Both the position numbers and the translations under genes were made by a program. Below, in pieces: positions 1 through 64,000 of a DNA stretch of 64,000 nucleotides (positions within the stretch are counted from its first letter, which is position 1; every line of letters begins with the position of its first letter). The stretch covers positions 1,743,544 to 1,807,543 of the forward strand of contig NW_003314269.1 in NCBI RefSeq assembly GCF_000143415.4, read 5' to 3'. Under the pieces are notes generated by a model. The model was given only the letters and a program-made list of their open reading frames with translations, did not search any database and was not told the origin of the DNA. The DNA is from Selaginella moellendorffii (Eukaryota; Plantae; Lycopodiophyta).

Positions 1-702
1 CTCCTTCTTCACAGCGTTGGTCTTCTTTCCCCCCTTCGCTTTCAGCTTCTGGAGCTTGCTCCGATCGAAGGCCACCTCCACCGGCTTGGACTCCTCATCG
101 CTGCTGCTCAATTTCCCATTTGTCACTCCATTCTCGTGGCCAGCCTTGTCCACAACAGCGGCAGGCTTGTGATCAGCAGCACTGTCATCCTCTTTCCCAT
201 CCTTTTGCCCCTTTGTCCCTGCCGATCCCTTGACCGATCCGCGAAGCACAGTTCCCCCTCGCAGATCGGTGTTCTTGCTGCTTCCATCCTCGATCTTCCT
301 GTTTGCCTTGTTAAGTCCCTTGTTGGCCTCGCCGCGAGCCAGCGCCTCCTTCTCGAGCTGCCGATACACCTCATCGAAATCCCGATACGAGGCCTTCCGG
401 GGAGAATACACCGCCGAGAAGTCGCGCTTCACCATGGCCAGCAGCTCGTCAACATAGAGGAGCTGCAAGAATTGCTGGTAGACGGCCACGAACACGAGCC
501 CCAGCTCGTTCTGGAACGTCCACTTGAGCGTGTAGGACGCACCTGGGGCATCGTAGCGGAAGGATCGATCGCCGCTGCGCTCCTCGAGCAGGCACGACCG
601 GATCAGCGTGTCGATCGGCGATCCCTTGAGCGCGTTGCCGATCTCCTTGCAGCTCCACAGGATGAGGCCGCCGCGCGTGAAGATCAAGAGCTGTTCCAAC
701 AT
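1..702 (-). CDS. SRPRA: Signal recognition particle receptor alpha subunit, 5' part (runs off window start)
   Basis: ATG at 702. Reads MLEQLLIFTRGGLILWSCKEIGNALKGSPIDTLIRSCLLEER...YTLKWTFQNELGLVFVAVYQ (SRX/longin N-terminus). The same frame at 1-75 reads AFDRSKLQKLKAKGGKK. Not in the ORF track because no stop lies inside the window. Confidence 0.92.
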   Translation of the reverse strand, partial: MLEQLLIFTRGGLILWSCKEIGNALKGSPIDTLIRSCLLEERSGDRSFRYDAPGASYTLKWTFQNELGLVFVAVYQQFLQLLYVDELLAMVKRDFSAVYSPRKASYRDFDEVYRQLEKEALARGEANKGLNKANRKIEDGSSKNTDLRGGTVLRGSVKGSAGTKGQKDGKEDDSAADHKPAAVVDKAGHENGVTNGKLSSSDEESKPVEVAFDRSKLQKLKAKGGKKTNAVKKE

Positions 703-855
703 CCTGTCCTTGCCCAAGAACCCTAGAAATATTCCACGCAAGAAAATGGGACCCTTTTATTATCGACCCAAGAACCCTAGAGAATATACCATTACACACG
801 GGAAGAATCTTTCTTTTCTTTCACACACATTTATTTGTAACACACAGGCAAACTT

Positions 856-3800
856 TCACGCGGCGATTTGGACGATCCAGTTGGAGAAGCTTGACACGGC
901 TCCTTGGAGGCGGCAAAGCTGGACGTCTTCGGGACTTCCAGCCTCCATCGCGACGCTCTGGATTTCCATCTCCACTGACGCATCCACGCGCTTAACTTTG
1001 CTCTCACTCACCAGGAGCGCCGCCACTTCATCGGCCATCCTCGTCAACGCAAGCCTGCTAACAAGATCGATTAGTCTCACTCGAAGAGAAGAAAAACAAA
1101 ATCTACACGAACTATACCTCAGTAGCTTCGAAGCTTTAGCTTCCCACAATCGTTGCGACTCCTTGAGCCTCTCGAAGAAGTCCTTGCACGCACACATCTT
1201 GGCTTCCACAGGAGATTCCTACAAAACGAGGGAAATACCAGCCTTTAGAATGTGGAACCGAGATTGGTTTTAGAAAGAACGTACCAGCTCTGTATCATAA
1301 GCCTCGCTGTTCTCGAAGGACCCCAGGAGAGTAAAGAAGTCTATGTACAAGCCGGAGCCAATGTCCCAGTTCTCGATCTCCATTTTATGCGCATCCATCT
1401 GGCTCGCGTAGCTCCAAATCTCTTCCTTTTTCCCTGTGTTCAAGTGGTGATGACCATAGCTTACCAAAAACCAATTGCTTACCATTTAGCAGCAAAGATG
1501 CGGACACCTTGGTCATAAACACGACGTGAGCCTCTTGCCACATGAAGCTTTTGAGGTAATGCACAAGGCTCTTCTCAAAGTCTCCCCGGTACAGCCAGTA
1601 GATAGCCTGAAAAACATCCTAAGAGTCAGAAGAACACGCACTGAGCGCACATCGCTTACCAAAGTCTCGTGCAGCCACTCCGGTGGAATACCGAGTTCGT
1701 CCTCTATAAACTTCTGCTGAACCTCCGAGTTGCTCCAAACTTCACAGTACTGGCTCAGTATATCCTTGATCACCTTCTCGTGCAAACCTGTAGTTTCCGG
1801 GCACACTGGCATATGGAGTACCACGTAAACTGCCCAATGTATCAACTTGGCGGCAAGAAGCTGGGAGATAAAACTCATGTCCAGCGCGTAGGAATCCGAC
1901 TGATTCAAAACGCCAATTGCCTGGAGAACTTCCTTCTGATGCCAAGCGGCCCGGTGATCCAGACGATCAAATGTAGATGCCGAGGAGGAAAACATCTTGT
2001 TCACATCTGATTCGTCAAGGCTCCCTCTCGCATGCAAAAGCATGAGATAGTAAGCGCTGTCATAGGCCGGCGGTGGTGCTGGAGCTTCCTTGACCTCCAC
2101 TGGTGCTTCTTCAATGTACATGGGAACCGGCTTAAACGCGTCTCCCTCCTCAACAAGGCGTTGAAACTCGAGGATGATGTCCGGAAGCCCAGCCTCAGGA
2201 GGCAGCGTGTACCACATCAACATCCCCATGAAGCGCTTCCAGTCAATCTCTTGATCGCCGAGAGAACCGTGGATATCTCCTCCAAGCAGCTTGAACAGCG
2301 ATATCCTGTCATTTTCGATGAGACCGTCGCAAAGTCCCTCCGACTCCCAGACCTCCAACTGCGACAAGATATCCTCCCTGTTTGCCACCAGTCCACCGCC
2401 CTGGCTCAGCAGGCACGCCAAACGAACGTCCCCTGCAAGGATGGCCTTTCTCACACCCAGCTCCACCTGTTTGCCAGTTAATAAGACCATTATATCCCTG
2501 ATATGGCTCGCGTCCTTCCCGGTTGAGTCTAAGTCGGCCTGGACCAGATGAAAGACGCTATCCTGTAGCCAGCCACTAAATGCAGCCTTGCGCACTAGAG
2601 TTTCAGTTCCCGGATCGATGTTCGCTATACGGGCTTTCATCTCAGCCATGCTTTCTGAAGCCTCTTCGGTTTCGGTGACCAGAGCATCCTTCTCCGAGAA
2701 GAGAACACAGATGAGCTGCCATGCCAGCACCTGATGCTTTAAAACCAGCTGATCAGCTGCGGATACACCTGGAGTACCATGCTGCTTTTCGATCAGGTCC
2801 TCGTAGTCGTTGGTGAGCCTTTCTAGCTGATCCTTGCTACAAACCAAGCTCCGCAGCTTCAAGCCGTTACTTTCGCTCACAACCTTGCTCAGGGACATGT
2901 GCAGCGCGAGAGGAGCATTAAACTGAAAATCAAGAAGGATATCCTTGACTTTACCTCGATCGTCTCTTGCAGTTCTGTCGAGAGAAACCGTCTCAAGTTT
3001 TATGGAGGACGAAACCACCGTAGTCGCTTTGGACTGGCCCACAGAGGAACCAGAATGTACCAACACTCCGTTTGGACCCCAACCGGCACGGAAAGAGGTC
3101 CCCATGAAAAGTGCAGCATCGACAACACCACCACCCGAATTGCTCGTGGACAGAAGTTTTTCGCTGTCAGATTCCTGAAGCCGGAAACCAGACGTTAGCT
3201 TTCTCGAAGTCTTCACCAGTGATGGCGTTGGAGCAGTAAGAGCCTGGAAGGACGATTGCTGCGGCAGAAGCATTGGTGACCGTTGCCATAGTGAATGAGG
3301 ACTCAGCTTTATCTGCTTCGATGGACGTTTTAACTCGCCTTCTTCCAAACTGGACTTGTACTGCTTGATAACCGACGGCGGAGTTGATTTCTTGTAGGTA
3401 CCAACGTCAGTCATTTCTGCCGACTCGTTTTCATCCAGGGGAAAGAACGATGCTTTGAGCTGGTGCAACTTCAATGGATCCAGTTTAAGCTGCGCGGGCA
3501 ATGAATGAGGCAGAGCTGTTCTATGGTTCCTTGATCTCACATCCTCCATGAGCTCTTCTTCTCCTTCGTCCACAGAAGACGGACCTCGCGATTCCAGAAA
3601 TACCTCTGCGCCATTTTCCCTGTAAGCAGCCTCATCCTCGACCCCTTCCATCATATCCATAACAGCGGGAACCAGTTTTCCAGATTCCAAAGCATCGTCC
3701 TCCGAGTCCTCCGACTCATCAAAAGCATAACGGCTGAAGTGCTTCACTCGAAATGTCCATTCACCTTTCAAGGCATCAAAAGAAACGAACTCTGCACCCT

Positions 3801-6800
3801 GCGCTTGAGTTTTCTTCTTCAACTTCTTTTCAAACCGTTCCACTTGTGCCCCATCTGTGACGCTGCGTCCAGTAGATTTGTCAATGCACATGACATTTAA
3901 AAGAGTGACCTCCGCAGGCTTGTTCAATCCCTGTCCGAGAGGAGGCTTCTTACTCTCATCCATATAGACCAGCACTTCACACTTGTTGAACTGGATGATC
4001 CCTTCGATATCAAGGCGTCTGACATCTGTCTCTCCAAGAAATTTGATGTGACCGTATCCTTTTCGGCCAACTATAAAATCAGACACTCGCCGGCAGTATC
4101 CTGGTTCTGCACGCTCTTTAGCTGCCAGCTCTTGCACCCTCGGTTCCGTATAATAATCAGAGTGTTTGAGTTTCGGCATCAAAGCTTCGATATCAGCCCC
4201 ATGTTCATAAGCTATAGCTGCTTCTCCAGCCCTGTGACCCGTCAGGGATATGTATCCATTACCCCTGTGGTTGAGTTCTTCTCGAACACCATTCTGCTTT
4301 GATGGAGACTTAGACGAAACCTTTTTAGGAGGCGCGGCTTGCAGACCATCTGTAGTACTTGGAATAGACCAATCAAGTCCTGTAGAGAAAAACAATCAGC
4401 TCCATGTTACATACGACGGAAGAAAGCTTCGAACCTGACATATCCGGTGGCAATGAATCGTCGCCAACAACAGGAAAAGATTTCGGTTCGTTATATAAAT
4501 CTGTCAATCAAGCAAACATGTTAGGAAAAGATACTGACAAGTAAAAGCTACCTTCACTGTGCTCCAAATTCACGATATCAGGTGCTCGCTTAGCAGCCAC
4601 TGCAGTCACAGGGGCCTGGTTCACTTGATGTATAAACAACGCACGTGGATTCTCTCGTGGAATAATAGATACATCCGCCTTCGGAGTCACTGGTGCTTCT
4701 TCACCTTCACTGAAAAAGGATATCTTCGGAGAGTCCTTCTTTGCATTGGATTTTCTCGCATGCATCCTGATTTTTGATCTGGGCGTGATGTGTCTTGGGA
4801 TGAGTAGGGAATTAGAATGTATTTGCGCCGGCCTGTCTGACACCTGCAAATCATAGTTCATCTTCGTCAGCGTTCTTCCAAGAGAACTTCAAGAAACTTA
4901 CAGGTATACTCGATATTCCATATTGAACAGTTGGATTTGATCCTGCCGCTCGCCCGATAGACATCTGCGGCATAGCCGGCAATGTTCCAAATGGCGCACT
5001 TACAGGAGCAGGCATGGGAGCCATTGTAGTTGAAATGGTCCTGAAATTAAACATGTAAGAGAAGAAAGAGAAGAAAATTTTATTTCTTTCAAAGATACTT
5101 ACGGAGGTGCAAAGGGTGTCAAACTGGGCGTGCTTTGGAATAATCCTGAAAATAAAAGTGTCAGTTGTTTGTAACAGTAAATATCAAGAATCGTACCTTG
5201 CGGTTGGGTCTGGGATGGAAAAGAGAATGACGTCGTGTTGGGCTGAGATGAAGGAAAGAAAGACTGAAGACAAATCTATCATCAATAAGGAAAACAAAGC
5301 ACACAAATATATTAGACTTACACTTGGGGCGCCAGCAGGTTTGGGTTGGCTCATGTTGTTGAAAAGGCTACTAGAGTTTGAACTTCCAAAGATGGGGGCA
5401 GAAGACTGCCCGAAAACTGGTTGCGTTGTTTGTGGCGATGGAAATATAGGGGCTTGTTGGACACCAAACGAACTATTTCCAAATGCTGGTGTACTCGAGG
5501 GAGTACTGAACGCCGACTGGGTATTAAACAAGGAGGGGGAGCTGTTGAAAGTTCCAAAACTGGGAGCGCTGCTAATGGCCGGAGCGCTCACAGAATTGAA
5601 AATAGAAGGTGACGAACCGAATGTAGGAGTGGAAGTAGTCGAAAAAGACGGAAAACTAGTTTGAGGCTTTTGTTGCTGGGAAAAAGAGCTTGAAGCACCA
5701 AATGGATTTACGCTTGGAGTAAGAGAGGATGACCCGAATGGGCTGCTGCTTGAAGGCTGACCAAAAACCCCAGTATTATTCGGTGCCGGGCCACCTAAAC
5801 CGCAAAAGAATTAGTGAGCAATCAAGAATGAAAACCAGAAACTCACCCTTATCTCCAGCCTGATAATCCTCCCATCGCAGTTCCTCGTGACTTTTGTTGT
5901 GGTATCCCTCTATAGCAGAGATCGAATACAGTTTCAAAGTCGCAGATCCATCAATTTCGGTCTTTGGAACGTAGGGGATTGCCCGGCTTCCAGGCCGAGC
6001 ACCAAATGAAATTGTGGACCCTGCGAGGACCTCATGTTAGAGCAACCAAAAACACTCTGGAAAACTTACCAAAAGCAGAAGTAGGCTGAGAATTGAAACC
6101 ACCGGTGCCAAAACCTGCAGGAGTCGAGCCAAAAGCGGGAGACGAAGCTGTCCCAAAGGCAGGAGCCGACTGGCCAAACACTGGAGTGCTGCTTCCAAAG
6201 GCCGAGCTCGTGGCTCCAAATGGATTTCCAAAGCTTGCAGCCGGCTGGCTACTGAACGCAGACGTCGATCCAAAGGCCGGTGTCGAGCTCGCTCCAAAAG
6301 CTGGTTGACTAGCACCAAACGTAGGCAGCTGTTGTGTCCCAAAAGATGCTTGTGTTTGCCCAAACGCGGGAGCTGCAAATGGATTCGAGGGAGACGAGGT
6401 ATTCCCAAACGATCCAAAAGGCGAAGCTGGCTTCTGTCCAATTTGTCCGAACACAGGGCTTCCTAAAACACAGTGAAAACCAAAGTAGAGATGTTAGCAA
6501 AGCAGAGAAAACATAGACCGATCACATACCACTGGCTCCAAACGCTGATTGTGTGTTGCCAAAGGGAGAAGCAGTAGCCGAGCCAAATGCAGGGGAGCTC
6601 GAGCCAAATGGCGCTGCCTGGGAAGCACCAAACACACCGGTAGCAGTCCCACTTCCAAACAGTCCGCCAGTCTGCTGCCCAAAGGTAGGACTCCCAAATG
6701 GCTTGGCAGCAAATGGATTCGTCGCCGCGGAGTTCATCCCAAACGGAGATGTGGATGTTGTGGAGCCAAACGGACTGGACGAAGCCGACGCTCCGCCAAA

Positions 6801-6911
6801 GAGGCTGGGACTAGAAGCCCCAAAGGCTGAGAAATGGAGAGAGTGAGCGAATTTCCAGAGACACTAGCGACTGGAATGTAGAGACTTACGGCTGCTCGAT
6901 CCGAATATCAT
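856..6911 (-). CDS. NUP98: Nucleoporin Nup98-Nup96 precursor (multi-exon): FG repeats, GLEBS, autoproteolytic domain, Nup96 domain
   Basis: Start MIFGSSS at 6911. FG-repeat exons at 5180-6830. GLEBS-like [21 protein letters not shown] at about 5850-5930. Exon with [10 protein letters not shown] at about 4550-4845. The large exon (ORF 1513-4395) has the autoprotease domain ending in HFSRY, followed in frame by Nup96 motifs ([26 protein letters not shown]). Final small exons end at the stop at 856. Confidence 0.9.
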
Positions 6912-7151
6912 GCGAGGATTGCTGCTGCTGGCGCCACAGCCCTGAGAGATCAAACGGCGCGGAGCGCGAGCCTGGAAAGAGCAGCCTTATCCCGATCGAA
7001 TCGAGCGCTCTTACGCATCAAAACCCTAGAAAAACAATGCCACTCGCCCTAAACCTAATTCCAGTGTAATATATACATAGGCACGTGGCGGTTGGCAATT
7101 GGACGCGCTTTTGCTGACGCGGCATCCACTTAGCAGATAGAACTCACCAAA

Positions 7152-8271
7152 ATGCTCGTCCTACAGAGCTTCGTTGCGCGCCAATGGACGCCATTACGGT
7201 ATGGGAATGGGCTGCGCGTCGGCGCTCACGAATTCCAGGCGAGGAGAGGTCGAAATTCTAGAATTGGGTCGACTGCGCGAGTGGTTTGGGTATGTTTTTG
7301 ATGGAGAATGAGGTGAAATCTCATCGAGCAAACCCTAGGATCCCGAGAACCTGTTTGGAGCGCCGCAGACTGGCCACATTACGCGGCGGATGATCCAAAA
7401 GAAGCTCAGCAGCGATGCCGAGCAGGATGAGATTGCGAGGCAAGAGACACAGCGCCAATTGGATCGACAAAGAGCTGCTCGAGAGGTAATTAAGAAAACT
7501 TTGCTAGTCCGGGTTTAAGTAATCTCTATCCAGGCTCGAGTTGTTCCAGAGAGTGATGCTGGGCTGATCGAATTTTTCCTTGAGACTCAAGCGCAAGAGA
7601 TCGAGTTTGAGATTGCTCGATGTAGACTCAGGTGCAAAGCGTTTCAAGCGTGATTCTTTGTTCTAACTTTTTCTTTTCTCTTCCACAGATTAACGGATTC
7701 GTTCCTTTCCTTTTTAAACACGGAGATAGCTTCCTTGAAGTTTAAAATCAATAGAACTCAGGTACCTGGCTAAGCACAAATCATTGTATCATTGTATCGT
7801 TATCAGGACATTGAGGATAGGCTCGTGGAGCTAGAGGCACTCCAAAAAGTTTTAACGGAAGGCATTGGTAAAGAAAGAATTTTTTTTTCTCTCCTCTATT
7901 TTCGTGATCTAAATCGCGTGCTCAATGCAGAAGCATATGATAGGCTTGCTACGGATCTAGTCCAAGCCAAGGAAAGAGTCGCAAGGATATTTGCCTCGAA
8001 AGACAAGAAAGCCACGGTAACCTGTTAGCATTCATCGCCATCTCCAATCTAACTCTCAGAATTTCAGCTGCTGGAGATGGTTGCATCCAACGAGCTAGAC
8101 CGATCTCTCCTGGTTCTCCTGGATCAAAACATTGTCACTGCAAGATCTGCTGGACAGGCAAGCCTTTCCAAAACTCGATTTTTCCACTGATCGTGCGCGT
8201 TTTTCCAGAAAGAAGCGGCAGACTTCATGACAAAGATCCGCGGTGCTGTGCTCAAGTACATCACTCTCTAA
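7152..8271 (+). CDS. Conserved-looking green-lineage protein of unknown function, probably plastid-targeted (multi-exon)
   Basis: Spliced reading gives DPENLFGAPQTGHITRR...LIEFFLETQAQEIEFEIAR...EDRLVELEALQKVLTEGIEAYD...LLEMVASNELDRSLLVLLDQNI...FMTKIRGAVLKYITL*. Short GT-AG introns plus one GC-AG intron (8158-8208). Targeting is inferred from the N-terminus only. Confidence 0.75.
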
Positions 8272-8790
8272 GCATAAGATAACCAGCTTAGTCGTCGAAC
8301 GTTTCTCACCAGTCTGGCCTACGCAAATATAAAAGAGAAGCTTTTCTTCCTTGTTGACGGGGCAAAGAATGGTAGAACTCTTGCTCCCATTCAAACAAGC
8401 GTCTTGGTTTTGGTGGCTGATCCTTGGGTCCCTGGCCACTTCAAGCTTGGCGTAGCGTGACGATCCCGATGGCTGGTTTGCGGTCTAAGCTGCTAGTGAG
8501 CTATGAATTAAGAGGTCCAAGTGCTGCGTTTGGAGGTGGCGAGATGAAAATCCAAACCAGGAGCATGGTTTACGTGGGAGGAAGCATGGGTCTAGTGATT
8601 GAAGAGGGCGCCAAGCTAAAATGCAAGCTTTTTCTTTCTTTCATAAAACATACTTTTCATACGATTTTCTTATAGAGAAGAGTTTACTTATCAAACTCAC
8701 ATAGCAAGTTCTGTATCCGAGAGTGAAGTTTATGCTTAATCTCAGCTCCAAATATCGTTTTCCTTTTTCCCTGCGTTTAAGCGGTGATGG

Positions 8791-9032
8791 CTAACTCCCG
8801 GAGATGGTTGCTTCCAACGAGCTAGACCGAGCCCTGCTGGACAGCCAAAACTCGATTTTTTCCACTGTTCTTCCAGATCGTGCTCAAATACATCACTCTT
8901 TAAGCATATGAATACCAACTTAGCTATTGAAAGTCGTCGATACAAGAGGTACGTTTCTCTCCAGTCTGGCCTACAAAAATATAAAGAGCTTATTCTTCCT
9001 TGTTCCGACAAGGCAAAGAATGGTAGGACTCT
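8791..9032 (+). pseudogene. Degenerate, internally deleted duplicate of the last exons and 3' UTR (about 8049-8381) of the preceding gene
   Basis: Shared blocks GGAGATGGTTGC.TCCAACGAGCTAGACCGA, CCAAAACTCGATTTTTCCACTG, GTGCTCAA.TACATCACTCT.TAAGCATA, CCAGTCTGGCCTAC and GGCAAAGAATGGTAG.ACTCT, in the same order. Confidence 0.8.
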
Positions 9033-9074
9033 GGTGTTAAAAACACAACCAAAGAATCATCCTCGAAACCAAGC

Positions 9075-10970
9075 TTACTTCTTGGACCGGAAGTTCTCGC
9101 GTAGCGCAGCAAACTTCTTGAAGCACTGCGCTTTGCTCTTCCCAGGGACAGCCGCGGCGATCCTCTCCCACCTCTGCGCAGTCTCCTTTGGGAACGTCTT
9201 GAGAGCCTTGACGAGCGCTAGCTCTTGCGTCTCACTCCAGGCGTCCTGCTCGCCACCACCACCATCCTCTGGTACGCTCGTCTTCCCGTTCGCCAAGCTC
9301 GGCTCTTTATCCTTCTCCTTCTCGCCACTTTCAGGGACGCGGGCGGCGCTTGCTCCATTCTCCTGGCCCGGCAGCTCCGTCCCCTCCTCCGCCCTGGTGG
9401 ACAGCGGTGAAGCTATGGAGCTCGGCGCCTTCCTCTTTTGCAAGAACGTATCAAACGCCTTGGAGGAGTCGGGCTTTTGCAGGAGCACCGTTTTGATCGC
9501 CTTGAGTATCTCCTCCACCGATCTGCCGGTGCCGATGTAGTTACTGACGACTTCCCAGCGCTGTGACGTTCCTTTCGGATACTTGGCCATTGCCTTGCGG
9601 AGTAAATCGACTTCTTCCCTCGTCCACGGCCGCTCCTTCTCCTTCTTCTCTTCCATCAACACGGGAGCTTGCGCATTTTTATCTTCGTCCGCGGGATCAT
9701 TACTCTCGCCCTCGGCCCCGTCCAGTGCCGCCGAGAGAGCCGAGCCAACGTCGGTCATGGATCCACCGCAGCCTTCCAGCTTCTCGCACAGAGCTTTCAG
9801 CTGCGCCAAGTCGAGCTTCGAGCACAACGCCTCGACGTCCTCCTCCTTCGTTGCAAACGCCTTGCTGGACACCACCCCGGCCGCAAGACTCCGCAGCCTC
9901 GACCTCTCCTTTCGGACCAGCTTCTTCTCCTTCTCCTTGAGCTTCTTCTGCGCCGCCGCTTCCTCCGCTAGACGCTTCTCCTCCTCCTCCTTCCGCAACC
10001 TCTCCTCCTCCAGAGCCTTGGCCGCCTGGTCCTCCTTCTCCTTCTTGGCCAGAAGCTTTGCTTGCTTCTTCATCAACTTCGCGGCCTTCTCGTCCTCCCG
10101 TCTACGTATGATCCTGGGGTCCCGTTTGTACGCATTCTCCACCAAGGTCCTCACTCTCGCGGACTCCTCCTTCTTTGCCTTCTCGCGAAGCTTGAGGTTC
10201 TGCCTCTCCATCCACCTCCTGTGCTCCCGCCCCTCGGCTTGCTCCACCTCAAACTCGTCCGCGTGTGGGAACTCCCTCCAGCTCTTAAACGAAAACCAGA
10301 AATCGTAGAACTTGTCCACCTCCGCCATCGAGCTGGTCATCTGCCCGAGCTCTGGCACCGGTTGGATCACCGACCATCGTCCATTCCTCAAGAACACTGG
10401 CCCGTAAACCTGGAAGAAACTCTCGACCGCGCAATCCGATGGAACCTCGTCGTCAAACTCGTCCACGGAATCGTAGGCCCTCCTCTTGACAGGATCGACG
10501 AGCACCTCGTAAGCCTCCTGGATCGCCTTGAAGTGGGCGTCAATCTCCTGCTTCTTGGCCTCTCTAGCGTCCTCGCCATCTTCCAGGAGAATAAGCGCAG
10601 CCTGCTTGTCCGGGTGGTGCTTGAGCGCGACCTCCCTGTACGCCTTGCGAATTTGCTCCTCGCTGGCTAGAAACCGGAGATGGCTCAGCCCCAGCAGCGC
10701 GTAGTGATCCTGCTGCTCCGATCCGCCGGCCTTCTTCTTCCCCTTGGCGTAGTACGAATCCCCAAACTCGTTCTTGGAGCCCAATATTTCATCATCGTCG
10801 TCGTCGTCCTCCGCGACGGCGGCCCCAAGCCCTAGCAGCTTGAGCGCCGCGGCGTGGAAGGAATGCCCTGCCGGCTCAAACCTGGAACACTTCAACGGGA
10901 ATCCATTGGAGCCGTAGAGCACCGGGATTCCATCGTGGAGCTCCGCCGAGTACTTGAGAAGCGCCGGCAT
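9075..10970 (-). CDS. ZRF1: Zuotin-related factor / DNAJC2 (J domain, zuotin homology domain, two SANT/Myb domains), single exon
   Basis: EPAGHSFHAAALKL; J domain DHYALLGL...KHHPDK; FYDFWFSFKSWREF; SANT repeats WTREEVDLLRKAMAKYPKGTSQRWE and WSETQELALVKALKTFPKETAQRWERIA. Confidence 0.95.
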   Translation of the reverse strand: MPALLKYSAELHDGIPVLYGSNGFPLKCSRFEPAGHSFHAAALKLLGLGAAVAEDDDDDDEILGSKNEFGDSYYAKGKKKAGGSEQQDHYALLGLSHLRFLASEEQIRKAYREVALKHHPDKQAALILLEDGEDAREAKKQEIDAHFKAIQEAYEVLVDPVKRRAYDSVDEFDDEVPSDCAVESFFQVYGPVFLRNGRWSVIQPVPELGQMTSSMAEVDKFYDFWFSFKSWREFPHADEFEVEQAEGREHRRWMERQNLKLREKAKKEESARVRTLVENAYKRDPRIIRRREDEKAAKLMKKQAKLLAKKEKEDQAAKALEEERLRKEEEEKRLAEEAAAQKKLKEKEKKLVRKERSRLRSLAAGVVSSKAFATKEEDVEALCSKLDLAQLKALCEKLEGCGGSMTDVGSALSAALDGAEGESNDPADEDKNAQAPVLMEEKKEKERPWTREEVDLLRKAMAKYPKGTSQRWEVVSNYIGTGRSVEEILKAIKTVLLQKPDSSKAFDTFLQKRKAPSSIASPLSTRAEEGTELPGQENGASAARVPESGEKEKDKEPSLANGKTSVPEDGGGGEQDAWSETQELALVKALKTFPKETAQRWERIAAAVPGKSKAQCFKKFAALRENFRSKK

Positions 10971-11702
10971 CGTCCTCGATCACTCGCGTAGCCGCATCAA
11001 CGAATTCCCGCTTACCTTGGCAGCTCCTGGAGCCGGTCGCGGCCGCGATCGCTCGATAGCCCTCGCCTCGACTGCCCGGCCTTTGTGATCTCTCCTCCAC
11101 CAGCGCCGCTCTAGGGCAATCCCGGCCGTCCATTAGAGCTCTTTACAGTTTTAGGGCATGGGCATATTCTCTGGGCAGATGCGAATCTCGCAGTACTAAA
11201 CCACTAGTAGCTGCGCAATGGAGGAGTGGCTATGGCGCCAGGCGCGATGGAGAGAGGAGTGATGATCATGAGTGGAAGCGTCGTCCTAGAACGATGATCG
11301 ATCAGGCTGGCTGTGTATGTAAGAGCAAATCGCACGGCTTTCGTGGATGAATGCCTCGTTCCTCTTCTAGCTGCTTAGAAATTTCTTCCTGCTTTGCCTG
11401 CGCTGCCAGTGTTCTAGGGTTTATGGCTATGGCGCTGCTGTGGCGCCGCCGCGGCGCCCCGGATTCGCAGCTGTCGGTGATGAGATGTGCTGGATTGGAT
11501 GCTGCTGCCTGCTTGGATTTGCGATTTCATGTTAATGACGGTATTGTGATGCAAGCGGGATTTCCAGGGAAGAAGAAGAGAGCGAGAGGAGAGTGGGGAT
11601 GATATGCCAAGCCAGTGAGTGAGGTGTGTTTGAGAGGAAGAGGGAGAGTCGTAAGGTCATCTCTTCGGCGACGAGAAATCTTCCATGGCCGGTGGCATTA
11701 GC

Positions 11703-13622
11703 ATGTCTCTGGGGAATCGCAAGCTTGTGGTAAGCTACTTTTTTTGCCTTGGTTTTTGTGTTCTTCCTCTTTGTCTAGCGACATTATTTGTGAGACTTAA
11801 CCGTGGTCTTTAAGGTTCTTGGAATCCCTTGGGACGTGGACACCGAGGGCCTGCGATCTTACATGACAAAGTTTGGTGGTCTCGACGATGTTATTGTTAT
11901 GAAGGTTAGTCTCTTTCTCTCATGGAAACCGAAACACTGAAGTTTTTCTTATCTCATAACAGGATCGCTCGACAGGACGGTCCCGTGGGTTTGGCTATGT
12001 CACGTTTACATCTTCGGAAGATGCTGAGGTGAGAGAAATGGAGTTTTTGGTTATGCTCGCTTAACACTTCCTTGTTGCAGAAAGCGCTCTTGGCTCAGCA
12101 TTCGTTAAGTGGCCGGATTCTGGAGGTGAAAGTTGCGACTCCCAAGGTTTGCTGGGTTTGTATGCGTCATTGTGTGAGTGTATCGTTGTTTTCACAGGAA
12201 GAGATGCTAAAGCCGAAGGTTACAAGGGTGTTTGTTGCCAGAATACCACCGAGTGTCAACGACGACACATTTCGAAAGTAAGTCCACACCTTAATACCTC
12301 AAAAGCATGACTTTGAACCTGTTGCTCTCTTCTCAGCTATTTCGAAAAGTATGGACGGATAACTGACGCCTACATGCCCAAGGTATGCCTTTGCTAGACT
12401 GCTGCTATAGTTCTCATCGACGAAATTTCTTTTCAGGACCAAGGTTCAAAAGCTCATCGAGGTATTGGATTTGTTACGTATGAAGACCCAGGTAGGTTTC
12501 CACTGCTCTGCATTTCGATCCAAACATCTCACTCGCTTCTTCTTCTGTTCAAAGACTCCGTGGAAAAGCTTATGGGTAAAACTCATGAACTTGCGGGATC
12601 AACCATAGCCGTGGATCGGGCAACTCCCAAGGTCAGGCATGTACATTTCTTCTCTCGTTTCTTATATGTGTCTTACAGGAAGAAACAATGAAGTTTTGGG
12701 GGAAATCCTATCCTAGCATTTATGGTCCTTATGGCATTTACACAAATGCTGCGGCTCGCTTTGGAGCCTTCGGAACGCACTTTGGATCGTCGGCATTTGG
12801 AGCTTACGACTACCCTCCGGCCCTTGCAACTGAGATTGCGGGATCGGGTATTGGAGGAGCGTATGGTGCGGGACTGTGGTCGTCACCCGCGCCCCCTCCA
12901 GCAAATATGATGGGAGGCCCCGCAGGCCCTGTATCGGCACCGATGAACATCTCATCGTCTCAGAACCGCGGCATTGGAAAGAAGATATTTGTCGGCAGGC
13001 TGCCACTGGACGCGACAGCCGAGGACCTCCGGCGGTACTTTGGCAACTTTGGCCGACTTCTCGACGTCTACGTTCCCAAGGTAGCCCCACCTTCTGTTTT
13101 TCTCTTTCCCGTTCTGTGTTCCTAACTCTTGGTACTCTTGTGCAGGACGCCAAGAAGCTTTCACACCGTGGCTTCGGGTTTGTCACTTTTGCAGATGAAA
13201 GTGTCGCTGACCGTGTCGCTCTGAGATCACATGAGTTACTCGGGGTCCAGGTACTTGCGGTTTCTTTTTTCCAGTCGTCTTGTAGCTCAAGTAGCGATCT
13301 TGTCTGCGCAGATAGCAGTGGACCGTGCCACTCCGCAAGATGAAGCTGGTGCTGGAAGTGGTACCGCCTCCTACATGGGACCCTCGTCCATTCTACAAGG
13401 CGCAGGTGGTCCTATGCGCGGTGCGTCCGCCATTGCTGGAAGTGCTTACGGCCTCGGCGGGTACGACTACAATGGAGCGGTAAGTAATGGCAAAAGAAGA
13501 ATCTTTTCCTCCTCTCTTTCACTTGGATGCTTGATCCATTGGTTTTGTTCTTCTTGCAGTGGCTTTATGGTGATGCTGGTCACCGTCCTTCCCGAATGGA
13601 AACGCGTTACAGGCCGTATTAA
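11703..13622 (+). CDS. hnRNP A/B / Musashi-like RNA-binding protein with three RRMs (multi-exon)
   Basis: Spliced MSLGNRKLV|VLGIPWDVDTEGLRSYMTKFG...DRSTGRSRGFGYVTF; second RRM VFVARIP...HRGIGFVTY; third RRM KIFVGRLP...HRGFGFVTF; C-terminal PY-NLS-like RYRPY*. Confidence 0.9.
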
Positions 13623-14095
13623 CTTTGTTGTATTAAGTACACCGCTAACTCGGCAACGCTATGCAGCAAGCAGAGGCACAGGCGATGGACTGTATCCTGT
13701 TTATGTTACAATTTGTTTGCATACAAGAGAGAAGGAAGAAAGAAGATCCAGAAGAAGGAAAAGAAGTTTAAAGAGTAAGAAGAAGAGAAGCAAGCGAACC
13801 AGTGTATGCATACTTGGCTTCTAACTTTTCAATGAATTGTTGTGTATTGTCTGTTATTCTCGTCTCTTTTCGCGTTTCTAGCTCGCTTCCTAGGCGACCA
13901 CTTATGTGTTACTTAATACTAATGAGAGGTACGTTGGTATCTCTCTTTGATGATTTGTTTTCGATTTCACTCGTGATTAGACTGTTTCAGGACTCGGAAC
14001 AACATGCTGCCAAACGACAGAGTTCATCATTCAAGAAAGTTCCAAATGGCTCGGGGTGCGAATGATTTATATATCTCTCGGAACATTTATATGGT

Positions 14096-14097
<2 letters not shown>

Positions 14098-14139
<42 letters not shown>
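14098..14139. repeat. (GA)n microsatellite
   Basis: About 20 GA units, in the 3' flank of the trihelix gene. Confidence 0.95.
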
Positions 14140-14144
<5 letters not shown>

Positions 14145-14217
14145 GATTTGAGTGAGAGGTGAGAGATGAGTTTTTGGTTCTTACATGGGATGTTGGTTTT
14201 GTTTGTTCAGTCCGATA

Positions 14218-15258
14218 TCACTCCCCCGAGCCCCCTCTCTCCGAGGCCAGAGTGAGGATCGCATTGGCCAGATTGTTGACGGCACCGACGAGCCCCTCGA
14301 TCCCTTGCCGGCTGATCTCCGTCTTGGTCTCCTCCAGCATCAGCTTTCTCTCCTCGACGCTCAGCAGGTCCTTGTGCCGCCGATCTTTCTTCTCCTCGCA
14401 CTGCATAAGAGTGTGAGACAGATCCGAGGCGCTCCTCGCCACCGCCGGCGCCAGGCCCTCCACATCCTGCTGGTGGTGATCTCTTGACGACGACTTCCGC
14501 TTCTTCGCCGGGGACTTTGGATCCCCGAGCTGCTCGCTGCTTCCGGAGCTCCTCGACGCTGCCAGCAAAGAACAAAGCAAACAATCACATTTTTATGCCT
14601 GGTAAGCTCTAAAAAACTCTTTTTCTTCTGTCATTCTTTCTTGTCTCACTTCATTTAATTGCAGTCAGCCAGGCAGGCAGGCAGCTCCTCTGATCCACAA
14701 GGCAAGAAAAGTTTCGTAAAGCAGAGAGAGAGAGACCAGAAGCTCACCTGTTGACTGCGGTGGCAGTGGGAGATAAGACGTGGTGTGCGCTTTATCGGAC
14801 GCGGCCATCAAGCGCGACGAGGACGATGGAAGTCGCTTGTCAACAATGTCGTGGAGCGCATCATAGATTTGGATCATGAGGCTTGAAGGTAAGCCCCGTT
14901 CCTTTCTCTCGTGCTTCTCCAGCTGCCAGTAGGATTGCTGCCCCGGCTGGATCTTGGTCTCGTAGTCCCGCACCTTCTTGTAGTCGCGCAGCAAGTTGTC
15001 CCATTTGTCGTTGCACTGGTTCTGGCTCCTCTGGCACCCGTTCTTCCAGCAGTAGTTCTCCACCCATTTCCATCTGTACTCGGCGCACTTGCCGCGCTTG
15101 TCACCACCTTTGGCCCGCCGCTCGTCGTCCAGCTTCTTGGCCGTGATGAGGATCATCGTCTCGTGAAACGTCCAGTTGCCTTTGCGGTACTCCCGCGGCC
15201 GCTCGCTGCCTTCGCCTGCCTCATCGAATGGGATGATTGCAGTGCAGTCAGCAGCCAT
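14218..15258 (-). CDS. Trihelix transcription factor, SH4/ASR3-like clade; exons 15258-14748 and 14558-14218
   Basis: REYRKGNWTFHETMILITAKK...RWKWVENYCWKNGCQRSQNQCNDKWDNLLRDYKKVRDYE. The GTGAG...GCAG intron joins in phase to a C-terminal coiled coil (EEKKDRRHKDLLSVEERKL). Confidence 0.9.
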
Positions 15259-18200
15259 GGATTGGATTAGGACTCTCCTCCTCCTGCTTCTTCGTCTTCT
15301 ATCTCTTGATCATGGAGAGCTGCTTTCGTGTGTCACACTCTTTGCCAGTATTGTAACAAATTTCCCGAGACTAGAAACTCTACTTGCCTGTATGCTTTGT
15401 CTTGTAAGAACGAACTCCCAGCTGATTTTCCTCCTCTTCTGAGCCTCTGGATGATCTATATTAGCCTGCTGTGATTCACAAATTGTTGCAGGAGCGATGG
15501 TCTGGACGAGAAGCTCCTCTTGGAACTACATCACATTGCTGCCTGCACAGACGATAACTAGAGACAGAAGGAAGAGAGGAGCAGCAAAAGCAGCGGCAGC
15601 AGCATGGTCGCGCCGAGGAAAATCCAACTGAACTTTAATGGTAAGAAGATCTAGATTTTGGACATTGGAAGTTTCAGTAACTTAGCGTGGATATGATGCA
15701 GCAGCAGTAGCAGGAGCAGCAGCAGCACAGGAAGATACCAGTCTCTCTCTCTCTCTCACTCACTCCTCACACACTCGATTATAAGTTCTCTACTGAGAGA
15801 GAGAGTGAGAGAAAGAGAGAGAGAAGGGGAGGGAGATAGAAAGAAAGGAGAGCTTCCCTGTTCCGTGGCCGTCGATCGTTGCTCTTCGCTGCGTGGTTTG
15901 GAGAAGAAGAGACAAAAGGAAGCCTCTCAACCCAGGCAAGCTCTCGATTTCCTCCTATCTTACGTTCTGAAAGATCGAGCTCAAGTGTGTGTTGTCATGC
16001 CAGGAGGAAGAAGAAGAAGACACGAAGACGAAGACGAAGAAGAAGAAGAAAGAAGAAAAAAAAGGAGCGCAAAAGAAGAGTCCCGCCAGTGGTATCACAG
16101 CCAGCCGCTCGTGTGGAATGCGAGCTTCACACTTCCTTTCGTCCATTCAAAACCAATACTATATATATGTATATACGAGGCCCGCTACACGTAGAAGGTA
16201 TGGAGGCATCGTAGCCAAATCGTATCTCTCTACTGTAGGCAAGCCCAGCGACAGCAACAGCTTGTTCAGTTACTCAGTGTATAAAAGCGGTGGCAGGATG
16301 TATGGCGTATTCTCTACCAGTGAACACCCCCCGCTCAGTGTTTGTACGTATGTATGCGCTATACATACGGGACGGGCGGCCAGGGGGGCAGCCTAGACGC
16401 CTAGTGTTTCTACTGTACAGGGCATTTACGCCCTGGGGGTACGTATGTGTATCGATATAGAAGAAATGTATCTAATTAAGTATGTCCTATATCGTATGGA
16501 GTCTCGATATGGGAAGCGAATCTTACTATGCATGGAATATGAGGATATCACATGGGTGGCATCATAACCACCTAACAGATTACGAAGATACCTCCTCTTT
16601 TCCATCCCCTACGCTCGTCTCGAGACGCCCTCTCGAGTTCCAATACACTAGGCATACGCATACGCGCCATTATATCACCATGCCATGGCCATTTGCATGA
16701 CATGACCCCATAGCATGAGGTGCAGGGATACATACATGGCCCCATCCCGAATTGGTAACAGATACATGACAAAGTACTTTGGTCAACGCTTTTGTGCGAT
16801 GGCGATTGGCCCCCGGGAAGGTGTTAGGTAGCCGTACTGGCTTTGCATACATTAGCAACGTTAATCCAAAGAAAAGATAGCCTCAGGCACGAATATTCTC
16901 CGCATGCCATGATCATGCCACGCATGCATGGGTGTCATGGAGTCATTCAAACTCGGTACTAGAAGCTCGCAATCAAGGCTCCCGGGCAAGTACCGCGCCA
17001 CTGCTCCGATTGCGTGGGCGCCCTCTAACAAATTGGTGGTGTCGTTTTGATATGAATGTAGCTTCTTGTAGAGCTACTTAGGGCTGGGCTGGGCTTCAAA
17101 GGTGGAAGGAATGAATGGAGCTCTGGGCGAATCTTCCACTTCTTTTATTTCTCCTCTCTTTTGTGCTTCTTCTTTTTTCACCTCGCCCTGGAGAAGATCC
17201 CCTCTGCTGGAATCAAACCCGACCTCCCTGGGTTTTGCCCTTGTACAGCTACGCTCGTATGTACCGTAGAGCTGTGTCAGTCAAAGCCCGACTGCGACTG
17301 CTACTAGTTTCACTCACGCACCTTTCCCCCTGACACACACTCACTCACACATAACATTCATCGTCACCCTCACACCGCACATCCACCCATCCATCCACCA
17401 TCTCCAACATCCCATCCATCCCCATCCAAGTCACTATTACTGGGGTCACACTGCGCGCCGGTGATGGTTATGGTTTTTAATCGCTTGAAGCTTGGCTTGG
17501 TGATTGTATCACAAAGACATGTAAATAAGAATGATCATGCTTAATTGTTTTGTACCTCACACGAGCGGGAAATGTGACATTGATTGCCTGCTGCTTTGCT
17601 GTTAGCTTTTGGCTGGCTTGTGTCTCCTTTTTCTTTTCACCCTTTCTGGTCCAGAATTATACACTTTAAATTATATTAATAATAAAAAGGAAAAAAAATT
17701 GGTGCAAAACTCCTTACTTCAAAATTTGTATTACTATTAATTTTAAGAAATAATCATCTTAATTATAAGTTTAAATTGCTCCAATTAGCTCAACTTTGCT
17801 ACAAACACTTTCGCAAACCATTTAATGGATAATATTCTCTGCCTATTCTAACAAATCCCATGAATCTAGCTAGCTTAAGCATTAAGAAAACTTACTTACA
17901 TTAAGAATTAGATCTTTTAGATGAATATTTAAATTTATTAACCAATATTATGTATTTTCAAAAAAAATATTTTTTATACTGAAGATAACATAAAATACAT
18001 AATTATGCTCTTGGATACTCTCTAAACAGGCTTTAAACAGGCTTTATACTAAATGAGATCTAAGCACCTTTAATTCCTAAGTATAATATTTTATTTTTAT
18101 AATTTCTACTTTCCAAAGCTTATAGTAAGATATTTCATGAAATTACTATTGCAAAATGCATATTCAGTATTATATTTTATAATTTCTAGTGTAAATGCAT

Positions 18201-18620
18201 CTAATGGACAAACAAAATTTTCAGCAACAGTAGTTAAAACAATAAAAATTAAAAATAAAATTAGTTTCATTATTATATACCCTAATAAACTTTATCAACA
18301 TATATTTATTCAGTATTTTGTTTTTTGTTGCCAACAAAAAATATTATTTCTTGTACATTTTATAAAAAAATATTTACTATAAAATTAATACAGTTATTTT
18401 TGGAGTTATAAAAAAAATTTGGGCTTTTTTCTTAATCATAATTTTTTTAAAAGTAAGATAGCAGAAAATTATTTAGAGGTTCTCATTATCCTTTTCTGAA
18501 AAGCATCCAGCCAAAAATCAAGCTTAAATATAAAGTCCTTTTTAGGACTCCAATAAATATTTCCTTTGTTTAGCACCTCTAAGTACTCTAGAATCTCATA
18601 TATGCTCATATATGTATACA

Positions 18621-18625
<5 letters not shown>

Positions 18626-18677
<52 letters not shown>
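18626..18677. repeat. (TA)n microsatellite
   Basis: Uninterrupted TA run of about 50 nt. Confidence 0.95.
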
Positions 18678-18680
<3 letters not shown>

Positions 18681-19878
18681 AGGAGTTGGAAATAAGGTTG
18701 CATCATATCCCTTTTCTGTTGGGTTATATATTAATCCAAAGTGATATTAGTAATTGAGGTGGGATCCTCCCTCTAAATGCAACATATAGAATTTCAAGAG
18801 ACTTTGATTAATCAAAAAACAAAAAAACAGAATATTTACAAGGAGATTCAAAAGTAGTCTTATGCTCCAACTTAGTGCTAGAAAACCCAAAAGCATTTTA
18901 TTATTATTCAAATATTGTAATAGTTACATCTAATTAAAATCTTTATGCACAAAGCATTGCAAAGGTTTGTTGTTGTAGACTTAATTGCCTCTTGTGAGAA
19001 CTAACGATAACATATGAATTTTGCTCTTGGTCAACACTATGATTGCATCCACCAAATTTAATAACATGGGATAGAAGAAATTGCTAAGAGTGTTAAATCA
19101 AGCTCATATGCACCAACATATGGAGCCATTGCATATTGTTGATCATGCTAGTGGAGAGTATAAGCTGGAGTTCACTTATAACTAAAGATTTACAACCAAG
19201 CAATAGAAAGCTTTAGCAATATTTGGGAAGCTAGAAATTAGATTTACCAAAATTGAAGAGTAAAATCGGTCTAAACAATGTCTAAAATCATTTCATCTAG
19301 TATAAGATGAGGATATTAAGAACTTTATCAGTGATATTTAACAGTGTATCAAGGCAATGAGAAAGAACTTTCATCCTTGGACTGAGTTCTGAGGAGATAT
19401 TAACCAACAAAAAAGATAAGCCTGGAAAATAAATAAACTATGAAAGAAAAAAACTATTAATGTTTTGTAGCATTTGTGGCTATGGCTAGATTGAAATTCA
19501 ATGTTCATCATCAAGTTGTAGAAAATGTGTGCAACTATGATAAACAAAGTGAGGGTGATGTTGTTGAGGTTCTAAATATATAATAGGGTTAGTGGGTAGG
19601 TTGAGTAGTTTAGCTTTTACTTCTGTTGTCCTTATTCTATATTTATCTTGCATCTAAGCTCAAGTTCCACATTATATTAGCTTGACTGACTGGCTCGTGT
19701 TTGGACTCGGCTCCGGTTTTATGGTGCTTGCAGTGAACAACGCAATGAGCAAGCGAGTGGTTTATAAAGCCGTGGGTTGCGTTATGCCACCATTATACTG
19801 AAATAGTGCCAAATTCTATTTAGCTTTGTTTTGCATATTGGTTTTGGTATTGAGATGTTAAATGCTCTAACATTCATG

Positions 19879-21648
19879 TGTGAGACACAAAATCCCTAGG
19901 CCCCAAAGTGGAGCCGGAAAGGGTGCCACGTGGTAGTGGCCGAAGCGAAAGCCAAACGAACATAACACGTTTGGACTAAAAACTCCGACTTGGAAGGTCG
20001 AGAGCGGGAGTGGAACTCCCAATAAAGTGCTCGAGGAGCAAGCACGAGGCAACCAATAAGAAAGGCTCCAAAAAGGGACCCAAAAAGGACCAACACATGA
20101 CACATGGAAGTGTCCGAGATGGAGTCCGAGGCAGACCCAAGTTAGAGTCCGAGATGGACCCGAAGTGGAGTCCGATATAGAGTCCGAAGTGGAGTCCGAG
20201 ATGGAGTCCGATATGGAGTCCGAAGTGGAGTCCGAGATGGAGTCCGATCTGGAGTCCGAGATGGAGTCCGATATGGAGTCCGAGATGGAGTCCAAGATGG
20301 AGTCCGATATGGAGTCCGAGATGGAGTCCGAGATGAACCTGAAGTGGAGTCCGATATGGAGTCCGAGATGGACCCGAAGTGGAGTCCGATATGGAGTCCG
20401 ATATTGAGTCCGAGATGGAGTTCGAGATGGAGTCCGAGATGGACCCGAAGTGGAGTCCGATATAGAGTCCGATATGGAGTCCGAGATGGACCGAGATGAA
20501 GTCCAAGATGGACCCGAGATGGAGTCCGAGATGGACCCGAGATGGAGTCCGAGATGGAGTCCGAGTTGGAACCGAGACCGGGACCGAGACCGAGACTGAG
20601 TCCGAGTCCGAGTTCGAGTTCGAGTCCGAGTCCGAATACTAATACAGGCAGTTGGGTGAAAGCCCAAAGCGATCGTCCCCCAGGGGGGGGGGGCTGTAGG
20701 GGGTTCCAAAAATATAGTAGGGAGAGTGTGGGGGTTGGAGCCCAGTGGAGCCAGTTTGGCCAGTTTGGCCCAGGAAGGCCAAACCCAATGTTGGGTGATG
20801 AGCTGACCACTGGGAAGTCCAAGACTAGAGTGAACATGGACCGACAAGCAGGGTAGCTTGGTGAAGTGTTCAAGAGCCGGCTCTAGTTCCCCCGGGAGAT
20901 CGACTGGCTGATGCTCCTAGTCCAAGTGTGGGTGGCACTACCTACTTGGATACCAGGCGTGGCTCAACGGAACCTCGCTCTAAGCCCATGGCTAGAGCAC
21001 CCAAGGGCGGAAGGCGGGGAGAGTACCCAGGTGGCTCACGTAAGGCCACGGTGTTCCGAAATGTTGTCCCAAAGGCCCAGACTGTGGAAAGGAAGAGGAG
21101 CAGTCCTCTGGGGTAGTGACCAAGGACACAGTCGTGTGGTGAGGAAGTCCCAGAGGACCGTGGGACTTAGTGGTCGGGCCTATGGGCCTCGATCCAGTGG
21201 CAGTGTTGGCAAAAACGGCCAGGGGCAGAAAGGGACTTAGTAGGGACTGACAGAGGGATATTGGGGAAGGCTGTTCCCCATGTCAGTGGGCATCCTAAGG
21301 ATGTTAAGGAGTGGATCCGAGATGACCACTCATGGATGGTTTGCCTAGTCTTGGAGAGCCAAGACTGTGATACAAGTGGTATTGAACTACCAATGTGGCA
21401 GAGGTGATTGGGCATGGCCTTAGCGTAATAGGCTGCCATGTCGGTGGTACTTTTGAGTGTCGGTCATGGGATCGGACACGTGGAGCACTTGGACCAAGTG
21501 CAAATGTTGAGTGGCATGGATGCCATTCTCGAGGTTAGCAAGTCCCAAGTCCTGAAATGGACTTATGGAGGTTGTGATTGAGACTCCTCCAAGTGGTCGG
21601 AGGTGTGGTTAAGTGACTAAAGTAGAATGGAAAATTTAGTCGCTTACA
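19879..21648 (+). mobile_element. Solo LTR of family A
   Basis: Begins TGTGAGACAC and ends GTCGCTTACA, flanked by 5-bp TSD TCATG (19874-19878 / 21649-21653). Homologous end to end with the LTR at 24825-26500. No adjacent PBS or PPT. Confidence 0.93.
20110..20636 (+). repeat. Hexamer/dodecamer tandem array (GGAGTCCGAGAT, CCGAGT, CCGAGA) inside the solo LTR
   Basis: Visible directly. It produces the spurious SDSIS/MESE ORFs in the track. Confidence 0.9.
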
Positions 21649-22349
21649 TCATGCTCTTATCCCTTTTCTTCTTGGGTTAAATGCTTAAAAGTTGCTCCAT
21701 GCTTTAGTCCTTTCACTCCTTAGTTGCATATTTTGGAGTTCAACTCTGTCCCTTTGTTTAATAGTTCAAGAATTTGAAATTTAAGTTTCAATCTATTGCC
21801 TTTAAACATATGGCCAAAGGTCTAGGTTCCACTTTGTGGTTATTGGGTCCATTCATACATAGTCTTTATCCTAACTTAAACTTATGTATTACCTTAAAGT
21901 TATCTATTATGGTTATTTCACATTTAGTCCTTACTTAAGCATTTTAAGATAAAATTTAAGGAACTTTTGCTTCAAATATATAACTTCTCACAAATCAAAT
22001 TTATGTTAAAAACACATCTACTTCACATATAATCTTATCTTAAAATTTAAGAAAACAAACTCTTTCATTCAAACATGGTATTTATCTTAAAAGTGGAATA
22101 ATTTCAAATTTGAACTTCCCTTCAGTTTTAAATTTGAAATTTGGAGAACTTATAATTCAATGATCAGGGAAACAAAGATGTTGCCCAAAGGCAAAGTAGA
22201 CCTTAGCCACATCATCCTAAGCTATCAAATGCTAATAGGGTTTGGGTACTCAACCAAAAGGCAATAGTGATTAAAGAGTACCCCTCACTAAAGTCTCCAT
22301 TGCTCACATTTAGTATTTAAGCCTCTATCTCTCTCTTAACATTTACTTC

Positions 22350-23450
22350 ACCCAAGTTGATGAGAACATTATGTAAAATGTAATATGCTTGGATGAAAGT
22401 GGTGAAGTACTTGGGGTGTACCTTTTGCTTTTGGTCCAGGCATCAAAATCTATACTTAAGCAAGTTGAAAGCTTGCTCAACCATAATCCTTACCATGTAA
22501 TAGTGATTGTTAAAGGTTTTCTCACCCACCCCAAGGTTTACACTTGCAAAAACCAAAAGCATAAAATCTTTAAACCAAAACTTGGAAGTTTACCGAGATG
22601 GGGAATATCAAGTATGACTGAAGCTGGTATCCTTTGTCTCTAATGAGGTCTAGCCTCACCCGCTCATTGAAAGCCAGAGTAACTAGCTATTGCAGCAGTT
22701 CTTCACCCTTAACCTTGAATTCCTCCAAACTTGCATGTCATAAACACTTTTTATATCAAAAAGCAATTAAAAATGAAAACTAGAAGCCAAGCTTACTTGG
22801 CCAGCCAATGTAGATGCTAAAAGCCTCTTCCTCGCATTGTAGACAGCTTGTATTATGATGCTGTACCTCTACTTCCTATCGAAGTAGTCCACACCATCAC
22901 TAGTCTGGGGTTGCACAATCTCAAAATATGCGCAATCAATAGCACCTACAACATTCAAGAGCTTTGTGTATATGATCCTCTAGAATTGTATAATGACCTC
23001 CTAAACTTGAACTGCATTTTCTGGGAACATGATCTTGTATCCAAGTATCTAAACTATAGCAGTAGTTGTATCTATAACTATCTCATGAGCTATAGATTCC
23101 CCAACAACAAACTTGGAAAAAAGCCCATTGTAGTCTAGGTTCTTGAAGAGCTTGCAAAGTGTTAACCCTAGCCAAACATCTATATCTCCTCCACTGTGTG
23201 TTTTTCTTCACAATCCCCACATGCAAAACCTGGCAAAGGAACTTGAAAGCTGGCTTCCTCATCTACATTTTCTTCTTCCACTAAGTCGAATCATAGTACT
23301 GCAACATGAACTAATCCCACCATATCAAGCACTTAAGCTTCACCCACCAGATGCCTAGTATGCCTAGTCTATAGTTGAAAGCTACACCTAATTCCACTCA
23401 AGAATCATTATCATCTTACAATTCATGCAAAGTAGCTAAAATGCAACATC
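22350..23450 (-). pseudogene. Decayed PIF/Harbinger (HARBI1-like, DDE_Tnp_4) transposase
   Basis: Minus-strand motifs in the expected order: NVVGAIDCAYF (about 22925-22955), FDRK*RYSIIIQAV, IYIGWP, SVYDMQVWRNSRL, LIRDKGYQLQSYLIFP, FNNHYYMVRIMVEQAFNLLKYRF*CL, ILHNVL. Contains stops and frameshifts. Outer limits are approximate. Confidence 0.8.
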
Positions 23451-23619
23451 TATCATCTAAAAACCTCTTAACACCTCAATCACTAAAAGAAGAGCCTAAC
23501 CTATGATATGCCAAGTTTTATTCTCCACTCCAGATGGTTCAATCTCCTCCATGTTGGGCTGGAGGATCTCTATTTCCTAGGTTTGGATCATATCCATTTC
23601 CTTAGGCTGGAGTTCCTCT

Positions 23620-24640
23620 AGATCCCCTAGCTAAAGTATTTGAAAAGTGAGAAAATTTGTTAAAAATGTTAGAAACAAAAAAAGACATGCATGCAAAGCC
23701 AAGCTCACATCACTCAATATCAACTCTCAAGTAGTTGCTGACAAAGTCTGAAAGCCTAGTGATAGCCAACACATACTCCCTACTAGATGAGGCCTTCTCC
23801 CTTTCAATCTCTAAAAGCTGCTCATGGAAGCCAATGAGTTATTTATTTCTTTGGCTCATCAACAAGTTTCCCTCATGCATGAGATTGCTTATGGACTAAT
23901 TGCTTCTTTTCTTTTTCTTTTTGCCAAAACTTCCATGAGGCCCTTCACCACCATAGGAATCATCATCCTCACCAATGTCATAGCTTTCAACAACAATGAC
24001 TGCAACAATAGTTTTAAAGTCAGCATTGCTATCTGTAATATATAGAGGGTTTGTTGTAGCCCAAATTCCCATGTAACTGTCCATAGCCTTGTAAATATCT
24101 TGCATTTGCTCCTTGGAGGGGTGAAGAAGTTGACACTCTTGTTTTGGTAATTGTTTATATTCTTATATTCATTAGAAATGTTTAACCAACACCGTTGGCA
24201 AGCCATTCCATCTCTATCCTTGAAACCATAGTCTACCAACTTGGCCCCAATGATGTTCCACCTCTCTGCAGTTGTAACCCCTTTGTCACAGCTTGTCAAC
24301 TCTAACTACTTTATGAAGTTTTGGCCCTTGAGTTCTATAAGGAGCATGGTCTCCTCATGTAACCAATTCTTTCCCCAACTACACTTAACTTGTCCTTGCT
24401 CATTCTCCTTGTTTACCTAGATCAGGTTATCCTTCTTGATTGTTTCCTAAATTGATTGGAATGCAAATCTAGAGAAAAAGAATAAAGAAAGTTTATTGGG
24501 GTCTTGGGCTCCACTACTGCAGCCACTGATGCTACAGATGTTGTGGCATTGGCTTGAAGGGGCATCATGCGGTGCCCACAAGCTCCACCAATTGATCTTA
24601 TGGCACCACCAGATCTCACACCATGCCCACTCCCCGCCAT
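23620..24640 (-). pseudogene. Decayed Myb/SANT-like DNA-binding ORF of the same PIF/Harbinger element
   Basis: GKNWLHEETMLLIELK...ERWNIIGAKLVDYGFKDRDGMACQRCWLNISNEYK, adjacent to the Harbinger transposase as expected for the two-gene PIF/Harbinger layout. Confidence 0.7.
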
Positions 24641-26503
24641 GCTGCCCCAAAGAATATGCCAATTGAATTTTAGCTACAAGAGTTAAAGATTGGGGTGGGG
24701 GGGTTGTGGATCCTTAACTTTTCAATGTGATATCCTAAATTTAAGTTAACCACCTTAAAAAATAATTAAGTGCAAATCAGGATTTTTCTAGTGAAAATAA
24801 CTTAAATTTAAGTTAAGACACTTGTGTGAGACACAAATCCCTAAGCCCCAAAGTGGAGCTGAAAGGGTGCCACGTGATAGTGGCCGAAGCAAAAGCCAAA
24901 CGAGTGTAACACGTTTGGACGAAAAGGCTCCGACTTGAAAAGTTGAGAGTGGGAGTGGAACTCCCAATGGAGTGCTCAAGGAACGAGTATGAAGCAAGCA
25001 ATAAGCAAGGCTCCAAAAAGGAACCCAAAAACAACCAACACATGACACGTGAAAGTGTCCGAGGTGGAGTTCGAGATGGACCCGAGTTGGAGTCCAAGGT
25101 GGAGTCCGAGATGGAGTCCGAGATGGACCCGAGTTTGAGTCTGAGGTGGAGTCTGAGATAGAGTCCGAGATGGACTGAGATGGAGTTCGAGATGGACCCG
25201 AGTTGGAGTCCGAGGTGGAGTCCGACATGGAGTCCGAGATGGACCGAGATGGAATCTGAGATGGAGTCCGAGAAGGACCCAAGATGGAGTCCGAGGTTGA
25301 GACCGAGGTCAAGACCGAGACCGGGACTGAGACCGGGACCAAGACCGAGACCGAGACCGAGACCGAGACCGGGACCGGGACCGAGACCAGGACCGAGACC
25401 CAGACCGAGCCCGAGTCCGAGTTTGAGTCCGAGTCTGAGTCCGAGTCCAAGTCCGAGTCCGAGTCCGAGTCCGAGTCCGAGTCCGAGTCCGAGTTCAAGT
25501 CTGAGAGGGTGAAAGCCCAAAGCATTCGTCTCCCAGACCCTGGGGGGTTTGGTGAGCTCCAAAAGTATAGTAGGGGGAGGACTGCAGTGGAGCCAGTTTG
25601 GCCAGGAAAGGCTAGTTTGGCCCAAAGAGGCTGCACCCAGTGTTGGGTGATGAGTTGACCACTGGGAAGTCCAAAACTAGAGTGAACACGGACCGACAAT
25701 CGAGGTAGCTTGGTGAAGTGTTCAAGAGCCGGCTCTAGTTTCCCCGGGAGATCATCTGGCCAATGCTCCCAGTCCAAGTGTGGGTGGCACTACCTACTTG
25801 GATACCTGGTGTGGCTCAATGGAACCTCGCTCTAAGCCCATGGCTAGAGCACCTAAAGGTGGAAGGCAGGGAGAGTACCCACGAGGCCCGCGTAGGGCCA
25901 CGGTGTTCCGAAATGTCGTCCCAAAGTCCCAGACTGTGGAAAGGAAGAGGAATAGCCCTCTGGTGTGGTGACCAAGGACACAGTCACACAGGGAGGAAGT
26001 CCTAGAGGACAGTGGGACTTAGTGGTCGGGCCCATGGGCCTTGATCCAGTGGCAGTGTTGGCGAACACGGCCAAGGACGGAAAGGGACTTGGTGGGGACT
26101 GGAATTGAGATATTGGGGAAGGTTAATCCCCATGCCTGCGGGCATCCTAAGGATGCTAAGGAGTGGATCTGGGATGATCACTCATGGATGGATGGCCTAT
26201 TCTTTGAGTGACAGGACTGGGATGCAAGTGGTGTCAGACCACCGATGTGACCAAGGCGAATAGGCATGGCCTTAGCATAACGGGCTAATATGATGGTGGT
26301 ACCTTGGGGTGTCGGTCATGGGATCAGACACGTGGAACACTTGGACCAAGTGCAAAGGTGGAATGGCGGGGATGCCATTCTTGGGGCTAGTAAGCCCAAG
26401 TCCAAAATAGGACTTATGGAGGTTGTGAGTGAGACTCCTCCAAGTGGTCGGAGGTGTGGTTAAGTGACTAAAGTAGAATGGAAAAATTTAGTCGCTTACA
26501 ATT

Positions 26504-26515
26504 TGGTATCGGAGC
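26504..26515 (+). promoter_or_regulatory. Primer-binding site (initiator tRNA-Met type) of element A
   Basis: TGGTATCGGAGC just after the LTR end ...TTACA. One base differs from the usual TGGTATCAGAGC. Confidence 0.85.
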
Positions 26516-29500
26516 TGTTCCTTAGTCCGACTTTTATTGGTGTTGAAGTATATCACCACTAGTGTTGGCATCGGAAGGTCCTAGGAGTGGGCTTGTCCTT
26601 GAGGAGTAGCAAGTCGGGAAGACATAGCTCTCCACTACAGTTCACGTGTGAACTTGTAGGCAAGGTGGTGGATAGAAAAGGGCCAATGATGGAACGACTT
26701 TGGGATCTTGGGAACAGTGCAAGGTTTTCCTCATTGAGTTGAGGATGTGATCTAGATGAGCGTTTGACTCAGTAAACTGGCTAATGTAGTTGTGGTAAAC
26801 AACTATAGTTAGGATCACAGGGAAGATAGAGACTCCAAAACGATAAAGGAGTCACAAGATTACCCTCATGAAGTTGAGACTGGTGCTTATGAATTTGAGA
26901 CCAGAAGTAATGACCGCGGGAGGTTAAATACTGAAAAGGACACAAATCCTTGAAATGGTAGCCGAAGCTACCTCTAATAAATGCTGGAACAACCCAAAGA
27001 GTTGGGGGTGTATTTAGAAGATGAGTTGGTATTCTCATCACATGGACAAATGGTCCTAAGGGGCAAAAGGTTGCCCCTAGAGAACAAATCAAGTGTCGGA
27101 GTAACACTTGCAAAAAATGGTCCTTGTGAGTAGGACATGAATACAAGGAGTTGTATTCCAGTGAGTTAGCACCTCAAAAGTAGGACTTCATAGGTCGTCA
27201 GATTAACAAAGTCCAAAAGGTTGAATGACTCCAATAGAGTCAAGGAATAATCCTAAGGGCTTGAGGAAAGCATTTGGACTGAGGTGTGTGGTGCCTCACA
27301 AAAGATGGGGAGGATTTTGAGATCCAAGCATGAGAGTAGTATGTATCTCATTAATGGCAGAAGGTGCCATGCTAAAGTCGTAGGAAAGAGTTTCCCGGAA
27401 GAAAACAACTTTGACACAAAATTGTGCATAAACTCTATGGTGCAGTGCTAATGGATAATTAGCCTAAGAGACAACCATATTGGTCTTGGCAAAAAGACCT
27501 AAACACAAATAAGTGTCCTAAAGGTAGGCTCGTGGAGCCGATGGTGTGGAGACACCGAAGGTGCCAAGGCGTGTTGCCTTGAGGTCAAGTTAGTGGGTTC
27601 ATGAGAACCCCTTCCAAAGAAATCCCAATGGAAATGGGAATAACATAGCCTAAGCTGGAAGGCATGCAATTAGAGTGTGGTGACCCAGATAATGATGGAA
27701 GTGTGGAAGCACCAACAATGAGTTGTAGGACTTGACAACTATGAGGCATCTAAGCAAAGGGTGCAAAACAATTCATAAACTGGTAGAAGGCAACTACCTA
27801 AGACTTCTTATTGGGATAAGGAAGTTCAATATACCCTTATAAAGGATAAATTGCTTATGTTGTGACATAGTAAGTCAATGTTAAAAAGGGAATGCTCATT
27901 GTCAGAGAGGCCATCATTAGGACACCCAAACACTCTAGAACACCAGAAGGGGGTATTTGGTGTCACGAGGGCAATGGATAATGCCCAAGGGACAAAGTCC
28001 CTAGTGAATGAAGGATAGGAGGTGTTATCCAAATGTCCAAGGTTGTGGAGACAGGAGAAGTCCATCTACCCAAATTGAACAAAGCGAAAGAGGGATTTTA
28101 GCAAGGCTAGTGATGGACATATAAAGGCCCATAAGTAGCAACGGTGATCCTAGTGTGTGGAATTATAAGGTGAGCAAACCCGGATTGAGGAACCACTCCC
28201 TAGGCTGTCGGGTAGGTTCATCTCTATGAATACTTGCCAAGGCATGGTAGAAAGTGCAAAGCTATCTTCCTAATCTGGAGGAGAATAACCGAAGGAAATG
28301 TATGAGGCCAAAAGGCAAGTAGTATAGGGATAGAATTGAACCATAGGAATTGACAAGCATGACTAAGGGTGGTTATGCAAGTTGAGAGTGGAGAATCAAG
28401 TGGGTGCTCAAGCATGTTGTTACTAACGACCAGGATGCCATGAAGAGTCTAAAGCATGGGATTGTCCATGTTAGAATATATGGTAATTGGCAAACTTGCG
28501 AAAGGAGAGGCTTTAGCAAGCCAAGGAACAGAGTTCCTTGAACGTTCCCCTAGGTAGATAAGTACCTAGTCAGCCAAGTGTAAATAGTTCATAGAACGCG
28601 TGAAATCAGAGTGGCGCAGCAGAAACGTGGTCTTGAAGCTTGCTATGAGGCGAGGCTATCAAGATTGGGGAAGTAGTTCCCGAGTGTTCAAATAAAGGGT
28701 TTTGAATGAAAGTTGATGGTTAAGGATTTTCACGTTTATGCATGAACCATGTTACAGTGGCCGAAAGATTTGCTAAGTGAGATTGGCAAGTCGGGGGGAA
28801 CGAATCCCCTAGTTGAAGGTGCTAACTTCAAAAGGGGTGGCCTAGCACCAAGCTATGCTCACCATGCAATAGGAGCAAAAGACTAGTGGCTAAGTGTGGG
28901 CTATAGAGTGCATTGGAAGGAATCCAAATGGCAAAGTTAGGCATGGAACACTAGTGTGTTGGATGCTAATAGATTGTGAGAAAGGAAGTGTGCTTCCAAT
29001 GATGAATTCCCAAATACTCCAAGTTGGCCAAGGTGAAAGCTCCAAAGGAGGGAGTGGCGAAGTAGCCAAAGGATAGAGCCATGGATAGCTCTAGCACAAC
29101 TTACGATGGCTGGAACTTGGTGCCAAAAGTGGCATAAAATAGAAAGGAGGACGATGGCGCCCTCAAGTGGGGAGTTTCTTAGGATGGGAAGTGAAGTTGC
29201 ACAATATGTGTAGTGAAGGGTGTCAAAGACACCAAAGAAATTGACTTTGAGAAGTCAAAATTAAAAAGTTCTAAGGTGAATTGGTTATGTCAATAGAAGT
29301 TGGGACTACTCGAAAATGAATAATGGAATTGAGTTAGAGAAAGTGTCTCTAACGGGTTTAGCGAGAACTAAACCAATAAAAGGGAGCAAACCACCCCAAA
29401 TGGCCGAATGAGTCTCTATGTTGGAGAGATTATGCCCCTTAGAGGATGGATAAGGCATGGTGAGCCTTCGGGGTCAAGCCATAGACAAATATTGGTTGGG

Positions 29501-31309
29501 TGCCAAGGATGGAAATGGTAATACTTGCAGATGTTACTTTATAAAAGGGTTTACTGTTCAATGAGGACATCGAACTTTGTCTATGGGTGGTGGAGTTGTA
29601 AGACACAAATCCCTAAGCCCCAAAGTGGAACTGAAAGGGTGCCACGTGGTAGTGGCCGAAGCAAAAGCCAAACGAGCGTAACACGTTTGGACTAAAAGGC
29701 TCCAACTTGAAAGGTTGAGAGCGGGAGTGGAACTCCCAATGGAGTGCTCAAGGAACGAGCATGAAGCAAGCAATAAGCGAGGCTCCAAAAAGGGACCCAA
29801 AAAGGACCAACATATGACATGTGGAAGTGTCCAAGGTGGAGTCCAAGATGGACCCGAGTTGGAGTCCGAGGTGGAGTCCGAGATGGACCCGAGTTGAAGT
29901 CCGAGGTGGAGTCCGAGATGGAGTCCGAGATGGACCGAGATGGAGTCCAAGATGGACCGAGATGGAGTCCGAGATGGACCCAAGATGGAGTCTGAGATGG
30001 AGTCCGAGATGGACCGAGACAGAGTCTGAGATGGAGTCCGAGATGGACCCGAGATGGAATCTGAGATGGAGTCCGAGAAGGACCCAAGATGGAGTCCGAG
30101 GTCGAGACTGAGACTGGGACCGGGACCGAGACTGAGACCGAGACCGGGACCGAGACCGATGTAAGGAACCAACTCGCCGAGGTGTCGTAGGTTAAGGGAA
30201 CCCCGAAAGCATGACCAAAATGACAAAGAGTTCATCGGATGGGACCAAGTCAAAGATCGAGTCCAAGACCGACTCTAGGACCGAGTTCGAGATAGAGTCC
30301 GGAATCGAGTCCAAGATCGACTCGAGGACCGAGTTCGAGTCCGAGTTCGAGACCGAGTTCGAGACGGAGTCCGAGATCCGAAATCGGGTCCGAGACCGAG
30401 TCCGAAGTCGAGTCTGAGGTCGGGCCCGAGATCGGGTCCGAGATCGAGTCCGCGATCGAGTCCGAGACCGAATCTGAAGTCGGATCCGAAATCGGATCCG
30501 AGATCGAGCCAGAGACTAAGTCCAAATACTAATACGGGTCAAGGGGTGAAAGCCCAAAGCGTGCGTCCCCCAGGGGGGGGGGCTGCAGGGGGTTCCAAAA
30601 GTATAGTAGGGATAGTGAGGTCCAGGAACCAGTTTTGAAGGGACTCTCCAGTTGGGCTTCCAAACCGACTTGAGGTTGGGACTGGGACTAAGGGGCCTTG
30701 GGTGGGAGTGAGCATGGACTTGGCTGGTGCCGGAGGGGCCATCCAAGGAAATGCTCAAGAGCAGCTCCCACTCTCGAAAGGGAAACCGATTGCGGTGCTC
30801 CCGGCTCATGTGGAGTGGTGCCCCACTTGAGTACCATGCGGCTCATTGGTCCTCGCCCTTCCTAGGGGCTTGGGCCTTCCTTCGGGATGGAAGTGGGGGG
30901 CGAGAGGTACCCATACCGGGCCGTTAGGCCACGGTGTTTCGCCCCGGCGTCCCGAAGCAAGTGTTGCACTCAAGACTTGGGATTTAGAGGGTCCCATGAT
31001 CAAGTCTTGTGGTACCAAGGGATGTTAGGAACCTGGAAGCTTGGTGTGCTTGGCTGCTTGTGCTTGCGGGGAGTGTAGCCGAACCTTAAGTCCAGTCTAA
31101 CCCGGGGAGGGGGATTGGGAGTGATTTGGGAATCCGTGGAAGGATGGCTAACACTCCGTTGCTCGTGCAGTGAGTAGCTGAAACTAAGTAGGAGCTGGTA
31201 CCATAGGCGAGAACCTTGGCAAGGGAACTTAGCAAAAGCCAAGGCAGTGTTGGACGGATAGACGAGGTAAGCTGGCAAATTGGAAAGGAAAAATTTGTGG
31301 CTTACAATT

Positions 31310-31321
31310 TGGTATCGGAGC
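31310..31321 (+). promoter_or_regulatory. Primer-binding site (initiator tRNA-Met type) of element B
   Basis: TGGTATCGGAGC, identical to A's PBS. Confidence 0.88.
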
Positions 31322-34300
31322 CTTTATCTCAGTTCTAGCGAAGGATAGAGGCGGATTGCTGGGAGATGGCAAGGGCAGGGCGTAAGCGAACCCAGGCGGA
31401 GACGGAACCTCCGCCGGAGCTAGAGCCTCCGGTTGAACAAGAGGCTATGGATGAGGAATCCTTGCATGAGGAGGACTCCAGTGAGGAAACTTCCAAACAG
31501 GAGTCCGGTGGCGAGGTTCGGTCGTCCAAGGCTCGATTGGACGTGCTAGAAGGACAGTTGGCACAGACCAATGCCCTGCTGGAGACTCTCGTACGCAAGT
31601 TAAAGCGTGACAAGAAGCGGAAGAAAAAGCGAAAGACTGCGGATGCTGGCAGCGCAGAAGGTGCGGACTTTTCGGCAGGGACTGAGGCAAAACCAGACAA
31701 GGTCGAACAGACCGAAGTGGAATCAGTCCCTCAGGCAGTTCCCAAGTACAAACCAAAGCCCCCACCGGTGTTCAAGGGAGTGAACGACTATAAGGTTGTG
31801 GAGGATTGGTTTTACGATATGGAGGACTACTTCCGAGCGTTGCGGTTACCGAGCTCGGAGAAGGTCCCATGTGCAAAACCATACTTGGCAGATAATGCCA
31901 AGTCTTGGTGGAGAACAACGGAGGCCAACGAAGGACCGGTGGCCACCTGGGACATGATGAAGGCAAGGATCCGCGCGACATACGTTCCTCCGAATGCCAC
32001 TCTGCATCTGAGAGATGAGTTGAGTAGGCTGAAGCAGACTGGAACCATCCAGGAATATGTGAATGGGTTCATGGCAAAGAGGATACTTGTCACGGACATG
32101 GGGGATATGGATGCGTTCCATGCCTTTATATCAGGTTTGCAAACCTGGGCTCGCGGTGAGGTGATGCGCTAGAACCCGACCAACTACAAGGAAGCGTTGG
32201 ATGCGGCCATCAAGGTGCATTTCAACGATAACCTGCGAAAGGGGAACACGACGGGGTCGGGATCCACGTTTCACAAAGGGGCCAAACCGAGGGGAACATA
32301 TAGCAAGGGGAAATTCAAGAAGAGTTTCTCTAAGAATGAGTCCTCGGGGTTCCGGAAAGGCAAAGCCGGTGGCCAGCGAGCGAGTACGTGGGGAAGTCAA
32401 GCGAAAAAAGACAAACCCACGGATAAGAAGGTCAAGTCGTATAGCAGCGTGGGCAACAACGTATGCTACAACTGCGGCGAAGCGGGACACTTCTCGAGGG
32501 AATGTCCCTACCCGAAGAAGGCCAGAGCCAATATGGCCATCAAGTCGGGTGAAGTCCAAACTGAGGTATGTGATCCAGTCCCTAACTCAAAGTTACTCAT
32601 TACACGAACAACTTTGGTAGAGAGTCGTTCGCGACATCTACTAGCCCTCCGAGGGAAGCTCGGAGGTAGCTTTGTTAAGATCCTTATTGACACGGGTGCT
32701 TCGGATAATTTTGTAGCTGCAGACATAGTCCGGCAAGCCGGACTAACGGTGCAGCGGCTAGGCGAACCAAGGACTATAGAGTTTGTTCAGGGTAGCCAAA
32801 GCACCGATGAGATACTTCGACAAGTGAGAGTCGAAGTGGGGACATGGAAAGTGGACATGGATTTCACCGTCTTGGACATGGCGGGATTTGACGTGATCTT
32901 CGGAATGGATTGGTTTAATCGGTTCGTGGTAGCCCTGCATGGACAAGGTAGGAACCTTGTGGTATTGGCGAATGCCCAAGGAAGAAGATCTAGGGTGGAG
33001 GCCCAGGATCTAAAGGTAGGGCAAAGCAAGGCCAAAGAGTCATGCTTAAACCTGGTGTCCACGAGAGGACAACTCACTAAAGGAACTAAGGCAGCCTTTT
33101 TGTGCTTACTCTCGGTGAAGAGTGACAAAAAGACAAGAACGGAAGAAGTACCTTTAGTGATCCAGCAGGTGCTGGACCAATTCTAGGATACCATGCCAGA
33201 GGAGCTACCGGCGGGGTTGCCCCCCGCACGACCGATAGAACATAAGATTGAGCTGGTCGAGGGTGCTGAGGCGGTGGTTCGTCCACCCTATCGATTGAAC
33301 GAAAAAGAACTCAAGGAGCTCAAGAGCCAACTAGAGGAGTTGGTGGACAAAGGGTATGTTAGGTTGAGCAAGTCGCCGTATGGGGCGCCGGTGCTATTTG
33401 TGAAAAAGAAAGACGGATCTATGCGCATGTGCATAGACTACCGGTTGCTCAACAAGTATACCAAGAAGAACAAGTACCCTTTGCCAAGGATCGAGGACCT
33501 GTTCGATAGGTTGGGAAAGGCAAAATACTTCTCGAGGATTGACCTAAGGTCAGGATACTACCAGATCAGGGTAGCTGAGGAAGATGTCGAGAAGACAACC
33601 TGTCGAACGAGGTATGGGAGCTTTGAGTTTTTGGTGATGCCCTTTGGGCTGTGCAATGCGCCGGCAACGTTTTCGGCGTTGATGAACCACATCTTTGTAC
33701 CCTATTTAGATCGCTTCGTGGTCGTCTATATTGACGACATCCTGATCTATAGCGAGACGCTAGAGGAGCATGCCGAACACTTGGCGAAGGTGTTTGAGAA
33801 ACTAAGGGAACACAAACTGTATGCTAAAGAGAGCAAATGTAACTTTGCTCAACAAGAGGTAAAGTTTCTCGGGCATGTGGTGGGCCAGGACGGGCTCAAG
33901 GTGGACCCGGAGAAGGTCCAAGCGATCCAGGAATGGGAACGACCATCGAATGTACATGAGTTGAGGGCGTTCCTGGGGCTATGCAACTACTATCGAAAGT
34001 TTATCAGACACTATTCGAGAGTAGCCCTGCCCTTAACGGACCAAACAGGAAAAGGGAAGATGGTATGGACAGCGGAATGCGAGGCGGCATTCGTCCACCT
34101 CAAAGGGAAGTTGAGGAAGGCTCCGGTGTTGGCATTGCCAGACTTTGGTAAGGACTTTGAGGTAGACACGGATGCTTCGGACTTTGCGTTGGGTGCAGTT
34201 TTGAAGCAAGACAACCATCCAGTAGCATTCTTCTCGAAGAAGCTGGACAAGGCTCAACGGAAGTGGCCTGCCCACGAGAAGGAATTGTTTGCGGTGGTCA

Positions 34301-35239
34301 AGGCGCTCAAGGAGTGGCGACACTACCTTGGGAGACACTTCAAGGTTTACACGGACAATGTGGCAACGAAACACTTCTTGTCACAGCCCGACCTAAGGGG
34401 AAAACAAGGTCGGTGGGCCAATGCTTTGGCCGAGTTTGATTGCGAGATCCTGTACAAGCCTGGGAAGAGCAACATCGTGGCAGATGTGCTAAGTCGAAAA
34501 GCGAGCTTGAAGTTGGCGATATCTAGCGCGACAGCAACCTTTTGGGACGATGTGCGGACCGCATACGAGAGTGATGGTCTAGCACAAGAAGTGTTGCTGA
34601 GGAATCTGGAGGCGCGGGAAGCTCACCAGAGAGGTGAGTTGCCAACGGAAGAGAAAACGGGCTATGCGGAACGCAACGGACTCATATATTACAAGCAAAC
34701 GAGGGTGTATGTTCCAGAAGGGGAACTAAGGAAAGTAGCCTTGGAAGAGTGTCATGACGGACCTCTCGCGGGACACGGCGGAGTGCCCAAGACGATGGGC
34801 TTACTCAAAAGGAAGTATCACTGGCCAGATATGGCTAAAGACGTCCAAGACTATGTAAAGACATGTCCAACATGTCAGCAGGTCAAAGCCGTGACGAAGG
34901 CTAGTGGGGGCTTGTTGCAAAGCATCCCCATTCCAGATCGTCCGTGGAAATGTCTCACGATGGACTTCATCACGGGACTACCCCCAAGCGAGGGGTTCGA
35001 TGCGATATTCGTGGTGGTGGACCGATTTTCAAAGATGGCACATTTCATACCCACCACAACGGATGTGGATGCAGAAGGTGTGGCGAAGCTGTTCTTCGAA
35101 CAAGTGGTTCGAGTGCGGGGAAGGTCGGAAGAGATTATCTCAGATCGAGATAAGATCTTCACCAGTAGGTTTTGGAGGACACTCCTAGAACAGTATCGCA
35201 CCAAGTTGAAATTCAGCACGGCCTATCACCCACAGACAG

Positions 35240-35286
35240 GTAATGGGTATTGAGTCAAGATTGATGGCACTAACACTTCTTGACAG
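35240..35286 (+). other. Predicted spliceosomal intron 1 (47 nt) in the integrase core
   Basis: G|GTAATG...CACTAAC(35268-35274)...TTGACAG|AC. Removal restores HPQTDGQTER; unspliced reading stops at 35251-35253. Confidence 0.88.
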
Positions 35287-35704
35287 ACGGACAAACGGAA
35301 AGGGTGAATAGGCAGCTGGAGGATTATTTGCGATGCTATGTCTCGGGAGACCAGACCGACTGGGTAAGTCATTTGGGACTTGCGGAAATGTGTTATAACA
35401 ACTCACCACATTCGAGCATCGGGGTGAGTCCATGGGAAGTCATCAATGGGCGAGCTATTGAAGGTCCTGTGGAACTCGGCGTGGCCGAGTATCATGGAGA
35501 GTTACCCGCAGTGGAGGCATTCACGGCGGAAAGACTCAACATTTGGAATCTAGTGAGGGATTCCTTGGAACGGGCTCAACAAAGGCAAACTAAGTACGCG
35601 AACCAAAAGCGTCGAGATGTGGAGTTCCAAGCTGGGGAGAAGGTGTGGCTGAACACCAAGAACCTCAGGCTACCAAGTGGGATCAGCTGGAAGCTGACCC
35701 AAAG

Positions 35705-35756
35705 GTAAAAATGCATGTATTCCTGTAAATGAATTGATCTTGAGTTCCTTAAGCAG
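35705..35756 (+). other. Predicted spliceosomal intron 2 (52 nt) in the integrase C-terminal GPY/F region
   Basis: AG|GTAAAA...TTAAGCAG|G. Removal restores KLTQRFAGPYEI and puts the chromodomain in frame. Confidence 0.88.
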
Positions 35757-38700
35757 GTTCGCGGGGCCTTACGAGATTGAGGCTCGAATCGGTAAAGTGA
35801 CTTACCGTCTCCGACTTCCTCGAGAGATGGGGAAGATGCATCCCGTGTTCCACGTGAACTTACTCAAGCCGTATTTTGAGGATCCGCTTCGCAAGGACCA
35901 AGTAAGACCTTTACCTGAGGTTATCCAAGGGGAGGAGGAATACGAAGTCGAGGCCATCCTCAATGCGCGCAAGAGCAAGCGACAAGGACGCGAGGTGAGA
36001 GAGTTCCATGTGAAGTGGAAAGGATTTCCACACTGTGAAGCAACATGGGAACCGGAGGAGAACCTAGCGAACGCACGAGATCTAGTGGAGGAATTTCTGC
36101 ATGGCAGAACTCTATGTACTTATGCAAAGTTCAATTAAAAGTATCAATTTGAGAAGTTGAGCAATGGCATATGTTGGGACCCGAAGGCGCGCCGAAGGTA
36201 AGCTAATTAGCATGGGTTAACTAGGTCGACCAGGCGTAGGGAGCTACGCCCGACTCTCTGCGGGGATGTCGAAACCGTAGACGTATTCTACGGAGGTTGG
36301 GTTCGAGTCCCAACCCCCTAGTAAAGCAAGGCTGGGTTCAAGTCCCGACCCCATACTAGGGCGTGGTGAGAGGAGGAGTATAGGGACACCTATATTCCGT
36401 TGTCATGAGCTCTTGGCCGGGGAGGCTAACTTAGGCACACCGCTAAGTGGGGGGATGCCCCCGGAGACATGGTCAACAAGTCGTAGGATAAAAAAGAGAC
36501 GTTCGATGTGGGCATCGAACTTCTTCTATGGGTGGTGGAGTTGTAAGGAACCAACTCGCCGAGGTGTCGTAGGCTAAGGGAACCCCGAAAGCATGACCAA
36601 AATGACAAAGAGTTCATCGAATGGGACCAAGTCAAAGATCGAGTCCAAGACCGACTCTAGGACCGAGTTCGAGATAGAGTCCGGAATCGAGTCCAAGATC
36701 GACTCGGGGACCGAGTTCGAGTCCGAGTTCGAGACCGAGTTCGAGACGGAGTCCGAGATCCGAAATCGGGTCCGAGACCGAGTCCGAAGTCAAGTCCGAG
36801 GTCGGGCCCGAGATCGGGTCCGAGATCGAGTCCGCGATCGAGTCCGAGACCGAATCCGAAGTCGGATCCGAAATCGGATCCGAGATCGAGCCAGAGACTA
36901 AGTCCAAATACTAATACGGGTCAAGGGGTGAAAGCCCAAAGCGTGCGTCCCCCAGGGGGGGGGGGCTGCAGGGGGTTCCAAAAGTATAGTAGGGATAGTG
37001 AGGTCCAGGAACCAGTTTTGAAGGGACTCTCCAGTTGGGCTTCCAAACCGACTTGAGGTTGGGACTGGGACTAAGGGGCCTTGGGTGGGAGTGAGCATGG
37101 ACTTGGCTGGTGCCGGAGGGGCCATCCAAGGAAATGCTCAAGAGCAGCTCCCACTCTCGAAAGGGAAACCGATTGCGGTGCTCCCGGCTCATGTGGAGTG
37201 GTGCCCCACTTGAGTACCATGCGGCTCATTGGTCCTCGCCCTTCCTAGGGGCTTGGGCCTTCCTTCGGGATGGAAGTGGGGGGCGAGAGGTACCCATACC
37301 GGGCCGTTAGGCCACGGTGTTTCGCCCCGGCGTCCCGAAGCAAGTGTTGCACTCAAGACTTGGGATTTAGAGGGTCCCATGATCAAGTCTTGTGGTACCA
37401 AGGGATGTTAGGAACCTGGAAGCTTGGTGTGCTTGGCTGCTTGTGCTTGCGGGGAGTGTAGCCGAACCTTAAGTCTAGTCTAACCCGGGGAGGGGGATTG
37501 GGAGTGATTTGGGAATCCGTGGAAGGATGGCTAACACTCCGTTGCTCGTGCAGTGAGTAGCTGAAACCAAGTAGGAGCTGGTACCATAGGCGAGAACCTT
37601 GGCAAGGGAACTTAGCAAAAGCCAAGGCAGTGTTGGACGGATAGACGAGGTAAGCTGGCAAATTGGAAAGGAAAAATTTGTGGCTTACAACCGAGACCGA
37701 GGCTGAGGCCAAGACCGAGCCCGAGCCCGAGTTCGAGTCCGAGTCCGAGTCCGAGTCCGAGTCCAAGTCTGAGAGGGTGAAAGCCCAAAGCGTTCGTCTC
37801 CCAGACCCTGGGGGGTTTGGTGAGCTCCAAAAGTATAGTAGGGGGAGGACTGCAATGGAGCCAGTTTGGCCAGGAAAGGCCAGTTTGGCCCAGAGAGGCT
37901 ACACCCAATGTTGGGTGATGAGCTGACCACTGGGAAGTCCAAGACTAGAGTGAACACGGACCGACAATCGAGGTAGCTTGATGAAGTGTTCAAGAGCCGG
38001 CTCTAGTTCCCCCGGGAGATCATCTGGCCAATGCTCCCAGTCCAAGTGTGGGTGGCACTACCTACTTGGATACCTGGTGTGGCTCAATGGAACCTCGCTC
38101 TAAGCCCATGGCTAGAGCACCTAAAGGCGAAAGGTAGGGAGAGTACCCACGAGGCCCGCATAGGGCCATGGTGTTCCGAAATGTCGTCCCAAAGTCCCAG
38201 ACTGTGGAAAGGAAAAGGAGTAGCCCTCTGGTGTGGTGACCAAGGACACAGTCACACAAGGAGGAAGTCCTAGAGGACAGTGGGATTTAGTGGTCGGGCC
38301 CGTGGGCCTTGATCCAGTGGCAGTGTTGGCGAACACGGCCAAGGACGGAAAGGGACTTGGTGGGGACTGGAATTGAGATATTGGGGAAGGTTAATCCCCA
38401 TGCCTACGGGCATCCTAAGGATGCTAAGGAGTGGATCTGGGATGATCACTCGTGGATGGATGGCCTAGTCTTTGAGTGACAGGACTAGGATGTAGGTGGT
38501 GTCAGACCACCGATGTGACCAAGGCAAATAAGCATGGCCTTAGCGTAATGGGCTAATATAACGGTGGTACCTTGGGGTGTCGGTCATGGGATCGGACACG
38601 TGGAACACTTGGACCAAGTGCAAAGGTTGAATGGCGGGGATGCCATTCTTGGGGCTAGTAAGCCCAAGTCCAAAATAAGACTTATGGAGGTTGTGAGTGA

Positions 38701-39671
38701 GACTCCTCCAAGTGGTCGAAGGTATAGTTAAGTGAATAAAGTAGAATGGAAAAATTTAGTCACTTACAACTTGTCTTAACTTTAGAACTAAATACAAAGT
38801 AAAAAAGTCCTAAAAATCATACTTAACTTTAGGATTGTGCGAATCAGCTCATTCTATGATAAATCACTATAGAGTAGAAATTTATTTTATTTTTTTTGTT
38901 TCTTGCAAAAGTGATGGAGACTTATAAGAGAATCCTCTTAACATGATGAAATATTTCCCATGTCTGAGTATCTATGTTCCTCCCAAAGTAGGATTTTATC
39001 TTAGTTTTAAAAAATAATATCTTTTGAAAATGAAGGATTACATTCATTCCTTAAGTAATGGTAGTTTTTTAAGGGAGCCTTGTCTACTGAAATTTGGCTA
39101 TGTTTAATCTACTTTAAGACTGGTAACTAATATAATTATTTTAGATGTTGTAAGAGATATCTTTCTTAAGTATTATCTTTTCAATATCTCTAATAGGTTT
39201 TTTAATTTGATATAATATGTCAGATATACATAGAATATACTTGGATATTCTAGAATATTCTACAATCTAATAGTTGTTATTTATTTAAATTTATCTTGTT
39301 TTTATAATTTCTAAACTTTTCTAAGCACTTTCTAGTATATTCTATTTTATTCTAAAATATAATGGTTGATATGTAATAAGATTAATCTTGTGTTTATAAA
39401 TTATTAACATGTATATAATTATAAACTTTCAATTGATTAATTTAATTAATAAATAATAAGCACTAATATTTATGTAAAGAAAAAATTACTAACACGCAGC
39501 AATTTATTTAGATTATACTCTTTATTAAATGATTTTTGATGTAGATTGTGTATTATAAATAAGGCCAATATATTAGATAATATTTTTATATTTAGATAAT
39601 AAGTTTTTATATTATATGAAGTTAATGAAGCAAATATGCTATTAATGAATGCAATTCTTAAAAAAATTGAG

Positions 39672-41384
39672 TCAAGCCAAGTTTTGGAGCTCAAACATTG
39701 AAGCAAGTTCATCAATGCTAAAACTCTGCTCTTCAGAGCTTTTCTCCCCAAACACAAATTCTACCAGTTTCTTTTTCTTCTCCTGGATCTCCAACACATG
39801 TTCCTCGACAGTCTGTTTGACCACAAACCTGGTCACGTGGACTGGCCGAGTTTGACCAATGCGGTGCGTCCGGTCAATTGCCTGGTCTTCAGTCGTGGGG
39901 TTCCACCACATATCCATTAAAAGCACACGAGACGCGGCCACCAGGTTGAGCCCACACCCACCAGCCCTGAGAGATATCAACATCACCACCACATCTGGAT
40001 CCTCACTAAATCTTTTGATTGCCGCAACTCGTTTTCCCGCACTCATGCTCCCGTCGATCCTGGAGAACTGGATCCCGGCTCCTTCCAGCTCCGGCTCGAT
40101 CAGGTTGAGCATTGATGTCCACTGCGAGAAGATGAGGGATTTCTCTCCCCGAGGGGTCATGTCGAGCACTCTTAATGCGGCTTTCAGCTTTGCAGACTGG
40201 CCAATCTCTTGCACGCTGCGATCAAAATCCTCTTGCTTCTCCCGGGCCTCCAGCTGGAGCTTCCTGACGGCCTCTCTCATCTCCTTCAGGCCACTTCCAT
40301 CCTCCGTGATCAGATCATCTTCTTCGTCGACTCGAAAGAGATGTTCACTGTCGAGCAGAGCCGGATGGTCACACATTTGCCTCAGCCGCAACAGCATGCT
40401 CAAAATGATAAACCTGTTCATGTGTAACGTCCCTTTGCTCCTGTACTCACTGATCCTATCCTGGTACTCCTTTCGAAGGTTTTCATAGAGTTCCCTCTCC
40501 TGCTGCGAGAGCTCCACCTCCACCCGGTTGACCAGCCTGGGCGGCAGCCGGAGCACTGGCTCACCATTAATGATCGATTTCTTGCTCCGCCGCAGCACAA
40601 TGCTCTCAAGCGCCACCTTGAGTTCTGCCGAGTAGCCTGTCTTCTCATACTCCTCATACTGCTGGTCAAAAGCTCTCCAATCGCTACAGTAGGGCTTGAC
40701 TCGAAGAAAGCAAAAGAAGGCATATAGATCCTTGATGTTGTTTTGGAATGGCGTTCCTGAAAGACCCCATCTGTAGGTTGCAGAGAGACGCATGCAAGAC
40801 ATTGAGACATCAGTGTAGGCATTCCGGATGGATTGTGCCTCGTCCAACACCACCCTATGCCACTTCACATTGGCTAGTGGACCGGAGCGCTCCCTCCAAG
40901 CTACACGACCGGTGTCAAATACTTCGACGTTCAAGCACCGCTCCTTGGCCACAACTCCGTACGTGGTGATCACCACGTCGTACGATGCCAGCTTCTCTAG
41001 CGTCACCTTGCGTTTGCCTTGGTCGTGGTAGACTAGTGTGGAGAGTGGTGCACTGGCCGCCACCTTGGTTCTGATCTCGTGCTCCCACTGCCGGATCACA
41101 CTTACCGGGCAAACGATGAGCGTACCACCCTTAACGTTGGTACCCGTACCCCTTGACCTTGGTCCCGCCTTGACGATGAGAGCTATGGCTGAGAGGGTTT
41201 TGCCCAAGCCCTGATCGTCTGCAAGGATACCACCTTTTGTGGTGCTAAACTCGCGCTCTAGCATCCAGGCTACCGCTTGCTTCTGGTGATTCATCAGATT
41301 TATTGTCATTAACTGTGAGGAGGACTCCCTTATTCTTTGCTTCTTCTCCCCCACATCCACAAACTCTCCCTTCCTTTTCTTCAT
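39672..41384 (-). CDS. SNF2 ATPase of the RAD5/16 (Ris1/FRG, CHR27/28-like) group; intronless, no RING finger
   Basis: GGILADDQGLGKT, VVLDEAQ, LSGTP, LLRLRQMCDHP, LIFSQWTSML, GGCGLNL, WWNPTTEDQAIDRTHRIGQ. TATA-like TATATAAATA about 35-40 nt upstream of the ATG. Confidence 0.88.
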   Translation of the reverse strand: MKKRKGEFVDVGEKKQRIRESSSQLMTINLMNHQKQAVAWMLEREFSTTKGGILADDQGLGKTLSAIALIVKAGPRSRGTGTNVKGGTLIVCPVSVIRQWEHEIRTKVAASAPLSTLVYHDQGKRKVTLEKLASYDVVITTYGVVAKERCLNVEVFDTGRVAWRERSGPLANVKWHRVVLDEAQSIRNAYTDVSMSCMRLSATYRWGLSGTPFQNNIKDLYAFFCFLRVKPYCSDWRAFDQQYEEYEKTGYSAELKVALESIVLRRSKKSIINGEPVLRLPPRLVNRVEVELSQQERELYENLRKEYQDRISEYRSKGTLHMNRFIILSMLLRLRQMCDHPALLDSEHLFRVDEEDDLITEDGSGLKEMREAVRKLQLEAREKQEDFDRSVQEIGQSAKLKAALRVLDMTPRGEKSLIFSQWTSMLNLIEPELEGAGIQFSRIDGSMSAGKRVAAIKRFSEDPDVVVMLISLRAGGCGLNLVAASRVLLMDMWWNPTTEDQAIDRTHRIGQTRPVHVTRFVVKQTVEEHVLEIQEKKKKLVEFVFGEKSSEEQSFSIDELASMFELQNLA

Positions 41385-42399
41385 TGGCAGCTTCTTTTAC
41401 ATAAGAGAAGTTAGGGTATTTATATAGAAGGGTAACTTTAGAATATACTAACCAGTGAAATTGGCTTTTGTGCCTTTCTTTTTCATGTTGCCAAGAAAAC
41501 ATCGTCCTCTCCAAGTTCCTAGAATAAACAATGATAATAATAGAATTCTTGAACCTTACACAATCAACCTTTCACACCTTCCACTTGTGCCTCGGTCACG
41601 TGAATGAACATAATCCTCGCTTTACCACTTGATGGGGGGAGGGATAGACGAAGGCGAAAAACTCTCGAGAGCATGTCAAGCCTCAAGCTAACCTAATGAG
41701 GTTCCTTCATGACCCGGTCAAGCTCTTCATGCGCCTGCCGGGCCAGCGTATCATCTCGCCCTTCACAGTGCCTTTGGAGATTGGCTCCGGCCAGAAGAAG
41801 ATTCTATCAAGGAGAAGAGCAAATAGTGGAGAACTTTCTAAACGCCATCGTCAAGCTGCACAAGATTTGTTGCAGAGAATCCCCCCAGGGACTTTGTGGG
41901 CGTGATGCTGTGTAGGCAGAAGATAGAGAGTTTTTTCTGCGGGTATTATACATGGCATGTGGCACAACACCAGATTCATGGGGTGCTGCCCCAGATCAAG
42001 CACATCTCTCGTTTGCAGAGCGTCAGCAGGAGAGTGCCAATCTGCTGCCGAAGCGTGAACACAGTAAGTAAAGGAATGGAGGTTTTTTTCACATTGGAAT
42101 CAGTGCCCTGGAGCAGCCGGTGAGTTGTGACTATGCCACTTTCGTCTTCTTCCTGGGCGGTGAAAAGGAGCAACTCAAGTCGAGGGTCTCAATCCCTGTC
42201 ACGAATTGCAGGAGCAAAGGGTATGCTATTGTCAAGGACGATGAGGTGTGGGAGAGGGTCAAGGATTACCTTTCAAGCTTAGAAGGGAGTGATGCCAAGG
42301 TTGTGGTTTATGGAGGCCACTGAACAACACCTGGGGACTTGTACACAGTCTGGTTTGATGTCTTTATTAGCCCTGTTGCTGTGTGATACGCTGATTCAG

Positions 42400-43450
42400 A
42401 ACTTTCTTTCAAGAATTAAAGAAGTTACAAGGAAAACATGTGCGTATGGTGTGTCTGTAGCTGCCATTTGCCGGAAGAGATCGAGCGCTTGATCCGATGC
42501 CCGTTCTGGGCATATGCTGCAGATCTGGGAATCTCGAAGAGCCCCGCGGCGCATTCGCGGGACCGACGGGAAAGACACACAAAGATGTGGAATCGTCTCC
42601 AATCAACCGGTGGCCGACCAGAGCGTAGAGCCCGGATACACGTGTGATCGAACTCCATGCCCTTCCATCCCTCGCTCGCGGCTTGCAAGCTCCACAAGAT
42701 CGAGCAACCGCCATAGCTCGAAGCTCGTATCGCGAACTTCTCTGTCCCGAAGTTCTCGATGCCTTGTGATGTTTTCCCTCGATGAATGGCTGGATAGGTC
42801 CTTTTTACATCGAAATCCATCGCCAAAAACAAACTAGATATGAACTCGTATCACCTGATTACATCCATGCAAGATCACCACTCGAGCGAGTGATCCAGCG
42901 CAAACTTCCTCCACCCGCCATTGATCCTGCTACGATGGCAAGTGCTGTCGCGCGAACTGCTGGACTTAGAAACTTCCGATCGAGCAAGTACTAACGTGCG
43001 ATCTGTTCATCTTGGCCGTGGATTCGTGGACGTGAACTGTCGAGCTGGATCCCGCTCGGCATTAGTGCCGGCTCGCCGCCGTGACAAAGGCTTCTCCTAT
43101 CTTCCAAACAGTGCTTTGCTCGTGGTGAGGGCGATGGTTGCGTTGGTGGTGTCCGACAGCAATCCGGGAAGAACTTTGCGCCTAGTTCTTCCATCTTCTT
43201 CATGCAATGCTTCCTTTGGTGGGGCGTCTTTCTTGTAATCCATCTGGGAATGCCTAGTTCTTTCATTAGACCTTTGTCACCCCTGGGACAAAGTCATGCT
43301 GTGAGAAGGATTTACCCCTCTTCTCCATGTGATGGTGGTGGCCCAGAGATTGCCCATCTCTTTCTTGCGCTTCCCTGGATCCTGCATTGAAGAAGCTCGC
43401 CATCTCTGGAAGCTTGTGAGCCCGGCTTTGGATCCAAAGATCTCCACCTG
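42400..43450 (-). pseudogene. Fragmented PPR-like pseudogene pieces
   Basis: AAYAQNGH/SDQALDLFRQM split across a frameshift at about 42460-42520. Weak E/E+-like text (MKELGI...MEELG). Boundaries uncertain. Confidence 0.45.
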
Positions 43451-46237
43451 GAAGAGGTCGACAAGCTCAATATTGAGTGTTGTATTGTTACTTTTGTTAT
43501 TATAACTTTTGTCTAAATATAAAATATTATTCGGTTTGTTTATAATTTATGATTGCAATTTTGGGGGGAGGTACACCTCCCTAAGGTGTGTACTTGGGGG
43601 TGGGCTGTTTGGTAAAAAATTTTACACACTTCCAAAATATATGAAAAAAAACATATATGTGCTTAAATTGTTATAATATATATGTATTACTCACAAAATA
43701 ATATTTTGAGTACTATTTTTTTTTTTATGTATGATCATACATTGCATGACAAATTCTAAATCAATGCTTATATGAAATCATGTCCTAATGAGTCCCAAGA
43801 GTTAGTTTCTGGGATAAATTTGAAATTTACTAAATATGGAATTTCATGTGAGTTAGTCTATGGGACAAATTTGTTACTAAATGTGGAATACCATTAAATT
43901 ACAAATTAAGACACTCTCTACATTCCATAAATATGCCCCTTATGCAAATCTAGACACTTATTATAAATAATACATAGGATTAAAATGAAATTAGCATACG
44001 AGGGTGTTTTAGTAGATATGGTAAACTATCATGTGACAATATTAAGAGATTAAGTTTAATACCTATGAGTTCTTGTCAAGCAAATATAAAACAAAGCAAA
44101 AGAGAATTAAAACCAAACCAAGTATGTTTAACAAGAAACATATAAGAATTTCTACCTTATATTTATCTGGCTAGGTATAAATGTTAAATTTAATTCATTA
44201 ACATTTGAACAAGAGGAACTAAAAAGGGAATTAACAATATCAATCTTTTATTGTCATGGCAATAAAAGAAGAATATTTGAAATGACTCGCTATATAACTT
44301 TAAATACCTATAATCACATTTGTGACAAAAAAAGAAAGTAAAAAGTAATTATTTTCATTACCACAAAACTATAAATTAAGGCAAAGATTATCTTTTTATA
44401 AAAGGGTCAAAAAATGCTACCCTTGAGGAGAACCAACTACCTAGGTTGGTATTTGCTCCCTACCTTGTGTTCTATGTTCATCCTACCTAGCCTTGAGTTG
44501 ACACTTAAGTGAATGTGGTGAACTCCATCATAGATATAACTCAAATGGCTCTTCCACATTCTATGGCAAAGGGTTAAGAACCAAAGTTTTGAGTTTATAT
44601 ATAGCTCCAAGGTGGTAAGAAATTTTGGTTTGCCTATGGAAAAAAGTTTAATACTCTATAATGTGGTTATAATAGATGAACATAGCACTTATGTGGTGAA
44701 TGGGCTTTAAGTGTTCTTTTGATAGTATTTTTCATTTTATGTTATGGATATTAGTCATATAAATGTTATTTTTGGGAAATAATGGTTTTATAATAAGAAG
44801 CCAAAGATCAATTGGGAACACAATATTTTACATATTAAAGTTGGTGGCACTATGAAAAAGATTATCAAGAAAGGCAATAATGATACTCTATTAATTAATG
44901 CTTTGAAGTTGGTGAAGTGCATGCATGAGATCGCTAATTCTTTTGTGGTGTACCTATTTATTTTTAATATGATCATGTCTAATTTAAAGTATGTTTGTGG
45001 GCATGGGACTTTAGGAGGAGTTCAATGACATATTTTAAGTAGCTACTAATTAATAAATGTGTCATTTGCTTCAATACTATATGTTATATACCCTATCTCT
45101 CTCCCCTTAGGCAATTGGAAAATGGGCATAGTGGATCAAGCCCTAGATACCAAATAATTATAAATAGCCTTAATTTTAAAATGATATAGAATAGTAGGGC
45201 TAGGTAGTTGCGTGCTATACCACTAATTTTGCATTGTTGGAATGCTCATATCTCCTTTGGCCCCTTGTGTCTTCTAGTTTAAACAATAAAACCTTTCAAG
45301 CTGTGGTCAATTAGACCCTTTGCTCGAGCTGCTACTTGGAGGTCACTTGGTGTGCCTTACCTCCTCAGAGATCATTGGATGATCATCACTTTTGGATACA
45401 TCTAGTTCAGCATTGACTACTGTATTCAAGGATCAGAGGAACCGAGGAGCTCAAGTTATTCAAATGATGGTCTGACTCCACTGATGACTGAAGTTATGGG
45501 GGCAATGTCAGGATGCAGGATCAGCTGGAGAGAGTTGGGCAGGAGTTGGGATGGAAGAGGAGGCAGCGATACATGCTGCATGTCTTTGATGTTTCCCTTG
45601 AAATCTCCTAGAGCAAGCTGGAAAAGTAGTAGTCAATTAATACGATACATATATATCAGCTGGCAGGTTGTGGGGATTGGGTTGCTGTGGCACCACAATG
45701 CCAGGTTTGATTGAACATGATTGAAGCAAGGCATTAGATTGAAAGAGTATATTTAATTCCTTCAGAGAACAAGTCATATCTAATCTTTGATGCAATAACA
45801 AGATGCAAAGCAACAGTTTTACATGCCTTGGTTTGGTGTTATTAGCACTGGCAAGGTGGTTAACGCCCTAAGATTACCACTAGACTTAGCAAAAGTCCTT
45901 ATCAGTACCTCTAAAAGAGCTTCTGTTAAGTTAGAGTTTCACAGGACAAGCGAATCAAGCAGTTGGAGATTCAGATTTGTGCCTTCTTTAGATTTTTCTC
46001 AACAATCATGCTGATTTTCTCTTTTTCTTGGTGAGGTACAAATAAAAGTAGAAATTACCTTTAGAAAAATGATCTGGTAAGCTGGAATGCCATGGGCATA
46101 TGCCAAGAAATGGGTATTTTGGATTATGTGATCCCCCCTAGTATTTCTAAAGCATTAATTTCAATTTTAAATTTAAAGGTAGGATATATCTTAAAGCGCC
46201 CCAAAGAGAATAATCTTTTTCTTGAAAATAATTCTAG

Positions 46238-47968
46238 TTAAGAGGAACCTTGCAAAGCGTTGGAAATCAAGTTATAGGACGCCGCATTCTCGGGGCTAAA
46301 CTGGAGCAAGTGGTCCGCCACCCGCGCCCCACGCTCCACGTCACCGCATGATGCACTGAGCAGCGCAATCCTGGCCGCTGGATCCGGCACGTAAGGCATG
46401 GCGGCGACGAGCTCCTCAGCGTGGCGGAGCTGCTTGGCGCGGCCCAGGAGATCAATCATGCAGTAGTAGTGATCGGCGATCGCCCTCCGCCCGAAATCCG
46501 CCGCGATGGAGTGGAAGCAGTGCCGCCCATCCGCGAGGCCGCCGCCGTGGCCGCAGCTCGCGAGCACTGCCGTGAACGTGATCTCGTTAGGGCTCGCGCC
46601 CGCGAGCAGCATCTCGCGGAAGAGGGCAATGGCGGCGCCCCATTCGCCGCTCTGCCCGTGCGCGGAGATGATCGCGTTCCACGCTGCCACCGTCGGGCAA
46701 GGGATCTGGTTGAATATCTCGTGCGCGCGTGCCGCCTGGCCGCGCTGCTGGCCGGTGGCGGCGAGCATTGCCGTCCAGGAGATTGGATCCCGCGCCGGCA
46801 TTGAATCGAAGAGCCTCTTCACCGCCCCAAGATCCCTGGCTTGGGCAAATGCAACAAGAATCGCGTTCCAGGAGACGATGCTGTGTTCCGGCATGGAATC
46901 AAACGCGCGCTTCGCCTCCTCGATCTGCCCAGCCTGCCCGTGCATCGCGATGATCGCATTCCACGACGAGGTGACGAGATTGTGCGAGCAGCGGAGGATT
47001 CCTAATTCCTGGAAGAGATCCCGCGCCTCGGCAATCCGGCCGCACTGTGCGTATGAGCCGATCATCGCATTCCAGGCGATCGCGTCCTGGTGGGGCAGCG
47101 AATCAAACATCGCCCTCGCCTCCTCCAGATGCCCGCCCTGCCCAAGAACAGCCACCATAGCCGTCCACGCCACTACGTCCCACTCGGGCATCTTGTGGAA
47201 GAGGGCCCTCGATTCCGGGATATCCCCGGCGGCACCGTACGCTCGTACCATAGACGTCCACGCGACCACGTTGCGCTGGGGCATCGAACCGAAGACCTTT
47301 CGCGCGCCATCCACGTCGCCAGCCTCCACGTAGGCCTGGAGCATGGCGCTCCACGTCACCACGTCCTGGTCGGGCGTCTGGTCGAACACGCAGCGCGCCT
47401 CGTCCACGTGGCCGCTGGACGCGTACGCCTGGAGCAGCGCATTCCACGTCACTACCGTTCTCTCGGGCATCCTGTCGAAGATTCGTCGACACTCTTCCAG
47501 ATCCCCGGTGTCGCCATATGCGGCAATCATGACATTCCTTACCACCACATCCGGGTCGGGCATCTGGTCAAACAGGATCTTAGCATTTTCCAGTTGGCCA
47601 GATTCCACGTATGCTTTGATCACGGCCGTCCATGAGATGGCGTTCCTCTCGCCCATGAGATCGAACGCTGCTCTGGCCTCGAGCAAATGCCCGTTCTGAG
47701 CATATGCCCCGACGAGAAAATTCCACGAGTAGAGATTCCTGTTGTGGATGGAATCGAAAACGCGACGTGCCTCGGCTGGTGCACGGCACTTCCCGTACAT
47801 CTCTACCAGAAGATTGGAGAGGTAGCGCTCTTGGCTGTGGGGGCTGTGGAGGATCTGTGCTTCTAGCTGCACTGCACGCACAAGATTCCTTGAATTGCCG
47901 CAAAGCTTGATCAATCTCACGAATTCTGAGATGTCTGGGGCATCCAGTTGCTTGAATCCATGATGCAT
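46238..47968 (-). CDS. PLS-class pentatricopeptide repeat protein with partial E extension, intronless
   Basis: Repeated F..MP.R.VV.W.AM..AY...G units; DHYYCMIDLLGRAKQL..AEEL...MPYVPD; ends ASYNLISN with no DYW domain. First ATG at 47968. Confidence 0.92.
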   Translation of the reverse strand: MHHGFKQLDAPDISEFVRLIKLCGNSRNLVRAVQLEAQILHSPHSQERYLSNLLVEMYGKCRAPAEARRVFDSIHNRNLYSWNFLVGAYAQNGHLLEARAAFDLMGERNAISWTAVIKAYVESGQLENAKILFDQMPDPDVVVRNVMIAAYGDTGDLEECRRIFDRMPERTVVTWNALLQAYASSGHVDEARCVFDQTPDQDVVTWSAMLQAYVEAGDVDGARKVFGSMPQRNVVAWTSMVRAYGAAGDIPESRALFHKMPEWDVVAWTAMVAVLGQGGHLEEARAMFDSLPHQDAIAWNAMIGSYAQCGRIAEARDLFQELGILRCSHNLVTSSWNAIIAMHGQAGQIEEAKRAFDSMPEHSIVSWNAILVAFAQARDLGAVKRLFDSMPARDPISWTAMLAATGQQRGQAARAHEIFNQIPCPTVAAWNAIISAHGQSGEWGAAIALFREMLLAGASPNEITFTAVLASCGHGGGLADGRHCFHSIAADFGRRAIADHYYCMIDLLGRAKQLRHAEELVAAMPYVPDPAARIALLSASCGDVERGARVADHLLQFSPENAASYNLISNALQGSS

Positions 47969-48838
47969 TTGCCACCAACATTTTCTACACACAAACGATC
48001 GAGTTTTCTAGATATTCATTTGTACTTGTCGCGATCGCTGAAAAGGTGGTCTAAGGCGGTTAAACTTGCTGGACTCGATCCACCAGGCCTAAGCGTTTCA
48101 ATCGACAAAGCGCTTCATTGACGAGATTGGAAGAAGCCAGGCTGGGATGGAAGAGTTCTTAAGAAGACATGAATGTTTTGCGTGTTGCGATCATCCTCGT
48201 TATATTTTTTTGCATCTCATAATCTAGACGAATGTAGAGCCACGTACGCTGCCCTCAATCTAAACAAGCTCTTTGATAGCCGTTGATCTTGATTTCTCGA
48301 TCTTCCTGCAAACAATTTTATGCCTGGAACATAGTATCTTTTGGATACCTCGAGGAGAAAACCTCGCTCGCATATCGATCAAAGATCTTCTCTCTCCCGG
48401 GGATTCGAATTCCAGGGGTTTACAGGCACCATTTCAATCAATTCCATGACGCCATCAAACTCGTGAGAATTTAATAGATTTCCAATCACGCTAGACGATG
48501 CACAAGTGAAACAAATCATCAAAATCGCGGTGCAAAAAAAGAGCGCGTGATCCCTTCACTGGCAAGAGCTGGAGCTGTAGCGATGCTCGGTTACCCGCCT
48601 GACGCGATGTGTCCCCGCATTATCAGCCACGTCACAATCCCCCTCCGAGGATAACACCGTGCTGACTCCCACCTTGAAGCGGGCGCGCTCATACAATACC
48701 CCGTCTACCGAGCTCTTATATATCGAAGAAACTCTTTGAGCTTGGGCATGTGGGATAGGGCATTTTAGGGCCAGATAAACAATGTAGGTTTGCCTTTAAA
48801 AGTCTTCTTTAATTTTTTAACCGTTTAGGGTTTTTGCA

Positions 48839-49933
48839 ATGGGAAAGAAGCTCAAGACGAAGGTATGGGAGAGGCTGCCGATGGCGCTGCTCCAGCGCAT
48901 CCTCGCCATGCTTCCTGTGGAATTCATCCTCAGTGTCCGCCTGGTGTGCCGCGAGCTGAGGCACATCACCGCCTGCCCAGCGTTCCAAGAGCAGTGGAGG
49001 GAGGCCAATCGATCGCGCGAGGCTGCGCCCTTCCTCATCCGGCCCAGGTACTCGGCTCGCAAGATTACCAGGTGCTACAGCGCGTCGCTGAAGAAATGGT
49101 GCGATCTCCCCAACGCTTGCTTCCTCCCCGAGGGTGGATTCCATCTCAAGGGCGCCAGCGGCGGCCTCGTCGCCGCTCGGCTGAAGTCCAAGATCGCGGT
49201 GGGCAATCCCATCACCGGCCAGTGGGTGTTCTTCGATCCGGCTCCAAACTCGTCCTGGGAGACGAGCCCGTGGAGCTTGCTGGTGCCAAAGCGATCGCCG
49301 GCTAGCGGTGGAAGAACGGCTCTAGATTTCCGGATCATCATCGGCGACGGCTTCTACAACTCGAGAACTAGGAGATGGAAGACGGTGGATTTCCCCGGGA
49401 GCTCGAGCTACGGCAGCCTCTTCTGCGATGGCATCGCGACGTTCTACTACTTGTGCTCGGAGGACAATGGCGTCGTGAAGCTTGTGAGCGGCAGCATGAA
49501 TGATCCATCCAACGTCGAGGTCTTGGGAAGCTGGAGCGAGGATCGTTTCAAGTATCCGCTCTATCACCAGCTCTTGATCTACAAAGGTGGCGAAGTCGGG
49601 CTCTTGCGTGATAGCTCCAAGGTGGTGAGAGGGATCGACGCATTCGTCTTCGATCCGGTGGGCTGGGAGTGGCGGCGGCGGTCGAGCTTGCCGAGTGAAA
49701 TGGTGAAGCGGGTCATGAGCGAGCAGAAGGGCGTGAAGCTGCTGCCGAAGCATGAGCTGTGGCAGTTTTCGGGTGATCAAGGGGGACGGATCAACTTTGT
49801 GGCGCCACACCACTGCTCTGGGATCATCGTGTTTGATTCTTGGGACGAGAGTTGGAGCTGGGTGGATGATCCTGCGCCCGTCCCGAGCTTTGGAAGGCGC
49901 TCCGAGTTCTTCTCCATGGAGCTCGCTATCTGA
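48839..49933 (+). CDS. F-box protein (F-box/kelch-like), intronless
   Basis: VWERLPMALLQRILAMLP......VRLVCRELR F-box; GASGGLV and VGNPITGQW motifs typical of plant F-box-associated domains. Confidence 0.85.
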   Translation: MGKKLKTKVWERLPMALLQRILAMLPVEFILSVRLVCRELRHITACPAFQEQWREANRSREAAPFLIRPRYSARKITRCYSASLKKWCDLPNACFLPEGGFHLKGASGGLVAARLKSKIAVGNPITGQWVFFDPAPNSSWETSPWSLLVPKRSPASGGRTALDFRIIIGDGFYNSRTRRWKTVDFPGSSSYGSLFCDGIATFYYLCSEDNGVVKLVSGSMNDPSNVEVLGSWSEDRFKYPLYHQLLIYKGGEVGLLRDSSKVVRGIDAFVFDPVGWEWRRRSSLPSEMVKRVMSEQKGVKLLPKHELWQFSGDQGGRINFVAPHHCSGIIVFDSWDESWSWVDDPAPVPSFGRRSEFFSMELAI

Positions 49934-50034
49934 GATAAGCTTTTTGCTTCTTTGTTTTGTTTTTGACGAGGACTTTGCTTTTCGGCTAAAGAAAAAAGAC
50001 AATGACATTGCAGTACAGCGTTCTGAAGCCCTTG

Positions 50035-51672
50035 TTAATGCTCATCTGCATCGCTATTCTTCCTTGCAACGCGCATAGCTAGTAGGGAGTTGGCAGCATC
50101 TGCATTCTTGTTCTTCCTTGCAGTCCGCATGGATTGGAGCAAGGGATTGGACAGGTTGCACTCCGATGACAAGAACTCCAAAAGCTTATCTTCATCTTCA
50201 CTTGGAAGTGTTGTGGTGCTCTCGATCAACAGCTTCCAGCAGGTGTCGACATTCCTGGGCTCGACCCCTTGAAGCAGTAACGCACAAGCCCCAATGAACT
50301 TGATCCGTGCACCACATTCTTGCACCAAGCTTCCCCTGACCATAAGCCTAAGAAACGGCTCCAAGAAGCAGATAAGGCAGTCTACCGGTACCTGGCCCCC
50401 TGCACACGCATCGTGCAGCTCCTTGAATCTTCTATCAGCATCACTAGCCAGTTCAAAGGCAATGTTCCTGAAGCCCTGCAGCGAGACGGCCATAAACCAG
50501 GTGCCAAACTCTAAAACCGATCTCCACTTGCTCTCGGATACCAAACTTCTCCAATGCTGGCGCATACTCACCTCGGCTTGCATTGTGGCTTGCAAGTGGT
50601 TGCAATTTGAAATGTTGGTGTAGAGATAGCTCAGCTTCTTCTTGCACTCGGGTGTGCATTGCCATGCCTCCAACGCTGTCCTAAACTCTAGCATCGCAGC
50701 TTGGGGGAAGAAAGGCTTGGGAGGTTGTAGCTCTGGGAGAGGCTTCACCTCCAGATCTTGCCTGTTCAGCCGCCTCTCCAGCACACTTCCCTTTTGCAAT
50801 CGTTGCCCTACCACCTTTCTAATCTCGTGCTTGGATATCCCCTCCCAGGAGCCATATGCCAGGACATCCAGCGACTGCTGGATTTGGATGGGATCCCCCT
50901 TGTTCCTTTTCAGCGCCTCCAGAGCTTCCTTGGCCATCGTCCTTCAGGGTTTGGTTTGAAGCATGGGCTGCTTTTATAGGAGCAAAATTGACCTTTATTC
51001 TTCCTACACATAATTGTGCTCTTTCCATAGAGCGGCTGCAGCTGAGGTGGCGAAGGATCCGATGCTGGAGTGGGTGCGATGAACGTGGTGTGCTTCAGCC
51101 TCCTAGCATCCGGCAAAAGAGGATCTTCTCGAATATTGAGATTGCCAAGAAATGAAGCCGGTTCAAACTGCTTCGACCAATTGAGGTACTTGATCGAAGG
51201 CAGTGCAGTCAGCTTCCTCTGAAATCTTATCTGGGCAATCTCTCCCTCCCAATCTTGCCAAACGAACGCATTGATCATCGAATTCTGGACGAGCAGAATT
51301 TATGAATTGGATTGTTCCATCGAGCTCGCAATCAGTGCCTCTAATTTGGAGGCATCGGATTTGTCCTTGACTCTCTATCAGGATTGTGAACATACGGAGG
51401 CAACTTGTTCAAGCTCCAAGTCCTTGTGCTTGAATTCCTCCACCTGGATATTTTTCCAGCACTTGCCTGCTTCTCCTGCAGCGCACCTTCGCCCTCTTGG
51501 AAGGATTCGACTTCCTCCTCTCCCCTCCATACTCGAGCCCGGAACGCATGTGTTCCATCCTCGCCTCCACCACTTTCCTCAAAGCGTTTCTCGTGGCAGC
51601 AGTGGAATCCAAGAACTTAATAGCTTCCAAGTTAAAATCCAGCCACCTTGCCGATGAGCTCTTCATCCCCAA
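50035..51672 (-). pseudogene. Uncharacterised lineage-specific gene, probably disrupted; longest intact piece 50035-50937 (300 aa)
   Basis: Successive minus-strand ORFs in different frames. In-frame TGA just upstream of MAKEALEALK. No family recognised. Confidence 0.4.
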
Positions 51673-51929
51673 ACCAGAACAAATTCACCACTGGCCATGG
51701 GAATCACTGGAGTGGTAGGCGCCGATTATACTCGTGCTCTTCAAGTGCTCAGTTGTGGAATCAAAGTCTTGTCGAGGAGCATTCCTTTGCAAGTAAGAAG
51801 CAAACGGCCCAGCAAACAAGGCTGTTACAGCTTTCACGCCTAGCAAACTGGCCATCAGGGTCGCCGAGCAAACTGGCCATCAGGAACGCCGAGCACGAAA
51901 ACCGGATGATACTCTGCCGACGAGCAACA

Positions 51930-52700
51930 GCATGCTGGAAGCATACATTGTCAATGGGAAGATCAAGGAGGGCAGGGCGTTCTTCGATGGCGCCGGCAAG
52001 AGGGACGTGAAGACTTGGAACATCATGCTCTTAGCGTATACCAGAGGGGGCTTACGGATGAGGCCAAGGAGCTGTTCAAGATGGCGAAGAATCCGGCTGT
52101 ACATCCCTGGGTGAAAATGATCGAGGTTATGCGCGAGCCGCGATGACACAGGGCGCTTACAATCTTCCGAGCATCGCCTGGGCACGAGAAACTGTAGTAG
52201 GCCATGATCGCAGCATTTGCCGAGAGCGGGGATCTTGAGACGGCCAAGGCAATGGTGCAGAGGATGAAAAACCCGAGTGTGGCTTCTTGCAGGCCCTTGG
52301 AGGCAACCCTCGGTTTTCCATTCGATCGAGGAGAAGAATTTGGAGTCGTGGAGTTTGATGGTCTCTGGATTGGCCACAAAGGGGAAGTACGCAGCGGCTG
52401 AGTGTTGTCAGGGGTGTGGTGCCAGACAACGCCATCTTTACGAGCATGGTCTCCACTTGCAAGTCTCTGCCGGACTAACGAAGCTGCAAGCTGTCTTGGT
52501 CGCAGACTTTGAGGTGTATCCGGTCCTGGAAGATTACCTGCGTGTGATGGAGCTTCTCAAGCCCAAAGATGAGCTACTAAAGTCCATGCCTTCCAAGCCG
52601 GACTACGACATGTGGAAGACTTTTCTTTGGGTTTGCCAGAGGCCGGGGACAAGGAGCTCACTGACTATCGAAGTCAAAGTATGATATGGTTTCCTCGGGC
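51930..52700 (+). pseudogene. Degenerate PLS-PPR pseudogene
   Basis: Frame-shifted PPR motifs: MLEAYIVNGKIKEGRAFFD...DVKTWNIMLLAY; MIAAFAESGDLETAKAM; VFHSIEEKNLESWSLM; ELLKSMPSKPD...WKTFL. Confidence 0.75.
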
Positions 52701-53023
52701 TAGAAGGATCTCTACCAGGCACAGGAGGTGTTTCTTCACATCAGCTTTCGCTTCTCGGCAATGGAAACAAGGGATGACAACCAACTTGATTTTCCACGAG
52801 ATTTCCGGCACACAGGTGGGTTTTTGCTCGTTTCTATTCTTCTTTACCCAATTGCCTCACACATGATCTTCCAGAAATTGTGCGTATCTCTTTGACGAAA
52901 AGCCGCAAATCTTTGCCTTTGAATCTTCCAACTGGTAAGCATCACGAAGTTCTCAAACGGATTTTTCTATTTTGGCTATGTCAGACCAAGTTAGTCCAAG
53001 GAGGAAAAGTTCTCGGCTTCTCT

Positions 53024-54926
53024 CTATCTCGCCCGGGAACTTTCCACGACGCTCGACTCTAGAATGCGAAGTACTGCCGGATCTCTGGCACACCTCGGCG
53101 TCTTGTACTGCCCGATGCTCCCTTGACCGACAAACACAACATGATCCACTATCCGGTCGAAAGTTCCCGGCTCGACCACCTTGATCTCCAGCGCTCCAAC
53201 GCTGCCCTCTCGCCGGTTCCGCCGATACACCACGGACAGCGATTCCTCCATCACCGAGCAGCACTCGCGGAGCTCCGCCTCCAGGGACTCCATAGCGGCA
53301 TCCAACGAGAGCTCCCAATAGACAACGTAGTGGCCCGGCTGGGACGACAAGTTGACTCTACTCGTGTAGTCGAGGAGCCGGACGTCGCCGCGGTTCCTCT
53401 TGGCCATCACCGCGGCGGCGGTGGTGACGGCGGTGTGGAGCTCCACCTCGTCGGTCTTGTCCGTGTCGACGCTCAAGAGAACTCCCGCCCGGCCGACGAA
53501 GGAGAACTGCGGCATCGAGTTTTTGAAGCCCACCACCTTGAGCACGTCCCCGACGCGGTAGCGGTATAGTCCGGCCCGGGTGGTGATGACAAGCTCGTAC
53601 TCTCGCCCGAGCTCTACCTCTGCGAGCTGCACGAGATCGTCCCGCCTTGGCGAAGAGCTCGAACTGGAGCTCACGGGGAGGAACTCGTAGTAGACGAAGC
53701 ACGGGAATGGAGAGTAGCGGACGTCGTATGGCGAGCAGACTGGACTTAAGTTCACTCCCAGTGTGCTACACTCGGATGCGGCGTAGATGGACGAGGCGAT
53801 CGGGAGGCCATCGCTGAAGAAGTCGATCGCTGGCACGTACTGCTGCATGGATCCCGTGACGATGGCCTGGATGATCCGTGCTCTCGGCCAGAGGCGGCGG
53901 ACGATCCCGCGCCAGTTGCTCTTGCTACACTCTCGCCGGACGAGCGCCGCCAGCTTTGGATCCGGCTTAAGTAAAGCGTTCACGGCGTGTTTGACGGATA
54001 AGTCCGAGACGATGTTGTCGTTCACACGGCCGGTCTCGATGTCTACGCAGAGTTCTTGCCAGAGATCCTTGAGAGCCTTGAGGCTTCGGACAAGAGTGGA
54101 GGCGAAGGGCGCACCGATGGAAACGACTTCCTGGGATTGCGTGAGGCCGCAGAGGAGGTGGCAGTAGCTCGCTTGCTGATAGTCGACGCAGAGGATCACT
54201 TGGTCCGGGCTCGTGTAGCCCGACTCCGGGTCGAGCTTGCGTTGGCGAAACGCTGGACTTGTGAAGTAGCCACTGAGGCCCGAGGTGGTGGTGACGCCGC
54301 CGGATGTGATCCCGGGCTTTCTCACGTAGAAGAACTGCAAGGATTTTCCCCGGCTCGCGTACGGTGCTTTCCTGCGATGGAGAATCGAAAAGGTAAGGTT
54401 TTCTGTTCATTCTCTCGCGAAAATGGTTTTTTTTTTTGGAAACTTACTTGTTTAGTGCAGCTCGGGCCACCCGGTTGAGCGCCACGAACTCCTGATCGTA
54501 GCTGGGCGACTTTGGAAAGAGCTTTTGCTTCCCACCAGAAGTTCCAGAGCTGTGTTTATTTTTTTCGTCAGTCAACGAGACGAAAGAAGAGAAAAAAAAA
54601 TGCGTTCTTTGTTTCGTTTTTTACCTGGTAAGCATTTCTAGCACTCGAGCAGCGCAAATGGTTTTCGACTCGTCCCCGTTTGCTAATCTCTGGAAGTCCG
54701 CTTCCATGTCGCTGTAGGTGGTGATCGGGAGGAGCCTCCGAAACTCCTCCTTGGTTGGAATGCCGTAGAGGCCATGCCTTTGGAAGTAGTCCGTGCCAGC
54801 ATTGGCCTCGAGCAAGAGCTGCAGGACGTAGTCCTGGACGCTGGAGACGTGTCTTGTTACGTGCTCCATGAATCCGAGTGCTTGCTCGTCGCAGGCAATG
54901 GCACTCAGGATTGCAGTCGCGTCCAT
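53024..54926 (-). CDS. GH3: GH3 acyl-acid amido synthetase; exons 54926-54625, 54549-54448, 54371-53024
   Basis: SSGTSGGKQK across exons 1/2, YAASE, GLYRYRVGD, GQYKTPRC. Both introns are GT-AG and in phase. Substrate not determinable from sequence. Confidence 0.93.
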
Positions 54927-55634
54927 CGTTACGTCCTCCGACCGCGACAATGGGAAGTGCTCGAGAGACAATGTTGGTTTACGTCGAGGAACTGGAACTA
55001 GACTCCGATCGCCTAGAAAGATCGCCCAAGCACGGCGAAGAAGCCGAGAAAGGAAGACGTCGAGAACTCCTCCAAGAACGAGCTTGCTACAGCGAAGAAG
55101 AAGCGAAGGTGGTTCTAAAACGACCGAGAACGCAGCTCTGTTTGGAAGCAAATGCTGGATCGACAGGGGCTATATATCAAGGAAGAAAGCCTGCTGGTTT
55201 GAGTTTGGCTTTGTGAAACACCCGAGAAAGATCACTGGCAAGAGCAGAAGAACCAGAAGAACGAGGACCGAAGAAACGAGAGGAGGGAGACCGAGACCGA
55301 GAGAGTGAGAGAGAAGAGAGAGAGCGAGAGAGGGATTTAAGATTGTCAACGTTTAAGACTCGTCAAAGCCATCTGAGGAAGAGAATCCATTTCGTAGTAG
55401 TACTGCTCTCCTTGATGGAGCAAAGGCGAGCCTTGTTCGTTCCGGAAAGAAGGAAGAAAATGGACGAAGACTTGGCCGCTGGCGCTGGTTTGTTTCACTC
55501 CAAAGTGTTCTAGGTCTCGTTCTCCGCACCATTTGGCGCGCGAAGAAGCATGGATTCTTCCATTGTCAAAGCCAGGCTCTTCTCGTTTTTAAGTAAGATT
55601 CCGGGGTTTTAGGGTTCTTGGCGTCTTCCCTCTC

Positions 55635-57790
55635 ATGGCGCCAGTGGACTCGGATCTGCTGCGCGCGCTGGAGCAGCTCCAGGACGCCGCCGATGCGGTG
55701 TTTGGGAGGATTGCGAGCCGCGTATGCCAGCGCCGGCCTTGTTTTGGTGTGATCGTCGTTTATTTGCGCAGGTCGGGATGGAGCGCGAGCGATTGCAAGA
55801 TCTGTCGAGGAGGATCCAGGCGGTGAAGGTAAGCAATCGCATTTGCATTGGAGTTTTTTTGGATTGGAGGAGTTCTTCAGGCGAATGTGGATTCTATCTC
55901 CGGGTCGAGGCAAGCGATAACGGTGCTATCGAGCGCGAAATATCCACAGGTTTCTTCCGATGCTGTGGATTTCAAGCCGCTGTTTGGAGGACACGACGAG
56001 CCTCTGCCAGTCTTCAAAGTAGAGCTCAATATGGGGAATTTTCAGGTGATTGATTTGCGAGGAGGCCATGCCAGTGTCTTGTTTTTGCATTACCAGGAGG
56101 ATGAAAACGAAGGAACGCTGGAGCTCTTTCGTTTTTTCATGGAAACTAGCCATGAACGATTAAATGTTACACCAATGCACAAGGTATTCTTTTTCTTTTT
56201 TCTAGTCTCTTGTCGTGGTGATTGGCGATAGTTTGGTTCTTGTGGACAGGATGATGCTGATTTTAATGATAGATCCATAGCAGACGTTCTTCCTGAGTAC
56301 TATATTTTCGTATGTTTACTCTAATCCTGTTTTTTATTCTCTATGAACAGGCATACTAAACTACCAGAACAAGCTACATCCGAGGCTTCTGGAAAATCTA
56401 CCACGCTTTATCCTCCACCCAGAGTCTCACTCAAAGAAACAATCCAGTAAGCTATGTGCACAGGGACGCACTATAGTCACTGAGTTTATTTTGGTGACTA
56501 GGCTGCTCCAGGTCTAGAAGAGTATGGATTCAAGCCGACATTGCGTCAAGTTCCTCTGTTCACTTTGCCTTCCAAAATTCCGGACTTGCCTATGGTGGCG
56601 GATATTAGCTGGACAGGTATGCTTCATATTTCTATGTAGGGAGAATAAAATTGCCAAAAAAATATCAGGCTCGAGGACTGACGTTCAGGAGTTAACATCA
56701 ATCGTGCCTTCGGCAAGCAATAAAAGCTCTCAAAAGCTAGATGCTCCCAAAGCTGAAGAATCGAGAAGTAAGGATTGAATGCTCAACGTTACATAACCAG
56801 TACCTGTTTGTTTCTTAGATCCTTCTCAAACTACCGTTCCTCCTGCACCGAAAATGGAGGAGGCTCCCGTGCCGCAACTACGTCCACCCCAGGCGCCCCC
56901 TCGACTAATTTCTCAGAACACGAAGGACGATAGAGGTGCGGACGTTCTTTTTTGCGTGTAATAGACATTGCTGATTGTTGTTTTGGTTCAAGGAAAAAGC
57001 ATAATCCCTCCGCCACCACCACCATTGCCTTCTCCACCTATGATAAGCAGCACCATGAACCCTGGGGCAGCAAGCAAGGACAAGGCGTCTGCATCCTCAT
57101 CAACTCCTCCACAAGCTATTCCTCCAATTGGTAATCTCCTTTGACTGCTGCTTTTCATGTTGCTGAATCCTTTTGCAGAACCGAATAGAGCAGCACTCCT
57201 TGCGTCCATTCGAAGTCCAAACATCAAACTAAGAAAGGTAGGCCATTATCCATTTTATCATCTCTATTTCCTTTTAGCTTGCTCGTTTCTTACAGACTGA
57301 CGTGTCCGAGAAGACATCAGAACCAACTCAAGAGGCCGAGCCTCCGCATTCTAAACAGGTGGTAAAAGTCGAGCCTGTTGCCTCCTCATCATTTCTTCTA
57401 TTGCGCAGGCGGACCTGCTTGCTGAGATGGCGTCGACGCTAAAAATGCGAAGGCTTTCAATGAAAGGCGCCACTCACGACGTAAGTTCTAGTTATAATCG
57501 TGAGGCTTTTCGTCCGTTGCGTAACTGGCTCTTTCCAGATGTCTAAAGGTTCCGACACTGGAGCAAGCTCGTCCGCGAGGTAATCAAAGTTATCGCGCTT
57601 TAGCTACAAACCAAAAACCATCTCACGGGTGTTGGTGGTTGCAGGTCTCCGTTGCCGGCAAGTTTTAATCGTCTCGTCTTTGGCCAAAGCTTGGATGATT
57701 TTTTCTCCTTTTTTGCAGATTGCAAACTTGAAAGCGTTCCTCCCACAAACTTCTGGCAGTGATGGAGATGAAGATGATTGGGAAGATTAA
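55635..57790 (+). CDS. WASH1: WASH complex subunit 1 (Arp2/3 nucleation-promoting factor), multi-exon
   Basis: WAHD-like LEQLQDAADAVFGRIASRV...LQDLSRRI...GSRQAITVLSSAKYP; YGFKPTLRQVPLFTLPSKIPDLPMVA; polyproline PPPPPPLPSPP; WH2 NRAALLASIRSPNIKLRK; central DLLAEMASTLKMRR; acidic DEDDWED*. Confidence 0.85.
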
Positions 57791-57910
57791 AGAGAGTAAG
57801 CATTATTTTGAGAACTAATTTCTTCTTCTTCTAGATAATCTGACTGTGACTCGCTCTGGTGTTTTTTCAGTGGATTTCACGTTTGAATTGTCCGAAGTGA
57901 CAAGCGCCGT

Positions 57911-57931
57911 ACACGTGGCATGCCAAGTGGC
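57911..57931 (+). promoter_or_regulatory. ABRE/G-box-like motifs upstream of the MBD gene
   Basis: ACACGTGGC followed by CCAAGTGGC, about 150 nt before the ATG. Function untested. Confidence 0.3.
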
Positions 57932-58077
57932 AGGCGCAACGCATCCAATGATCTGGATATGTTTGAAATTTGGGGAATATTTCCCAAATGACGGGGGCCC
58001 AACCCGTCAGGGAGCGCGTCAGTGACGGGTTGCAAGTACGTATGGAAAGAAAAGAAACTTTGGCGAAGAAGAACATA

Positions 58078-59061
58078 ATGGCTGCTTCGGAGGAGGAGGC
58101 TATGGCGGCCATGGTGGAAGGTGATGAGCTTGCCGGGGACGGAATCGTGTGGGAGGAGCTCCCGGCACCTCCGGGGTGGAAGAAAAAGGTTCGTAGCTCT
58201 TTGCTAGTTTTCTTGTCTTCGCGTTTGCGAGCAATTGGACTTCTTGCCTGTGGTTTTCTTGTGCCTGTTTGCAGATTTCTGAGAATTATGTGCTAGGACT
58301 TTCAAGTTTTTCTCGTTTTGCTGCGTTTCTTGGGGTTTCTTGAGACTAAAAGTTTGTGTGATGTGTTGCTGGTTCTAGTGGCTGATTTTTGGAATTTCAG
58401 GTGGCTCAGCGCCGAGGAGGCACTCCTCGCCGAGGAGACATCACGTTCGTTGCTCCGGATGGAGAGGAGATTAAGAGCAAACGGCAGCTGGAGCGTTATC
58501 TCAAAGCTAACTCGGGAGGGCCACCCGTAGCGGATTTTGACTGGGGTACAGGTCAGTCAAGCGAAGAAAAAACTCGTTTTTCCGTTCCGCGTGAGTTACC
58601 TCCAGAGCTGGAAGTTACTAAATGTTGTGAAAATTTTCTTTTTAGGCGAGACTCCGAGGAGATCCGAGAGGCTGAGCTCGAGGAAGCGGCCCTCGGACAG
58701 CTGGGCCGAGGCGGAGCCGACCACTCCACGGCGCGGGAGGAAGAAGAAGGCCGTGGCAGCGATAAAGTCTCCAGACGACGAAGAAGGCGGTGTCAAGGAC
58801 TCGGACAAGGCGGACGAGAACGGCAAAGAAGAGCAAGACGGTGGAGCTAAAGCCGAGGCCAAAACAACTCAAGACGAAGCAACAGGGGAAGAAACTGCAG
58901 CAGCGGCGGAAGATCCGGCAAAAGAAGATCAAAGTGGCGACCAAGCAAAGAAGGGAGCGGCGAAAGCTTCTTCCACTGCCCCGGTGATAAGCTGTGCGAA
59001 GACCGAGACAATGGCAAAGTCGCAAGAAGCACAGCCAGCGCAAATAGGTGTGAGCAGCTGA
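58078..59061 (+). CDS. Methyl-CpG-binding-domain protein, MBD10/MBD11-like (3 exons)
   Basis: ELPAPPGWKKK|...TPRRGDITFVAPDGEEIKSKRQLERYLK...FDWGT|GETPRRSERLS, then an acidic/low-complexity tail. Confidence 0.88.
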
Positions 59062-59396
59062 GAGAGAGAGAGGAGAAGAAGATCATCCAGTTCTCTCTCT
59101 CTCTCTCTTCGCAAGGCAAGACACATGGTAAGATAAAAAAGTCTCTTAGTTTTACACACACCTTACACTGATTTGCTCGTCCTTCTAACATTTGTTTAGT
59201 TGTTAGATCCTAGTACCACTGTTTGCCGTAGTATTGTACTTCTAATTTGGATTCTTTGTATAGATTACTTTCTCTCTCTTCTCCATTAAACGCGTCCCGG
59301 GATCGATTCCAGTGTTAAGCAGGTGGAAAGTTCTTGGTTCGATTCCCGCCCAAATGGCGTCCCGCCGGTGGGAGTAGGGTTTTAGGGGATTTGGCG

Positions 59397-63080
<3,684 letters not shown>

Positions 63081-63557
63081 TCTATGTACAAATCGCCTTG
63101 TAAGTGTTCTCCCTGTGTAACTAAGACAGGTGCATCTACAATTTTCTTGCAACTTTTGCGACCTTGCAGTCCATGACAGAAAATCTCCGCTCCGCTCCAA
63201 AAGGTCGGTAGTCAAATTCGACTGTTAACTGACAGTCTCTGGCATTGATCCTTGCGTGTTTGTATTATTGTACAGGATGACATCAAGCTTACAACAACGT
63301 GGCAGTGCTCCCCGATATTATTTTCCGAAATGTCGGCGGCAAGGTCAACAAACGAGACGGGTCCAGAGTTAGAAACCCGTCCTTCCAGCGCCACAGATGT
63401 TTCGTCAACGAGGATGACTGTGAACAGCACAAGCCTGTCAGGATCCGACACGTGAGACGGCCTCGTTGAATAAAGTGGAGATCCTATGAGCTTTATAAGC
63501 AGGGGAGAGAGGCTGAATCTCTCCAGCTACTGCTCGAGCTAGCTCTTGCTCGAAACC

Positions 63558-64000
63558 ATGGCCGGAGGATTTGCAGCAGGTCCTGGAGGAAGCCAGCATG
63601 AAGGGAAGTTCACCGCCTACGTTGCTGTTGCCTGCCTTTTGGCAGCTACGGGAGGACTTATGTTTGGATACGATGTCGGGATCTCAGGTAAGCCTCAATT
63701 TCGCTCCTCGAAGATTTCTCGTCCCGACTGTGACCAATGGATAAAATTTCTTTCTTGGTCTTGTACAGGTGGTGTCACCTCCATGAACGATTTCCTGGGA
63801 AAGTTTTTCCCCAGCATTCTACGGAAGAAGCTGGAGCTTGCTGGAAAAGAAGGAAACTACTGCAAGTATGATGACCAGGGCCTGCAAGCGTTTACGTCGT
63901 CACTCTACCTTGCGGGTCTGGTGGCCACCTTCGCAGCCTCGTACACGACGCAGAGATTCGGTCGGAAGCCAACCATGCTGATAGCGGGACTGTTCTTCAT
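63558..64000 (+). CDS. Sugar transport protein (STP/MST hexose-H+ symporter, STP13-like), 5' part
   Basis: AATGGLMFGYDVGISG|GVTSMNDFL.KFFP...NYCKYDDQGLQAFTSSLYLAGL...FGRK. TATA-like TTTATAAG at about 63492. Confidence 0.93.
   Translation, partial: MAGGFAAGPGGSQHEGKFTAYVAVACLLAATGGLMFGYDVGISGKPQFRSSKISRPDCDQWIKFLSWSCTGGVTSMNDFLGKFFPSILRKKLELAGKEGNYCKYDDQGLQAFTSSLYLAGLVATFAASYTTQRFGRKPTMLIAGLFF

Follow-up and report, generated by a model that had tools for sequence, protein, structure and literature searches.

A spliced leader intron spanning the primer-binding site in an SM1-Galahad-like retrotransposon of Selaginella moellendorffii

The sequence and RNA data suggest, with even confidence in the reading as a whole, that a retrotransposon in the analysed stretch of Selaginella moellendorffii DNA (64,000 nucleotides; the window) has a real leader intron, and that removal of this intron takes away the primer-binding site (PBS) and the end of the 5' LTR. 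The intron likely acts as a gate, sorting spliced messenger, which would not be copied, from unspliced genomic RNA, which would, and this would keep the introns of the integrase. The features on which this reading rests are collected in Table 1.

Table 1. Features of the host element (A) and of the element inserted in it (B), in window positions.
Feature	Position	Strand	Remark
Element A, non-coding LTR element	24825..38768	+	target-site duplication ACTTG
Element A leader	LTR end 26500; PBS 26504-26515	+
Element B	30160-37689	+	7,530 bp; SM1-Galahad-like LTR retrotransposon
Element B target-site duplication ACCGA	30155-30159 and 37690-37694
B 5' LTR	30160..31306	+	TG...CA; 1,147 nt
TATA-like motif	30602..30609	+	by alignment, ends a promoter-like block common to B and A
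Leader intron	31267..31332	+	66 nt; GT..AG; joint 31266 to 31333 in X1
Leader donor GAG/GTAAGC	GT at 31267	+	inside 5' LTR
Predicted hairpin	31267..31305	+	donor GUAAGC pairs with GCUUAC (LTR end and branch-like site)
PBS, tRNA-Met type	31310-31321	+	entirely within leader intron; PMC3350952, section 5
First acceptor	CAG ending 31332	+	used in 1/1 spliced contig
Second possible acceptor TAG	31336..31338	+	candidate
gag ATG	31366	+
ORF1 on unspliced RNA	31366..35253	+	1,295 codons: Gag, zinc knuckle, protease, RT, RNase H, integrase to HPQT
Protease intron	32566..32722	+	157 nt; phase 0; includes DTG catalytic motif
Integrase intron 1	35240..35286	+	47 nt; between HPQT and DGQTER
Middle integrase exon	35287..35704	+	open; carries catalytic E
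Integrase intron 2	35705..35756	+	52 nt; immediate stop on read-through
Last exon	35757..36138	+	SH3-like domain and chromodomain; open until stop
Polypurine tract	36530..36540	+	surrounding region 85% like that of element A (family D14)
B 3' LTR	36542..37689	+	1,148 nt; second donor copy at 37650

Element B has the layout of a Ty3/gypsy chromovirus: Gag-PR-RT-RH-INT-chromodomain, a tRNA-Met PBS and a 4-5 bp target-site duplication. Its placement in the Galadriel clade is taken from the text of PMC3350952, and the clade features used as criteria are those in the supplement of PMC6317226. SM1-Galahad is described by Novikov et al. 2012 (PMC3350952) as a Galadriel-clade family numbering hundreds of copies with about 95% similarity, 7.5 kb long, with LTRs of 1,076/1,146 bp bearing G tracts, a tRNA-Met PBS, a 3,885-bp main ORF without a chromodomain, and two short downstream ORFs, the last of which carries the chromodomain. 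Element B agrees in length (about 7.5 kb); its LTRs, close to 1,146 bp, are bounded by TG...CA and contain a G tract; its 3,885-bp main ORF (1,295 aa) has no chromodomain, which is instead encoded by a short downstream ORF. On these described features, element B matches the SM1-Galahad family. Its PBS presumably matches tRNA-iMet, and no tRNA gene was found within the window. The two LTRs differ at 9 places (8 transitions and 1 indel), and ORF1 of the window copy is interrupted by in-frame stops at 32170 and 33184. A protein encoded in the window clusters at 90% or above with a named S. moellendorffii protein; the protein searches found no close family member, the best matches reaching about 55-61% identity. 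A 20-base LTR-end/PBS pattern retrieved 10 metagenome loci, for none of which blastn or tblastn showed a relationship to either element, and a scan of viral contigs with the integrase region found no relative. Element B lies within the 3' LTR of element A, whose internal region has longest open stretches of 64 aa on the plus strand and 130 aa on the minus strand.

The leader intron has the features of a U2-type intron, with GT..AG ends, a branch-like site, a pyrimidine tract and a GC content below that of its flanks (0.39 vs 0.57). It comprises the last 40 nt of the LTR, the whole PBS, the pyrimidine tract and a branch-like CTTAC, the A of which (31304) lies 28 nt from the intron end. Pyrimidines occupy 8 of the 11 positions before the acceptor, and most family contigs have pyrimidines at 31326-31327, making the tract ahead of the acceptor uninterrupted. 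The PBS is tightly bracketed, with 43 nt of intron upstream and 11 nt downstream of it. Neither the intron nor the joint holds an ATG, which rules out creation or removal of a start codon by the splice; the flanking exons match the PBS over 5 bases at best, which rules out a spare copy there. Since the ATGs are unchanged and the exons hold no PBS, the sole visible effect of leader splicing is the loss of the PBS and the LTR end. An earlier note on this DNA had placed the donor GT at 31267, the PBS at 31310-31321, acceptors at 31332 and 31338 and the gag ATG at 31366, and every one of these positions is correct.

Among 2,000 dinucleotide shuffles, 2.75% had AG/GTRAG within the final 100 nt of the LTR (28.6% for the looser GTRAG), and 1.25% had a pyrimidine run followed by YAG in the 44-nt stretch from PBS to ATG. 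Because these filters were picked after the sites had been seen, the figures lend modest support, and the stronger support is a joint in RNA. Here, 8 of the 23 listed sequencing runs were examined. The assignment of X1, X3 and X4 to RNA is a guess, and DNA may be present in X3 or X4; X10 and X11 are called DNA-like and are recorded nowhere as DNA. Contigs in general drop rare variants. One leader contig of X1 skips exactly 66 nt at a depth of 7.86, with 110 letters on its shorter side. This is the joint that the earlier note had predicted, from 31266 to 31333, and it takes out the PBS together with the LTR end. Splicing at 31338 is absent from the joint tables, and 31332 is the sole acceptor seen in use.

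All four introns of the element are spliced in X1, each with GT-AG ends, and none of the 4 contigs examined from that run retains an intron. The joints are spread over three separate contigs, with the leader joint unlinked to the integrase joints, and the spliced contigs derive from another family member, 2-4% different from the window copy. The leader joint appears in 1 of 6 RNA or RNA-like runs. On the guessed run kinds, the intron is removed in one RNA-like run (X1) and present in X10 and X11; it is retained in X3, X4 and X10, and X3 and X4 show the retained form only. Leader and integrase intron 1 share their spliced or retained state in both runs that cover the two (X1 and X3). In X3 both are retained while the protease intron is spliced; as this protease joint comes with no leader joint, removal of a downstream intron may not require that of the leader. 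The interpretation in the earlier note is partly supported: keeping of the introns needs leader and integrase splicing to co-occur on one molecule, a putative link, and the two kinds of joint lie on separate contigs in X1. The DNA-like runs X11 and X10 (1,716 + 379 = 2,095 contigs) contain none of the four joints, and their tables did list 11 others at depths of 2.0-3.2. About 12% of each of the raw RNA runs X16, X17 and X18 was covered; depth over 31143-31343 is zero there, which is uninformative for the leader.

Unspliced RNA cannot encode a complete integrase triad. Integrase intron 1 separates the second D from the E, read-through meets a stop at 35251, and the D-D(35)-E spacing is complete only with the intron removed. 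The intron 1 joint has a depth of 11.2 in X1 and is seen once among the raw RNA reads of X16, and the intron 2 joint lies on the same X1 contig as that of intron 1. Frameshifts of decay are ruled out as the source of these breaks, which are spliced in RNA and present in DNA-like sequence; an X10 contig (35092-35783, depth 46.9) spans both introns unspliced. The integrase introns of the earlier note are therefore real. Relatives are continuous across the intron 1 site in 80 of 81 and 35 of 36 cases (two comparisons), and the sister SM2-Galahad is described as a single 1,577-aa ORF (PMC3350952). Together, these observations argue that the integrase introns were gained, and then kept, in a family of hundreds of copies.

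The fourth intron lies in the protease; it and the donor/LTR-end hairpin described below are both absent from the earlier note. Its removal yields 400 Gag codons and one more codon, followed by a stop. The joint has a depth of 7.73 in X1 and of 4.67 in X3 (side 28). The protease-spliced X1 contig extends 765 nt beyond the acceptor; as it reaches into RT, the tie of splicing to early termination known from EVD is not found here.

If the leader intron works as a gate, RNA that meets the spliceosome would lose it along with the downstream introns. Gag would be made from RNA lacking the protease intron, and Pol with integrase from RNA that retains the protease intron and has both integrase introns removed. 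Such messengers would be left with neither PBS nor U5 end, and probably without an overlapping pairing or packaging signal as well; only RNA that escapes every splice would be primed and copied. The hairpin between donor and branch site may set the share of RNA that escapes splicing, and the integrase would act in trans, serving the non-coding element A too. Leader splicing would in this way protect the integrase introns. Loss of the PBS alone would be insufficient against intron loss: spliced RNA would also have to stay out of particles, because co-packaged spliced RNA could donate an intron-less integrase by template switching. A fuller version, held tentatively and at somewhat less than even confidence, is that element B is an exon-intron gene with a splicing gate, in which a purpose-sized leader intron strips the PBS and LTR end from every protein-making RNA, the genomic RNA has no working integrase, and the hairpin sets the split. 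If true, such a gate would let an LTR retrotransposon acquire ordinary spliceosomal introns within its enzymes and retain them, and other chromoviruses may share this layout, their 'broken' ORFs being unrecognised exons.

A different sorting of the RNA pools is the foremost alternative, and we regard it as unlikely. The pools could be separated by a pair of transcription starts together with differing 3' ends, the BARE1 pattern, or by Gag binding and export of unspliced RNA only; the leader intron would then be an ordinary 5'-UTR intron, perhaps aiding expression, and PBS loss a side effect. In BARE1, TATA box and R region are reported to decide which RNA is translated and which is packaged (PMC3735527, in the part available). 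Two starts are possible in element B as well: the spliced X1 contig begins at 31155, just past the last (31144) of 8 upstream ATGs, and other RNA-like contigs begin near 30630, although contig ends are no proof of transcription starts. A start near 30630 is likely, the hint being a weak one, because RNA-like contigs from two studies begin at 30629 and 30632, where the DNA-like runs continue past. Either position agrees with the earlier expectation of transcription starting upstream of the donor, since the spliced contig itself extends to 31155. The protease splice of X3 without a leader joint also suits separate sorting. Against this, a scan of the LTR of B for TATA-like motifs found one and no second, the intron sites hug the PBS on both sides, and no ATG is removed.

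The donor could instead be a by-product. On this account, which we consider improbable, it belongs to a U5 hairpin for priming or packaging, or serves mainly as a U1 site that keeps the 5' LTR from directing polyadenylation, the foamy virus arrangement, and splicing across the PBS is leakage. Donor (GUAAGC) and LTR end (GCUUAC) are reverse complements of each other, and the hairpin is predicted in both A and B despite changed letters. The foamy virus R-region donor is described as controlling poly(A) through a structure (PMC3694450, in the part available). At the aligned donor place element A reads TTAAGT, with the GT missing, as the earlier note had said of the GTAAG donor; it retains the predicted hairpin and also the acceptor-like TTCCTTAG 10 nt past its PBS (AG at 26525). 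Since A keeps the hairpin without the GT and keeps the acceptor-like AG, it is possible that donor and acceptor both have a second reason to exist. The predicted fold of the 146-nt leader (z -2.65) is matched by 0 of 200 shuffles, but that of the intron alone (z -1.49) is not significant, with 13 of 200 shuffles equally good. Of 11 pairs over five LTR ends of A and B, 2 are changed on both sides, a covariation drawn from two families. Leakage is also hard to reconcile with X1, where the spliced leader is the only form assembled, at a depth like that of the Gag exon, and a hairpin or U1 site would leave the kept integrase introns unexplained. Very unlikely is that the X1 joints come from one odd locus, such as a processed intron-less genomic copy, or from an assembly artefact, with ordinary copies leaving the leader unspliced: the leader joint does come from one run and one contig, and the DNA-like runs compared are not from the same plant, but all four joints have GT..AG ends and sit where splicing restores a frame or creates a stop. 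A second study (X3) shows the protease joint again, and a raw RNA read from a third (X16) shows that of intron 1; the DNA-like runs hold none of them, and any processed copy would be proof in its own right of a past splicing event.

In the literature consulted, mostly open-access, no report describes introns in SM1-Galahad, or an intron that takes out the PBS of any LTR retrotransposon; the available parts of PMC2864245, PMC10309623 and PMC2911113 contain nothing on such introns. Retrotransposition is classically proved by the disappearance of an intron within a single round of copying, on which reporter assays are also built, and plant LTR elements are said to be generally intron-free (both from the part of PMC12786077 available). 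Hundreds of recent copies with two non-coding integrase introns across the catalytic triad contradict that expectation. A PBS-removing intron offers one concrete, testable reason for keeping them, and makes the separation of messenger from genome in LTR elements testable. With the protease intron, the range of Gag-only splicing now includes a plant Ty3/gypsy element, the published view of the family ('no intact copy', 'extra ORFs') is corrected, and screens based on ORFs miss intron-bearing elements. Penelope-like elements also retain introns.

The closest known system is SM1-Galahad as published. PMC3350952 interprets the split as extra ORFs and reports no intact copy, and its main text uses 'intron' and 'splic' 0 times. 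In element B, the breaks are spliced introns, and two further introns lie upstream.

In foamy viruses the donor lies in the R region of the 5' LTR, upstream of the PBS and within a structure, Pol is made from a spliced mRNA, and a dimer-linkage element overlaps the PBS (PMC5035957 and PMC3694450, in the parts available). From this layout of donor and PBS it follows that foamy spliced RNAs lack the PBS. The donor of B is likewise inside the 5' LTR and upstream of the PBS. The foamy intron, as described, spans gag to a pol/env acceptor, and gag is made from unspliced RNA; in B, by contrast, the only leader joint ends before the gag ATG, with the acceptor just past the PBS. With the acceptor between PBS and gag, leader splicing in B removes replication signals only. 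Unlike foamy viruses, B has additional small introns inside the integrase. The HTLV-1 donor is similar to that of the foamy virus LTR.

BARE1 of barley shows that translated, partly spliced RNA can be uncopyable while unspliced RNA is packaged; DNA copies of the spliced form are reported absent, and a partner that does not make Gag rides along (PMC3735527, in the part available). In B, the lack of spliced forms in the DNA-like runs is an indirect fit to such pools. BARE1 is a Ty1/copia element, and what disables its mRNA is a start further downstream, with loss of R, rather than splicing out of the PBS. BARE1 Pol requires no splicing, whereas the integrase of B does.

The shGAG message of EVD and other Ty1/copia elements arises from a protease intron, with a frameshift and a stop just after the joint giving a Gag-only message; conserved splicing of this type is described as not seen in Arabidopsis Ty3/gypsy elements (PMC5580714 and PMC12786077, in the parts available). 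The protease intron of B is similar, with a stop right past its joint. The shGAG intron is coding and must be kept, so its retention is no puzzle, whereas the integrase introns of B are non-coding.

Ogre, also Ty3/gypsy, has a non-coding intron between protease and RT that must be spliced for the enzymes and is kept in the genome (PMC6317226, in the part available); no report of a PBS-removing leader intron was found for Ogre. Ogre has one intron between ORFs; element B has two within one enzyme and a visible candidate gate.

Element B, an LTR retrotransposon resembling SM1-Galahad chromoviruses, carries a leader intron that is very probably real. The earlier note had located its donor, acceptors, primer-binding site (PBS) and gag ATG correctly, its assignment of the donor to U5 being tentative, and the splice it predicted is present in X1, a run guessed to be RNA (4 contigs, 95-99% alike), with the first acceptor used. 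X1 shows four joints, each GT..AG (table), and no retained intron in 4/4 contigs. Its spliced contig reaches 31155, so transcription begins upstream of the donor.

With the leader splice the PBS is lost, as is the LTR end that integrase requires. The splice neither creates nor removes an ATG, and the remaining PBS-like matches are only 5 bases. Among 2,000 shuffles, 2.75% place an AG/GTRAG donor within the final 100 nt of the LTR (28.6% if only GTRAG is required), and 1.25% place a comparable acceptor in the 44 nt downstream of the PBS; the filters were chosen post hoc around known sites. At 0.39, the GC of the 66-nt segment is below that of its flanks (0.57); the segment has a branch-like CTTAC, 28 nt before its end, and lacks an ATG. 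The tract ahead of the acceptor is unbroken, because 31326-31327 are pyrimidines in nearly all family depth (258.9 and 252.8 of 258.9, in the DNA-like run X11); neither donor nor acceptor AG varied among the variant rows listed (40 of 260).

Features in and around element B, with the runs in which each joint was seen
Feature	Position	Details
Element B	30160-37689	LTR retrotransposon; LTRs 1,147 and 1,148 nt, 9 differences between them; 5-bp target duplication
Leader joint	31267-31332	X1, depth 7.86, 110 letters on short side
Protease joint	32566-32722	X1, depth 7.73; X3 (other study), depth 4.67, short side 28
Integrase intron 1 joint	35240-35286	X1, depth 11.2; one raw RNA read of X16 (47-nt joint)
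Integrase intron 2 joint	35705-35756	X1, depth 11.2, same contig as intron 1
Element A	24825-38768	non-coding LTR element
Solo LTR, element A family	19879-21648	
12-bp-unit arrays	20100-20640, 25050-25520, 29830-30160, 30230-30520, 36610-36900	degenerate unit; long arrays near start of A and B LTRs
Nup98/96	1513-4395 (-)	host gene, long unbroken frame
DnaJ-Myb (zuotin-like)	9075-10979 (-)	host gene, long unbroken frame
SNF2 helicase	39672-41396 (-)	host gene, long unbroken frame
PPR protein	46238-48007 (-)	host gene, long unbroken frame
GH3	53024-54406 (-)	host gene, long unbroken frame

The run comparison covered 8 of 23 listed runs over 30540-36540. The leader joint occurs in one of six RNA or RNA-like runs, three of which, raw RNA, have no leader coverage. 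X3, also guessed to be RNA, has the leader unspliced at 30632-31437 (depth 13.5) and likewise, at 35101-35709, integrase intron 1, and in X4, of the same kind, a piece begins within the leader intron (31293-31457, depth 2.9); these forms may be pre-mRNA, genomic RNA or DNA. X11 (1,716 contigs) and X10 (379 contigs), DNA-like though not recorded as DNA, have deep cover of 30/30 bins. Neither has a joint at the four introns; 11 other joints, at depth 2.0-3.2, are listed. Two X10 contigs are unspliced: 35092-35783 (depth 46.9) spans both integrase introns, and 31255-31486 (depth 52.7) contains the entire leader intron, with just 12 letters upstream. This shows unspliced to be the common state in these runs; rare forms drop out of contigs, so absence of the spliced form is not implied.

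A promoter-like block common to elements A and B ends in a TATA-like motif at 30602, and the first bases of RNA-like contigs from two studies, 30629 and 30632, weakly suggest that transcription starts there. A start near 30630 would put eight upstream ATGs in the leader of this copy; at least one (30751) is missing from most family copies, and the spliced X1 contig begins directly past the last. Separately, 30772-31131 has depth 6-14 on a single strand in all three raw RNA runs, with identical foreign sequence on both sides, the right-hand part also in X1; this signal is read as a truncated LTR piece transcribed from another locus.

The window is gene-dense plant DNA, and its DnaJ-Myb product shares a cluster, at 90% or more, with a named protein of Selaginella moellendorffii. 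B is nested within the 3' LTR of element A; the insertion point lies in a 12-bp-unit array. B carries Gag, zinc knuckle, protease, RT, RNase H, integrase, SH3 and chromodomain, with in-frame stops at 32170 and 33184. It matches SM1-Galahad of S. moellendorffii (Novikov et al. 2012, PMC3350952) in size, LTR length, a 1,295-codon ORF lacking the chromodomain, and short downstream ORFs. The main text of that paper contains neither 'intron' nor 'splic', and gives the sister SM2-Galahad as a single ORF of 1,577 aa.

Integrase intron 1 interrupts HPQT-DGQTER, with read-through reaching a stop after four codons, and D-D(35)-E spacing is correct only once it is removed; intron 2 parts the core from SH3 and chromodomain. 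Unspliced RNA cannot encode a full integrase. The integrase introns are, on sequence comparison, gains, since relatives are continuous across intron 1 (80/81 motif-bearing proteins; 35/36 in a second set, from 48 hits of 1,400-1,700 aa among 120 matches listed, both sets favouring long ORFs) and align gap-free over both breaks. A fourth intron, missed by the earlier note and spliced in X1 and X3, carries the protease DTG motif within 157 nt; its removal ends Gag after 401 codons. As in EVD and BARE1 shGAG (PMC5580714, PMC3735527), this yields a Gag-only frame, but, unlike copia shGAG, in a Ty3/gypsy element.

This poses a puzzle: integrase must be made from spliced RNA, and a copy of such RNA would lack the introns and transmit the intron-less form faithfully. 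A splicing gate that keeps the integrase introns is the simplest fit and our best reading, unproven and about evenly balanced between right and wrong. Spliced RNA, its PBS lost with the leader intron, would be messenger; RNA that escaped splicing would be genome. It is established that minus-strand synthesis is primed at the PBS (PMC12786077). Of the earlier claim that this keeps the introns, the leader splice and PBS removal stand, and two links are inferred. The first is coupling, in which the leader and integrase intron 1 would be removed together: both runs covering the two have them in the same state, no molecule spans both, and X3 has the protease splice without the leader joint, contrary to coupling. 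The second would keep spliced RNA out of particles, as is needed because template switching from co-packaged spliced RNA would strip introns. Ty1 and Ty3 reportedly use tRNA-bridged pairing. In foamy virus, a dimer-linkage element overlaps the PBS (PMC5035957). Given these two parallels, removal of the leader segment may serve both jobs, loss of priming and particle exclusion.

Escape from splicing could itself be controlled. In reverse complement, the donor GUAAGC reads GCUUAC, the sequence that ends the LTR and is also the branch-like site. The hairpin predicted between the two, missed previously, has z -1.49 in the intron alone (13/200 shuffles as good) and z -2.65 in the 146-nt leader (0/200). 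Element A has the same predicted hairpin in other letters; over five LTR ends from two families only, 2 of 11 pairs are changed on both sides. As modelled, the hairpin could be a switch letting part of the RNA escape. Alternatively, a structure kept for priming could have given rise to the donor incidentally: element A retains the hairpin and an acceptor-like AG 10 nt downstream of its PBS, and, as the earlier note had observed, lacks B's donor, the G of GT missing at the aligned place. Element A and a solo LTR of its family share with B, besides the hairpin, the promoter-like block, the PBS and the stretch preceding the 3' LTR (85% over 54 nt); A is likely a non-autonomous partner moved by B proteins. 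Metagenome contigs that match a 20-base LTR-end/PBS pattern but are unrelated to A or B (L001-L004, L008-L010) have a short conserved stretch ~66 bases upstream of the match, starting GTAAC and ending TTACA right before a tRNA-Met PBS, which may represent a very short LTR.

No description of this family's four-intron structure seems to have been published, and a literature search of incomplete coverage found no report of a PBS-only mini-intron before gag plus integrase introns. The splicing gate has partial counterparts. In foamy viruses a donor lies within R, upstream of the PBS, and Pol is expressed from spliced RNA (PMC5035957, PMC3694450), the R donor being used for poly(A) control (PMC3694450); BARE1 separates RNA pools by promoter choice (PMC3735527); and in Ogre an intron that separates ORFs is retained (PMC6317226). 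None of these systems combines a PBS-only mini-intron before gag with introns inside integrase.
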